DNA of 64,000 nt from Thecamonas trahens ATCC 50062 (lineage: Eukaryota; Protista; Apusomonadida). The position numbers were made by a program, and so were the translations under genes. Shown here one piece after another: positions 1 to 64,000 of the stretch (position 1 is its first letter; each line of letters starts with the position of its first letter). The stretch is taken from the NCBI RefSeq assembly GCF_000142905.1, contig NW_013657637.1, forward strand, positions 186,001-250,000. The letters are read 5' to 3'. The notes beneath the pieces are model-generated. The model was not told where the DNA came from and made no database searches. It was given only the letters and a program-made list of their open reading frames with translations.

Positions 1-181
1 ATTCTACTCGACTTCACCTCGCTGCTGCCCGTCTCCCGCCTTCCCGCAACAAGCCCATTTGCTCTCGTGTGCTGCTCAATTGTAGAGCAGCACGCGAAGC
101 GAGGCGCTCAGCTGAAATGCTCAACTCAAAAACCACGTGCTTAAATAATACCGACCGCCGTCCCACCTCTACTCCACTCGC

Positions 182-1231
182 ATGTCCTCGTTTGCCAGTG
201 CTGCCTCGCCAGCTGCGGCGGTTTCGTCGCCGACAGCGACGCCTGGTGCGCCGCAAACATCGTACCTGATGACGATGTGGCGGGCGTACAACGCGGCGTC
301 CACAGAAGCCGAGCCCGCCTGTGAGACGGGTGCGTCGCGTGGCGTGGTGGCGCCGGCCGGTGTGGACGCCACTTCGGCAGCACTGGTCTCCTCGCTCCTG
401 CGGCCGGCCATCGAGCAGTGCACAGGCGCCGATCCCGCCATGACGACAAAGCTCACGGCACTTGCCATGCAGGCGCTCTGTGTGCCGATGGCCGGGAGCG
501 GCGCGAGCCCCATGGACGTTGTCTCCGCCACCACATCCACCGCCTCTGACCTCCGTTTGCACACTAAGCACCTCGCCCGCTTTGTCGACGCCGCCATGAA
601 CACCTGCATCCGACGCGCCGTCACCATCTCCTCATCCACCATGCAAGTCGCTGCCGATCATGTCATCGCCAGTCTCGACCTTCTCAACACTCTCATCCGC
701 GCCACCGCACTCCGCTACCTCGCCGTCTCCATCCTCCTCTTTGCGGCCCAGCTTGTGCGCAACGCCTCCTGTTCGACGCTCGCCTCGCCCGACTCGGCAG
801 CATGTAGCGTTGTTTCATCGAGCGTCTACCTGCTCGACATCACCATCGCCGTCTTCTTCCTCGTATTTGAAACGCTGCCGCTTGTTGGCCAGCTCATCGC
901 CGGCCTCGGCTACGCCGTGCTCGTCGTCGCCACCTACGCGTCCGAAGAGAGCGCCGCCGCCATCAAGCGCGGTCTCGAGACCGCGCTCATTGCACTTCCA
1001 GCACCGCTCATTCCCCGCATCCGTGCCCTCGTCGGGCCCCTTCCTGACCCGATCAACGCTGGCCGCGTGCTCCGCGAAATGCTCCCGCACAACGAGCTCC
1101 TCAAAATCCTCTACAAGCTCGTCGTCTTCTTCGTTCTCTCATACCTTTACTTCTTTCCACCCATCCGCCAGGAGGTCTCGCTTGTTGCGCTCGCAACGAG
1201 CGCCATCAGAGGTAGCGCAGCGCACGCGTGA
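182..1231 (+). CDS. Hypothetical membrane protein (349 aa)
   Basis: ATG-initiated ORF with coding-like codon usage and several hydrophobic segments in the C-terminal half (YLAVSILLFAAQL, LLDITIAVFFLVF, KLVVFFVLSYLYFF); no family recognised. Confidence 0.6.
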   Translation: MSSFASAASPAAAVSSPTATPGAPQTSYLMTMWRAYNAASTEAEPACETGASRGVVAPAGVDATSAALVSSLLRPAIEQCTGADPAMTTKLTALAMQALCVPMAGSGASPMDVVSATTSTASDLRLHTKHLARFVDAAMNTCIRRAVTISSSTMQVAADHVIASLDLLNTLIRATALRYLAVSILLFAAQLVRNASCSTLASPDSAACSVVSSSVYLLDITIAVFFLVFETLPLVGQLIAGLGYAVLVVATYASEESAAAIKRGLETALIALPAPLIPRIRALVGPLPDPINAGRVLREMLPHNELLKILYKLVVFFVLSYLYFFPPIRQEVSLVALATSAIRGSAAHA

Positions 1232-4200
1232 GGTAAACCGCCATCTTGTTGTCGCTCACCACCACGAGCGGATCGGCCAGAAACGCGGCCAGCGGCACAA
1301 AGGTGGTCAAGCATGCCCGCTCTCCGGCGCCACTCGCCATGTACGCACTCGACTCGCGCGTGAGGAGCAGGATGCTGCCTGTCATGTCGTACTCTTGCAC
1401 CTGCGCGTCAAACACCCCAAACACCTGCAGCTCGCGCTCCTCCGTGCTTGATGCCAACTTGCTCAGCACCGACCGCATCATGCTCCCCTCCACAAGGAGC
1501 CGCGGCACGGCGTCGCACTCGTTAACGACCGAGACGTGGCGCTTGAGACACGACTTGGTCTCATCCGCGCCTATCCGCCGCATCACGGCAGGTGCACCAA
1601 ACGAGGCAGAGACTAGCTTGACGTGGTGTGCCAAATGCAGATCGTACAAGCGCGCCTCTAGCACGAGCGCCACAATCTGCGCCACACCGCCGGCAATCCC
1701 ATGGCCCGTCACAAACAGGGTCACCGGCTCTTCGCCCTCCTCATCCAGCAAGTTGGCCCTCTCCAGCTCGCTGCGGAGGAGCGGCACCATGCCGCACACC
1801 ATCTCGTGCAACGCTGCTTGCACCAAATACTCGGCGTCCGACCCGGGTGGCCGGATGGTGGCTGTCGCCGAGTTGAGCATGGCCAGGCCGGTAGTCAACT
1901 CGTTTGTAAGCACAAATGCAAGTACAACCACCTTGCCGTTGCCGTCGTCACCGCGCTCGCGGTGCAGGAGCAGGAAGCCGGGCGAGCGGCCGTCCATCGT
2001 CACGTGCGCCGCGTCGAGCACGTATCGCATCTCGGGGAGCGCCAAGCCCACATCGTCACCAAGCGTCTCATGTTGCAGCCGCGTCGCGCGCGCCGCTGCC
2101 ACCAGCTGGCGAAACGCAAACGCGTCCACGCTCGCTCCTCCCGCAAACGACGCCACGTTTTCCTCCACCATTGCAAGAATCGCCGCCCCGTCCTTGATTA
2201 ACCACGGCGGGACATAGCAGGAGAGCGCCGCGTACGCCGCAGGCAGCGACAAATCGCACCCAAACGTTCCGCTCGCGTCACACGCCGCAGCCGCAAGCGT
2301 GAGCAGCCGCTGCATCCCTGTCTTCACCGCGTCCGAAAACGAATCCAGATCGAGGCGAGGCTTCAAAGCGCGGCCATGCTGCTCAGCATTCATGCTTGCC
2401 GACACCCATCCGTTCAGCTGGGCTGCAAACTCGTCGAGTGCGTCCACGGCGAGCATCACGACGTCGCTCATCGTCTCCTCCAACACCGAGCAGAGTGCTT
2501 CAGTAGCTTCCACGCCACGCTTGACTGAGCTCCAAAACACTGTAAACTCGGCCGTGCTCGCAATGAGCTTGTCGAGCGTAAACGCAGTAGCGTCATCCTC
2601 CATGAGCGAGACAAAGAGGAGGAGCACATCCTCCGAAGCCAGCTGGGACATCACGCTCCGTAGCGACTCGTTGCGCGCAGCCACATCATCCAGCCCACTG
2701 GCCAGTGCGAGCCCGAGTACCGACCACCGGAGCGCATGCGTCCGCCACTCGCCAAGCTCGCGCCGCACAAAGCTGGCATTGACCAGCAGCGGAACATGCC
2801 GCTGCACGCCAGCCTGCCACAGCTCCACACCCTGCACCGCAATACGCCGCACGCCGTCAAGCGCGCCGATAAAGCCCGACACCGGATGCACAGCAGCAAG
2901 CGTCGACTGCGCCGTCTGAATCACAAGCTCGCGCGCCTCGTCCTCGTTCAGCCGCGTCATCCGCTCCGTGTCCCAAATAAGCGAAAACCACGACGCCACC
3001 GCACGGCCCAGCCCAAACGCCCCCACCACTACCGCCGAGAGCGCTTCCAGCGCGTTCAAAACGAGTCCGTCCCGCTCTCCAGCTCGTGCTCGAGCGTCAG
3101 CCCGGATCTGAGTAGCGAGTCGATCATCTTCGCCTTGGCCGCGCCCACGGGCGGCAAGTCGCGGAACCGCGGGTTTGCCACGAGCTCGTCCACGCACCCG
3201 TTGAGGGACTCGATACACGTCGACACGGTGGCCACAAACGCCTTGGCCGGCGCCAGCACTCGCTCGGCATCCTCACGCATCTGCGATGCCATGAGCCCGG
3301 TGTGCCTATCCAGCGCCTCTTCAGTCGTGCGGCGCACTGCCTTTGCCTTGCGCCTCCCGTTCTTGCCAGCAGGCACCCGGGCGTAGTTGACGCTCGCCAC
3401 GTTGCACCCGTACTCCACCACGTGATCACTCACGTTGGACAGCATATCTGTCATGACCGCCACCACCTTGGTGTACGCAACAAGCCACGAGCCGATCATG
3501 TGTCGTTCACCCATGCCCATAACCAGGTCGCTCGAGAGCGACGCCTGCACCGTCGACGAGACCGAGACGCCCAGCATCGCGTCCACCGTATCGGCGCGCC
3601 CGCGCCCCGCTCCCACAGTCGCGTTTCGCTGCATCTGCTGTGCCTCCACCGAACGGGCATCAACCCACGTCCGTGTCCCGAAATCGGCCCCGTGTCGCCG
3701 CGCCTCCTCTTCCGCAAGTGCACCCGACGCCAGGTGCTTTCCCACGTCGGAAGACAACAGCGATTCGCTCCCGCTCAGTGACTTGACAACCGCCACATTG
3801 GTCTCGAGGCGTGACGTGAGCTTGGGCGCGTGCGTCTCCACATTGCTTGCCGAGAGAAGCCGCCCCATGCTCCGCTCGTCGCGGAGAACCTGTCCGACGA
3901 GAAAGTCGATCACGTTGAGCGCGCTGCTCGCCGCGCTCACGGCGGCATGGCAGACATCTGGCGTGACACTATTTTTCGACACCTTGCGCGCCGTTGCAAG
4001 CGCGCCTGCCTTCTTGTCGAGTGAAAGCCTGTGCACGTTGTGCGCGTCAAGCACCCGCAACGTCTGCAAGAGCTCGGAAAGGTGCGCTGTCACCCGCCCC
4101 ACCAGCGGCTCCAAGTCGAGCGACGTCACCATCGCCTCGGCGAGGCACCACGCCTCGCCCGCCGCGCGCTCCACAATCTCCCCACCCACCCGACACACCT

Positions 4201-7200
4201 CGGGCTCGGCAAGCGCGTCGTACTTGCTCGCCTCAAACGCGCGCTCGAGCAGCGAGACGTGCGGGAGCGATCGCGCAAACTGCCACAAGCCCGACTCTCC
4301 GCGCTCACCAAAGAACGTGCCCCGCAACGCCTCATGCTTGTCCCTCAATCCAGCGGGCAGCGTGGTGTCCTCCACCACAAATCGCACAAACCTCAGGCAC
4401 GCCCAAAAGCACACCAGATCGCCGAGACGAGCCATTGCCCGCGTCGATGAGACCACAAACACCACGTACTCCCACGCCGCATCAAGGAGCGGCTTGCCGA
4501 ACGACTGCAGCGCGGCAAACATTCGCACAAGCACAGCTTCGCGCGCATCCGCGCTCAGCAGCTCATCCTCGTCCTCGTCGAGAGCGACCGGAGTCTGCGG
4601 CCGTGATGGCCCACCGCCCTCGCCGCCATTGCTCCGCGACTTGACTGCCGTCTCGGTGTCCTCGTCCGAAAATGAGTACGCCTCCTCGTCCACGTCGATG
4701 AACGACTTGTTGGCAAGTGACGCCCGTTCGTTCTTCTTCAGCTGAGTGTAGCAAGCAAGAGGCCACCCATGCGCGACGGCGTTGCCTTCCTGCGCGGCGC
4801 GCAGCGCGCCGAGCGTGTCCTCCTTCTCTGCGTCGTCAAGATCGCCATACAGGTTGATGACTCCCACCACAGCAACGAGGACGGGAAGGAGTACGCGCGC
4901 ATGCGGACGCTCGGCCACGTGGAAGAGTGTGAAACCAGCCCAACCCACCCACGTCCAAAACATCTCCTGCCGCGGGTCGAGCCCGCTCGGCCGGAGATGC
5001 TTGGCTACCACCTCGACACGCGCCCGCTGCACACGCGCGCCATGATCAGCCGACGAGAAAAGGTTAGCGCGGAGCGACGGGACACCGGAAAGCGGCAGCA
5101 CCACGTCATACGCGAACCGGAGGACCGCGCTTGCCGCGCTCGCCTTGACGCACGCGGCCTTAAACAGTGTGTCGACGTGCGAGCGCGCGAGGAGGTAGTC
5201 GCCGGCCTCACGCGACGCGTGCACTGTCGCCACAACAAACTCGGGGCGCGCTGCGCCAATCGTGGGGAGGAGCACAGCCTCGAGCGTGAGCTGGTGCACG
5301 AGCGACGACGGCAAGTGCTCGGCCGGCGACGACGACGCGGCCCACGTTCCTTCGCGCGCCGCCAGCGTCTCAGACGCCATGGTGAACGCCCGCTCAAAGA
5401 GCGACAGCGCCGTTCTGGGCCCCTTCAGCACCAACTCTTCTGTCTTGCCCATTTCGTCCTCCAGCGTTACCGTAACGCACCCGCCATCACGGGCGATGGC
5501 AAACTCGGTCACTAGCGGCGGCGTGCGGCCCTCGGGTGCGATAGCGGCAACGAAGAGCGGCTCCGACCTGGACGCCAACAAGAGCGCAAACCACGCGGTG
5601 AGCCGCCACGACGCACTCGGCGGGTTTGGAGGCGCAAGCGCCATCACCACCACAGCATGCACCTCCTTCGTCGACGTCCGCTTGAACCGCCGCATCTCAA
5701 GCGTCAGCTGCCCCGAGTAGAGGACAAGCGGCGAGCCGTGTCCATCGAGCCACTCGAAATCCGCGTTGATGCCCGAAAGGTGCAGCGAAGCCGCAACGCA
5801 TGGCGTCACAGACGCCGCAACGTATGCGGACGCGCCGGCCAACGTCGGCCGTGCCATGTTGCTCAGCACGTTCCCGTCAAGGACGTTGCGCAGATGGAGA
5901 AGGCGATGGAGCACCTGGCCTGCGACCGCGAAGAGGCCGTGAAACTCGAGCCGGGCCGAGAGCGAGTCAAGGACGACCACCAAGCGGACGATGTCGTCAA
6001 ATGTCACGTTTGACGCCTCAAACGCCTCAGGGGACGCCAGCGCACCCTCCAGTACACTCTCCAGTGCCGACGAGAACGAGACGGCGCGCGTCCGCGACGA
6101 AAACGCCGCCCACAGCGGCTCCGAGCCAAACTCGGCCACAAAGTGCAGCAGGGCCGTGATCACGGCGTTGCTCGCGCGCGTCGACTTGGATTCCCAGCTG
6201 GCAAGCCCGCTGATCCATGAGTCGAGGAGCGCCGCAAAGACGGGCTCGCCCACATCGCGCGCGTTGACCAGTCGCTGCACATCGCGCGGGAACGACGGAA
6301 ACACAAGATCAAAGCCGAGGTCGGCCAGCTGCGGGCGTGCTCCATGGACGTCGAGCGACAGCGGGTCACGCGCCGCCGCTGCCGCCGACGCCGGGAGAAC
6401 GCTGGCTGCGACTGGCGCCACCAGCCCGTCGACGGCATAGAGCGGCGAGTCTAGCACAGCGTCCATCCCGTGCGTTGTCAGTGAGATACCTGCCCGCGTG
6501 GCGAGGCCGCCGTCCATTCCGGCGAGCGACGCCAGCGCACCTGTGGCAGGGTGCGACGGCGGCTGATGAGGAAGCTCTACCCGCAGGTGCAGCACGTCCT
6601 TCGTCTCGTGCGCCGCCACCACGAGCGTGACCACCGGCACAAGCTCGGAAAGCGGCGACGACGACGACGCGACAAAGCCCGCGTCCATGCCAAGAATGGC
6701 AAACGGCGCGTCCAGCACGTTGTTCGATGACTCGATGAGCGACGGCGCAAGCTCGAGGCGCGCCGCCCACCACAGATCCAGGTACGGCGAGTAGATCCAG
6801 AGCAGCCGCCACGGCTGGCTGCGAAACCATGCGGCCGTCACGTCGCGCGCCTTTGTGTCCTGCCACCCAAACGTCGTGTCAGACGCCACAGACGGCTGCG
6901 CGGCGTACGTCGCTGGCGACACACCGCCCGACGCGAGAACGAGGAGCGACGCTGTAGGCATCGACGGGTGCCGCGCAAAAGCAAGGCTCGGAGCCGCCAT
7001 CGGCGGTGGGCGCACAACCGAAGTGTCGTCATGATCGAGAACAAGTCGCCACGACCCGAGCTGGCCCTCGCTGCTCCCCACGTCGAGCGTCCAGAGGCTC
7101 CCCACAGGTACACGCTCGCGCCGCGACCGTATCCAGTGGCCGCCGTAAACAAACACGAGGTCGAGCGATGGAACGTACAGCTGCGCCGAACCGACAGCGG

Positions 7201-9555
7201 CACCTACACACGCATCGGGCGATGCTGCCACGAGGACGGCTTCATCGTACGGATCCACGCCCCACCCCGGCGCCGCAAAGCCGAGATGCGGATACGCTCG
7301 CTCGCGTTGCGACTCGCTGTTGTCGTCGGCTCCGGGCACGCGCGCCGCCACGCGCGCCTCGGACCGCAGCACAGCGTCGGGCGTGTGCGCTTCGTCGGCG
7401 CCGATTGCGCGGAGAACGCCGAAAGAGTACGAGTTGGAGAGCGCAAGGGTAAGCAGCCACTCTCCAGACACCCCATTGCCGCCGTGACCCGCAATGTTTG
7501 CCTCCTTGCGCACCGGCGGCGCCGTAATGGTCACCGCAAACAGCTCGGCACCCGCGCTCACCATCAGCAGCGACCGGTGTGCGAGGAAGGTAGCCACCAG
7601 CGGCGGCGCCAGCCCTCGCGGAAGGCTCAACGACGGCCCCTTGAGCTCATTGACGATCGCGTGCACTGCAAACCCCGTCCCCGTCTCAACGCGTTGCGCA
7701 ATGTTGACCGGCATCAGCGAGCCGTTCTTCTGCACCTGTGGTACCTGAAGCACCAGAAACTCCAGGCGCAGCACGCGCTTTCGGCGCACGTCGCCGTTAG
7801 ACCGCGACTTGACGAGGCTCACCACAAACACACCACCAAGCTCTAGTGCGGGCGCAAACGCGAGCACGCTGTGAGATGTGAGCGCCCGGGCGCCATCATT
7901 GGCGAGCTTCAGCTCGATGGCCACCGCCTTGTTGTGCGAGCAGACAGCGAGCCCGTTCGACGTCACAAAGAGCGCCCACGTTCCGGCATCATCACTGTGC
8001 ACCGCGCCGAGCAGCAATGCACTGGGTATCACAGCCGACGCGTGCACGTCCCAAGGCGCCGCGCGGAGGTGCAGCGATGGGTTGCGCTCGTTGGGCGCGG
8101 CGAGCGCCATGCCCCTGCAAAGCGTCGCCGGCGTGGTCGAGCTCGCACCGCCCCAAACCGCCCTGGACCTGCGCCGGAACAGCGACGGCCCGGCGTCAAC
8201 CTCGTGCGCGTACGAGACGTAGAGGATGTGAAGCAACCACGGCGCTGACACGAGGACGTCGGCAATTCTTACCACATTTGACTCAACCGTGCCCGCAAGC
8301 ATCTTGATGAAAGCCTCCTCGAGCTCGGCGCGCACAATCTCGTCACGCAGCGCCGAGACAAGCGTGAGCCGCGGCGGATCATCCACCGCGGCATCGTGGG
8401 TGTGGATGCTGTTCACAAAGGCCCCGAGTCGACGCTTCCGTTGCCGCAGCGAGCCGGCGAGCATGAGCAGCGCATCTTCAATCCCCGCCTGGGGCAGCTC
8501 AGGATACACCAGGTCGTCGACCACGCCGATGCCATGCGTCGCCACGCGGAGCGAGTAGCCGACACCATGGCGTGCCGGCTCGAGCTGCGCATCAAAATCC
8601 ACCACGGGCCGCCCAAACACCTTGCCTGTCCCAAGCATGTCACCTAGTACCTCGGTATGTCGCACCGCATGCTCATGGAACGCGCTCCCGCCCCACGCCA
8701 GCGCCCGCGCAGCCACAGCCCCGCCCGTGTACGACCGGCTGCCACCGGCCACTGAAGCCCGGCCCACAGTCGGCCGCTCGGCAAGCGACGGGCGAAACTT
8801 CAGCGCCGCGACGAGACCGACAAGCCAGCGAAAGGCCGACGGGGCGTGCCAGGGTACGAGGATGAGGGTGTGCCGATGCGGGCCGAGTGGGCTGCTGCTC
8901 GAAAACTCGAGGCCGATGGCGCGCGAGGTGGGGAAAGGGCCCAGCTCGGCAGCGATCTTGCGGGCCTCTTCGGGCGCAAGCTCCTCCATCTGGGAGAAGG
9001 AGTACGGCGCAATGAGCTTAGTTGCTGCGGCCAGCGGGAATGCGAGGAGCACCGAAGCCGCCACTTCGTCATTCGTCTTGATGAGGACGACGAGCTTGTG
9101 GCGCTCGGTGTTGGCGGCGCGAAGGGCCACGAACGCCGTGTTGAGCGTCCACTGCCCAGCCCCACCAATGAGTACGCTCATCTCATCGCCCACCACCAGG
9201 CTGTCGTAAAACGACGCTCGATGCTCCTCGGCTAGCCCCGTGAGCAGCTCGCCCATGACACTCGCCACTTTGATAGCCACACCCTCACCCACCGCCGGCT
9301 GCACCACCGACGCGCTTCGCACCCGCGATAGTGCCCGCATCCGTGCCGACTGTACATCGCCTGTGTCGCTCGCACTGCCATCGCTGCCCACAACTCGCAT
9401 CGTCTGCTCCACCAACCGCACAGACCCGAGGGCCTCGCCGCCGCCCGCATCGTCGAAGCCCGATCCAGAGTCCGAGCCGCTCCTGCCCTCACGCGACCTC
9501 CTCGCGCCTGCTCTCGAGCTTGACGACGCCTGCCGACGCTTGTCTTTTTGCCCAT
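1206..9555 (-). CDS. Giant (~2,780 aa) protein with kelch-like region and C-terminal class-3 lipase-like domain; split by two apparent 1-nt frameshifts
   Basis: ORFs 3056-9421 and 1206-3218 join if one T is added to the T4 run at 3058-3061 (..DSF-LNALEAL..). ATG 9555 joins if one A is added to the A5 run at 9545-9549 (MGKKDKRRQASSS..). Lipase_3-like motifs LFVTGHGIAGG, SFGAP, VVNECDAVPRL; kelch-like VFVYGG..LWTLD..W near 6750-7160. Confidence 0.6.
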
Positions 9556-9722
9556 GGCTGCTCTGGTCTGTTGACGAGTGGTGGCGCCGGCTGCAAACAG
9601 GGAGGCAGCGCGGCGAAAAGGTGGTGGTTGCTCAAAAACGTCTCAAACCAGAGAGCAAGTGACAGGTGACGTTTTGAGATAGTTTGTTCGTTGGGGGATG
9701 AGGAGGGGGATGGTGCACGTGG

Positions 9723-10037
9723 CTACGACGACGACGAGGCCTTGTTGAGCTCGCGGCGGATGGTGTTGATGGTGCCACGGATGGCTGCGACCTCGTCGAG
9801 GTTCTTTTTGTCGGTGGCGGTAAAGGGCGGCGCGGAGGCAAATAGCGCCTCGAGTCTTTTCGCGAGGTCCTCGATGTGCGTCTCGCAGGTGGCGATCTTG
9901 TCGGCGTACGTGCGGTTGAGCTCGACGGCAGCCGAGAGACCAGTCGCCAGCTGCTCCACACGCGCCGTGATGGCCTCACGCTCTGTCTTTGACTCGGACA
10001 TGTGCCGGTTGACATCATCCTGCCATGATGCCGCCAT
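9723..10037 (-). CDS. Small coiled-coil protein (104 aa)
   Basis: MAASWQDDVNRHMSESKTEREAITARVEQLA...; heptad-like amphipathic helices. ATG 10037 preferred because the longer ORF is antisense to the next gene. Confidence 0.6.
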   Translation of the reverse strand: MAASWQDDVNRHMSESKTEREAITARVEQLATGLSAAVELNRTYADKIATCETHIEDLAKRLEALFASAPPFTATDKKNLDEVAAIRGTINTIRRELNKASSSS

Positions 10038-10056
10038 TCGATTGAGCAAGCCCTCT

Positions 10057-10099
10057 GAGCGAGAGAGCGAGCGAGCGAGCGAGAGAGAGAGAGAGAGAG
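10057..10099. repeat. (GAGC)n/(GA)n microsatellite in a ~150 bp divergent intergenic region
   Basis: gagcgagagagcgagcgagcgagcgagagagagagagagagag seen directly. Confidence 0.85.
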
Positions 10100-10190
10100 C
10101 AATTGCGCAGCGTTCCGCGACTTTTTCGCCTGGACGATAGAGCAGCCAGCTGTGTGGCGATGACGGCCTAAACTCAGCTCGACGTACGGA

Positions 10191-11444
10191 ATGGACGCCA
10201 CAGAAGAAGTTGACCCGCAAGAGGTGGAGCTCGATACTCTGGGAGAGGAGAGGGACGTGGGAGGGGAAGCGGGAAACGACGCGGCGCCTGCCCGCTACCG
10301 GCAGCGCAATGTGCGGCCGCTCGCCATTGCCTTCATGACGCCAGAGCAGCGCGCAGCTCTGACGGCGAGCGAGCGCAAGGAGGTGATGCGGGAGACGCCG
10401 CGGCTCTCGCTGGTGGCGCCGTCGCACGAGGCGGCAACCATGGCATCGGACGCGCTCACGCAGGCGTGGCCGCAGCGCGAGCCATACGGATCGCGGGCGA
10501 CAGAGGACATTGCTGTGCGCCTTGGGGCGTTTCGCCAGGCTTTTTCCGAGTCGCTCATTCTCATGGGCCAGCTCCTCGTCATCGCCACGCTCCTCTGCGC
10601 CTACCACGCCACGGTTGCCCGCGACGAGCACCCGGCGCTAGTGTCGCGAGATGCGTTCTTTGCGCATGTGGACGCTGCGTCGTTCACCTGCGAATCCGCG
10701 ACGTCGACGGAGACGTGCGATTCACTCGAGCCAAATGAGATCCTGTTCTTGGGTCGCCAGGGCATCAGAAAACGACAGCTGTGTGTGGCGTTCAACGCCA
10801 CAACGTCGCCGCGCAACGAGCTGATTCGCCTGAACTCGTCGCGCAACATACTGGCCTCGGGGTTCGAGTCATACTCGATTGTCGTCGGCCTCGCTCTCTT
10901 TCTCGGCAAGAAGCTCCTCCTCACAATCCTCTCCTGGGTCTACCTCACGCTCGGCCTCGTCGCCGACGAGCGCGACTTTGCGGGCAACAACCCGCTTGCA
11001 GCCATGCGCTCTGCAGGCCGAAACACATGCTACGCACTGCACGTTCTCTTCTCACGCCTCTGGCGCCTGGCGGTGCCGATTATCATTGATGTCGTCCTCT
11101 TCACCCTCGCCTTTATCACGTACATCATCGACTCCTTTGGCAGCAGCAACTCGCTCGGCTCGCTATGCACGTTGCGCGACAACTCCACGCCCGCTGTGGT
11201 CATGTGGAGCATGCTTGCTACAGCATCATGCCTGGCCTTTGTCGCGTTTTGCGCACTCATCATCCTCAAGCCCTGGGACTTTCCCATCCTCGACACAGTC
11301 GCAATGCTCCGCATCGACGAGCCCGAGCACCTGCCCGACTATCTCACGCCCATCGCTCCAGAGTCCAACCTGAGCACCGCGTGGCGAACACTCAAGAACT
11401 TTGTGACTCCGCCCGGCATATGCACCCGCGTCACGGGCGAGTAG
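10191..11444 (+). CDS. Hypothetical multi-pass membrane protein (417 aa)
   Basis: Acidic N-terminus, about 4 hydrophobic helices and a Cys-containing loop; no family recognised. Confidence 0.65.
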   Translation: MDATEEVDPQEVELDTLGEERDVGGEAGNDAAPARYRQRNVRPLAIAFMTPEQRAALTASERKEVMRETPRLSLVAPSHEAATMASDALTQAWPQREPYGSRATEDIAVRLGAFRQAFSESLILMGQLLVIATLLCAYHATVARDEHPALVSRDAFFAHVDAASFTCESATSTETCDSLEPNEILFLGRQGIRKRQLCVAFNATTSPRNELIRLNSSRNILASGFESYSIVVGLALFLGKKLLLTILSWVYLTLGLVADERDFAGNNPLAAMRSAGRNTCYALHVLFSRLWRLAVPIIIDVVLFTLAFITYIIDSFGSSNSLGSLCTLRDNSTPAVVMWSMLATASCLAFVAFCALIILKPWDFPILDTVAMLRIDEPEHLPDYLTPIAPESNLSTAWRTLKNFVTPPGICTRVTGE

Positions 11445-11854
11445 CTTGTAAACCAAGCATCAAGCGCGTCGGACAAGTCCTCGCTCGTTGCAGCCATGCG
11501 GCCCGTCGCCACGCCCATTTGCAGTTCAAACACTCCCACGCCGCTCCACCCGATGTGGCGGGCGACAGCTGCTCCACGGGAATGCCGATGCATGGATCGC
11601 CAAGTGCGGCGATCTCGCCCGCGACGTCTGTGTGCAGCTCGACGAGAATGTGCACGTACGCCCAGTGTTGCCGCGACTGCTACGAGTCGCTAACACTCGC
11701 GGCCGGCTGAGCGAAGCGAAGCGGCTGACACCGTACCTTGCTAAGAGCTCTGACGGCGTCGACACAGTCGGCTCCGACGGAGCGGAATCCCACCCGCTCA
11801 CCCTTTCTGATGACGATGCGCGACGACGACGACGGGTGCCCGCGAGCCATCGAT
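11431..11854 (-). CDS. Possible small two-exon protein
   Basis: ORFs 11680-11907 and 11431-11655 share a frame and can be joined by a 57-nt GTACGG...TCGTAG intron that removes the stop; no homology recognised. Confidence 0.25.
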
Positions 11855-12144
11855 GGACGATCACGTACACGCGGCTGACCGTGCCAATTGGCACAATGCG
11901 CTGGCAAAGATGGTCAGCACAATATATGCGAGGAAATGTCAAGCCGTCGAGCCAGCAGAGCGAGCCACAGCTCGGCCGGCAACCGAGAGTGTTGTAGCTA
12001 GCACTGAAAGTCGTCGAGGCAGCTCGAGACCTCTTTGCGGAGCGAATTGTCGAATCGCATTCCGCCGCCACTCGTGTCGAAACGAGCCCAATGCCGTCGG
12101 GTGTTTTGGCTATTTTGGGTCGCACCCCCTTACTCCATTTAATC

Positions 12145-13125
12145 ATGTCGAAGAAGTCGAAGAAGTCCTCCAAGTCGTCCAAGAAGACCAAGAAGTCGAA
12201 GAAGTCCTCGACCTCGTCGGCCGCCCCGGCCGCCCCGGCCTACCCTGGCTTCGGCTTCCCCGGCTACGGCTACGGCCAGCAGTTCGGCGGCTTCCCCGGC
12301 TACGGTACGCAGTATCCCCTCCCCCCTTGTGACTCTGTGCCGCCGCGTTTTTGCAACCATCGCATTTTCTCGCGCCCAGCGCCCTTCCCCCTCCCGCCCC
12401 GCCCCGCCCACTTCCACTGGCTTCCCACCAAGCTCTCTCTCCCCCCCACTGCAGCCACCATCTGCACACCTTCATCCCTCCCTTGCACCACCCTGCAGTC
12501 CCTGCACCGGCGTATGCCCGCAGACGCGCAGCTGGTCGCACAGGTCGCGGTCGCGGATGTGCAAGTTTTTTGGCTACGCGACAATGGGACGTCATCACAC
12601 TGCGACCGACGGCCCAAAAAATTCAGCCGGCCGAGGTGGCGGGTGGCGGGCTGGCGATGGGCTGGGCGGCATTTTGTATGATTTCCACCTCGCACCGCAA
12701 AAATATGCTGTGGCGGAGCAGACTCACACTCCTTTCTTTGGCTGAGCATCACAGGCTTCCCGCAGCAGCAGTTCGGCGGCTTCCCGCAGCAGCAGTTCGG
12801 CTCCGGCTACGAGCAGCAGCAGCAGCAGTTCGCCTTCCCGCAGCAGCAGTTCGGCTTCCCGCAGCAGCAGTTCTTCGGCGCTGGCTTCGGTGCCCCGGCC
12901 TTCTACGGTGCCGAGGAGCAGCAGCAGCAGCAGTTCCCGACCCAGCAGTTCGGCTCGTTCGCCTACCCGCAGCAGCAGTTCGGCGGCTTCCCGCAGCAGC
13001 AGCAGTTCGGCGGCTTCCCGCAGCAGCAGCAGTTCGGCGGCTTCCCGCAGCAGTTCGGCTACGGCTACCCGCAGTTCGGCGGCTACCCGTACGGCGGCCA
13101 GGTTGCTGAGCAGCAGCAGGAGTAA
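12145..13125 (+). CDS. Low-complexity prion-like protein (K/S-rich head, FPQQQFGG repeats); exons 12145-12304 and 12755-13125
   Basis: MSKKSKKSSKSSKK..GFPGY, then a GTACGC...GACTCAC...CACAG intron (12305-12754), then GFPQQQFGGFPQQQ..AEQQQE-TAA. Splicing keeps the frame and the same composition. Confidence 0.75.
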
Positions 13126-13367
13126 GAAGCTCTCCAGCTTCTCGCCCGTGGTCTTGGTGCGGTGATTCATTGAACTCTGTGCCTACCTGTGGGCGCCATT
13201 GATGTAGCAACACATATGTGTCCCCCGTCGTTGTCCCCCATGCCCGGTATCGCCCTTCCCTGCAGCACGTGACAGACCTGACAAGTCGTAACCCCCCCCC
13301 CCCCCCCCCGCTTCCCCCCCTCCCCCTCCCCCCTCCCCCCTCCCCCCTGCCCACACCCCACCCCACC

Positions 13368-16220
13368 ATGGCAGACGAATGGTGGAAGGACGGCGGGGCG
13401 CAGGACGCCATGGACGACCTCTTTGCCGACACCGCCGCGCCCTTTGCCGACGCCACGGCCACCGACGCCAAGGCTCCCACCACCACCGCCACCACCGCCA
13501 CCAGCACCACCAGCACCACCCCCTCCACCCCCTCCACCCCCACCCCTTCCACTGCCTTTGTCAAGAACACCCAGGTCCACGCCCTCTACACCTACACTGC
13601 CAAGGCCGACGACGAACTCTCCGTCCAGAAGGGCGACCTGCTCGTCGTCCTCGACACGCCGTCTCCTGGTTGGCTCGCCATCCGTTCGCTCCTCACAGGA
13701 GAGTCGGGCCTTCTCCCGGACAACTACGTGGCCGCAACCACCGCTCACTCGCGATCCAAGGTCAAGGTGCCAGAGACGGCCAAGGCGCCGCACACAGCCA
13801 AGGCCAAGGCCGACGCAACCGAAGCTAGGACTCGCTCCATTCCGCCACGCAAGAAGCGGACCATCTCGTTTGATCCGGCGGTGGTGCCGGCGAGCTCGGT
13901 TGCTGCTCCTGACAGAGATGGCGGGGCTGGGAGTGACGGCCAAGGCGACGGCGAGCTGGTTGACGACGATCTGGTCTCGACCTCACCGCTCGGCGACCTT
14001 GATCTGGAAGCCTTTGTCAACACCATTGCCAACGCCCTCAACAAGCCGGTGGAAAAGGCGGCCAAGTGGCTGGCGACGCTGCGGAGCAACGACTACGATG
14101 AGGTGCAGGATCTGGTATACGCGCTTCAGCGTGGCTACTCACCCAGCGACCTCGGGATCTCGCGGCTGGTTGTCGACGCCATGCGCGAGTGGTTCGCCGA
14201 CAACCTCGGCGAGATCTTTGCCGCCGCCCCGGGCGCCGACTCGATGGGCTCGGCCTCGGCCCGCGCCGCCACCGTCGCCGCCTTTCGTCGCCCACCCACC
14301 GCCAGGGTCGACTCGGAAGTCGCCGCCAAGGAGCGCCTCGGTTTCCCCTGCCGCCTCTGCGACTGCTCGGCTTACTTTGGCTCCAAGGTTGTGGCCCTCT
14401 GCCTGCGATGCAAGCACGATCCCGACGCCCACGCCGCACCGCCGTCGGCAGCCGGCCTCAACCTTGATGACAAGCCGCCGGCGCTCTTTCCTGGCGCCGC
14501 TCCCGACCGCGACGCCTACCACTTTGACCTCCTCGGCGACGACTACGACCGCCCGTCCAAGGCCAACCTCATGACGCTCCTGCCTGACGCTCAGCCCGAC
14601 ACCACATCGCCCTGGGGCGAGGAGCTTGACTCGGACGAGGACTTTGACGAGTTTGACAAGCTGTTTGGCAACGCCCAGCTCCGGCCGGGCGCCCTCGCCG
14701 TCAAGGCCAACGAGCCTGCTCTCGCCGCAAAGTCGGCACCGACAGCCCTTGCCGGCCTGCCCGAGGCCATGCGCAAGCCGGCGCTCGCCACCCGCATGGG
14801 CGTAGTCGTCTGGCTTGCCACCGAGTTCCGCACGCCCGAGGAGCGCCTCATGGCCTACTGGCGCGCCCAGGGCCACACCGTCCACGCACAGCGCAAGGCC
14901 CACGCCGCCATGGCCATTGTCCGTGCCTCAGGCCTCTCGTCCGTTGCTGTCATCATCGCCCGCCAGACCCGCGACGAGGGCCTCGCTCTCCTCCGCGACA
15001 TCCGCTCCGACCGCAACTACGACGACGTCCGCATCGTTGTCCACATGCGCGGCCTTGGCGACAACCCAGAGGCGCTCGCAAAGTACACGGCCGCAGGCGT
15101 CAACGCCCTCGCCGACTCGTACGACGACGTCGACGCCCAGATCCAGGTCTTCGGCTCGGGCGGCTCTGCCCTCGACACCCCTGCCCGCGGCCCCGCGCCC
15201 AAGCCGGCTACCGACGACGCGCCCGCCGACGCGCCGCCGGCAGACCCAGACGCGCCGCCGCGTCCTACCACAGCGTCGACCGTCCTGGTTGTCGGCCACG
15301 CCGCAGGCCCCGAGTGGCGGTCCATGCTCCACGACTGGACGCCTGCCGCCATTGTCGGCGCGCCCACCCTCTCGCACTCGCGCGTCCGGCTCACCCTCCA
15401 GACCTGCTCCGACGTCTGCCTCGTCCTCTCCCACCCGGACGTCGACGAGGCTCTCGACATGGCCCACAAGGTGGTCCGCTACACCTCCAAGGCCAACTCG
15501 CTCTCGCGGTTCTTCCTCATCGCCCTCACCGCCCACTCGCACCGCGGCCACGTCGACGCCTTTGTCGCCGCAAACTGCGCCCTCGTCAACTCGCTACCGG
15601 CGCTCTCGGCTTGCGTCTCGGCCTTTCTTACTCCGTGCGCCTGGCGCGACTGCCCGCAGCCTCGCATGGCTCTCAACGGCGTGCTCTACGACTACTGCTC
15701 CCGCGAGCACTACGACGCTGCGCAGGACGCCGCCTCGTCCTCCGATTCGGACAACGAGACAGCGGCCTCCAAGCCGTCAGGCGTTTCAGACAAGCCTACC
15801 GGTGCCCGTGGCTGGTCCGCGCCTTCGGCCTCACGCTGGGCAGCAAAGGGCTCAAAGTGGGGCCGCCCGCCGCCGTCCAAGGGCGGGCTCACCGACTCGC
15901 CCGCCGCGACCGCTGCCGCAGGTGGCTCGGCCAAGGCCAAGGGTAAGGGTAAGGGCAAGGCCAAGGCCAAGGGCAAGGGCAAATCCAAGGCCAAGAGCAA
16001 GACCAAGGGCAAGACCAAGGGAAACGCGCCGCCTGGCGGCTTTCTCACCCTCGAGCAGCTCAAGAACGGTCCGCTTCCCGATGGCATGGACCACACTGCC
16101 AAGGAGGTCTACCTCTCGGACGAGGACTTTGAGGCTGCGCTCGGCTGCTCGCGCGAGGAGTTTGCCGCCATGCCAGCGTGGCGGCGCGAGCTGGCCAAGC
16201 GCAAGATCGGCCTGTTCTGA
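13368..16220 (+). CDS. SH3 / SAM-like / Zn-finger / two receiver-like domains / villin headpiece protein (~950 aa)
   Basis: SH3 (ALYTYTAKADDELSVQKGD..GW..GLLPDNYV); C-terminal headpiece KEVYLSDEDFEAALGCSREEFAAMPAWRRELAKRKIGLF; Cys/His clusters CRLCDC..CLRCKH..H and CAWRDC..YCSREH. Confidence 0.85.
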   Translation: MADEWWKDGGAQDAMDDLFADTAAPFADATATDAKAPTTTATTATSTTSTTPSTPSTPTPSTAFVKNTQVHALYTYTAKADDELSVQKGDLLVVLDTPSPGWLAIRSLLTGESGLLPDNYVAATTAHSRSKVKVPETAKAPHTAKAKADATEARTRSIPPRKKRTISFDPAVVPASSVAAPDRDGGAGSDGQGDGELVDDDLVSTSPLGDLDLEAFVNTIANALNKPVEKAAKWLATLRSNDYDEVQDLVYALQRGYSPSDLGISRLVVDAMREWFADNLGEIFAAAPGADSMGSASARAATVAAFRRPPTARVDSEVAAKERLGFPCRLCDCSAYFGSKVVALCLRCKHDPDAHAAPPSAAGLNLDDKPPALFPGAAPDRDAYHFDLLGDDYDRPSKANLMTLLPDAQPDTTSPWGEELDSDEDFDEFDKLFGNAQLRPGALAVKANEPALAAKSAPTALAGLPEAMRKPALATRMGVVVWLATEFRTPEERLMAYWRAQGHTVHAQRKAHAAMAIVRASGLSSVAVIIARQTRDEGLALLRDIRSDRNYDDVRIVVHMRGLGDNPEALAKYTAAGVNALADSYDDVDAQIQVFGSGGSALDTPARGPAPKPATDDAPADAPPADPDAPPRPTTASTVLVVGHAAGPEWRSMLHDWTPAAIVGAPTLSHSRVRLTLQTCSDVCLVLSHPDVDEALDMAHKVVRYTSKANSLSRFFLIALTAHSHRGHVDAFVAANCALVNSLPALSACVSAFLTPCAWRDCPQPRMALNGVLYDYCSREHYDAAQDAASSSDSDNETAASKPSGVSDKPTGARGWSAPSASRWAAKGSKWGRPPPSKGGLTDSPAATAAAGGSAKAKGKGKGKAKAKGKGKSKAKSKTKGKTKGNAPPGGFLTLEQLKNGPLPDGMDHTAKEVYLSDEDFEAALGCSREEFAAMPAWRRELAKRKIGLF

Positions 16221-16246
16221 CGATAAACACTGCTTTGCACACAGCT

Positions 16247-18738
16247 TCATTCGCGCTCCTTCGAGTCTGCGCTCGCCTCGTCGTCGGTGTAGAGCGTCGA
16301 CTCACTCGAGGGCAGCGGCTCGATCTCGCGTACATCGACGTGCTGGCGGAAGCGGACCCGTTTCTGCGGTGAACGCGCAACCTTGCGGCGCTTTCGCCGC
16401 GAGACCCTGCGGCGCCGCGAGCCGCGGCTGACCGAAACCTTGCGCGGCACAAACGGATCGCGCGGCGAAACGTCGACGAGGACGACCGACGACGAGGCGA
16501 GCGGGAGCGAGCCAAAGATGAGCGCGAGCGCCCAGGCGTGCGGAAGATGGGTCCGTGCGCACGTCAACTCGTCACAGGCCTCGGCGTACTCAATCTTGAC
16601 CGGCGGGAGCGCGACGAGATCGGCACCGGTCCACGTTCGCAGCGCGGTGGTGATGGTGCGGAGGACAGCGTCAACCGAGACCGACTCCGTGGCGGCCGGC
16701 AGCGCCGCCGCCAGGGCCGGCGCCATGAACCGCTGGATGGCGTCCACGTTGGCGACGAGCGGCGCCAGTGCACCGGTGGTTGCCTTGTACGGCGCAAAGA
16801 GGTCTAGCCGGCGCATGAGGACGTAGACAAAGCACGGGTTGAGTGCGAGCGCCGCCAGCCACGCATTGACAACCGACGCCATGACGAATAGCAGGTCAGC
16901 GGCGAGGGCCAGGTCGGCAGCAAGCGCCGTCTTGTCGGCCGCGGCCAGCAGCCGGTGCTTCTTGGCAAAGAGCTCAAAGAGGAGCAGAATGCGCTCAGCG
17001 GCATTCGGATGCAGGCCCGACGCCCCGAGCGCGAGGTTGAGTACAACGCCGAGCGCCAGGCTCGCCTCATACACGTCCTTGGCAGCAGCGCCAAGCAGCG
17101 AGATGAGCCGGTCGACGACAACAATGACGACTAGCGAGCCGGCCGAGAGCGAGCCGGCGAGCTGGCGCGAGGTAAACCACTCGGGCACACCGCCGGGCAC
17201 CGGCGATGCAAAAAGATTCGCCACCCACGCCTTGGATGTGGACAAGAGCGCGACAACGCCCAACGCAAGATGGGCCGCCCGCTGCCGCAGCGGCGATGCC
17301 AGCGCGTGCGCCAGCGGGACCATCAGTGTCTCGATGTCGGTCCGCGCGTTGACGTAGCCGGCAAATGCAGGCGCCCGCGAGAGCAGCACATGCAGCAGCG
17401 CAATAGGAACGTCGGCCTCGGCAGGCGCCACGGCAATATGGTCTGCGATCGCGTCATAGAGCACCGGAAACGCCGCCGCAGCTTGCCCGGCCTTTGGCGC
17501 CAGACTCGGATCCTCCACGCCCGGAAAGGCATCGATGAGGTCGGCGAGACCGGCGGTGACAGCACCTGTACTTGCCGGATCGCTTGCTAGGAGCAGCATC
17601 ACCACCGCAGCGCGGGTGGCGAGTGGCGCCCACGCCCGCTGCGCGTCGCTGGTTTCGAGCAACGACGAGAAAAACATGCCGAAGCCTGCGGCTGAGCTCT
17701 TCGCTGCAGCCTCGGCGTGCGTCACCGAGTCGGAGGCGTAAACAGTGAGGAGGGTGGCAAGGAGCCGGGCAAACTGGGGCGGCGTCCACGCGGCGACAAG
17801 GGCAGCATGACGGGTGCGGAGGGCGGCGAGCGGGCGGGCAACAGTCTTGGCATCGACGTAGAGCGCGTCCGAGACAAAGGCTATCAGGCAGGCGAGGAGC
17901 TCAAAGACGAGCTCGGCCATGGCCGCCGGCAGCGCAACCGGGAGCACCGGCCCGCCCATCCCGTCGAGGACGGTGACCAGCAGCTGACCCACCCTCGCCA
18001 TCCATGGAACGAGCAGCTCATCGGGGACGAGGACGACATCAGCCGCCGCCGCCGCCGCCACAAACGTCCGAATCAGCAGCAGCGCGTTGGTCAGCGTCGG
18101 TAGTGGCCGCGGCCGGACGTCAACCGCCACCCGCCGCCCGACCTCATCCATTAGCTCCTGCGCATACCCCATCAGTGCCTGCATGTTGCCGGTCTTGCCG
18201 TTGTTCACCACTGATGCCATCGCCGAGCGAGTGAGTCCTACGCCCTTTTGCTGCATCACCTTTGCCGAGACCCCAGCCAACACGAGCGGCTACCACCTGA
18301 AGAAGGACAATTAGCAAGGCACGGAAGGGCCTACAACATATATGGGACCAAGGTCATGTCGGGATGTGGATGGGGTATCTGGGGCAACTGTATCCCACAC
18401 GTGGTGTGCGGTGGAAGGTGGCGGTGGAAGGTGGCGTCGACGCGGTGATCATGATCAACGCCCGGCCGGGCACAAGGCATGTACGGTGGCCTGCTGCAGC
18501 GGCAGGCGAGGGGGACGGGGAGGTATGGGCATAGGGGGTACATACATATGTCGGCAGAAGCTCTTGCTAAGACGGTGGCGATGCCCTGCTCCCTCCGTAT
18601 GCGTGACTCCTTCTCCATGTGGAAGGTCAGACCGTGGAGGTCGTCAAGCAGCTCACCGGCTCGACCACCTAGGGCAGTCTCACCACACACAGCATCGAGC
18701 AGGGCAATGTTGGCCTCCACAGATGTGTTGGCGCCCAT
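16247..18738 (-). CDS. DYM: Dymeclin; exons 18738-18546 and 18210-16247
   Basis: Myristoylation-type start MGANTS; splicing GTATGT...GACTCAC...CATCAG gives LVNNGKTGNMQAL (cf. dymeclin NNPxTGN); YVNARTDIETLMVPL; LHPNAAERILLLF; NPCFVYVLMRR. Confidence 0.85.
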
Positions 18739-19006
18739 TTGCCACAAAGTTTGTGCGCGGGAACGAGGGCAGAGGGGAGGAGGAGGAGGAGGAGGGAGGG
18801 GGGGGGGGGATCAGGGGGGAGGGAGAGGAGGCGGAGTACAGGGAGAAGGGTGACCGAGGGTGCGACCACGGTGACATGCCATTCGCCGCGGCAGGCAGGC
18901 AGGAGGAGGAGGTGGTGTCTGCATACCCCACTCCCCCCGTCTCTCTCTCTCTCCCCTCCCTCTCCCCCTCTGGCAGCCGCCGCATCTTTGCAAACGTTTG
19001 TGGGTC

Positions 19007-20770
19007 ATGGCGAGCCAGGGCGCGTGCGGGGGATGCGGCAAGGCCATTTACCCCTTTGACAAGGCCCATGAGGTCAAGGGCGTCCGCCTGCACGCCGGCT
19101 GCTTTGCCTGCACTTCCTGCAAGCGCATTCTCAAGCCGACCGGGAGATACGGCATTGTTGCTGGTCGCTACTACTGCTCGCGTCATGCGCGGGAGGCCGA
19201 AGCTGCTGTTGGTGGTGGCGGTGGGGATGCTGGGGATGACACGCGCAAGCGGGCCACGTCCGAGGGCACCCCGTCGCCTGCGCGAGCGGCTGCCGCCCGC
19301 GACGCTTTAGCCCCTGTGGCGAGCGAAGCTGCAACGCCTTTGGCGAGTGGGCCGACAGGCGGCGGCAAGCGCCTGGCCGGACGTGATCGGATTGCGTCCG
19401 AGGGCACTCCGTCGCCATCACGAGTGGCTGCGGCACGGAGCGCGTTTGAGGGCGGATCCAGCGAGCCGCGGAAGTCGCGGCGGGCGACAGAGGGCGTGCC
19501 AAAGGCGTCGCGGGTAGCGGCGGCCAGGGCGGCGTTTGCTGGCGGCGATGTCGGGACTGACAAACCCAAGTCCAAGGTTAGCGCAGTCAAGGCTGCATCG
19601 GGGCGGGGGCGGCGGACCGCGTCCGAGGGCTCTCCGTCGACATCGCGCATGCAGGCTGCGCGCGCAGCGTTTGCAGGTGGCGTCCCGGCGCCACCATCTC
19701 CGAAGCGGGCGGCGCCACCGTCACCAACGCGGGCGGCGCCACCGTCACCAACGCGGGCGGCGCCACCGTCACCAACGCGGGCGGCGCCACCGTCACCAAC
19801 GCGGGCGGCGCCACCGTCACCAACGCGGGCGGCGCCACCGTCACCAACGCGGGCGGCGCCACCGTCGCCAACGCGGACGGCACCACCGTCACCAACGCGG
19901 GCGGCGCCACCGTCACCAACGCGGGCGGCGCCCCCGTCACCAACGCGGGCGGCGCCACCGTCACCAACGCGGGCGGCGCCACCGTCACCAACGCAGACGG
20001 CGCCACCGTCACATCCTACCCCCCCACACGCTCCGGCTCCAGAGGTTCGCGGTCATCTTGTCACTCTTTGCCCGTCGTCCGAATACTGCCTATACGATCG
20101 TCCAATTCCGCTCGCGCCGGGATGGACCGACAACCCGTCGCGCGTCCTCTGGCTGCCGCAGTCCTCAGGCCACGCCTCGGTTGTCTGGGCCGGACCAGAG
20201 GCCCCCCGCCCCGCCAGGGTGCGAGCCCTCGCTGCTGCCCGTGCGTCCGGCACGCTTACCCCGCTGCTTGCCCACGCCGCCGATCTCGCGGCTGTGCTCG
20301 ACACGCCGCTCGAGCTGCCGCCTGGCATCGATACCAACTCGCCCTCGCTAGTCAAAGCGACGCGATCACCAGGCGGTTCGTTTTCCTTTACCCGTGCGGC
20401 GCCCCTGGAGAGCCCACTGTGGACCCGCGCTGCGCTTGCTGCCGATGACGCCGTGTATGTCGCTGACGACGGTCTCTTCTCGGCCTACATCTGGAAGGCC
20501 CCACGCGCAACGCTCTCACAGGCCGAGACCATTGCACTCACCGCTGCGCTGCAGGCCGGCGAACATGCGCCATGTCTTGCTGTCGCCCGCCCCTGGGCTC
20601 TGCACGTCACCGTGCTCGATGCAGGCTCGGAGAGCTCTCCATTCAAAGCGCTGTTTGTTGATTGGCACCCAGCTGTCACCGCCCTCGTCTCGGCGCTCGC
20701 TGATCCCGACGCACACCTTGCAGTCGCCGCCATGTTTCCGCCACGTGCCACCAAGAAAGCAATCGCCTAG
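19007..20770 (+). CDS. LIM-domain protein with Pro/Ser repeat array and C-terminal gelsolin-like repeat
   Basis: LIM (CGGCGKAIY..HAGCFACTSCK..YCSRH); C-terminal AVYVADDG..AYIWKA..VTVLDAGSESSPFKALFVDW resembles villin/gelsolin repeat 3/6. Confidence 0.8.
   Translation: MASQGACGGCGKAIYPFDKAHEVKGVRLHAGCFACTSCKRILKPTGRYGIVAGRYYCSRHAREAEAAVGGGGGDAGDDTRKRATSEGTPSPARAAAARDALAPVASEAATPLASGPTGGGKRLAGRDRIASEGTPSPSRVAAARSAFEGGSSEPRKSRRATEGVPKASRVAAARAAFAGGDVGTDKPKSKVSAVKAASGRGRRTASEGSPSTSRMQAARAAFAGGVPAPPSPKRAAPPSPTRAAPPSPTRAAPPSPTRAAPPSPTRAAPPSPTRAAPPSPTRAAPPSPTRTAPPSPTRAAPPSPTRAAPPSPTRAAPPSPTRAAPPSPTQTAPPSHPTPPHAPAPEVRGHLVTLCPSSEYCLYDRPIPLAPGWTDNPSRVLWLPQSSGHASVVWAGPEAPRPARVRALAAARASGTLTPLLAHAADLAAVLDTPLELPPGIDTNSPSLVKATRSPGGSFSFTRAAPLESPLWTRAALAADDAVYVADDGLFSAYIWKAPRATLSQAETIALTAALQAGEHAPCLAVARPWALHVTVLDAGSESSPFKALFVDWHPAVTALVSALADPDAHLAVAAMFPPRATKKAIA
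19684..20010 (+). repeat. Coding 24-bp minisatellite, about 13 copies (AAPPSPTR)
   Basis: Tandem gcggcgccaccgtcaccaacgcgg units seen directly. Confidence 0.95.
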
Positions 20771-23700
20771 CCTCGCACAGGGCTCCACACACAGTACTCG
20801 CCGACGACCCTAAGCGCAGCCGCGTCGGCTTCGTCGAGCACGATGGACTCCACGTCAGCATCACCGGCCGCACGCGCATCCAGCACGTCATTGGAGACGC
20901 GCGCCGCCACGCCGGGGGCCGTCGCCAGCGTCACATGAGGCCGCCGTCCGGCATCCACCTCGATGCCGCCCAGCGCCACTGCCAAGCACACAATCCCGCG
21001 CCCGGCGACCAGCTCGACCGCATTCACCTCGACGCCATCAGCCAGTGCCGCGTTGGCAGTCTCGTCAAGTGCTCGGACATCACCCACCGTCGCCTCGGCG
21101 ATGTACCGCAGCGTGACGTGGAACCCGATGCGTGCCCGGGCATCTGCGTCGGCCTCCAGCGCTGCACTGTCACCGCCGGCCGCCGCTACCGCGCGCGCCC
21201 ACGCACTGTCTCCTGACGCCGTCGCGCGCCACGTGCACATTGCTCGGCTGAGCGTTGGAAGCGACAGCCCGGCAAACCGGAACCATGGCACAACGGCGGC
21301 GTTCACACGTGCGCTTCCGCCGTGAGTAACCCCGTCGACCACCGCACTCACAGCGACATCCAGCAGACCGTCTGCGTCGTAGATCCGCGAGTGCAGGCCA
21401 CGGACCTCGTCGAGTGCACTTGCCAGCGCCGCAGCCTGCTCCCCCCACGAGAGGCCCGCCATCGGGTTGCCCTTGCGACGGCCGGAGAAAAGGTGCTTGA
21501 TCGTCGCCAGCGGCTCGGCATACTCCGCGAGGGCGAGTTCGGCTTCGGCACTATCGCAGATCCCGAGCGAGACTACTTGCCCCCCAGCCGCCTCGGTTGC
21601 AGCCACCACCTTGTCGCCGTGCTTGTACTTGCCGTCACGGATCCTGCTGTGCAGCTTGCGGACGGCAGTGGTGTACTCGAGCCATGCTTCGCGCGACACT
21701 GTCGCCGCTTCCACCGAGCTCGCATCGCTGGCATGATCCGGCCGATCCAGCACGCCAAGGTACGCCAGTGCGTCCATGACCTCGTACCCACTCGGCGTGC
21801 TGGCCAGCCGTAAGACAAGCCAACTGGCATCGTGGATCAGCGATGATGCGCCGCGATTGTCGTACACCAGCACCGGCGTCTTGCCTGCCGCTCTTGCTGC
21901 ATCCACTGCCTCGTTTGCCCGTCGTTTCAACTCGCGCGCCACCGTCGCGCGGCCCACCGTCGCCTGAATCTCATCGTTAGCGAGGACCGTCACAACGGCC
22001 TCCTCGCCGAGTGCCTCCTGCAAAGCAGGACAGAGCTTGGTGAGAAACGTTGTCTTGCCCACTCCTGGCTCACCCGGCACAATGACCCGGACCACCGTGG
22101 TGCCGCTTCCATCTTGTGCCGTGGAGCTTGCCATTAGATCGGGAGTAAAGTGTCGCAGCGGCGCCTTGCCACAGTTGACCAGCAGCATCGGCGTCACAGT
22201 GCAAGGCGCGGCCATCCTGCCGCTGACACGCAGCACTTTGCCAATGTCGTCGTAATGGATGATCTGCTGCCAGCTGTCGTCGACCACACTTGCAGCCGCC
22301 AGATCGGCGAGTACCTCGGCCTTAAAGTTGAGCGCCGACTGCCGCGACGCCCGACGCGCAAAGACCGGCACGCGGAGCGCGCCAGACTTGCCCAGGATCC
22401 GGTAAATAGGCCCGAGCTCCGACTGGATCCGCCCAGTCAAGACCAGGACAGGCGCACCTGCCGCCACCACCCGCGAGAGCAGTGCAGGCATCGCCACACT
22501 CGCCGCCGCCGTCGTCTCATCAAACAGGGTGCCGTCAAAGTCAAAGACGTACACAACCTCGCCTGCGCCCGCAGCCACGCTCTCCGTCATCTGCATCCTG
22601 AGCGCCGCCAGCGACGCCCAGTTGGTGCCTGCGCCCAACGCACCGCTGCCCACCGCCGCCATTGCGGTTGTAGCAAGGACCGAGACCTCGCCCCCGGTCT
22701 CGAGCACAGCGCACACCTCGGCCGCCACCGCGACCACCAGCGCCGCGGCATCGGGGCCAGATACGCTCGCGCTGGCGCCGTCAGCCGTCACGCTACTCAG
22801 CACCGGAGGTGCGTGCTCGTAGAACGGCGCCACAACGTCGCCCACCCACTGGTGCACGACACGGGTCTGGGTCGGGTCTGCTCGCGGGACGAGCCCGATG
22901 CGGGCGCAGCAACCGAGGAAGAGCATGTGCGCATGCATCGATGATGGCAGCAGTCCTGGCCGCCGCATGTGACGCGTGAACGCCACAAGTGCGGTCCGGC
23001 GGGAGACGGTGTCAGCCTCAGAGCCCGCGGCTATCAGCGCCGCACGCACCGCCGTGTTGGCATCCATGATTGTCCACGCCGACCCATCATACACGATGTC
23101 GACGAGGAGGCCTCCGGCAAACTCGAGAGCAAGGACCGGGAAGGCGGCGTCGGTGACGATGCGGCTTTGGAGGAGGTCGTCTCCAAAAGCCGCGGCAATT
23201 GCAGGCGCCAGCTCATCCAGAGGCGTGTTGGTCAGTAAGTCGATGTCGGACCCGACCGGGAGCGCTCCGCCGAGCACTGCAAACGAGCCAAATGGCCGCA
23301 GCGCCACGGGCGGCAAAGTGCTTGATGCCCACGCCTGTAGCCGCCGATAGCAAGCCAGTTGACCGGAATCTGGCCCTGCAAAGGCGACGTCGGCGACCAG
23401 CGCGTCGGCGGCGGCCGACGTCATCTCACGACAGACAAGATACATGCTCATGGCCTGAGCCCGGGTCAGTTGCGGCAGTACCCGGCCACATCGGGCCGGG
23501 TACGCAATCGACGGCGTGCGCAGGCCCGACGGGATGCTAAGCACAGCCCGGGCCAGCGAGAGCACATGCTTGATGCCTCCAGCTGCGAGGGCTTCGCGCG
23601 CAAACACGCGCGAGAGTGGCGGCAGCGGGGCCGCCGAGCCACTCGCAGCCGACATGCTCCGTGCCCACTTGACGATCGTGGTGACCACAACTGGCGGCAT

Positions 23701-25164
23701 ACCATCGAGGCGTGCGACATGGGCGTGAAGCGCCGAGTCGTCGAGGCAAATCAGAGCTGCGGCGTCGACGCGGTCGAGGGCACGACCGAGGTTAGCGACA
23801 GCGGCGCCAAGCCGGGCCGGGAGTACCGGGCCAAGATGACGGGCAACTCCGTGGGCGAGTAGATCCGGCGAAAGGCCGCGAACCGCAACCCCAACGTCAC
23901 CGGCGAGCGCATGCAGCTGCGAGACGAGCAGGTCAGCGAGCAGCGCGTCGTGCGATGCCAAGCCGAGATCGTGAAGGGCGCACCACATGGCCGTCTTGAC
24001 CTTGATCAGCAGCAGCGGCTCGCCAGCGGCCGACTCGACTGCAAGCACGCCACCCTCAAAGCCCGGCTCGCTCTCGGCCTCGATGGCGGCAACAACGTCG
24101 TCGACCTCGGCGGCAGGCGGCAGCGGTAGGCGCCGCGGGATGGGCAGCCCGATGCTGGACGCCACCGTCGCTACATTCAGCATGCGGTAGGCTGGTGGGT
24201 GGGCAACGGCGGCGATGAGATAAGCTGATGGCTTGTCGGCCGCGACCGTTGTTGTCAACTCGGGATGCCGCAACTCGATCACGTAGGTGACGCCCGGCTC
24301 GAGGCGAGCGGCGAGGGCGGGCAAGTCGACAGCTTCGCACAGCATACGGTGCATGGGATGCCCGTGGCGAAGAGTGGTCTTCTGTGACTCAATCAGCAGA
24401 CCACTGTTGTCCGCCGCTCTGGGCGTCAGCTTGATGATGGCCCCATCCAGCTTCTCGCTCATGGCCACACCCGCTCCGCCCAACACCGCCACTAGCGCTG
24501 ACAGCGAGACCAAGCCCGGGCGGAGGTCAAAGAACTTGAGCAGTGGGAAGGAGAGCACAGAGGTAGCAGGATTCGAATGTTCGGGCGAGTGGCTGAGAGC
24601 GGGGATGCCAGCGGCAGCCGTGGCCACCGGGTCGACGAGCAGATCATCGGCGCGACCACGGCCACTCCCACTCCCACCCCCACCTTCTCCACCACCATGC
24701 TCATGCCCGACACGGACCTTGTGCCCGCGGACATGGGCCAGCCACGAGCCGTGGAAGGCGGCAGCGTTGGAGTATGCCACATGGGCCGTCCCGGACTCGC
24801 ATCCGATGGCCGAGACCAGGAGGGCAGACTCAGCCAGTTGGGCCCGGAGCTCCCCGACGCCGGCGGCGTGTCGGGCGGCAGTGTCCAGAGCATCGATGAC
24901 CGCCATCGGTTGGCGGGCAACTGCCACGGTGGCCAGAAAGGCAAGATCACCACGGAGCTCCTCTCCCATTCGCCCCGATCTCGCCATCCCGGCCATCGCC
25001 TTGGTCGTAGCCTCGGCTGTCTCATCCGCAAGCGACTCGGCCGCCGCCAGTGCCGCTACCAGTCGCGGCGATGGGTTCGATTCGCTGCACAGAGGTCGCT
25101 GATTATGGCTACGAGCGCATCCGCCAGCCGAATGTCGGTCCCTGGACGGTCTTGGTGAGCGCAT
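20767..25164 (-). CDS. Multidomain RNA end-healing/sealing enzyme: RNA ligase + pol-beta nucleotidyltransferase + HAD phosphatase + P-loop kinase + 2H phosphodiesterase
   Basis: KFFD, EKLDG, YVIELRH, FEGGVL, IKVKT (ligase); FGS..GSDIDL..LVDI (NTase); VFDFDGT..LTGR..K..YDD (HAD); GEPGVGKT..VYDNR..RPDH (kinase); FHVTL and PHVTL (2H). Start uncertain: 25164, 24996, or 25244 with a frameshift. Confidence 0.88.
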   Translation of the reverse strand: MRSPRPSRDRHSAGGCARSHNQRPLCSESNPSPRLVAALAAAESLADETAEATTKAMAGMARSGRMGEELRGDLAFLATVAVARQPMAVIDALDTAARHAAGVGELRAQLAESALLVSAIGCESGTAHVAYSNAAAFHGSWLAHVRGHKVRVGHEHGGGEGGGGSGSGRGRADDLLVDPVATAAAGIPALSHSPEHSNPATSVLSFPLLKFFDLRPGLVSLSALVAVLGGAGVAMSEKLDGAIIKLTPRAADNSGLLIESQKTTLRHGHPMHRMLCEAVDLPALAARLEPGVTYVIELRHPELTTTVAADKPSAYLIAAVAHPPAYRMLNVATVASSIGLPIPRRLPLPPAAEVDDVVAAIEAESEPGFEGGVLAVESAAGEPLLLIKVKTAMWCALHDLGLASHDALLADLLVSQLHALAGDVGVAVRGLSPDLLAHGVARHLGPVLPARLGAAVANLGRALDRVDAAALICLDDSALHAHVARLDGMPPVVVTTIVKWARSMSAASGSAAPLPPLSRVFAREALAAGGIKHVLSLARAVLSIPSGLRTPSIAYPARCGRVLPQLTRAQAMSMYLVCREMTSAAADALVADVAFAGPDSGQLACYRRLQAWASSTLPPVALRPFGSFAVLGGALPVGSDIDLLTNTPLDELAPAIAAAFGDDLLQSRIVTDAAFPVLALEFAGGLLVDIVYDGSAWTIMDANTAVRAALIAAGSEADTVSRRTALVAFTRHMRRPGLLPSSMHAHMLFLGCCARIGLVPRADPTQTRVVHQWVGDVVAPFYEHAPPVLSSVTADGASASVSGPDAAALVVAVAAEVCAVLETGGEVSVLATTAMAAVGSGALGAGTNWASLAALRMQMTESVAAGAGEVVYVFDFDGTLFDETTAAASVAMPALLSRVVAAGAPVLVLTGRIQSELGPIYRILGKSGALRVPVFARRASRQSALNFKAEVLADLAAASVVDDSWQQIIHYDDIGKVLRVSGRMAAPCTVTPMLLVNCGKAPLRHFTPDLMASSTAQDGSGTTVVRVIVPGEPGVGKTTFLTKLCPALQEALGEEAVVTVLANDEIQATVGRATVARELKRRANEAVDAARAAGKTPVLVYDNRGASSLIHDASWLVLRLASTPSGYEVMDALAYLGVLDRPDHASDASSVEAATVSREAWLEYTTAVRKLHSRIRDGKYKHGDKVVAATEAAGGQVVSLGICDSAEAELALAEYAEPLATIKHLFSGRRKGNPMAGLSWGEQAAALASALDEVRGLHSRIYDADGLLDVAVSAVVDGVTHGGSARVNAAVVPWFRFAGLSLPTLSRAMCTWRATASGDSAWARAVAAAGGDSAALEADADARARIGFHVTLRYIAEATVGDVRALDETANAALADGVEVNAVELVAGRGIVCLAVALGGIEVDAGRRPHVTLATAPGVAARVSNDVLDARAAGDADVESIVLDEADAAALRVVGEYCVWSPVRG

Positions 25165-25636
25165 GCCATGGCGAGTGCGGGAAAGAGAGCGGTGCTAGCT
25201 CGCGCCGCTATCGCTGTCGCTGTTGTTGTCGCTGTCGCTGGCATGACCACTGTCGATCGAAGCGATCGAAAGCTGTGTCGCACAGAACGGAAAAGAGATG
25301 GCGGAGAAGTTGGTGACTGCGATGGTTTAGAGAGGCGAGCCCGAGCTCATTTACTGTGGCCATGTCAGTCTCGCCGCCAGTCTTTGTGAGGGAGCGGGTG
25401 ACAGGGGATGGTGGCAAGATCGATGACGGCATCAACACCTCGACCTGGAGCTGAGCCGAGAGTCGGTGGCGCTAGAGGGCGTCGGGCTAGAAGACGCCGC
25501 GCTCGGCGACAATGAGGTAGATGTCCCGGGCGAGGGTAAGAGACCGATAAGAGCCAGCCAGTGTATCACCAGGCTCCAATTTCCGGGGCTCGCGCATGGC
25601 TAGCGGCATGGCGCGGGTCGGGTACAGTTGCTGGGA

Positions 25637-27931
25637 TCAAGAGGTGATGGTGGGAGGAGCACCGAGGGACTTGCGCTCGGTCATGGTTGTGGTGATTGCC
25701 TTGAGCCAGGGGGTGCGGTCGTGGGGCGAGTCGAAAACGAGGACGACGAGATCGCCGGGCGTTGCTGAGGAGCGGGAGCGGCGGACAGAGGCGGTATCCA
25801 CCGAGGAAGCGGTGGCGGTGGAGATGAGCGGGGTGAGCGCGATGGAGTGTGGAAAAGTGTCCGAGATGAGCGGCGGGGTGTCGAGCAGGTGCATGGCGTC
25901 GAGATCGTGGGCGGCGGTGACGACACGTGTGGAGCGGATGCGCTTGCGCGAGACGATGACGAGAAGGCCGGCGAAGAGGTAGGCGTACTCTGTGCGGGGC
26001 TTGAGAATCGAGTTGGCCATAGTGTTGCGCTTGATGGCGGAGGGGACAATGACGCCGATGTTGAGCTCTCCCTCGGTGATAAAGTTGCGAATCTTGAGGT
26101 CGGGCGGGAGCAGACCATCGGGGTCTTCGAGGCCTTTGAAAAAGACATCGAGCTTGTTGAGGTTGTCGGCCGTCCGCTTCCACTCGTTGATGCGGGAGAC
26201 AACGGTGCCGAGGTTGTCGGCCGTCTCGACGAGTGCGGCGTAGTCGACGTCGTTGGCAGCATCCATTTTGCGGAGAAGCTCGCGGAGGAGAAGCGGGTAC
26301 TTGCAAAGGCGCTGGATGGGCTTGATAAGGAAGGAGCCGAGCGGGAGGCTCTTGGTTTTGGGATCCTCGAACCGAGCTTGGAGAAAGGCGCGGAATTTCT
26401 TGGACGACGCTGTGAGGCTCTCTAGCGTGTTGAGCGCCCGCTCGTGGTTGGACGAGTACGGAGTGTAGACGACAAGGATGCGGCGGAGCTTGTCAGAGAG
26501 GATGTCGCCGACGCGCTCCACCCATTTGCGCTCCTTCTGGCGCTTCTTGAACTGCAACCACATCTCGCGATGGAGTGGAAGAATTTCCTCCACGTTGCCA
26601 AAGAGCGCGTCGAGGTCGTCGGCGGAAACAATGTCTAACTCGCGGAGCGGGGTGAGGAACTCGTCGATGAGGATGAGAAGGTCGAGGACGTATGCCTCCT
26701 CGGTTTGGATCATCTCGTAGATGACCTCCTGGCAGGCGAGCTGGTTCTTGGTGAAGCCTGAGATGTCGAGCGAGTGGTACTCTGCGTACTCACGGAAGTT
26801 CTTGGGCAGAGGGCCGCGCTTGGGCGCCGCGGCAAGTGCGCGCGACCGGCGTGCAGCGTTGGCAGCCCCGGTCTGGGCTGTGAGCATGGCTTTGTGCGTC
26901 CGCGATGGTAGGTCGGACGCGTTGCGTGCCACGGGGCGGGCCGGGCCAGCACCTGCACCAGAGGTCAGCACCGCCGAGTCGCGCGCGGCGCGCACCTCTT
27001 TGCCCAGCTCGAGAACGTCGAGCGAGAACGCACGCCAGCAGGCGTCGTCGGCGGCGGGGCGGATGACGATCTTGGCTTGCGAGACGGCCTTGGTCGACGC
27101 GGTCTTGAGCGCGCTGGCGAGTGCGTCGCCGTTGATACACATCGCACGCAGTGAGGCCATGAGCGTCTTGACCGACGTGACCAGCGAGCGCAGGTTTGGC
27201 GCCACTTCTCCCGGGTTGCGCACCTTGATGGCGGCCAGGACTGGTCGGAGAGCAGCGGTGACGGCATCGATCTCCGCCGCAAACGGCAGGCTTGCAAACG
27301 GCGTAGCGCGCGGCGGCACGCCGCCTGACGGCGCCGAGCCAATCGATCGCGACCGCGGGGTGCCACCCGACTCGCGAAGCGAATCGACACGCGACGACGG
27401 CAGCTGCGAGGCCAACCCTGAGTCTGAGCCTGGGCGAGTTGACGAGGTTGGCGACGAGGTCGAGGATGCGGTCGACGACGGCGATGGGGCGCCCGCGAGT
27501 GACCTCCGATTTGCGCGCCAGTGATTCTCACAGACAGGACGGCCATTAGCCTCCATGTAACCAGCCACCAGCGAGGTCGAGCATTGCGGATGTGTGCAGC
27601 GGAAGTGATCGGGGAGAAAGGAGAAGCCGAGGGCCTTGACGTAGGTACCCAGCAGCGGTTCGTTGCAACCACATTGACAATGAGGAATGTCATTGGCAGC
27701 CTCATAGCAGGAGCAGCACATGGCTGACGAGGTGAGCGCGAGCGGTCCGACCGAGACAGACGTCCGCTTGTTGGCCCCCACCTCGTAGAACCTCCGCCCC
27801 GCCAGTGTCTCTCCACAGCTGGCGCACACAAAGTGCTCCCGATGGAACCGAGCGCCAAGCACTCGGAGCGCCGTCAGGTCGTCCTCCTCCACCTCTTCAC
27901 CACATCCAGGGCATGCATTGTCTTTCTCCAT
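25637..27931 (-). CDS. LIM-LIM / FAT-like helical bundle / RhoGEF (DH-PH) protein (764 aa)
   Basis: Two paxillin-type LIMs (ALGFSFLPDHFRC); DH motifs QEVIYEMIQTEEAYVLDL, LFGNVEEI, SFLIKPIQRLCKYPLLL; PH-like FITEGEL..YAYLF..W. Confidence 0.9.
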   Translation of the reverse strand: MEKDNACPGCGEEVEEDDLTALRVLGARFHREHFVCASCGETLAGRRFYEVGANKRTSVSVGPLALTSSAMCCSCYEAANDIPHCQCGCNEPLLGTYVKALGFSFLPDHFRCTHPQCSTSLVAGYMEANGRPVCENHWRANRRSLAGAPSPSSTASSTSSPTSSTRPGSDSGLASQLPSSRVDSLRESGGTPRSRSIGSAPSGGVPPRATPFASLPFAAEIDAVTAALRPVLAAIKVRNPGEVAPNLRSLVTSVKTLMASLRAMCINGDALASALKTASTKAVSQAKIVIRPAADDACWRAFSLDVLELGKEVRAARDSAVLTSGAGAGPARPVARNASDLPSRTHKAMLTAQTGAANAARRSRALAAAPKRGPLPKNFREYAEYHSLDISGFTKNQLACQEVIYEMIQTEEAYVLDLLILIDEFLTPLRELDIVSADDLDALFGNVEEILPLHREMWLQFKKRQKERKWVERVGDILSDKLRRILVVYTPYSSNHERALNTLESLTASSKKFRAFLQARFEDPKTKSLPLGSFLIKPIQRLCKYPLLLRELLRKMDAANDVDYAALVETADNLGTVVSRINEWKRTADNLNKLDVFFKGLEDPDGLLPPDLKIRNFITEGELNIGVIVPSAIKRNTMANSILKPRTEYAYLFAGLLVIVSRKRIRSTRVVTAAHDLDAMHLLDTPPLISDTFPHSIALTPLISTATASSVDTASVRRSRSSATPGDLVVLVFDSPHDRTPWLKAITTTMTERKSLGAPPTITS

Positions 27932-27943
27932 AATGATATGTAT

Positions 27944-27944
<1 letters not shown>

Positions 27945-28020
<76 letters not shown>

Positions 28021-28021
28021 G
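27945..28021. repeat. (GT)n microsatellite just upstream of the RhoGEF start codon
   Basis: About 75 bp of nearly pure GT repeat. Confidence 0.95.
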
Positions 28022-28194
28022 GGAGGGAGGGAGAGGTGTCTACTGCCGTGCACGCCGTGCTGACGTGCCGGCAGTCAGGTTTTCGGCAAACGACTTTGCT
28101 TGCACGCCCTGCCGGTTCCGGCACAGTAGTGACAAGCACGAACCACGAGCAGAATGATATGCGCAAGCAGGGGGGGGGGGGGGGGGGTGTACTG

Positions 28195-30254
28195 TCACCG
28201 CTCTGTGGCAACGCCGAAAAGATCAAGGCCAAGGAGGAAGATATGGAGCGGGATGAGCGAGATGAGCATGGCGTAGAAAAGGACGCTGTTGGCCAGGATG
28301 ACCACCGAGATGAGAAAGCCAAAGGTGATGAGGTGAAAGAGGAGGATGATGGCGCGAAAGAGCGTCGAGGTGGACATGTACACATGCGGGTGCTGGACGG
28401 TGAGCGGTGGGTTGTTGATGGCCTCAGCAAGCTTAGCGAGCACAATGGTGAGCGGGAGCATCATCCAGATGAGCGACCGCGATTTGGAGGTGACAACGAG
28501 GACAGTCTCGTGGCGGGGATCGTCATCAAGAGGGTCATCATCAAACTCTGATGCTCGCTCACGGACACCGTGCGCCTCGACCAGGCTCGGCGTCCAAAAG
28601 CCAAATGTGAGGAGAAAGAGCCGCTTGAGTGAGCCGACGACGAGGATGAACGGAACAAAGCAGCACGCACCTGAGATGTTGCTCGACGGGCGTCCGGAGA
28701 AGAGGACAAGAAGAACGATGAAGCAGAGCGTGAGGATGGCAATGTTGGCAAAGAACATGACGTCCGCCATCTGCTTGTCCAGCGGTGAGCACGTTCGCTC
28801 GATCGACCACATGCCGAGAAAGACCTGGGGCATGATGAGCACAATGAGCTGGATGATGTAGAAGAGGACAGCCTGGAGGAGGGCAGAGATGGCCTGGAAA
28901 ATGAGCGCACCCGTCCGTCCGCTGCACGGCCGAAGCGAGACCAGCTTGATGGCCACAAACAAGAGCAAGTCATGGTGAAGAATGACGACAAACGCAGCCA
29001 TGAACGCCGCAAGGAGCCACGGAAACGCCAGCAGTAGCGTCCCGCCGCAGTTCCACACCAGCACCTCGGCAGTGAGCGAGTTGAAGTACGCCAGAAGCGC
29101 ATCGACCGAGAACAAGATGGGAGCTAGGTTGCCGAGCGGGACTACATCGGTAATGTCGCCAATTGATGGCAGTGAGCCGACGTAGAGCGAGAGCGAGCCG
29201 TGGATGAGCTGGAGGTTGATGAGGAGCCGGATAGCGTCAAAGACTAAAAAGATGAGCCGGAGGACAACAAGGACAGCATAGCCGACAGCAGACGTCTCGC
29301 GACGGCGCTCGGCGTACTTGATCGCGGCGTCGGTCGGGCGAGAGGCGTCGAGTCGGCTGCCGCCTCCGCCGCTGCCGATAGCCGCCGAGGCGTGTCCGCC
29401 TGCCGTTCCGCCGCCGTCACCGGTCCGCGCGCCAAAGAAGCCACCGGCCAGCGTACCGACACCGCGCTCGGCGACGGTTCGCTTGGAGCGGTCGGCATTG
29501 TCGTCGTCCGAGTAGTACGCCTGCGAGTACGAGCCGTCGTCCGATTCGGGCGCCCATGGTGCAATGGCACCGTTCGGAGGCGGCGCGGAGTCCATCGGTG
29601 AGCAGAGCGTCGGATACCACGCATGCTTCCGCTGCTGATGAAAGAGGACCAACGCAAAGCACAGCAGGAGCACGGCACCCACCCCCGCAGCAATAGTCCC
29701 AGTCGAGTCGTCGATCCGCTGATGGAGCGAGAACGGCACGTGTGGCGCAGGGAGGACAGCAGATGGCGCCATGTCGATCCACGCCGCAATGTACAGCCAT
29801 CGATTACCAGACGAGGGCAAGCCCGAGTCGACGACAACCTCTACAAGATAAGAGTCATTGCTCGGCAGTACGCTGCTCAAAGACATTCCGATGCGGCTGG
29901 CAGAGCCCCCCGGGTAGGAGACGGTGTGAACAAGGCCGGTCGAGTTGGCATGGGACGATCCGTTTGAAGGAGCGACGAGAGGCGCGTCGTCCCATGCCAG
30001 AGCCAGAGCCATCGATTGAATGAGAATGGCCGAAGAGAGTGGCTTTTCCAGCGAGAAGCGAACAACGACTTGCGAGTTGGTCGACGAGGTCAAGAGCCGG
30101 GCCGAGGCGAAGCTGCCTGACGCCGTTGGCGCGAGTTCACCAGCTGAGGTCACCGCATTGCGGACCTCACCGAGAGCCGTTTCCCCTCCCAACAGGGTCG
30201 CGGGGAGGGCGAGGAGGATGAGCAGTGCGGCGAGGGTGGTGGGGGCGGTGACAT
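28195..30254 (-). CDS. Signal-peptide-bearing multi-pass membrane protein of unknown family
   Basis: Adding one C to the C5 run (30241-30245) links ATG 30254 into a signal peptide MSPPPTTLAALLILLALPATLLG; followed by a beta-rich ectodomain, a TM, a cytosolic loop and about 8-9 further hydrophobic helices. Confidence 0.65.
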
Positions 30255-30357
30255 GGGGATGAGGTGGTGAGGTGGGGGGAGGGGGGGGAGGTACTGTGAA
30301 TCGGAGAGAGCTCAAGGGCCAGGGCTTTGGGGCTGGGCTGACTTTACCACGCTCTAC

Positions 30358-33062
30358 TTACGAGATGGTGACGCGGGCAGTGGCAGGCGGCGAGATGGTA
30401 GTGGTGGCCGTGACGTAGTTGTAGACGACGGTGGCGATGGTAGAGGTCGAGGCGGCCGAGGTCGACGAGTAGCCAAGGGTGGTGGCAAACGAGTGCGGGA
30501 CGACAAGCATGATGGTGCCTGTGACCGGGGTGGAGACAGCGCCGGTCGCCGAGTTGATGGTGGTGCCGTCGAGGGTGGCATCAACGTGGATCATGTTGGC
30601 AGTGGGGACGGCCCACGGCGAGTAGAGGGCAGAGAGCTTGGCGTTGAGGTCGGCCTGAGTGGTGGTGACCGTGACAAAGCGCTCGTCGGCCGAGAGGGGG
30701 AGGGCCGAGAGGAAGAACGAGCCGGACGGGACGTCGGTGGTGCCGGTGAAGAGACCGGCATGGACGATGGCGACCTTGGTGGTACCGGCGGGTGCGGCAG
30801 GCGCGGCGGCGGCGAGGCGGTCGGCGACGAGGCGGCCGACGTTGGTCTCCATCGAGCCGGCGTTGGCAAAGTCGAGGGCGGCGTCGGTGGAGCCAGCGGT
30901 GGCGGCGAGGTGGTCGGTGAAGGCGGTGGCGCCGGCGGCGAGCGCCGACTCGACGCCAGCGAGAGCGGGCGCCGGGGCGACGGCGGCGTAAGGCACGGGC
31001 ATGCCGGTGAACATCGACGGGGCCTCGCGGCGGATGGTCATGTCGAGGCCAGAGAGGTAGTTGTTACCACCCGAGGTCGAGAGAACAGCCTTGCCGTTGG
31101 CGGCCGAGTAGCCGTAGGCAAACGAGTTGCCCTGGACCACCACATGGGCCGGGAGCTTGGTCGGGGTCGATGACGAGACCGAGGTCAGCTTGGCGTTGTC
31201 GGCCGAGGTCTGGTGGGTGACGGCCACAAGAATGTCGTAGTCGGCAGCGTGGGCGTCGGCAATGCGGGTGATGGCCACCGCCGGGTCCTCCCAGGCAAGC
31301 GCAGCCACGTTGGGGTTGGAGACAAGGCCGACAACGCCAAAACGGATCCCGTCGGCGGTGACGACGACAAAGTCCGAGGTCGAGTCCAGCGCCATGCCGT
31401 CGGACGTCTTCTTGATGTTGGAGAGGACCCACGCGAGCGAGCCGGTCGAGGCGGCGGTCGCGGTCTTGGCCGAGACGGCAAAGAGCGCCTCGAGCTCTGC
31501 AGGCGACGACGCGAGCTTGAGGTCGTTCATGCCAGGCGTGGCCACAATGCGCGAGCCGTTGCCCGCTGCCATGGCCGCCAGCGCGTTGTTGATGGCAGAG
31601 CCGCGGACAGCGGACGAGGCCGAGGTGGTGGTGAGGAAGAAAGCGTCACCGGCAAAGGCAGTGAATGTCTTGGACATATCGTGCGCTTCTCCGTTTGCCA
31701 CCATGCCTCCGATGTACTGCAGCTTGCTCTCCGTTGACACGTCCGAGAATGCCAGCAGCTGGACATTGGCCACGCCCTGGGCCAGGATCTGCATCGGCGT
31801 CAGTTTGGCCATCATGGCCTCGTCGCGGTTGACCTGCTCGAGGTCGAGCACCTTGTTGTACACCACAGTCCAGCCCACAATAAACAGCACGCCAAACACA
31901 AGTGCAGCCACAAACATCAGGCCCTGGTTGAGTGTGGGGCCTGGCAATCGAACGCGTGGCGATGGTGGTGAGTGGCGGTTTTGATCAGTGGGGAAAAAAA
32001 GGTGTGGCGGGGCGGGGGGAGGGGAAAGTGGGGAGGGGGTGGTGAGGGGGTGGGGCGGGGGGGGGGGTGGGGGAGGCGTATGCAAGATGNNNNNNNNNNN
32101 NNNNNNNNNNNNNNNNNNNNNNNNNNNNNNNNNNNNNNNNNNNNNNNNNNNNNNNNNNNNNNNNNNNNNNNNNNNNNNNNNNNNNNNNNNNNNNNNNNNN
32201 NNNNNNNNNNNNNNNNNNNNNNNNNNNNNNNNNNNNNNNNNNNNNNNNNNNNNNNNNNNNNNNNNNNNNNNNNNNNNNNNNNNNNNNNNNNNNNNNNNNN
32301 NNNNNNNNNNNNNNNNNNNNNNNNNNNNNNNNNNNNNNNNNNNNNNNNNNNNNNNNNNNNNNNNNNNNNNNNNNNNNNNNNNNNNNNNNNNNNNNNNNNN
32401 NNNNNNNNNNNNNNNNNNNNNNNNNNNNNNNNNNNNNNNNNNNNNNNNNNNNNNNNNNNNNNNNNNNNNNNNNNNNNNNNNNNNNNNNNNNNNNNNNNNN
32501 NNNNNNNNNNNNNNNNNNNNNNNNNNNNNNNNNNNNNNNNNNNNNNNNNNNNNNNNNNNNNNNNNNNNNNNNNNNNNNNNNNNNNNNNNNNAGGGGAAGG
32601 GGGACGGGGGGAGGGGGGGGGGCGGGCAGCAGCCTGCCGTTTGACGGCCTTTTGCTGGACGCGGGTTGATCAGGCGCAGGCCCAGGACGCAGCGCAGGGT
32701 GTGGGGCAAGGGGGCAGGGTGTGTGTGTGCGAGGGGTACGGGGGCGCGGGGGGGGGATGTGGAAAACGTACCCTCTTCCTCCTCATCTTCAGCGGCTTCC
32801 ATCTCGCGGCGCTTCTCCTCCTGGAAGGCAGCGCGGCGGGCCTCCTTCTCCTCGGCCTCACGGCGGGCGGCATCGAGGGCCAGCTCCTCCACAAGACCGT
32901 CGACAGTCACAGCGAGGTCGTCAAGGCGTGTGCCCAGTTCAAGGTCACGCTCGCGGCTATGTAGGGAGGGATGGGGGAGGGATGGGGTGAGTGTGGGGGG
33001 ATGTGGAAGAGGAAGAGAGGGAGAGGGAAGGGTGTGTGTGCGTGTGCTACGTACCCAGACAT
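30358..33062 (-). CDS. Type II membrane 5'-nucleotidase-like (metallophosphoesterase) protein with degenerate active site; exons 33062-33055, 32956-32772, 31940-30358
   Basis: Two GTACGT..ACTCAC..AG introns join MSGRERDLELG..EDEEEE-GPTLNQGLMFVAALVFG in frame; then LLAFSD, AGD, PGMND, VTH, QGNS and the 5'-nucleotidase C-domain ETNVGRLVAD / VAIVHAG. Extra exons could lie in the N gap. Confidence 0.7.
32090..32591. other. Assembly gap (N) within an intron
   Basis: Run of N flanked by G-rich tracts. Confidence 1.
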
Positions 33063-33319
33063 GGTTTGGTTGCGGGAAGACGACTGTTGTGGTCGGAAGT
33101 ACGGCGGGCTGCGTTCAGCGTCAGCGCCACGGCACTTTGCCCTTTTCTGGGAGCGAGGGAAGGGAATGGGCGATTCACATCAATGTTTGATGGCGCCAGC
33201 CAAGCAACAACCGACAGCAGCCATGGGCAGGTCACGCGACAGCTCATGGCGGAGAGGGAGAGACTGGAGGCGGGAGGTTTGAGGAGCACACGTGACTCTT
33301 ACAACGCGAGCGAATAGAG

Positions 33320-34630
33320 ATGCGAACAAGTGCGTATGTGGTGGCTTTGGCTGTGGCTGTGGCCATGATGACGGGCTGGACAATGGCGACGGCGGCGAGC
33401 GCGACGACGACGACGATGCAGCGGGCCGAGGCGCCGATGCTCGTCGGGTACTCGTTCGAGATGTACATGGCGGAGCACCCGATGGCTGCGGCGCACTTTG
33501 TGAGTGAGGGCGTGGACCGCGAGGCTGTGTTTGCAAAGCGGATGGCGGTGATGGTGGCGCACAACGCGCGCTACGCCGCCGGCGAGGAGACCTGGTTCAT
33601 GGGCCCTAACCTCCACACCGCGCTCACCGACGCAGAGCGGGCTATGGTCCGCGGCCATCAGGCGGAGCTCAAGCAGTTTGCCGGCAAGCATGCCCAGGAG
33701 TACCCAGTCGAGGCCGAGGTGGTCAAGGCCCGCGCTGCCGCCGCCCCGTCGCACGTCGACTGGCGCGATCACTCACCGTCGATCGTCACTGCGGTCAAGA
33801 ACCAGGGCATGGTACGAAAGGGAGTAAGGGTGTGTGTGGCGCTGATGGGTGGGAGGAGAGAAGAGAGCAGACTCGGACTCACATGGCACCCATGGCTGCT
33901 TGCGATGACGCTGGCGGACCCATAGTGCGGTTCGTGCTGGTCGTTTGCCACCGCCGAGACGCTCGAGTCGCACTATGCGCTCGCCACCGGCAAGCTGCAG
34001 GCGCTGTCGGAGCAGCAGGTGCTCGAGACGCCGAACCCGCAGGCCTGCGGCGGAACCGGCGGGTGCGGCGGCGGTATCCCTCAGCTTGCATACGACTACA
34101 TGGTCGATGCGTGGAACGGGACACTCGGAGCCGAGTGGACCTACCCGTACGAGTCTTTCTTCGGCAAGAACTTCCCGCCGGTCTCCAACTCGTCGGCGAT
34201 GAAGGCGCCGGCGGCCAAGCTCTCGGGCTACGTCCAGCTCCCGCTCAACGACCTGGACACGCTCATCGATGCCATCGCCAACGTCGGCCCGGTCGCTATT
34301 ACCGTGGACGCCTCCAACTGGCACGACTACGCCGGCGGCGTCTTTACCGGATGCAACAAGACCGACATCCACCTGGATCATGATGTCCAGCTCATGGGCT
34401 ACGGCGACGACCCGCATCTCGGCCCGTACTGGCTCATCCGCAACTCGTGGTCACCCACCTTTGGCGAGGTCGGCTACATCCGCATCGCACGCCACTCGAC
34501 CCCGCAGTGCGCCAAGGACACCCATCCCGAGGACGGCTTTGCCTGCAAGGGCGGTAAGAAGACCATCACCGTCTGCGGCGAGTGTGGCATTCTCTCAGAC
34601 TCGTGCTACCCGATCCCGGTCGTGGCGTAA
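33320..34630 (+). CDS. Papain-family (C1A) cathepsin L-like cysteine protease; intron 33812-33925
   Basis: Signal peptide, prodomain, VDWR, KNQGM|CGSCWSF across the splice junction, LSEQQ, LDHDVQLMGYG (His), WLIRNSW (Asn). Confidence 0.95.
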
Positions 34631-34865
34631 TCCCCCCTCTCGGTAACTGGCTCCTCATATTATTGAACTCCATGTCCCAAACCTGGCGTGGCGTGTCTTT
34701 ACCTCCCCGTCGCTGCCCTGGCCAATTTAGCTCGGTTTGGCTGCCGACAACACGTGCTGACCGGTAACTACGCAGCGGATGACCCGTGGCAGCACCCGTC
34801 CCCTCACTACCACCCACCCCACCCATCCCCCCCCACCCCCTCCCCCATATCCCCTTGGTCTACAG

Positions 34866-37633
34866 GTGACACGGCTGCGGTGGGGCGATTGGTGGGCGAG
34901 GCATCAGTCAATATGCTGGTGGATGGCCGCCTGGCATTGGTGGAAGCGGCCGGGGCGGGTCATGATCGGGCGGTGGAGGCGCTGTTGGCGGCTGGGGCAG
35001 AGATCGATGGTGTGGATGCCCGTGGATGGTCGCCGTTGTTGGCTGCTGCGGCTGCTGGGCATGATGAAGTTGTCGAGCTACTCGTCGATGCAGAGGCAGA
35101 GCTGGATGTCGCCGCCAACGAGCCGGATGGCCTCACTGCCCTCGCTGCTGCTGCCGAGGCTAACGCCCTCGATGCAGCCGAGGTTCTACTGGTGTATGGC
35201 GCAGGCGCCACCGTGGCTCCCCCGGCCTGGCTCGGCCTCACTCCCATGCTTCTTGCTGCAGGTCGCGGCTATACTCGCATCGTCGACCTGTTCCTGGAGG
35301 AGAGCGCCGGCAAGACGGACGCGCTGACCACTCCTGACGGGCCGCTGGGTCCTGCTGCGCTCGCCGCCCTCGGCGGCCATGGCGAAACCCTCAACGCGCT
35401 GATCAAGGCCGGAGTTGTTCCGCCGCGTGCCGGTGTCCCGCTCATCACCGGCATGGTCATGGATCCTGACATCGAGGCGCTCTTGCTCTCCAAGTGCTCG
35501 GTTGTCATTGGCCCGCACTCTACCGATCTTGCACCTGCACTTCGCAAGCTGCTTCAGTGGCCCGACGCTTCACCTGCGCCCGCACCTGTATCTGTGCCTG
35601 TACCTGCGCCTGCGCCTGCGCCTGCTCCGGCACCGGCACCCGCCCGAAACGGACTCGACGATGACGACCTGCTGCTGCTGCAGGCGCTCGGCGGCTCGTC
35701 GGCTACGCTGGCCAATCCCGACCCTTTGCAACCACCCACTGCTGCTGATGACCGCAGCGATGACAACGGCGACGAAGAGTCGCTCGGCGGTGAGTCGGCG
35801 TTTGTGGCCGGACACGGCCACGGCTACGACCGCCCGCCGCCCAACCCCATCCCACAGCGGCTGACCTCGATGATGTCGGCCGTCTCGACCGAGACGACCG
35901 AGACGACCGAGACCGGTCGCACAGGTGCCATGCGCCGCTACTTAGACGAGCTGGACCAAGAGTACGAAGACGTGTTGGACACTGTCGGCGTCTCTCCCGC
36001 CGTCCTCGACTACGAGCACCGCGTACCTGCCGCCAAAGTCCACACCCGCGCTCTTGCTGAGCAAGAGGCCGCCGAAGCCGCGGCCAAGCGGGAGCGGGAG
36101 CAAGAGGCCGCCGAAGCCGCGGCCAAGCGGGAGCGGGAGCAAGAGCAACAAGCCGCGGCCAAGCGGAAACGCGAGCAGGCAGAAGCTGCCGCGGCCAAGC
36201 GGAAGCGTGAGCAGGCAGAAGCGGCGGCCAAGCGTAAGCGGGAGCAAGAGGCTGCCGAAGCCGCAGCCAAGCGTAAGCGGGAGCAAGAGAAGCAAGCGGC
36301 GGCCAAGCGTAAGAGGGAGCAGGCAGAAGCGGCGGCCAAGCGTAAGCGAGAACAGGCAGAAGCAGCAACTGCGGCCGCAGCAGCACGGCGTAGTCACTCG
36401 GACCAGGTCCGTCTTCGCCGCGAGGCCGAAGAACGAAAGTACCGAGAAGAGGAGCGGCTGCAGGCCCTCATCGAAGAAGATCGCCGCCGCCAGGCCGCCG
36501 CTGACGCTGCAGTCCTCACACCGCTGACGCCCACCTCACCCGTCACACCCACCTCCCCCACACCGGCTGTGGCTGCTGCCGCGGCGTCCATCGAGTCTCT
36601 CCAAGACGAGCTGAAAAAGGCTGACGCTACCATCGCGGCGCAGCAGATCAAGATCACCCGTTTGCGGACCGAGCTCGCCTCTGCCAGCGCACAGGTCCGT
36701 ATCCTCAAGGGCCGCGATGAGACCCGCAGGGCCGCCGCTGCTGGCGTCGCCCTCGCTCGTGGCGACCGCAAGCGGCAAATCGAAGACGAAATCGCTCTCC
36801 TCCGCACAGAGTACGCCGCTTTGGTTGCCGCTGACTCGCCACAAAAGCGCGCTTCGCCGTCCAAGGACCGCGCGCGTCAGCGCGAGCTCACTCGTCGCAC
36901 ACCGGCGCGCCACTCCTCACCGCCGCCCGCCGCCCGGCGTCGGGCAGCCTCAACCCGCCCTGGCCAGCGCTCCTCGCCACCTACGCGCTCGTACTACGCG
37001 CTCTACAAGCAGGCGCGCGGCCTCCCACCCACGCCGCCGTCGTCTGACGAAGGTGATTTAGTGTACGAGTACGAGTACGCGTCAGACGATGACGACTTTG
37101 ACGAGCTCGACTACAAGCCGCGGATCCGCACCCGCCCGCGCGCAATGACCAATTCACCTGCTCCATCACGTCGTCCGCACCCTTCCGCGCGGCGCAGGTC
37201 ACCGCATCGCGCTCGCCGCACCCGCAAGGTTCGCAAAGTGCCCAAGCCGTCGTACATGCGCTCGTCCCGCGACGAGGCCCGGGTCCGTGCTCTGCGCGCA
37301 GAACTCGAGGCCCGCGAGCTCGAGCCGTGCTCGTTCAAGCCGAAGCTCAACACCCATTCTCGTGCCCTTCTCGAGCGCCGCAAACGCCGCACGTCTGACA
37401 CCAGGCCCGCGTCCGGCCCAGAGCCCAAGTCCGAGCATGACGCCACCGCAGCTCCAACCCGCTTTCTCCAACCCGGATTTGTCCCCTCACCGGACCGTGA
37501 ATCACGCGCCCGCTCGCGCTCGCGCTCACGCCCGCGCCATCACCAGCCGCGGGTCGGCCCAAAGTCGGCAAAGAACCATGGTGCTGTCTCGGACTCACAC
37601 TCGGTCTCCTGCAGCCGACCTTCCCAAGCTTAA
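34866..37633 (+). CDS. Ankyrin-repeat protein with Pro-Ala linker, charged coiled-coil repeats and basic low-complexity tail (5' end unresolved)
   Basis: Ankyrin motifs GWSPLLAAAAAGHDEVVELLV and GLTPMLLAAGRGYTRIVDLFL; probable CTACAG acceptor at 34865. Confidence 0.8.
36058..36365 (+). repeat. Degenerate coding tandem repeat (EQ(E)AAEAAAKR(K/E)R, about 8 copies)
   Basis: Repeated gagcaagaggccgccgaagccgcggccaagcgg units of 33-39 bp. Confidence 0.9.
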
Positions 37634-37694
37634 CGCGTCGTCTGGCTCGCTTGAGCTCCGTAGCGTGCTCCGCCACTCCCGGCGATAGTTGCCA

Positions 37695-40600
37695 CTATCT
37701 CGTCCGGAGGGCAGGAGGTGGATCAAAGTCCGCGGGTGAGAGCGATGTGGAGCCACGGCTGGTCTTGGAAGCGCCTTCGAGGTTCGCAGAGCGACGGAGG
37801 TCGACTGTCGAGGAGGTGGCGATTGGGCCGACTCGGCTGGACTGCCTGCGGAAGAACGAGCGCTGGCGAGGACGCCCGAGGGCCGACGCCGCTGGAGTCG
37901 CCGAGGCGGCGTTTGATGTCGACGGCATGATGAGCGTGGATGAGAGCGCGAGCGAGGGCCGGGCGGAGGTCTCGGTCGTTTTGGAGGGAGTAGTAAAGAT
38001 ACGTGAGTCCGACGACCGCATCGAAGAGCCTGAAATCGACTTTCGTCGACGGGTCCGCCGTGAAATCGATCGGGAGCCCGACCGCGACATGGTTGCGTTG
38101 CGGCTCATCGAGTAAGCGGTAGGCCGCTGTGGATCACGCGCCGAGAGTGGAACCCTCGACAAAGAGAGAGTGCCGTCATAGGCGACAGAAATGGAGCGCA
38201 TGCTGGCGAGCGAGGTGGACCGCTCACGGCTACTATCACTGCCGAGTCTGGGCGAGAGGTGGAGCTGAGATGCATCACGGACGCGCCGGCGGCGGCGCTG
38301 GTTTCGAGTTGACTGCGAATTGAGACTCTGCAACTCGCCCATAACCTCGACCAGGCCAGAGAGCGAGGTCATGGACTGCTTCTTAACCTTGTGCGAACCG
38401 TGGCGGGTGGAGATGGTACGGAACGACTCGATCGACAGCCTCGGCTGCGAGGCAGACGAGGCGCGAGGCGCCCTTGGCGATGACGAGACTACGCGACGGC
38501 GAGTGGATGAGGCTGAAGGTGTGGCTGAGATGGAGCTCCGCCGCTCAGTTGGCGACCGGTGAGCGGATCGGCGGGGACTGTTCGGCACAGAAGCAAACGC
38601 CAAGGTGTCACTGGTGTTGTCGTCGCGCAACGGCGGCGCCGAGAGTGCTGGCGTGTACGCCATCTCGATGGGCTCGACATCAACCCGACGGCTCGCCAGC
38701 GCGTCCTGCAGCTGCTGCTCCTGGTGCACGGATTGCTGCCGCCAGATCTGAATGATGGCGGCAAAGAGAGCAACCGAGGTGACGATGCCGAGTCCGCCCA
38801 CAAAGTAAAGGAGCGGCGAGTGTGTGTAGACAAAGTACAGGATCTGACCGCATGAGGCAATGCCAGCGCCGTACGAGAGCCAGGCGTGAAGGGGTGCGAA
38901 TGGGTTGATGACGGCCACGGTAAGGATGCTGATGGCAAAGTTGACGAGAGCGGCAAAAAGGCGCGCGTCCGGCTGGATGACGAGGACTGATTCGGCGGCA
39001 AAGGCAAACGAGATGAGGAGCTGAAGCGAGCGGAACCAGAGGCGGCCGGCGCGCAGGCCCCGGACGAAAACGCCGTACCGTTCAAGGACAAGCGGTCCAA
39101 TGGCTGCATTGCGAGCGAGAGAGAGCGCAATGATCACGACAAAAACGGGAAGGCCGAGCGAGAAAAGGACGAGAACGGCCCAGGCGAGGAGGGCAACGGT
39201 CATGTGCTTGCCGTGGTAGCACAACTCAGTCAGCTCGATGTTAAGGCGCAGCTTACCATCGCCAGCTTTGACGCAGTGAAGGGCCTGGATGGAACGGACA
39301 GCCAGCTGGAGATAGGCAAGGGTGCCGAGGATGATGACTGCATGAACGTAGCGCGAGCGATGCCGGCGCGCGACAGCCATCTTGAGCTCGGCAGCAACCT
39401 GGATCGGCGCCGACGCAAGATGCCGCGGAGTGCCTGGCGCAAAGAGCTGGCGAAGGAGGACGGCGAGAAGAAAGAGAAAGCCTGCACCGACTATCAGCGC
39501 GAGCGTGCCAAAGTATATGGTGGAGAACGGGATGCGCGGGACCGCGCACCCCGGGCGCAGCATCTCGATCTCAAAGTTGATGATCGATGCGAGCCGGGTG
39601 AGCGCGGCGACCACCGGCGTGCCTTCTGATTCGGAGACCATCTGGAAGCCCATCCGGAGCGCCATCGAGAACTGCTGCAGTAAAACAACGGCGGCGACGA
39701 CCATGACTAGCCGCTGGGCGGAGAAAACCACGAGAGCAATGGCAACAAGCGCCATAAATGCGACAAAGGCGAGAACAACAACGGTGAGCTCGGCGTAAAT
39801 TGATGAGTCGGAGCCACAGGAGCGGCACACGCCGTTGTCGGAGTAAAACCCGGGTGCACAGGCGGCACAGAAGCGGCCGGTATAGCCAGCGGCACAGACG
39901 GCAGTGATGCGGCGGCCATTTGATGTGGCGAGCGGAAGCGCACCTGCGCCGCCGACGGCGCCGGGACAGGCGTGCGGGATGCGGCATCGGGTCGGCGGCT
40001 CGTACTCGTTGTCGGACCAGAAGCCTGGGAGTGGCCACATGCGTCGGCCGCCGGGGCAGTGGGCGCCATCAAAGTCCGAGCAGGGTCGGCAGACGGCGGC
40101 GTGGAGGACAAAGCCGACGTGAATGCACGGGCCGTTGATGTAGTCAAGGGCGCGCGGGAGGAGGAAGCGCTGCGGCGGCGCAGACGAATTAGCGCGGAGC
40201 GAGCGAACGAGAGTCACAGCATGGTAGCCGGTCTTGTTGGAAGGAAAGGCGCCAAAGATGATGCGAGATCCATCAGTGGTACGCGATACAGTGGCGATGG
40301 TGGCGATGATGGGTGCGTCGGCCGTGGGACTGAGCCACCGCTCACACTCGAGGCTGATGTCGTAGAGAGAGGCATCAAAGAAGGCGTTGGCGTCGCCGGC
40401 GGCAGACATTTCGAGAAGGATGCCGCCATTGAGTGGCGCGGCTGCCGGGTGGACCTGGAGGATGATAGACGAAGTCGATTGCGATTGTGGCATCGTCGGT
40501 GGCGATTGCGGCAGCGGTGGGTGTGATGGAGGTGGCGGCGATGGGGGCGGAGCCAGCGCTGGCTCTGGGGCGCACCCGGCTGCACTCACTTGCGGTGAGT

Positions 40601-41402
40601 AACTACCGGAAGATTGGCAAGTGAGGGTGGTCGATGAGGTGGGGACGTAGCCCGGATGGCACGAGTAGGAGATGGCGTCGCCGACAGCAGCGTTCGGGCC
40701 ACCTGTTGTGGCATCCGCAGCGACGTCTCCATTGACGAGAGCGACTTTGGGACAGACCTCGTAGAAGCCGATCTTGAGCGAAATGTCACTGGCATGCATG
40801 ATACAACAATTGCCAGATGGACAGAGACCGCCAAGCTCTTCAAAGCGGAGAACTGCGGCGGTGCCTGCGCCCCAGCGAGGCGCGTCGACCATGCGCTGCA
40901 GTACTTCGACGAGAACAGAACCAGCAAAGGAGACAGCAGAGCCACCCGAGTCAAGGATCTCGCCAAAGTCCAGAAGATCCGAGTTAAAGTTGTCGAGCGA
41001 GCCGGTCGTGGTCCACTCTGCGCCGTCAGGATGACCCGCCTTCTGGGCAGCAGTGACATCAAAGTAGCCGATGCCGAGGCCTGTGGGGGAGTGATCGAGG
41101 GAGATGCTCGAGGGAATATTGATGGCAGCATCTGCGATTAGCAGATGGCCAGTTGACGAGGTGAGCGGTGATGAGAGCGGGAAGCACGCAGCATAGCGGA
41201 AGTTGTGCTCGACGTCGAGTTCGAGATGCGGCACGCTTCCGGACAGAATGGCCCCGGATGTACGATTCATGCGGACAACACTGGTCAGGGTTCCCGAGGT
41301 GATGTACTGGGTGGCAGCTATTGACGGGTGTTGCAAGATTGTGAGGATGGCGATGATGATGGTGGTGGTGAGGGTGGTGATGAGGACTTGCTGCCTTGCC
41401 AT
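37695..41402 (-). CDS. Large receptor-like membrane protein: signal peptide, Sushi/CCP, IPT-like, Cys-rich repeats, multi-TM domain, Ser/Arg-rich tail
   Basis: Sushi CPKV..GDAISYSCHPGY..LTCQSSGSYS..C; CPGG..PLPGFW..C..GYTGRFCAACAPGFY..C; about 10 hydrophobic helices. Confidence 0.8.
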   Translation of the reverse strand: MARQQVLITTLTTTIIIAILTILQHPSIAATQYITSGTLTSVVRMNRTSGAILSGSVPHLELDVEHNFRYAACFPLSSPLTSSTGHLLIADAAINIPSSISLDHSPTGLGIGYFDVTAAQKAGHPDGAEWTTTGSLDNFNSDLLDFGEILDSGGSAVSFAGSVLVEVLQRMVDAPRWGAGTAAVLRFEELGGLCPSGNCCIMHASDISLKIGFYEVCPKVALVNGDVAADATTGGPNAAVGDAISYSCHPGYVPTSSTTLTCQSSGSYSPQVSAAGCAPEPALAPPPSPPPPSHPPLPQSPPTMPQSQSTSSIILQVHPAAAPLNGGILLEMSAAGDANAFFDASLYDISLECERWLSPTADAPIIATIATVSRTTDGSRIIFGAFPSNKTGYHAVTLVRSLRANSSAPPQRFLLPRALDYINGPCIHVGFVLHAAVCRPCSDFDGAHCPGGRRMWPLPGFWSDNEYEPPTRCRIPHACPGAVGGAGALPLATSNGRRITAVCAAGYTGRFCAACAPGFYSDNGVCRSCGSDSSIYAELTVVVLAFVAFMALVAIALVVFSAQRLVMVVAAVVLLQQFSMALRMGFQMVSESEGTPVVAALTRLASIINFEIEMLRPGCAVPRIPFSTIYFGTLALIVGAGFLFLLAVLLRQLFAPGTPRHLASAPIQVAAELKMAVARRHRSRYVHAVIILGTLAYLQLAVRSIQALHCVKAGDGKLRLNIELTELCYHGKHMTVALLAWAVLVLFSLGLPVFVVIIALSLARNAAIGPLVLERYGVFVRGLRAGRLWFRSLQLLISFAFAAESVLVIQPDARLFAALVNFAISILTVAVINPFAPLHAWLSYGAGIASCGQILYFVYTHSPLLYFVGGLGIVTSVALFAAIIQIWRQQSVHQEQQLQDALASRRVDVEPIEMAYTPALSAPPLRDDNTSDTLAFASVPNSPRRSAHRSPTERRSSISATPSASSTRRRVVSSSPRAPRASSASQPRLSIESFRTISTRHGSHKVKKQSMTSLSGLVEVMGELQSLNSQSTRNQRRRRRVRDASQLHLSPRLGSDSSRERSTSLASMRSISVAYDGTLSLSRVPLSARDPQRPTAYSMSRNATMSRSGSRSISRRTRRRKSISGSSMRSSDSRIFTTPSKTTETSARPSLALSSTLIMPSTSNAASATPAASALGRPRQRSFFRRQSSRVGPIATSSTVDLRRSANLEGASKTSRGSTSLSPADFDPPPALRTR

Positions 41403-41851
41403 TGCGTTTGGATGCCAAAGAACAGTCGTTGGTGGCGAGTGACGGGTGGAGCTAGGTGCGGCACAAGACAATCGCGACGAGCAGCGGCCGCCGTAAGGAG
41501 GATTAAGGGCAGACTAGCGGTGGTGATGACGTCGTGGAGGGCTTGTAATGCGGTGGTGTGGTGGAGGAGGCTGACGGGGGGAGGGGGCGGGGCGGGGGGG
41601 GGGCCAAGAGGCTGGTCAAGCGTGGAGAGGTAGTGCGGGCGAAACTATCGTCACTGCGCGGATGCGGCAATGTTAATTGCGTCACACCGAGACCAAAATG
41701 TGCGGATCGTCGAATTAACACGATTATGTACCGGGACAGACGCAACCCCCTCCCCCCCCCCCCTATTGGCGATGGCGAGCGGCTTCGGCGGGAGGAGGAG
41801 GGAGCTACGTCGAGCGTTGCGGAGAGTGGGAGAGTGGACAGCTTGGTGCGA

Positions 41852-43477
41852 TCAGTTGCACGAAGCTGCGGTCGAGGCTGAGCACCTGCCCGCGCATGCA
41901 GAAGCAGGAGAGGTTCCATCGAGCTCGCAGAACGAAGTGAGCTTGGTGGAGAGTGCGTCGAGTTCGTGGCGGAGGACGGGTGGCATGTCAGCAGGGGTGA
42001 TGGCGTCGATGGCGTCGAGGACCGCGGACGGCGAGGTAGAGATGGCCGACGTAGCTTGGGCACGGAGCGGGCAGTTGCGCGGAAAGGCAAGGAGGACGAG
42101 GACAAAAATGTGGGCAGGGGTGAGGGTGAACAATCCGGGATGTGACGTGCTCGAGTCGAGGCTGGTGGCTGGAAGCGCGTCGGCGGCGAGGGCAAAGATA
42201 GGGAGGTCGGCGATGGCGGACGCGAGCTCGCGGCAGTAGTCAGCAAGGGCACGGGCTCCCGGCACGGTTGGATCCGGTGGGGCGGCGGCTACGCCGAGGG
42301 CAGACCAGAGCCTGGTCTCCAGCGTGGCGGCTGAGGCAATGGCATCGTGGATAGAGCACGACGAGCTGCAGTGTTGCGAGAAGGTCGGGATGAGATCGGC
42401 GAGGTCAGCGAGGACACCGACGAGCTGCGAGCTGCTCTTGACTCGGCACAGCGACGCGAGCGGAGCGTCGCTGGACGACTTGGCAAGCACCATCCAGCCG
42501 CGCGGGCGGGCTGTGGCCGGATCGAGCGAGCATGCCATGGCAGCGGCAACAAGCGGAAGCGGGGCCCAATGCGGCGGGTGCTTGAAGCGGGCGACGTCAA
42601 GAATGAGAACCGAGTCGGAGGAGGCATGGTAGCCCCCGATAGGCGAAAAGTGACCGGTTCCGGTCTGGCCAAGCCCGCTGCGGTCGTATGCAATGACCAG
42701 CGCCGAGCCTGCCGGCTCTCGCACTGACCTGATGACATCTGCACGAAAGGCGTCTTCCGAGAACTCGTCTTCATCAGCGCGGCAGGCCGTCACCACCTCG
42801 AGCGCATTGCATTTTGCGAGGCAGGCGAACTCATCGAACGAGATGCCTTCTTCCTTGATCTTGTCGAGGGCTGGAGGGGTGAAGGGGTGAGGGTGAGGGT
42901 GAGTGAGAGGGAGGGGGAGGAGTGGGGGGTGGGGGGTGGGGGGAGGATGATGTGTGTGGTGATGGGGGGTGGGGGAAGATGATATGTGTGGTGATGGGGG
43001 TGATGATGATGATGATGATGGTCATCTTCATGATGACCATCATCACCACTACGATGACCTTCTCCATGATGGCCATCCCCACCATGACCATCTCCATGAT
43101 GCTCATCCCCACCATGACCATCTCCATGATGCTCATCCCCACCATGATCTTCTCCATGATGGCCATCCCCACCATGACCGGGGGTGATATTGATGAGGCG
43201 TACGCTTGCAGCAATCCAGCAGCTCCTCATCATACCATCGCCATACACCCTTCCACACTCTCTTGGGATCGACAGCAAGAGCATTGAGAACCATGACCAG
43301 AGTGCCCAAGCCACAGAAGGCTGGCTCAGCCTGGGTGGTGAACTGCTCCACTAAGGAGAAGAAGACCTCCATATTGCCCTCGGACAGAGCCTCAGCAAAC
43401 ATCTTCCTCCCACGGACAGACGAGAACGCCACACACGTCTCCGGCAGAGGTCGTCGGTAGAACGACGTGTCATTCAT
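41852..43477 (-). CDS. PCS: Phytochelatin synthase; intron 43203-42871
   Basis: [20 protein letters not shown] (Cys), [17 protein letters not shown]|[35 protein letters not shown] (His), [13 protein letters not shown] (Asp). The ORF extends upstream to 43720, so the start is uncertain. Confidence 0.95.
42990..43180. repeat. Intronic ~30-bp minisatellite plus (GAT)n and a 13-bp hairpin
   Basis: About 4 copies of ccatgaccatctccatgatgctcatcccca; inverted repeat gatgatggtcatc-ttcat-gatgaccatcatc at 43014-43044. Confidence 0.9.
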
Positions 43478-43839
43478 ACGTGCTGCTGATGGCTGCTCTC
43501 GATGGCTGTTGGTAGTGGGCGTTGCGTCAAGTGGTTGCTGGTGTGCCCGTGGCTGTGACCCGACACGGTCACTCGGCGCCTGTCCAACTCGTCTTGTCGC
43601 TCCATGGCCTACCTGCTGCTCAATCGGCTGCATCCTACCACGGGTCACCTTTGGATACCGACGCGGATCTGCTTCTAACGCCTTGCTCTGACATCGCTCA
43701 TCATCTCGCTTCCGGTTCACGCTGCCGATGAAATCAACAACGTGGCAGTCGCCATACGGAGGTCGCCTGGTCGCCGCCGATCTGTTTCGTCGCTAATGTG
43801 TGGATGGCTGGGTTAGGGGGAAAGAGGGAGGGAAGAGTA

Positions 43840-44812
43840 TCATTGCGCAAAGGCGTGCGAGACAAACTCACGGAGATCATCGACGCCTTGGCCGGTGAGA
43901 GCGGCGCCGGCGGTGAAACGGACGGTGTAGGGCACCGCAGCAAAGTCAAAGCGGGCGGAGGGCGGGCGAAGGGCAGCAAGGGCGGCGGCCTGAGCGGCGG
44001 CATCCGGGTCCTCGCCGTCGGTATCCTCCAGCCGCGAGGTGTGCATGTCAATGAGGGTGGAGATCTCGTCAGCGAGCGCGTTCTCCAGAGCAAGAGGCGA
44101 GCATGCCGACGGCACATCGGCCTTGTTGCAGAAGACCAGCAGCGGCGTGGCGTTGGCCACCATCGCCGGCTCCTTCATGACGGTGAACAGATGCTCGGCC
44201 GTGACGCGGAGAACCTTGGCATCAGCCGCAGCCACCGCATCGACAACAAAGACCACCGCCGCCGCAGACGATACCGCCTGGTGGAGCTTGTACCGCAGCG
44301 AGGGATGGCCTGGCAGATCAAGGACCGGCAGGGCGGCGCGGAAGGTGTACCGCCTTGCGCTCGGCGCCGCTGGGCCCGCCGTAGACTGGGCATTGAGCCA
44401 CTCGAGCGGAAGCAGGCCACGGTTCTCCTCCATAGAGGTATGGCACTTGCGAAGGGCAGAGGAGTCGCCACCAGCCACGGCGACCTGGAACAACGTTGTC
44501 TTGCCCGTCCCAGACTCGCCGAGGAGCACCACACACGAGCCACGACGACGGACCGACGAGGTTCTGAGCGAGTACGCCACCTGCCCAGCAACCACCACCA
44601 TGACAGCAGCAACCACATACGTCCGGCACAGGTCAGTCGTAGGCAGACCAGCCATTGCCAGCGGAGCATCGAGGATCCATTCTGTGGGAACCGTCCGTAA
44701 GAAGAGGTGTGAGTCCGAGGGGAGGGAGGGAGGGGTGGGGAGGGGGGGGGGGGGGGGGGCTACCGGGTGTGGCTTCAGCTACGAGCTTGGGGAGGAATAG
44801 CAGCCAGTCCAT
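43840..44812 (-). CDS. SRPRB: Signal recognition particle receptor beta subunit; intron 44763-44682
   Basis: N-terminal TM, GESGTGKT, HTSMEEN, DLPGH, VFVVDA, NKAD; exon 1 MDWLLFLPKLVAEATP splices in frame. Confidence 0.9.
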
Positions 44813-45290
44813 GGTGGGAGGAGTGTGGGTGGGATGGGTGGAAGGAGAAGAGGAGGGAAGGGAGGGGGGGAGGGGGGGTGAGGAGGGGGGAGAGGTGGGT
44901 CTAGTTGTTGGTTCTGGGCCTGGGGCTGGGCCTGGGCCTGGGGCTCGGGTGGTGATGCGGTCGGTCGGTCGGTCGGTCGGTCGTCGGGTGGTGACACGGC
45001 GGTTGGACGACGCGTGGGAAGGCTGATCAAGCGCGTGTAGCGGCACGAGACGATATCAGCTGAGTACTACTACATTGGGTGATTCAATCAGGGATCATAT
45101 CTTCCAGAGTTGGGCGAGCGAGCGACGTGGATGAAGCGGTCGAGCTCGTCAAAAGGCAAGGCGCGATGGCGCGACGTTGGCCATGACGCGCAGCTGCCGA
45201 CGCCGGTAGGATGGTCATGCGGGCGATGCACGTGCGATGCACTCTGTGTCTCAGGCTACATCGATAGCTACTGCGGGGTGTGCAGAGGGT

Positions 45291-47512
45291 TTAGGCATCA
45301 TCGTCCGAGTCGTCGTTGTCGCTGTTTCCAGCCAAGATCGGGCCGCCGGCCTCGTCGGGCGACCCGCACGGTGGGTGGTGGTGGTCGGAGCGCGACTGCA
45401 TGTCATCGTCATCGTCGTCGTCATCGCTAGAAGCGCGGCGGAGAGTACGCTTGCGCTGAGCAAGTGTCTCCATGGAACTGTCGAGGGCGTGGACCGAGCC
45501 GGAGATGTTGAGGTCGTCCGAGTCCGAGTCGACGGCCAGCGAGGGCTGAGCCATGTCGTGGGCGTCGTCGCCACCCTGCATAGCACCGCGCTCGTGAGGC
45601 ATGAGCGCGGCCTGGGTACGGAAAGCATAGAACATGGGGTAGTGGATAATGTTGGTGACTGACGAGGCATAGAGATCAGCAAAGCGCTCGACTTGCGAGG
45701 CAAAGAGGGTTTTGCGCGAGCCGGTGCGAAGGCCGAGCCAAAGGTGGTCTTGTGCAGCCGCTTGACGGTGGCGCGGATCTCAGCGTGGATATCCTTGACG
45801 TTCGGCGGGTTGACCGCCGACGAGTCGAGGCCGCGGTAGATCTCGGCGAGCATAAACTCGAGGTTGGCAAGGTGCACAAACTCCGAGGTCGAGTTGCGGA
45901 ACGAGTTGAGCTCGTCGACCAGTTCGCGGACAACCAGCAGCGTCCGCCAGCCCGAGTTCTTCTTGCTCTTGATCACGTCACCAAAGATATGATCGCCAAT
46001 GTACAGCACGTCCGGCCCACGGGCACCGGTCAGCTCGCAGAACGTCGACAGCGAGCCACCGTGGTAGACGGCGCCGTCCTCGAACGCCGTGATGCGGTGG
46101 AGCTTGAGGTTGCCTGTCGCCACCTCGACCTCGCGGAGAGCGGTGCCCTTGCCAAAGAAGAGCGGCTTGCGCGCCGAGACAATGGCCACGTCAAAAAACG
46201 ATCGCCAGTTCGGGTAGTCGGCGGTGTAGGACGGCGCAAGCAGGTAGTCCATGATGATGTTGGTGTACGCGTACGGTGAGTTGGTGAGCAGGAAGACCTT
46301 GGCCTTGGTCCGGAACCGCAGCAGCAGGTCGGCCAGCCGCGGCGCAGGCTCGACATACATCTCCAGGTCGGCCGTTGTCGCATCCTTCAGCTCGCCCGAG
46401 TAGTGGATGTGGTCAACGGCGGCACGGAGGTCGATGAACAGTGCCTCGAACGAGAGCGACAGCTTCTCGTCGTCGATGCCGAGCTCCGACGACTCCATCT
46501 CCGACTCAAAAAGCGAGATGAGGTCGGCGTAGAGGCAAATCTCCGGCATGGAGAAGAGCGTGTCGTAGAGGTGGAACCGCCGGCCCGAGCCGACCTTGGC
46601 CAGGTTGATAAACTTGGACGGGTACTTTTCCGCCGTCGTCAACCGCCGCCGCCCGTGCGTCGCCGCAAGAATGGTACCGTACTGGTCGAGCTTGAGCAGG
46701 TTGCCGAGCTTGGTGTCGAGGCAGAGGCCACGGATTGGAAAGCTCGCGTCGTAAGAGAGCGTCCTGATCGACTCGGGATAGCCCATCGCCACCAGCCGGT
46801 TGACAATCAGCCGGTACTGCAGCGCCTCGTACTGCGGCGACTTGTACTCGCAGATGGTGTGGTCCATGTCAAACCCGACGTGCTTGACAGACTCGAGCCG
46901 GAGCCCGCGCACCACATACACTCGATTCTCCGGCTCGCGCTTGTACGTCGGCGGCAGATCGTGCATGTTGGCATCCGAGTACTGCCGCAGCTCGGCGGCC
47001 GTCGGCGGATTTGACAGATCCTCCAGCCGCAGCCGCCGCGAGCTCACCACCGGACCCGCCGCCCCAGTGCTCCCATCATCCGACGCCGATCGAGAACTAC
47101 CACCAACTGTGAGTCGTACTCCCTCCAGCTGTCGATGACGCGTTTTCCCCGCATACGACACTGTCGCCACCACCGCCACCACCGCCACCGCCCCCCAGCC
47201 GCAGCCACAGCGCCACGCCGAGGACAAACCACGCCCACCTCCTCCGAGACCCACCCAGTGGGCCACCCAAATACACACACACACATTGCCACATGCCTAG
47301 CACATGCCTCACGCAAGCATATGCCGCATACTGCTGTTCCTCTTTGATTGCAGCTCTGGCTCCCTCCCCCCCCCCCCCCCTCCCCCCTCCCCCCCCCGCG
47401 CTCCCACACCTCCACACACGTACCGACGAAGATCCATGAGTCGCGATGACGGCGACATGGCCATGGCGAGAGGAGGCGTTTCGTAGGAAGGTGTATTGTT
47501 TCCGCTTGACAT
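45291..47512 (-). CDS. NT5C2: Cytosolic purine 5'-nucleotidase (cN-II, HAD family); intron 47423-47097; 1-nt frameshift at ~45728
   Basis: RVYVVRGL..GFDMDHT, FLLTNS, ARKPLFF, YIGDHIFGDV..GWRT. Adding one C at 45728 restores the conserved [26 protein letters not shown]. Confidence 0.92.
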
Positions 47513-47718
47513 AATGAGTAAGATATGACAGCTTCTACGCTTCCGCCTCCCTCGCAGAGTGTGTCCTGGCGGCCTTTGTTGCTGCGCCGGGAAGGAGTGC
47601 CACGTGGGTATGCGGTGGGCGGGTGAGGTTCTGGAGACGGCAGCCAATTTAAACCTTCAAAAAAAACTCAATTTTTGTTCCTTCACCCTCTGGTCACATG
47701 CCGAGGCGGAGGGCAAAC

Positions 47719-50718
47719 ATGGTTCAGCTGCCGAGGCTAGAATCCGGACAGAAGCCGCAAGCAGCCTGGCTCACCGCTGTGTCATCTCTCTCCACTTTAC
47801 CCCCCCCCCTTCGCCTCGCCCTGGCACCACGGCGAGTTCCCTATGGGCTGCGGGTCGTCGCGGACTTCGTCTGCCTTCCCCCGCCATCGGCAAGCGGGAG
47901 CTGGCAGAGCGGAGAGCAGAGCGGTCCCAGCGGGCGACGGCTCGGGCGAGGACAAGGCGGACGTGAGCACAAGCCCTTGCCAGAGCACCAAGTCGTGGTC
48001 AAGTTTGCGCCACATCCGCATGGCTCTCCGCTGGTGGGCGGCGAGAGACGGGCGAATGACAATAGGCAGACCACGGCAACTACAAGCCGGGCGCTCATCA
48101 AGCACCGATTCGACTCGGGCAGACCGTCGTACTTTGAGGTGCTCGGCGCGGCAGCTAGGGCCATCTATGCAGAGTCGGGCGCAAGAGACCTGTCGGTCGA
48201 TGAGCTGAACAACCTGGAGATCGATCTGGTGTTCTTTGACCAGGACGGAGACCCTATTCTCATCTTTGATGAGGCCTCGTGGCTGCTGGCTTTGGATGAC
48301 GCCAAGGCCATGGCGTCGCGGGCTGCCACAAGTCGTGATCTTGCTCGCAAAGCACCCGCATCGCCGCAGCGCTCGCGCCCGCCTACGCTGGTCTTGGAGG
48401 TTCGATTCTCGTCCAAGCGCCGCAGGTCTAAACGGCTCACCCGCCTCGGCTCAGGCCGATCGCGAGCCGGACGAAGCTCGCCGGCACCTGCGCTCTCGCC
48501 GGTGCTCGAGGCCAAGAGCAACACACATGCAACCAGTAAGAGCGGCGAGGACTCGTCGCCGAGCTCGGGCTTTCTGCCTAGCGCGGCGCTACCGCCGCGA
48601 CCACCGGGACGGGCGCACGGCTTGGGCTCGTCGTCGTCGTCGGTTGGCATCATCTTGCCTGTGCCTTCCAGCAACGGGCCGGTGGTACCTGTCGAGATGA
48701 CCAGCACTTACTCGATGGCCTCGGGTGAGTCGCGGGCGGTGGAGATTGACGAGCCGTCGACGCCGTCGCAGACCAGTCCGCCGACGGCGGCGGTTGCTCC
48801 AAGGCCGACCACCTTTGGCGACCGGACCGGTGTTGAAGGTGGCGACCTCTCGTTTGTCCACATCACCAAGCATATTTCATCACCAGAGGTCTCATCCGCA
48901 TGTGACGAGGTGGTGCTGGCGTCGGCCTCTGAGTGTCGCACGCCGACCACGCCGCTGCCCGAGCGCTCACCGCGGATGCGGCCATCGCCGCGGACGCTGG
49001 TACGTGGCACTCGGGCAAGTCCACGGATGACCGCGGCAACAGGCGTCATGGGCTCACGTCCGCTGGATTTGGGCGAGAAGAGCGCTGAGCTGTCGCAGTC
49101 GCTGGCAGCCCGCACGGTTGCTGCGGCAGGTGGGCTCACCGAGCCGCAGCTTGTGTTTGACGATGATGAGAAGGATCTGTTTGACTCTTTCGACTCTAGC
49201 TCGAGCAGCAGCCGCAACAGTAGCAGCAGCAGTAGCCATGGTAGTGGCCGCAACAGCCCTGTGGTGGCGGGAACGAGCGAACTGGAAGTCATCTTTGACG
49301 ACGACGAGAACGCGTTATTTGCTTCGATCAACTCGGACTCAACATCGTCTTCGGGCTCGGGCTCAGGCTCGGGCTCGAGATCGGGCTCTGAGGCTGGTGA
49401 ACCGCTCAGCGATGAGCGGCCGGAACCGCAGACCTCGCCAGTGCCCGAGCCTGATCTGGTATTTGACGGAGAAGTGGCCGAGGCCGAGGCGGTTGCGGCC
49501 AAGGACGGTGCGATCCGTTGGAAGCGCGGACGGCTCCTTGGAATGGGCGCGTTTGGTAAGGTCTACATTGGCATCGACCTCGACCGGCACCAGCCGATGG
49601 CGGTCAAGGTTGTCGAGTTTGTGCCGCCACCCCACCCGCGTGGTGAGAAGGCCGACGGCGAGCTGCCGGCGACGATGCTGCGAGAAATGACCGAGGCCGA
49701 GCGTGAGATCGAGCTGTTGAAGAGCTTGCGGCACGACAACATTGTGCGGTACATCGGGGCGAGCAAGGTGGTAGACAGCGCAGGAACCCATGCGCTGCAT
49801 ATTTTTCTCGAGTTTGTTGGCTGCGGCTCGCTGGCGACGCTCCTTGCGCACCATCGCAACGCCGACGGCTCGGCCGGTCTCGACGAGGCGACGAGCCGAG
49901 CGTACATGTACCAGATTCTGGAGGGCCTGTTGCATCTGCACGATCACAAGGTCATCCACCGCGACATCAAGGCCGGCAACGTGCTCATTTCCAAGCAGCC
50001 GAGCTTCCCTGCGCTGCACACGATGAAGATTGCCGACTTTGGGGCGTCGACCACGTTTTCGACGGTGGCACCGGTTCACGGGCACACGCTTGCGGGCACG
50101 CCCAACTTTATGGCGCCCGAGGTGATCCGGCAAGAGGGCCACAGCCTCAAGGCCGACATTTGGTCGGTCGGCTGCCTGGTCATTGAGATGCTGACCGGCC
50201 TCCCGCCGTGGCCCAAGTCGGAGCCGATGGCAGTGCTATTCTCGGTGGCCCAGCACAAGCGGACGCCACCGCTGCCCAATGGCATCTCAGCCGCACTGGG
50301 AGATTTCCTCGCCCGGTGCTTTGCCCACAACCCGGCGCAGCGACCATCGGCCGCAGCCCTGCTGCGGCACGCCTGGTTCGACGGCATCGCTCAGCTTCCG
50401 GCAGACTCGCTCGATGCCACGGTTGTCGCCGCCATTGACATCGACGACATCGCCGCCGAGATCGACGAGCTCATGGCGGCGTCGCATGCCGCGCGGCCGA
50501 ACGCCAAAGTCTCGTTCTCGTTTGCGAGCCACGCCAAGGCCTCGACTCGCATCAACGCCCACGACGAGAAGCCGCTATCAGCCACCAAAAGCCTGGCTGA
50601 GCGCTACGCCGAGCTCCTGGCCAGCGGTGACGATGACGCCCTGGCCGAGTTCGAGGCTGAGATGGAGGCGTCGGCTGCGCCGACCCGCACCGCCTCGGGC
50701 CGCCTTCGCCGCGACTAG
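47719..50718 (+). CDS. MAP kinase kinase kinase (STE11/MEKK-like) with N-terminal PB1 domain
   Basis: WKRGRLLGMGAFGKVY, MAVK, HRDIKAGN, ADFG, GTPNFMAPEVI, DIWSVGC; PB1 acidic motif FFDQDGDPILI. Confidence 0.92.
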   Translation: MVQLPRLESGQKPQAAWLTAVSSLSTLPPPLRLALAPRRVPYGLRVVADFVCLPPPSASGSWQSGEQSGPSGRRLGRGQGGREHKPLPEHQVVVKFAPHPHGSPLVGGERRANDNRQTTATTSRALIKHRFDSGRPSYFEVLGAAARAIYAESGARDLSVDELNNLEIDLVFFDQDGDPILIFDEASWLLALDDAKAMASRAATSRDLARKAPASPQRSRPPTLVLEVRFSSKRRRSKRLTRLGSGRSRAGRSSPAPALSPVLEAKSNTHATSKSGEDSSPSSGFLPSAALPPRPPGRAHGLGSSSSSVGIILPVPSSNGPVVPVEMTSTYSMASGESRAVEIDEPSTPSQTSPPTAAVAPRPTTFGDRTGVEGGDLSFVHITKHISSPEVSSACDEVVLASASECRTPTTPLPERSPRMRPSPRTLVRGTRASPRMTAATGVMGSRPLDLGEKSAELSQSLAARTVAAAGGLTEPQLVFDDDEKDLFDSFDSSSSSSRNSSSSSSHGSGRNSPVVAGTSELEVIFDDDENALFASINSDSTSSSGSGSGSGSRSGSEAGEPLSDERPEPQTSPVPEPDLVFDGEVAEAEAVAAKDGAIRWKRGRLLGMGAFGKVYIGIDLDRHQPMAVKVVEFVPPPHPRGEKADGELPATMLREMTEAEREIELLKSLRHDNIVRYIGASKVVDSAGTHALHIFLEFVGCGSLATLLAHHRNADGSAGLDEATSRAYMYQILEGLLHLHDHKVIHRDIKAGNVLISKQPSFPALHTMKIADFGASTTFSTVAPVHGHTLAGTPNFMAPEVIRQEGHSLKADIWSVGCLVIEMLTGLPPWPKSEPMAVLFSVAQHKRTPPLPNGISAALGDFLARCFAHNPAQRPSAAALLRHAWFDGIAQLPADSLDATVVAAIDIDDIAAEIDELMAASHAARPNAKVSFSFASHAKASTRINAHDEKPLSATKSLAERYAELLASGDDDALAEFEAEMEASAAPTRTASGRLRRD

Positions 50719-50738
50719 CCCATTCTGGCTGGCGACAG

Positions 50739-51332
50739 CTACCAGTAGAGCGTGCCCGGCGCGCCTTTGGCCGTGCCCACAATTTCGGGCGTGAGCCAGC
50801 CGCCGTAAAACGAGCCGGGCTGTGGCACCGCCAGATCATCGTCGACGTACGCGGCCTCGACTCGCCCTGCGTAGAATGCGATACAGCCCTTGATAGCTGT
50901 AAACGCCTCGGTCGGCTCGGGGTACGACCAGGCGGCGCGGACAAGGCGATCGCCGTCCGGCACCAACACATCCCAGTATGTGGCGAGGCCCTTCCACTCA
51001 CAGAACGTGGAGTGCGGCTCACAGCTTGGCACCACTCGCTCGAGATCGATGTCGGCGAGCGGGATGTAGTACGTGGGTGCGTGATGGGTCTCGGCAACGC
51101 GGATGGCCGCGCAGGTCTCGGCCACCACTGCCCCGCCATGCTCGACTCGGATCCGCCACGGGACGGGCTTGACTTGGGGTGGGCGCGGAAAGTCAACAAC
51201 GTTTTCGGTCGGCCGTGGCTCGCAGCGCGGCGACGACCTCGGCTCTGCTGCCATGCTCGGCTCAAGTCGTGTGCCGTTGGTCCCGCCCACAACAGCAGGT
51301 GTGCCCAAGGTGCGCAAGAGCTGTCGATGCAT
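50739..51332 (-). CDS. DUF427 (NTP_transf_9) family protein
   Basis: ENVVDFPRPP, ETHHAPTYYIP, CEWKG, AAWSYPEP, FYGGW..KGAPGT.W; start at 51332 or 51254. Confidence 0.85.
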   Translation of the reverse strand: MHRQLLRTLGTPAVVGGTNGTRLEPSMAAEPRSSPRCEPRPTENVVDFPRPPQVKPVPWRIRVEHGGAVVAETCAAIRVAETHHAPTYYIPLADIDLERVVPSCEPHSTFCEWKGLATYWDVLVPDGDRLVRAAWSYPEPTEAFTAIKGCIAFYAGRVEAAYVDDDLAVPQPGSFYGGWLTPEIVGTAKGAPGTLYW

Positions 51333-51503
51333 GTCGTCATCCACACTATTTTTTGTTGCACCCCCCACCCCCCACCCCCCCTGTCCTCTCCAACCTGAGC
51401 CCTTGCGAAACGAAACGCGTCAGCTTGCCGACAACAAGCGAGCTGTATTCCGCCTCGCTCGCGCTTGCCACCCAACTCAAACACCTTTACCGCCTTCACC
51501 AAC

Positions 51504-52331
51504 ATGCTTCGTGCCGCTACTACCTCGCTCGCTGCCGCCCGCGCTGTGACGCATACGCAGACTGCCGCCATTTCTGTGGCCTCTTCGGTCTTTCTTGTGA
51601 CCGGTGGCGGCTCGGGCCTCGGCGGAGCAACAGCCGAGGCCATTGTGGCTGGCGGCGGCAAGGTCGGCATCATCGACATCGACGGCGAGAAGGCCGAGGC
51701 TATGGCGGAGAAGCTCGGTGCCGAGTCGGCCGTCGCCTTCCAGGCGGACGTCACCTCGGTCGACCAGATCAAGGCTGCCGTCGACGGGACGGTGGCCAAG
51801 TTTGGCAAGCTCAACGGCGCGGTCAACGCGGCTGGCATTGCCAACGCGACCCGGCTGCTGAAGACCGACCTGGACACCATCCGCAAGGTCTACGACGTCA
51901 ACGTTGTCGGCACCATCAACACCATCCAGCAGGCGACACTCGCCATGAACGAGATGGAGCCCGATGCCGAGTCGGGTGAGCGCGGCGCGTTTGTCAACAC
52001 CGCCTCGGTCGCCGCCTTTGACGGCCAGATCGGCCAGGTCGCGTACTCGGCCTCCAAGGGTGCCATCCATGCCCTCTCCATCGTCCTCGCCCGTGAGCTG
52101 ACCGGCTACGGCATCCGCTGCAACACCATCGCCCCGGGCATCTTCGACACCCCGCTCCTCGCCTCGCTCCCGGAAAAGGCCCGCCAGTCGCTCGCCAACC
52201 AGGTGCCGTTCCCCAAGCGGCTCGGTGACCCCGCCGAGTTTGGCAAGGCCGCCGTCGCCATCATCGAGAATGGCTACCTCAACGGCGAGACCATCCGTGT
52301 CGACGGCGCCCTCCGCATGGCCGCCAACTAA
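51504..52331 (+). CDS. HSD17B10: 3-hydroxyacyl-CoA dehydrogenase type 2 (SDR), probably mitochondrial
   Basis: [64 protein letters not shown]; Arg/Ala/Thr-rich presequence. Confidence 0.92.
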
Positions 52332-53427
52332 TGCATTTGCCCTCACCCTGGCACCGCGCCCTTTTGCCTCGCACCTCTGCGCACCCAGTACGACTTCCCC
52401 GTTGTACGTGCACTCTCCCCATGCGTAAAGGTAGCCGATTTTGCGCACATCTCTTGGGCGATTCTTGTTTATTTTCCACCTCACTCTTATACTCCACTTC
52501 TATCGACCCCACGCCTCCCCAACGCTCACGCCTATTCCTCACTCTGCGCGATCCGACCCTCACGCTACTGACTGGTGTAGAGAATGTGGCTTGCACTCGC
52601 CACTTTGCAGTGTTCATGAGTCACGAGGGCATACAGCAGGGAGGCGGAGGGGTAATAGAAGAGAAGATAGGCAGAGCAAATTGGGAAGGCACAAAAATGG
52701 CGGACGACCGGGACACTATACCGCTACAGCCAACATCATCGCGCGGCAACCGCGCTGCCCGGCCCCCCACCGGCGGCGCAGTATACTTAACGACCACACT
52801 TGTCTGGAGACCCGGCGGGAGCTCTACGTGCCACACACCAGTCCCTCCTCTCGCCAACCTCCCTCCCCCCCTCTCCCCCTCTCCACTTCACCCACACCCG
52901 GCCTTGTCTGCCCCCCCCTGCGGCGGTCTCTGGGTGGCGACGAACAAGGGAAAAAATTCTCGTCGGGACGACAAACCGTACGTTCCTCCCCCCCCTTTCA
53001 ATCAATGACTCGATGTATTTTCGCCATGCTGCCGTCTGCCAGCTGGCGGCTTCCCGTCCCGCCTTTCCCCACCCCCTCCCCCCCCCCCGCCCCTGTCTTG
53101 CCCTCCCGCTACCACCAGCCAGCCTGCACACCAACACGAGCCTTCCTCCTATACTCTAGCTGTTGCCTCTTTTGTCACCGTCTTTGGGTCCTCTTTCGCA
53201 TCTCCTCCTTCCCTCTGCCCCCCCCCCACGCCCCCATCCCTCGCCCCCTACTGCGGTTGTCTTTACCCCGGAAAGCTGGTCGCTCCAGCGTGGATCGTTG
53301 GTGGCAGCGCTCGCAGCCCGGCTGGCGAGTGGCCTCGCGCAACTTTTTGATTCGTCCACCCCCCACCCGCGTACGGTCACTCACCTCCTCTCCTTCCTCT
53401 CCCCTTTTGTCTCCAGAACCAAGCGTC

Positions 53428-56400
53428 ATGAGTGGTACCTCACTAGAGGCCAACGAGTCGCTAGACATGTCCTCGCCGGCACGCGGTGACGCGCTCCTTG
53501 CGCCAACAAACGAATCGCTCGACGAGTCGACCGGGCCGGTCGAGATGGAGACCGAGCCAGTGGCGGCTGCCGAGCAAGCAGGCACTGGGGCGGACGGCAG
53601 CATGGCGGCGCCGCAGGCTGGAGTCGAGGCGTCGGGCCAGCCCAAGGTGGAGGATGCCCTGCTGTACCTGGAGCAGGTGAAGATCCAGTTCCGCGAGCAG
53701 CCCGAGGTGTACGACGCGTTTCTGGACATCATGAAGGACTTTAAGGCGCACAACATCGACACTCCCGGTGTCATCCAGCGGGTTCGGACGCTCTTCCGCG
53801 GACACCGCGACCTCATCTTTGGCTTCAACACCTTTCTCCCACCGGGCTACAAGATCGAGCTCGACGACCTCCGTGACGAGCCGGAGCCGCCGAAGCGGGC
53901 CAGCAGCAGCACGGCGCGGCCGGCCAAGAAGGGCGGGCGCAAGAAGCGGGTGTCGAACAGCTCGCGGGCGCGGCGCGGCGGCATGCGCAAGCGTGACGGT
54001 GTGTCGGCGGCGGCCGAGCCCAAGAGCCTTGACACGGCGCTCAACTACGTGAACAAGATCAAGCAACGGTTCGAGAGTAACCCCGAGGTGTACACGGTCT
54101 TTCTCGAGATTCTGCAGACGTACCAGCGCGAGGTGCGGACGATCACCGAGGTCTACGACGAGGTCTCGCGGCTGTTTGCCAACGAGCCGGACCTGCTCGA
54201 GGAGTTTACCACGTTCCTCCCCGAGTCGCTCGCGCACCACAACCGGCGCAAGCGCGGGCGCGAGGGCGCCAGCCGCGGGCGGCCGCTCAAGCGGGCCAAG
54301 ATCGAGCTTGCGCCCGACGACGAGATCGGGTTCTTCAACGCGGTCAAGCGGCGGCTCACTGCGCCGCTCTATGCCGACTTTCTCAAGGCGCTGCATGTCT
54401 TCTCCAACCAGATCCTCTCGACAGCCGAGACGGTCAAATTGGTGCGGACCATTCTCGCCGGCCACCCGGACCTCATCTCGTGGTTCGAGGCCTTTGTCGA
54501 CTACAAGGAGCAAGGCGCCAAGATGCGGCGGGTCCAATCGATCTCGCAGATTGACAACGATGAGTACATTGACTACTCGCAGCTCAAAAAGTATGGCCCG
54601 TCGTACCGCGCCCTCCCGACCTCGTACCGCCGCCCTTCGTGCTCGGGCCGTGACGACTTGTGCGACTCGGTCCTCAACGACACGTGGGTTGCGTCGGCCG
54701 CCACCGACTCGGACGACTTTATCTTCAAGTCCTCGCAGAAGAACGAGTTTGAGGAGCGCCTCTTCTTGTGCGAGGAGGAGCGCTACGAGCTCGACATGGT
54801 CATCGAGCAGAACGCGTCGGCCATCCGCGCCCTCGAGCCGCTGGCCTCCAAGATCCTGGAGGCTCAGAAGCAAGCCGGCACCGAAGGCCCCGGCCCGTCG
54901 TTCAAGCTGGCCTCCGAGAACGCGCTTGGCATCATTCAGATCAAGGCCATCGAGCGCATCTACGGCCACCGCGCCAAGGACGCTCTTTCGGGCCTCCGCA
55001 AGAACCCGCACGTCGCCGTCCCCATCATTCTCAAGCGGCTCCGCCAGAAGGATCGAGACTGGCGCCGCATCCAGCGCGAGTGGAACAAGGTGTGGAACAA
55101 CGTCAACGCCGACAACTACCGTCGCTCGCTCGACTACCGCGGTGCGGAGTTCAAGACCTCGGACAAGAAGTCCATGGGCACCAAGGCGCTCGTCTCTACT
55201 GTCAAGGAAAAGGTAAGGTAAGCTGCTGGAGCTGCCCCCCTCCANNNNNNNNNNNNNNNNNNNNNNNNNNNNNNNNNNNNNNNNNNNNNNNNNNNNNNNN
55301 NNNNNNNNNNNNNNNNNNNNNNNNNNNNNNNNNNNNNNNNNNNNNNNNNNNNNNNNNNNNNNNNNNNNNNNNNNNNNNNNNNNNNNNNNNNNNNNNNNNN
55401 NNNNNNNNNNNNNNNNNNNNNNNNNNNNNNNNNNNNNNNNNNNNNNNNNNNNNNNNNNNNNNNNNNNNNNNNNNNNNNNNNNNNNNNNNNNNNNNNNNNN
55501 NNNNNNNNNNNNNNNNCCCCCCCTCCCCTCCTCGCCTGTTTCTGCCTCCACTCACCTCCTCTCCCAACTTCTCACGATTTCCAGCAAGACCAACTGAAGG
55601 TCCAGGGCAAGGCCACGGCGGTGCATTTTACGTCGACGATCGAGTCGACAGCCGAGATCCAGGAGGCGTACCGGCTGCTGCTGTTCTGCCTCACGCGGTC
55701 GATGGCGACAGACAAGGTGGTGCAGAAGATGCGGCTGTTTATTGTGGGCTGGCTTGCCAAGTTCCTGGGCGTGCCGGTGGAGACGTCTGTCATCGACGAG
55801 CACTTTGCACAGATCCGCAAAGCGCTGGCGCGCAAGCACACGCCGAGCGGGGCTGCAGCGTCGGCAGCGACGGCGGCAGCAGCAGCCGCCGCGGCTGGGG
55901 CGCCTGCACCTGCGGCGGCGGCCGCAAACGGGCCGACAGCCGGGTCGATTGCCGAGGGCCTCCCGCCGCCTGTGGCGGCGGCCGTCGCCGAGGCTGCAGC
56001 CAAGATCGACGCGGCCGAGGAGGAGGTGGCGCAGATGCGGTCGACATCTACGGCGCCGCAGCCGCCGTTCTTTGGCAACGAGATCTACTTTGTAGTTCTC
56101 CAGCTGTTTGCGCTTCTCACCTCGCGCATCGCCAAGGTTCGCGAGCTTGCGGTCGTGGCGCAGGGCAAGTATGACGCGGCGGGCGCCCAGGCTTTCCGTA
56201 AGCCGTTCAACAAGGCGGCGGCGATGCTCGACCCGACGTACGCCAAGCGGAGCGACACAGCGCTCGAAGCGATGGATGTGGCCGCGGCCGGCGGCTCGGT
56301 CTTTGCCGCCGTTCTCAACTTTGTCAAGTTGTACCAGGCGTCCAAGGTCTCGACGAGCCGGTTTGAGAACACGCTCAACGACGTGCTTGGCCCCGACTCG

Positions 56401-57372
56401 TACCAGCTTTTCACCATGGACCGCATTCTCACACAAATGACCAAGATGATCAACTCGGTCGTTGGCGACGATCTCTGCGCGCGGCTCATGGCGCTGTACA
56501 ACTACGAGAACGGGCGGACCCGGAACACCGACTCGTCGTACCGCGTCTCGGCCCTGCTCATGATGCCCGAGATGACCACGTTCAGGCTCAAGGTCTCGCA
56601 GTACGCCCGCGGCTCGCGCTCGCTCCTGGTCTGGGTCATTCCAGAAGACTCGCCTGGCACCATGCCGGTCTTCTCGTCGTCGCCCGCCTCGCCGCCCGAG
56701 GCCTCGGCCATGCTCGCCAAGTGGTCCGAGTACATGCGGACCTTTATCCAGCCGACAGTCAACCCGCACATCGACGTCCGCGCCCACAACATCTTCCTCC
56801 CGCGCAACCTGGTCACCTCGCGCTCGCTCGACGACCCTGAGCTCGTCATCCAGCACGGTCTTGCCGCTAAGATCGACTTTGACTCGTACAAAATGGTCTA
56901 CCTCTGCGGAACCGAGGACTGGCTCTACCGCCGCGGCGCGCTCGCCGCCGCCGTCCCGCGGTTCAACTCGTCGCCCAACAACTGGTGGGCCAAGCTGCAC
57001 ACGCCCGACCCGGCCCGGCCTGACCCGCCTGTCCTCGACCGCACCAACATCAAGCCCGAGTACGTCGACTCGGACGACGACGACGTCGTCTCCGACTCCA
57101 ACACCAACGCCAGCAACAACGAGACCAAGCCGGTCGTCACGTCCGTCTCCGTTCCGGTCAAGGCGCCTGCCTCGGTGCCGGGCCAGCCACCACCGGCCGT
57201 CCCCGCTCCCACTGGCGATGCCGTCCCGACATCGGCGGTCACCGGGGCTGTGCCTGTCCCTCCCGCGCCTGTCGCCGCTGTTACTACAGCCGCGCCTGCA
57301 CCTGAACATGTGCCCGTGCCCGCTGCCGCCGCACCCGCGCCCCCTGCCGTCGTGCCGATGGATACCGAATGA
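53428..57372 (+). CDS. SIN3: Sin3 transcriptional co-repressor (3 PAH, HDAC-interacting and C-terminal domains); intron 55213-55584 spans a gap
   Basis: PAH1 KVEDALLYLEQVK..FLDIMKDFK..IDTPGVI..LIFGFNTFLPPGY; GPSYRALP..CSGRD..VLNDTWV; KNEFEERLFLCEEERYELD; YRRSLDYR; in-frame splice EK|QDQL. Confidence 0.95.
55245..55516. other. Assembly gap (N)
   Basis: Run of N. Confidence 1.
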
Positions 57373-57920
57373 ACGCAACCAACCCCAACCCCCCCCCCCC
57401 CCTGTGTTGCAGCCAAAGGTGGCCTCTGCTGCCATTTTTTTGCGTGCGGTCGGTGCGACCGACGTTTGGCTGGTATCGACCACCAAGCATGCCAGAGACC
57501 AACTGTTGCGGCCACTACACTTCCAAGCACACCAGCATGTACGGCCTTTACCCCCCTCCCCTTCCCCCTCTCCCCCCTACCCACCCTCCTATACCTCCTC
57601 CTCCCTCTTCCCCCTAACCCTGTTTTCTCGCCCCTCCGTCTTCTCTGTCCTCGCTCCCTCCCCCCCCTGTACATCCCCCCCTCTCTTGTGGCCGCCTCTG
57701 TCCAGGCGTTTTCCCAAGAAAGCCAACGTTGGGCCAATCGTCGCTACCTCAATGGCAACTGTTCCCAACAACTTGCATGCGTTCCGAACTACCACCTTGA
57801 CACGCCCTCCCCCACCCCCCACCCCCCCACCCCCCGCCCTCCCCCTCCCTCCCGCTGCCTCCCTCCAACCCTACCTCCCTTCGACTCTACGTCCTTCCAT
57901 CCCTCCCCCTGAATACGGAA

Positions 57921-58020
57921 NNNNNNNNNNNNNNNNNNNNNNNNNNNNNNNNNNNNNNNNNNNNNNNNNNNNNNNNNNNNNNNNNNNNNNNNNNNNNNNN
58001 NNNNNNNNNNNNNNNNNNNN
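57921..58020. other. Assembly gap (N)
   Basis: Run of N. Confidence 1.
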
Positions 58021-58283
58021 CCTCCTCCCCCATAGGCCATCCCCCCCCCCCCCCCCCCCCTTTTGGCCACCAGCCACGATCACGGGCTTGGCCACGACCT
58101 GTTCCTTTTTTTGGCGAGCCTTTCCCCCCTTCCCTCTCCTTTTTCACCGCTTCATCAGCAAAGCCAGATCCGCAACGCACACGCAGCAACTCACAGACGT
58201 ACACACAAACAAACACACACCTGTGCTTGCTTGCTTGGATGTGTTCCCCTTGTGTACATCATCCATTGCATCGGCTTGTGGCC

Positions 58284-61200
58284 ATGGCTGGCGCAACGAC
58301 AACAGGTCGGCCAATCAGGTTGTACTCAAGGTGCGTGTGGCCAAGACCGGGGCGGTCAAGTCGATGCCGTTCAACCCGAGTATGTCAACAGGCGAGGTCT
58401 GCCGCGAGATCCGCGATCGCGTGGGCGAGGGCGGGTCGGATCATGGCCTGTTCAAGGTCGGCGACGACTACTCTGTGGGCAAGTGGCTGGAGAACAACAA
58501 GACGCTCAACTACTACGAACTCCGGTCCGGCGACCTCGTGGAGTTCAAGAAGAAGCACCGGCCGCTGCGTGTGCAGACGGTGGATGGCGCAGTGAAGACG
58601 GTGCTTGTGGACGACTCGATGATTGTGTCGGACATGGTGGCGATCATTGCGGCGCGGGTGGGCATTGCCAACGCTGAGGAGTTTTCTCTCAAGAAGGTCG
58701 ACTCGGCCGACAACGAGTGGCTCAACCCCGGGCAGACGCTCCGCGACCAGGGCCTGGAGGAGACGGATCCTGTGCTGCTTAAGCAGCGGTTCCACTACTC
58801 TGACCAGAACGTGGACACGTCGAACCCTGTGCAGCTCAACCTGCTGTATGAGCAGTCGCGCGAGGCCATTCTCACCGGCAAGTACCCGTGCACACAGGCT
58901 GAGGCCATCCAGTTTGCCTCGCTCCTCTGCCAGGTCACGCTCCACGACCACAACCCGGCCAAGCACAAGCCGGGCTCGCTGGATCTCAAGAACTACGTTC
59001 CCGGCGAGTATGTCAAGGCCAAGAAGATCGACAAGACCATTCTCTCGGAGCACCGCAAGCTCATCGGCATGTCGGAGCTCAACGCCAAGTTCCGGTTTGT
59101 CCAGCTCTGCCGCTCGCTCAAGACGTACGGTGTCACCTTTTTCCACGTCCGCGAGCAGGTGAGCCAGGGCAAGAAGAAGAAGAAGCTTGTGGATCGGCTG
59201 CTGGGCATCACCCGCGAGAAGATCATCCGGATGGACGCGCAGACCAAGGAGGTGGTCAAGTCGTACCCGCTTGCGCACCTTAAGCGGTGGGCGGCGTCGA
59301 CCAACTCGTTTACCTTTGACTTTGGCGACTACGAGGGCTCCTACTACTCGGTGCAGACCTCCGAGGGCGAGGCAATGTCGCAGGTCATTTCGGGCTACAT
59401 TGACATTATTCTCAAGAAGAAGAAGCAGGCCGGCCGGTACGTCGTCGACGACGACGAGGAGCAGACCGTGGTTGAGGAGGACATTTCTGCCATGAAGGCG
59501 CAGGCTATTTCGCGGACGCCGTCGAACATGCAGTACACGTCGGCTGTCAACCTCTCGCGGGCTGGCATGGTTCAGGGCGGTGCGTCTGGCTACCAGATGT
59601 CATCGGCCGGCGCCCAGTATGGGACTGCCCAGACGCCGCAGTCACAGAACGCGGCTGGCGGGTGGAAGGGCCAGTTTACCCGCGGCTCAGCCGGTGAGCT
59701 CGAGTCGTTTACCACCGGCAACGCCGCGGTGCTCAACGCGTCGGGCCTCGGTGGCCTGCTCAAGGACCTCGAGGGTGCATTTGCCTCGGTCAACGCCGCA
59801 TGCAACGAGCTCGCCATCCCGGTGACCAAGTCGCCGATGGGCGACTCGGATGACCCGATGGCCCGGCAGTGGCGCCAGAAGGCCATGCAGGGCACCCGCC
59901 AGCAGCTCCGCCAGCACACCGACGGCCTCACCGTGGCCACCGCCCAGGTGGTCGGCTCGGCAGTCTGTGCCACGCCCGACCAGTTTGACCCGGACACGCT
60001 CGCGGCGTCGTGCAAGGCGCTCGGCAACCACATGGCCCAGCTGGCGACGTTGGCCCGGACTGCGGCCTCGCTCGTCGACGACGCCGAGTCGGGCCAGCTC
60101 ATGGCGGCCTCGCGCCAGATGGGTGACGCGACCAAGCGACTGGTGGCGGCTGCCAACGGCGCCGCCGGTGGCCTCTCGCAGTCGATTGTCGACCCGAAGC
60201 TCCGCGAAGAGGTCCTCGCCTCGGCCAAGGACATCGGCAAGCTGGTGAACCAGTTGCTCGCGGCGTCGGGCGCGTCCGAGGTCGACGGCGCCGGACAGAC
60301 CAAGATGTTTGAGCGGACGGCGGCAGTGGCGCAAGCCGCGACCAAGCTTGTCAACGACGCCAAGCAAGTCGCCAACGCGCAGTCGACCGACGAAGCGCGC
60401 AAGCTTGTCAACGGCGGCGCCAAGCACGCGTGGACCGCAACGTCGCAGCTGGTGGCGTGCGTCAAGGTCCTCGCCCCCACGGTGGCATCGGCCAAGTCGA
60501 AGCAGCAGCTCGAAAAGTCGGCGGCGCTTGTGCGTTCGGCCGTGGGCGGCATGATCGACAAGGCTGGCGCGGCCGGCGTCGACGCCCAGGACATGTCCAA
60601 GCTCAAGGTGGCGTGCCAGGGTGTGAACCAGGCGCTGCAGCAGCTGCTTGACGCGGCGCGGACCGTTGGCGACCGCCCGGACTTTACCGCGCAGTACGCC
60701 AAGGCCGCGGCAGTCATCTCGGCCGCCTCGCGCAAGCTCGTCAACGCCAACGGCAACCCACAGGAGATCATTGCCGGTGCCAAGGCGGTTGGCCAGGGCT
60801 CGGCGGTCATGATCAAGTTCGGCAAGGCCGAGGCCGGCCACGAGACCGACCCGGGTGTGCAGAAGGCGCTCGTCGACGCCACCCGCCGGCTCGCCGACGC
60901 CACGTCGGCGCTCATGCGGTCGGCCAAGGCTGCGGCGTCGAACCCGTCCGACGGCGCGGCGCAGGACCAGCTTGCCAACGACGCTCGCGAGCTGGACATC
61001 CAGGCGCAGGACATGCTCGCCAACTCGCAGCAGCGGCTTGCTATGCGCAACCTCGCCGAGGCGACGCAGGAGGCCATCTCCAAGACCGCTGCGCTCATCC
61101 AGGCGTCCAAGCCTGCGGCGTCGGCCAACTCGAACGCGGCCGCCGCCAACGGGCTCATCGACAGCGCGCGGCAGACGGCTGAGAAGGTGACCGGCCTCGT

Positions 61201-64000
61201 CAACGCGCTCAAGGCACACCAGGCCTCGCCGGACAACTCGACCATGCAGGGCAAGCTGGTGACGGCGGCCAAGGTGTCGTGCCCGGCGGTCGCCGGCCTT
61301 GTCAACGCTTCCAAGCAGGCCGCGCCGTCGGTGACCGATCCCACGGCGCAGCAGAACCTGGCGTCGTCGGCCAAGGGCTGCGCCATGGCCATGCAGAAGC
61401 TGCTTGGCGCGCTGAAGGAGGCCAAGTCGCTGCAGGGCGGGCTCGAGTTTGACACTGCCATGGAGCAGTGCAACGCAGCCAAGGAGCAGATGAAGTCGAC
61501 GGCCCAGCGGGCGTCGGCTGGCACCCTTGTCCCCGAGTTTGGCACCACGCCGCAGAGCTCGTACGAGAACTACATGGCCGCCCGCCGTGCGGTCCACAAC
61601 AACCTCGACCAGCTCCTCAAGTCGTCGCAGGAGAAGGACCAGGAGACGGCGGCCATTGCCGCCAAGGACATCGGCTCGGCCATGCGTGGCGTCGGCGCCG
61701 CCGTCGAGGGCGTCGCCGCGACGTCGGACGACCCGACGCTCCCGGGCACCGTCACCGACGCCGGGCAGGACTTTGCCGACAAGGTCATTACGGCGCTTGC
61801 TGCCGCCAAGGCATGCGCCAACGATCCGGAGAACGACGCCAAGGTTGAGCAGCTGCTTCAGGCTGTGGCCACGGCCAAGGGCTCGTCCGAGGCCATGACC
61901 GCTGCCCTTCCGGGCCAGCGCGAGGTCGAGGCCGCCATGACCGCTGTGCGCGCCCACTGCGACCTTGCGCAGCTCCCTGCGCTGCAGGCCGGCGAGAGTC
62001 AGAAGACGTTCCAGGACTCGTTCCTCAAGGCTGCGCGCGCGCTCGCGCAGGCCTGCCAGGGCCTCTGCCGCTCGGTCGAGCGCGGGCCGGACGAGCTGGC
62101 CCAGGCCGCGAACGGGGTGGAGTCGACGACGGCGCGGGTTGTTGCCGCCGCCGGTGGCATGGCCGCAGCGACAGCTGATCCGGAGACCAAGCAGCAGATT
62201 GTCGACACTGTCGGCGAGCTCGGCGAGTCGATCCAGGACCTGCTCGAGGCGTCGCGCGGTGCGGCAGCGGACCCGAACAACGCCGAGTCCAAGTCTGCGA
62301 TCAATGACTCGCACCTTGCAGTGACCGACACGCTCAACGAGCTCTCGTCGCTGTTCCAGGCTGCCGGTCCGGGCCAGAAGGAGTGCGACGAGGCTATGAA
62401 GGCCATCAAGAAGGCTGCTGCCCAGATCGAGGCAGCGGTGGTGCCGTCGTCGATGGCCGGCAAGTCGTACGGCCAGATCCAGGGCGAGCTCAAGGCTGCG
62501 GCCAAGGAGCTTGTGCGCGGGACGGGCCAGCTCATGCAGGCGGCCAAGAAGAACCCAGCGGCCATTCCGACGGCTGCGGATACGCTGACGGGCGCGGTGT
62601 CGACCATTACTGCCGGGTCGTCGGCGGTGGCGCAGGCTGTGGGCGACGGCGGCAAGGTCACCGTCGAGCGGTTCACCATTCCGCAGGAGGCGATCAAGGA
62701 CTCGGTCAACGAGCTCCGCATGGCCAACGGCGAGCCGAAGAAGATCATCGGCGGGTGCACCGGCGTTGCCAAGTCGACGCAGGCCATCATTGCGGCGTCG
62801 AAGCTTGCCTCGCGCCAGGTCGACGACCCGGAGGCGAGCCAGCAGTTTATGGACCTCGCCAAGGCCATTGCCGGCGCGACAGCGGCGACGGTGGGCGCAG
62901 GCAAGGCTGTGGCGCGGTCGAACACGCCCGAGAACAACGCCGAGCTGCTTGCGCAGTCGAACGCGCTTCAGAACTCGGTGGCACAGGTGGTGGCGCTCGC
63001 CGAGGACCACCTCGACCACTCGCAGGTCTCGCCCGAGACCAAGCAGTTGCAGAAGGAGATTCTGGCCAACGGCAAGGAGGTTGCCGGCAACACCTCGCAG
63101 CTGCTCGGCGCGGCGAAGCTCACGGCCATGTCGCCACAGGATGTGCAGTGCAACCAAGACATGCTCGCGTGTGCCAAGAGCCTCTCGGACGCCATCTCGG
63201 ACCTGCTGACGTCGATTGCCGGCGCGGCACCGGGCGCGCAGGAGTGCACCAACGCCATGGACGTGGCGCAGAACTGCATTTCTGAGCTCGACACGGCGGC
63301 CATGTCTGCGTCGGTCGAGGCGCTTGACCGCGAGGAGGGCCAGACGGCCGACGGGTGCTCGGCGGCGCTCGCGACGACGGCATCGGAGCTCTCGACGGCA
63401 GCATCGAAGCTTGCGGCCGCAGCCGCCAGCTCGCCGAACGAGATCGGGCCGGTTGCGTCATCGATTGCCATTTTGCTGCCAGACCTGACGTCGTCGACTG
63501 TCGGCCTCGCGGCGTGTACGGCGGATCCTGTCAAGCAGCAGGCGACTCTGGCGCGCGGCAAGGACGTGTCGGAGGCCATGTACGGCCTGCTGATGACGAC
63601 CAAGGAAGTCGGTGGTGCCGCTGACGACATGGAGGGCCAGATGCGGATCGAGCAGAGCTCCAAGGACGTGTCGAACGCGCTTGCGGCGCTCATGGGCGAT
63701 GTGTCGGGCGAGATGGCGAGCTCGCAGCAGGTCCAGCAGGCGCAGCTTGCGGCCAAGAACGCGAGCTCGGTGCTCAACGGGCCGTACGACACGTCGAAGG
63801 ACTACCGCGCGTTCAACCAGGACATTGTGGACCAGGCGAGGACCATTGCCGGTGCCGTGTCGAAGCTCTCGACGACGGCCAAGATGAACCCGGATGGCGT
63901 GGGCGCGGCTGCGGAGAACATGGCGGCGTCGCTGTCGCCGATGATGGCGGCGGTGAACGGCGCGGCGCAGACAGCGCCGGACGAGGCGACAAAGAACATG
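58284..64000 (+). CDS. TLN: Talin (FERM F0-F3 plus helical rod), 3'-partial
   Basis: Translated by hand in the frame from 58319: VVLKVRVAKTGAVKSMPFNP (F0), KKKHRPLRVQTVDGAVKTVLVDDS (F1), YSDQNVDTSNPVQLNLLYEQSREAILTG (F2), RWAAS..FDFGDY..SGYIDIILKK (F3), then Ala-rich bundles. The frame matches at 64000; no stop in the window explains its absence from the ORF track. The start needs one extra base after ATG 58284 or an upstream exon. Confidence 0.95.

Follow-up and report, generated by a model that had tools for sequence, protein, structure and literature searches.

A single stop-free open reading frame of 1465 codons in Thecamonas trahens is predicted to encode an RNA repair protein that carries a ligase, a nucleotidyltransferase (NTase), a HAD phosphatase, a P-loop kinase and a 2H phosphoesterase on one chain (Table 1). 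Judged by motifs, profile and fold comparisons and a full-length relative, the predicted five-domain protein (P0001) is real and conserved, and all five domains retain their catalytic residues. Every motif named in a sequence-only reading of this DNA was recovered at its place in the frame, and the five domain calls were upheld, including the PAP/TUTase/TRF4-type NTase, which is backed by Foldseek and VIA fold matches.

The relative, P0003, is a stand-alone protein of 1422 aa that aligns with 97% of the query at 36% identity, and it contains all five motif sets in unchanged order without a RhoGEF part. Both proteins are identical at 44 of 47 checked motif residues against a background identity of about 41%, which bears out the earlier statement that the catalytic residues are intact in all five domains; most of these motifs had been picked with P0003 unseen. 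None of 5000 shuffles of either protein contained all ten motif patterns in order, a generous control, as the patterns were composed after the sequences were known. Besides P0001, this is the one full-length relative found among 1.84 billion representatives. The expectation that Pfam and structure prediction would recover the domains segment by segment held only in part: Pfam scans of P0001 gave no family above cut-off, the folds of the NTase and the kinase were matched, and the HAD and 2H domains were unfolded in the model. The predicted structure is poor overall (mean pLDDT 42.5), no Foldseek match obtained with it reached E 0.001, and sequence searches against solved structures returned no match below E 0.1.

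Table 1. Features of the repair gene and its upstream neighbour; positions are those of the window, the whole 64-kb stretch of DNA that was analysed
Feature	Position	Strand	Basis
Five-domain RNA repair protein P0001 (predicted), 1465 aa	20767..25164	-	single-exon ORF and full-length relative P0003
Rnl1-type ATP-dependent RNA ligase	23905..24939	-	motifs, Atlas, phrog_562, hhalign
Post-ligase segment, ~180 aa, probably helical	23368..23904	-	34% identity to P0003
Pol-beta-fold nucleotidyltransferase, TUTase / non-canonical poly(A) polymerase type	22795..23367	-	fold matches and motifs
HAD phosphatase, Pnkp type	22150..22599	-	phrog_415, TIGR01484, hhalign
P-loop kinase	21313..22110	-	motifs, fold match, conservation
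2H phosphoesterase	20845..21309	-	HxT motifs; weak LigT_PEase match
Likely true start codon, gccATGG	25167..25169	-	in frame if extra base at 25083 is real
Upstream LIM-RhoGEF gene	25637..27931	-	own stop codon, 467 bp gap before repair ORF

Features of the five domains

On its motifs and profile matches, the predicted ligase is T4 Rnl1-like and not Trl1-like. FPLLKFFD (24549-24526), EKLDG (24456-24442) and IKVKT (24006-23992) are accompanied by SQK, YVIELRH and FEGGVL, and the putative catalytic residues K238/D240 (motif I), K262 (Ia), E297 (III), E370 (IV) and K388/K390 (V) are all kept in P0003. Motif V is followed by W394-x2-L397-H398. R146, K210 and F211 match Arg54, Lys75 and Phe76 of the Rnl1 N-subdomain, residues that mark the predicted enzyme as an RNA ligase. 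The ligase domain of P0003 scored 0.97 in Atlas to RNA_lig_T4_1 clusters, the nearest of which are viral Rnl1, and the ligase matched phrog_562 (E 6.9e-4 over 198 aa) and, by hhalign, seven phage Rnl1 proteins (E 8.1e-5, probability 61), with an alignment that ends just past motif V, short of a T4 Rnl1-type C-terminal tRNA-recognition domain. The seven phage proteins have 26 invariant columns, of which the predicted ligase matches 16; the invariant R166, V168 and Y171 are lost. Pfam PF09511 was unmatched by the ligase, and a plain HMM of the seven phage proteins failed to tell P0001 and P0003 from shuffles. The RxxR after motif V, which one study proposes as the 2'-PO4 site of Trl1 (PMC6379707), is absent in both P0001 and P0003 from the 45-residue stretch that starts at motif V, and therefore a product without 2'-phosphate is predicted. 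Another study describes Rnl1 ligases as enzymes that close RNA loop breaks (PMC4408790). The post-ligase segment is likely the ligase C-domain; it matched no family, and its single-sequence model was unusable.

The NTase carries LRPFGS (23301), GSDIDLL, AAFPVL and LVDI (23106-23095), with G626-S627, D640, D642 and D689 kept in P0003. Its core reaches a pLDDT of up to 85, and residues after 695, where a helical central domain would be expected, stay below 50. The modelled core resembles TUTases and non-canonical poly(A) polymerases: the top Foldseek matches are TUT4, TUT7, Trf4, URT1 and GLD-2 (E 1.9e-3 to 8e-3), CutA is also among the closest folds, and TUT1 was matched by VIA with Z 9.6 (rmsd 3.6, 97 aligned). 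Enzymes of the TUT4/TUT7/Trf4/URT1/GLD-2 type are known for tail addition. The MTPAP-like_central profile gave E 0.19, and PAP_assoc was unmatched in the Pfam scan. PF10127 (RlaP) was unmatched in Pfam scans in which the other domains of P0001 miss too, and the fold matches listed are TENT enzymes.

VFDFDGT (22548), LTGR, FK and HYDD (22257-22246) define the HAD domain, with D875, D877, T910-G-R912, K948 and D972-D973, the final pair being ED in P0003. Equivalents of T4 Pnkp D165, D167, S211, K258 and D278 are present. The domain matched phrog_415 (polynucleotide kinase; E 1.1e-4 over 122 aa), the T4 Pnkp pair in hhalign (E 1.9e-4) and, below cut-off, TIGR01484 (E 1e-6); HAD_SAK_1 and HAD_SAK_2 were unmatched in Pfam scans. 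T4 Pnkp takes off both 2' and 3' phosphates.

The kinase is the best conserved part (residues 1020-1190, 53% identity to P0003). GEPGVGKT (22074), VYDNR and LDRPDH (21750-21733) contribute the P-loop GEPGVGK1037T (T1038), D-N-R1104 and the lid R1141-x2-H1144, and N1063-D1064 is a candidate general base. Candida Trl1 kinase K425, N444-D445 and R532..H536 have counterparts in the P-loop, the Asn-Asp pair and the lid of P0001. The lid is RxxH instead of the RxxxH of Trl1, and Gly takes the place of the first Arg of RxxxR. The P-loop Lys is Arg in P0003 and kept in a third relative, P0010; yeast Trl1 tolerates K404A. VIA placed the domain among NMP-kinase-fold enzymes (Z 8.2-9.4); the fungal Trl1 kinase 6tzo ranked level with other folds (Z 8.5, rmsd 3.8, 176 aligned), so that the match picks out no RNA kinases and nucleotide kinases are equally close.

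In the 2H domain, FHVTL (21123), PHVTLATAPGV and SNDVL (20895-20881) supply H1349-x-T1351, H1410-x-T1412 and N1425; both HxT are kept in P0003, and the His-to-Asn spacing of 15 is that of H767/N782 in the Candida Trl1 CPD (PMC7145591). The match to LigT_PEase (E 0.0086) is weak and below cut-off. The sequence-only reading had described a Trl1-like chassis; this fits the kinase and the 2H domain with their Trl1-like marks, but not the phage Rnl1-like ligase with its missing RxxR.

Known repair systems and a predicted repair pathway

P0001 shares with the T4 Rnl1 and Pnkp pair the Rnl1 motifs RG, P..KFF, KxDG and KxK...[YW]..LH, a HAD with the Pnkp residue set and a P-loop kinase, but it is a single chain instead of two, has the HAD before the kinase and an extra 2H and NTase, and is encoded by a cellular eukaryote. 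With fungal, plant and trypanosome Trl1 (Rnl6) it has in common the ligase-kinase-2H order, the kinase Asn-Asp, the lid R..H and two HxT, and it differs by the NTase and HAD between ligase and kinase and by the missing RxxR. That a ligase of phage type sits on one chain with a kinase and a phosphodiesterase of Trl1 type bears on the origin of Trl1. RlaP (PF10127) systems also tie a pol-beta NTase to a ligase, whereas P0001 has an NTase core like that of TUTases and non-canonical poly(A) polymerases of eukaryotes, fused to a whole kit.

Long eukaryotic 'Swiss-army-knife' proteins, in which ligase, NTase, phosphatase, kinase and 2H domains are fused, were reportedly described by Burroughs and Aravind in 2016. 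Such proteins combine a ligase and an NTase with several domains that heal RNA ends in a single polypeptide, as P0001 does. The HAD family name from that work appears in passages of PMC7824862 and as Pfam HAD_SAK_1. Multi-domain repair kits and the idea of nucleotide fill-in are already published, and P0001 is probably a new arrangement of a known type of RNA repair kit. The trypanosome editosome likewise adds nucleotides at an RNA break before joining. The same holds, in the passages of PMC12699882 that deal with it, for diplonemid U-appendage; both systems divide TUTase and ligase among individual mitochondrial proteins, with Rnl2 or RtcB as the ligase, whereas P0001 is one chain.

A predicted role in RNA end healing and sealing follows from the known chemistry of the domain families. 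We lean, by a modest degree, towards a one-chain repair pathway in which 3' phosphates would be stripped, the 5'-OH phosphorylated, nucleotides likely added without a template and the ends then ligated. By analogy with the Trl1 CPD, the 2H domain would convert a 2',3'-cyclic phosphate into a monophosphate by ring opening, which the HAD, acting like T4 Pnkp, would remove to leave a 2'-OH/3'-OH; the kinase would phosphorylate the 5'-OH; the NTase, in the weakest step, would extend the newly exposed 3'-OH by one or a few nucleotides and so restore the length after a nuclease has removed a base; and the ligase would join 3'-OH and 5'-phosphate. All five activities and their order are predictions, and so is the substrate, for which ribotoxin-cut tRNA loops are the likeliest candidate. 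A phosphatase would be useful because the ligase lacks the RxxR, the proposed cause of the 2'-phosphate need of Trl1, and the set would be self-consistent because the NTase needs the clean 3'-OH that the phosphatase leaves.

Fill-in by the NTase before ligation is plausible. To our knowledge, base-loss RNA repair has been tested only with bacterial RlaP and separately added T4 ligase. In vitro, RlaP extends the 3'-OH of a damaged tRNA by 1-2 NMP before T4 Rnl1 seals it, and aminoacylation goes up (PMC12776372); it is a precedent for fill-in, but its NTase family differs from that of P0001. Ligase-linked NTases are predicted to restore lost bases in part of one study (PMC7824862). If the pathway is true, the whole base-loss repair path would lie on one eukaryotic polypeptide with a different NTase class, and a single reagent joining any cleaved RNA ends is a possible use. 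The stronger version, a guide-free eukaryotic heal-extend-seal enzyme that inserts untemplated nucleotides at RNA breaks with a TUTase/poly(A)-polymerase-type domain, defeats base-excising ribotoxins, arose independently of bacterial and phage RlaP and has an undescribed arrangement, we regard as possible but doubtful. The sequence-only reading had suggested a possible role in defence, of which the gene neighbourhood gave no sign.

The nearest NTase folds are those of the tailing enzymes TUT4/7, Trf4 (TRAMP), URT1 and GLD-2 as well as CutA, and the RlaP authors note that addition at an ordinary break would cut the active tRNA share (PMC12776372). Both points speak for an enzyme that repairs or destroys, in which healing and sealing fall to four domains and the NTase puts U or A tails on unligated ends for decay or to block rejoining, and never in junctions. 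We consider this unlikely, as the position of the NTase next to a ligase that works on the same 3'-OH would favour hand-over to ligation, and the predicted restoration of lost bases by ligase-linked NTases cited above also argues against it.

It is quite unlikely, in our estimate, that P0001 is a housekeeping tRNA-splicing ligase equivalent to Trl1, with the HAD replacing the Tpt1 step and the NTase serving separately, e.g., in 3'-end upkeep. Such a role would agree with the ligase-kinase-2H order, the Trl1-like marks of kinase and 2H, the native-looking codon use and the use of Trl1 by trypanosomes despite having RtcB (PMC4931112), but the ligase is nearest to viral Rnl1 clusters and without RxxR, a single other full-length relative among 1.84 billion representatives is unlike a slow-evolving essential gene, and an extending enzyme would be harmful at a splice junction. 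The extreme divergence from all profiles, the P-loop Arg of P0003 and the equal closeness of nucleotide kinases could also indicate a partly decayed or repurposed fusion, with some domains (kinase, 2H) as inactive binders or acting on DNA ends or small nucleotides. This is very unlikely, since catalytic residues persist in each of the five domains at an overall identity of 36%, the kinase is best conserved and the residues of the Rnl1 N-subdomain are those of an RNA ligase.

Gene model and annotation

The codon use of the repair frame looks native, with a GC3 of 0.74 compared to 0.70-0.84 in nine other ORFs of the window. The NCBI model AMSG_08675 fuses the frame to the upstream LIM-RhoGEF gene. 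Despite this model, both genes are probably separate because the LIM-RhoGEF gene has its own stop codon, a gap lies between them and the RhoGEF part is absent from P0003. The fusion probably arose because the assembly appears to lack one base near the start of the repair frame: an extra base at 25083 was found in all three runs with contigs covering the site (X2, X3 and X6; six runs, one sample). Of the gene span assigned earlier, the stop-free frame stands, but the start codon is probably at 25169 instead of 25164.

The gene escapes annotation, with no Pfam match above cut-off and a database label of DH-domain protein. From the likely start, the first 28 residues include four acidic and two basic ones and are unlike a mitochondrial presequence.

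Coding capacity and conservation

The region 20767-25164 on the minus strand is a single ORF of 1465 codons with no internal stop, and every motif that the sequence-only reading had named for a ligase, a nucleotidyltransferase (NTase), a HAD phosphatase, a kinase and a 2H phosphoesterase is found in it where it had been placed. The product is a real, conserved and mis-annotated five-domain predicted RNA repair protein. Its sole full-length relative found (P0003), an ENA assembly protein of 1422 aa in a cluster of five near-identical members, shares 36% identity over 97% of the query and carries the same five motif sets in unchanged order, which rules out a chance ORF. A comparison of 47 motif residues revealed 44 identities, and the three changes in the relative affect the P-loop (K1037 to R), the HAD (D972 to E) and the 2H domain (N1425 to V; numbering of the Thecamonas protein). 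Segment identity amounts to 43% for the ligase, 34% for the post-ligase part, 45% for the NTase, 41% for the HAD, 53% for the kinase core and 36% for the 2H domain.

An exhaustive profile search with residues 200-1190 against 1.84 billion representatives produced four matches, two of which were the profile's own sequences. A 165-aa fragment (P0010; E 3e-17), in which the P-loop Lys is kept, adds a third sequence to the kinase family, and the profile match P0011, a tandem repeat protein, was dropped as spurious. No relative was detected by a search for shorter proteins with residues 860-1465 or by pattern scans, run twice on metagenome contigs and also on viral contigs; a profile word search returned the self record only, and tblastn against phage records with queries from the ligase, HAD and 2H domains gave nothing credible. 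The protein family is genuine and rare, and distant from everything else. At the level of the whole protein, a Pfam scan found no family past the cut-off, sequence searches against solved structures yielded nothing under E 0.1, and the Atlas search score of 0.76 is a lead only.

Assignment of the five domains

A Pfam scan of the ligase had no match. The family for T4 RNA ligase 1 in PHROG matched it over 198 residues (E 6.9e-4), and a profile comparison with seven phage Rnl1 proteins aligned 222 columns (E 8.1e-5, probability 61). A plain HMM built from these seven sequences gave no separation from shuffles. The repair ligase is identical in 16 of the 26 columns invariant in these phage proteins, including R54, K75, F76, K99, D101, E159, E227, K240, K242, L249 and H250 (phage Rnl1 numbering); R166, V168 and Y171 are not kept. 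For the ligase domain of P0003 the Atlas score, which is uncalibrated for protein parts, was 0.97, and the clusters listed were all RNA_lig_T4_1, mostly viral. PMC6379707 describes an RxxR after motif V of fungal Trl1 as the proposed 2'-phosphate site, and this element is absent from both full-length proteins. Because of the phage Rnl1 matches and the missing RxxR, the ligase is, judged by its sequence, Rnl1-like and not a member of Rnl6, the Trl1 ligase clade. The earlier idea of a Trl1-like chassis thus holds for the kinase-2H tail, which is Trl1-like, but not for the ligase, and the repair protein is not a Trl1.

A single-sequence fold of residues 64-855 was set aside (mean pLDDT 37.9), and an AlphaFold2 model of residues 595-1465, built on a seven-row alignment, reached a mean pLDDT of 42.5, with 66-85 in most blocks of the NTase core and with the base-specificity part of the NTase as well as the HAD and 2H segments unfolded. 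Foldseek ranks 1-13 for the NTase were TUT4, TUT7, Trf4, URT1, GLD-2 and Tut1 (E 1.9e-3 to 8.2e-3), and no match with the core fell under E 0.001; absence of a family from such fold-match lists is not evidence against that family. Together with the VIA match to TUT1 (Z 9.6, rmsd 3.6, 97 aligned), these hits support the PAP/TUTase/TRF4-type class suggested before. G626-S627, D640, D642 and D689 are all kept in both full-length proteins.

The HAD segment matched phrog_415 (polynucleotide kinase) with E 1.1e-4 and, below the cut-off, TIGR01484 with E 1e-6. Residues corresponding to D165, D167, S211, K258 and D278 of T4 Pnkp are present in it; PMC3592404 ascribes a 2'-phosphatase activity to T4 Pnkp as well. 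The kinase (1019-1284) has the fold of NMP-kinase-type P-loop enzymes (VIA, Z 8.2-9.4), the kinase of fungal Trl1 being one of the tied matches, and its Asn-Asp and lid Arg/His are placed like N444-D445, R532 and H536 of the Candida enzyme (PMC7145591). The 2H domain is the least secure of the five, with two conserved HxT motifs and a weak LigT_PEase match (E 0.0086); a further Asn follows the second His at a distance of 15 residues, the spacing of Candida CPD, and is not kept in P0003.

Gene model and genomic surroundings

The repair protein matches, at 100% identity, the latter part of AMSG_08675, a 2169-aa Thecamonas trahens database model named 'DH domain-containing protein', in which the upstream LIM-RhoGEF gene is spliced onto residue 28 of the repair ORF and the C-terminal end differs. 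However, the RhoGEF ORF ends in a stop codon of its own 467 bp before the likely start of the repair ORF, and P0003 is a stand-alone protein that aligns to the unspliced C-terminus. Furthermore, contigs of three of the six sequencing runs compared cover the start region, and all three (X2, X3 and X6, which represent one sample) contain one extra base each at 25083 and 25178. These three observations suggest that the fused model is wrong, and we reject a true fusion with RhoGEF on the grounds of the stop, the stand-alone relative and the one-base difference near the start; the two genes are probably separate. The assembly is probably short by one base at each position, which would explain the fused model; the extra base at 25083 brings an ATG at 25169 (gccATGG) in frame. 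In the sole run recorded as RNA, a fraction of 0.06 of the sequence words was present, as a few 151-base pieces. The other five are of unrecorded kind, include a contig spanning the intergenic gap and may be DNA. The annotated intron joint occurs in no contig of the examined runs, which is uninformative where these are DNA. Inside the RhoGEF gene, at 26214, one X5 contig lacks a base that X2 does not lack, probably a contig error.

The repair ORF lies among genes of ordinary eukaryotic kinds (LIM-RhoGEF, LIM, dymeclin, SH3-villin headpiece, ankyrin, protein kinase and Sin3), and the GC3 of the repair ORF is 0.74 compared to 0.70-0.84 in nine other ORFs of the window. A recent viral insertion is rejected on the basis of this native GC3 and the ordinary neighbours. 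The convergent LIM-domain ORF 18998-20770 (+) overlaps the repair ORF at the stop codons, with a common CTAG at 20767-20770, and contains, near 19700-20000, a proline-rich unit of 8 residues that is repeated in tandem about a dozen times. Between 32001 and 34000 the G+C content falls to 0.49 versus about 0.64 elsewhere. The ORF that matches phytochelatin synthase is probably a single exon belonging to a longer gene.

Further ORFs in the window
Coordinates	Strand	Feature	Length (aa)	E
13218-16220	+	SH3 (N-terminal) and villin headpiece (C-terminal) protein, unassigned domains between
41852-42796	-	Phytochelatin synthase profile, second half matched		7e-30
3056-9421	-	Long ORF without Pfam match	2121
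28195-30315	-	Long ORF without Pfam match	706
30358-32910	-	Long ORF without Pfam match	850
59687-63157	-	Long ORF without Pfam match	1156

Predicted pathway, alternatives and known systems

From the domain families, the 2H domain would open a cyclic phosphate, the HAD domain would then remove the remaining phosphate, the kinase would phosphorylate the 5'-OH, the NTase would extend the 3'-OH and the ligase would seal the ends. The lack of the Trl1 RxxR is consistent with a phosphatase being present, and the two together agree with an enzyme dependent on a bare 3'-OH. The repair protein is predicted to work like the T4 pair of Rnl1 and Pnkp, and a heal-and-seal activity seems highly probable. 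Nucleotide fill-in before ligation is slightly favoured overall; PMC7824862 cites Burroughs and Aravind (2016) for NTases predicted to restore bases lost to RloC-type nucleases, and PMC12776372 presents in vitro fill-in by RlaP, PF10127 nucleotidyltransferases tied to RNA ligases. That the NTase, with its TUTase-like fold matches, instead tails RNA for decay is unlikely, and a housekeeping tRNA splicing enzyme appears still more doubtful; a partly inactive protein or a non-RNA role is very improbable. A role in mitochondrial editing is rejected, on weak grounds, for a start without presequence-like character. We assume that the T4 and RlaP precedents in combination with the fast divergence point to a possible role in defence.

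This kind of RNA repair system is already known. Burroughs and Aravind reportedly described long eukaryotic fusions of such RNA-repair domains in 2016. PMC7824862 also credits these authors (Burroughs and Aravind, 2016) with kits of ligase, kinase, phosphoesterase and NTase and with the 'Swiss-army-knife' HAD family. Further papers report diverse RNA-repair fusions in eukaryotes (PMC6514570), many Rnl1 ligases in Naegleria (PMC4408790), the motifs of trypanosome Trl1, which coexists with RtcB (PMC4931112), and a U-appendage in diplonemids (PMC12699882). Among the matches listed in our literature search, whose scope lay outside the 2016 survey and its supplements, no paper dealt with the repair protein, its accessions or its architecture. 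As far as could be tested, the domain arrangement and the TUTase/PAP-type domain within such a kit are new.
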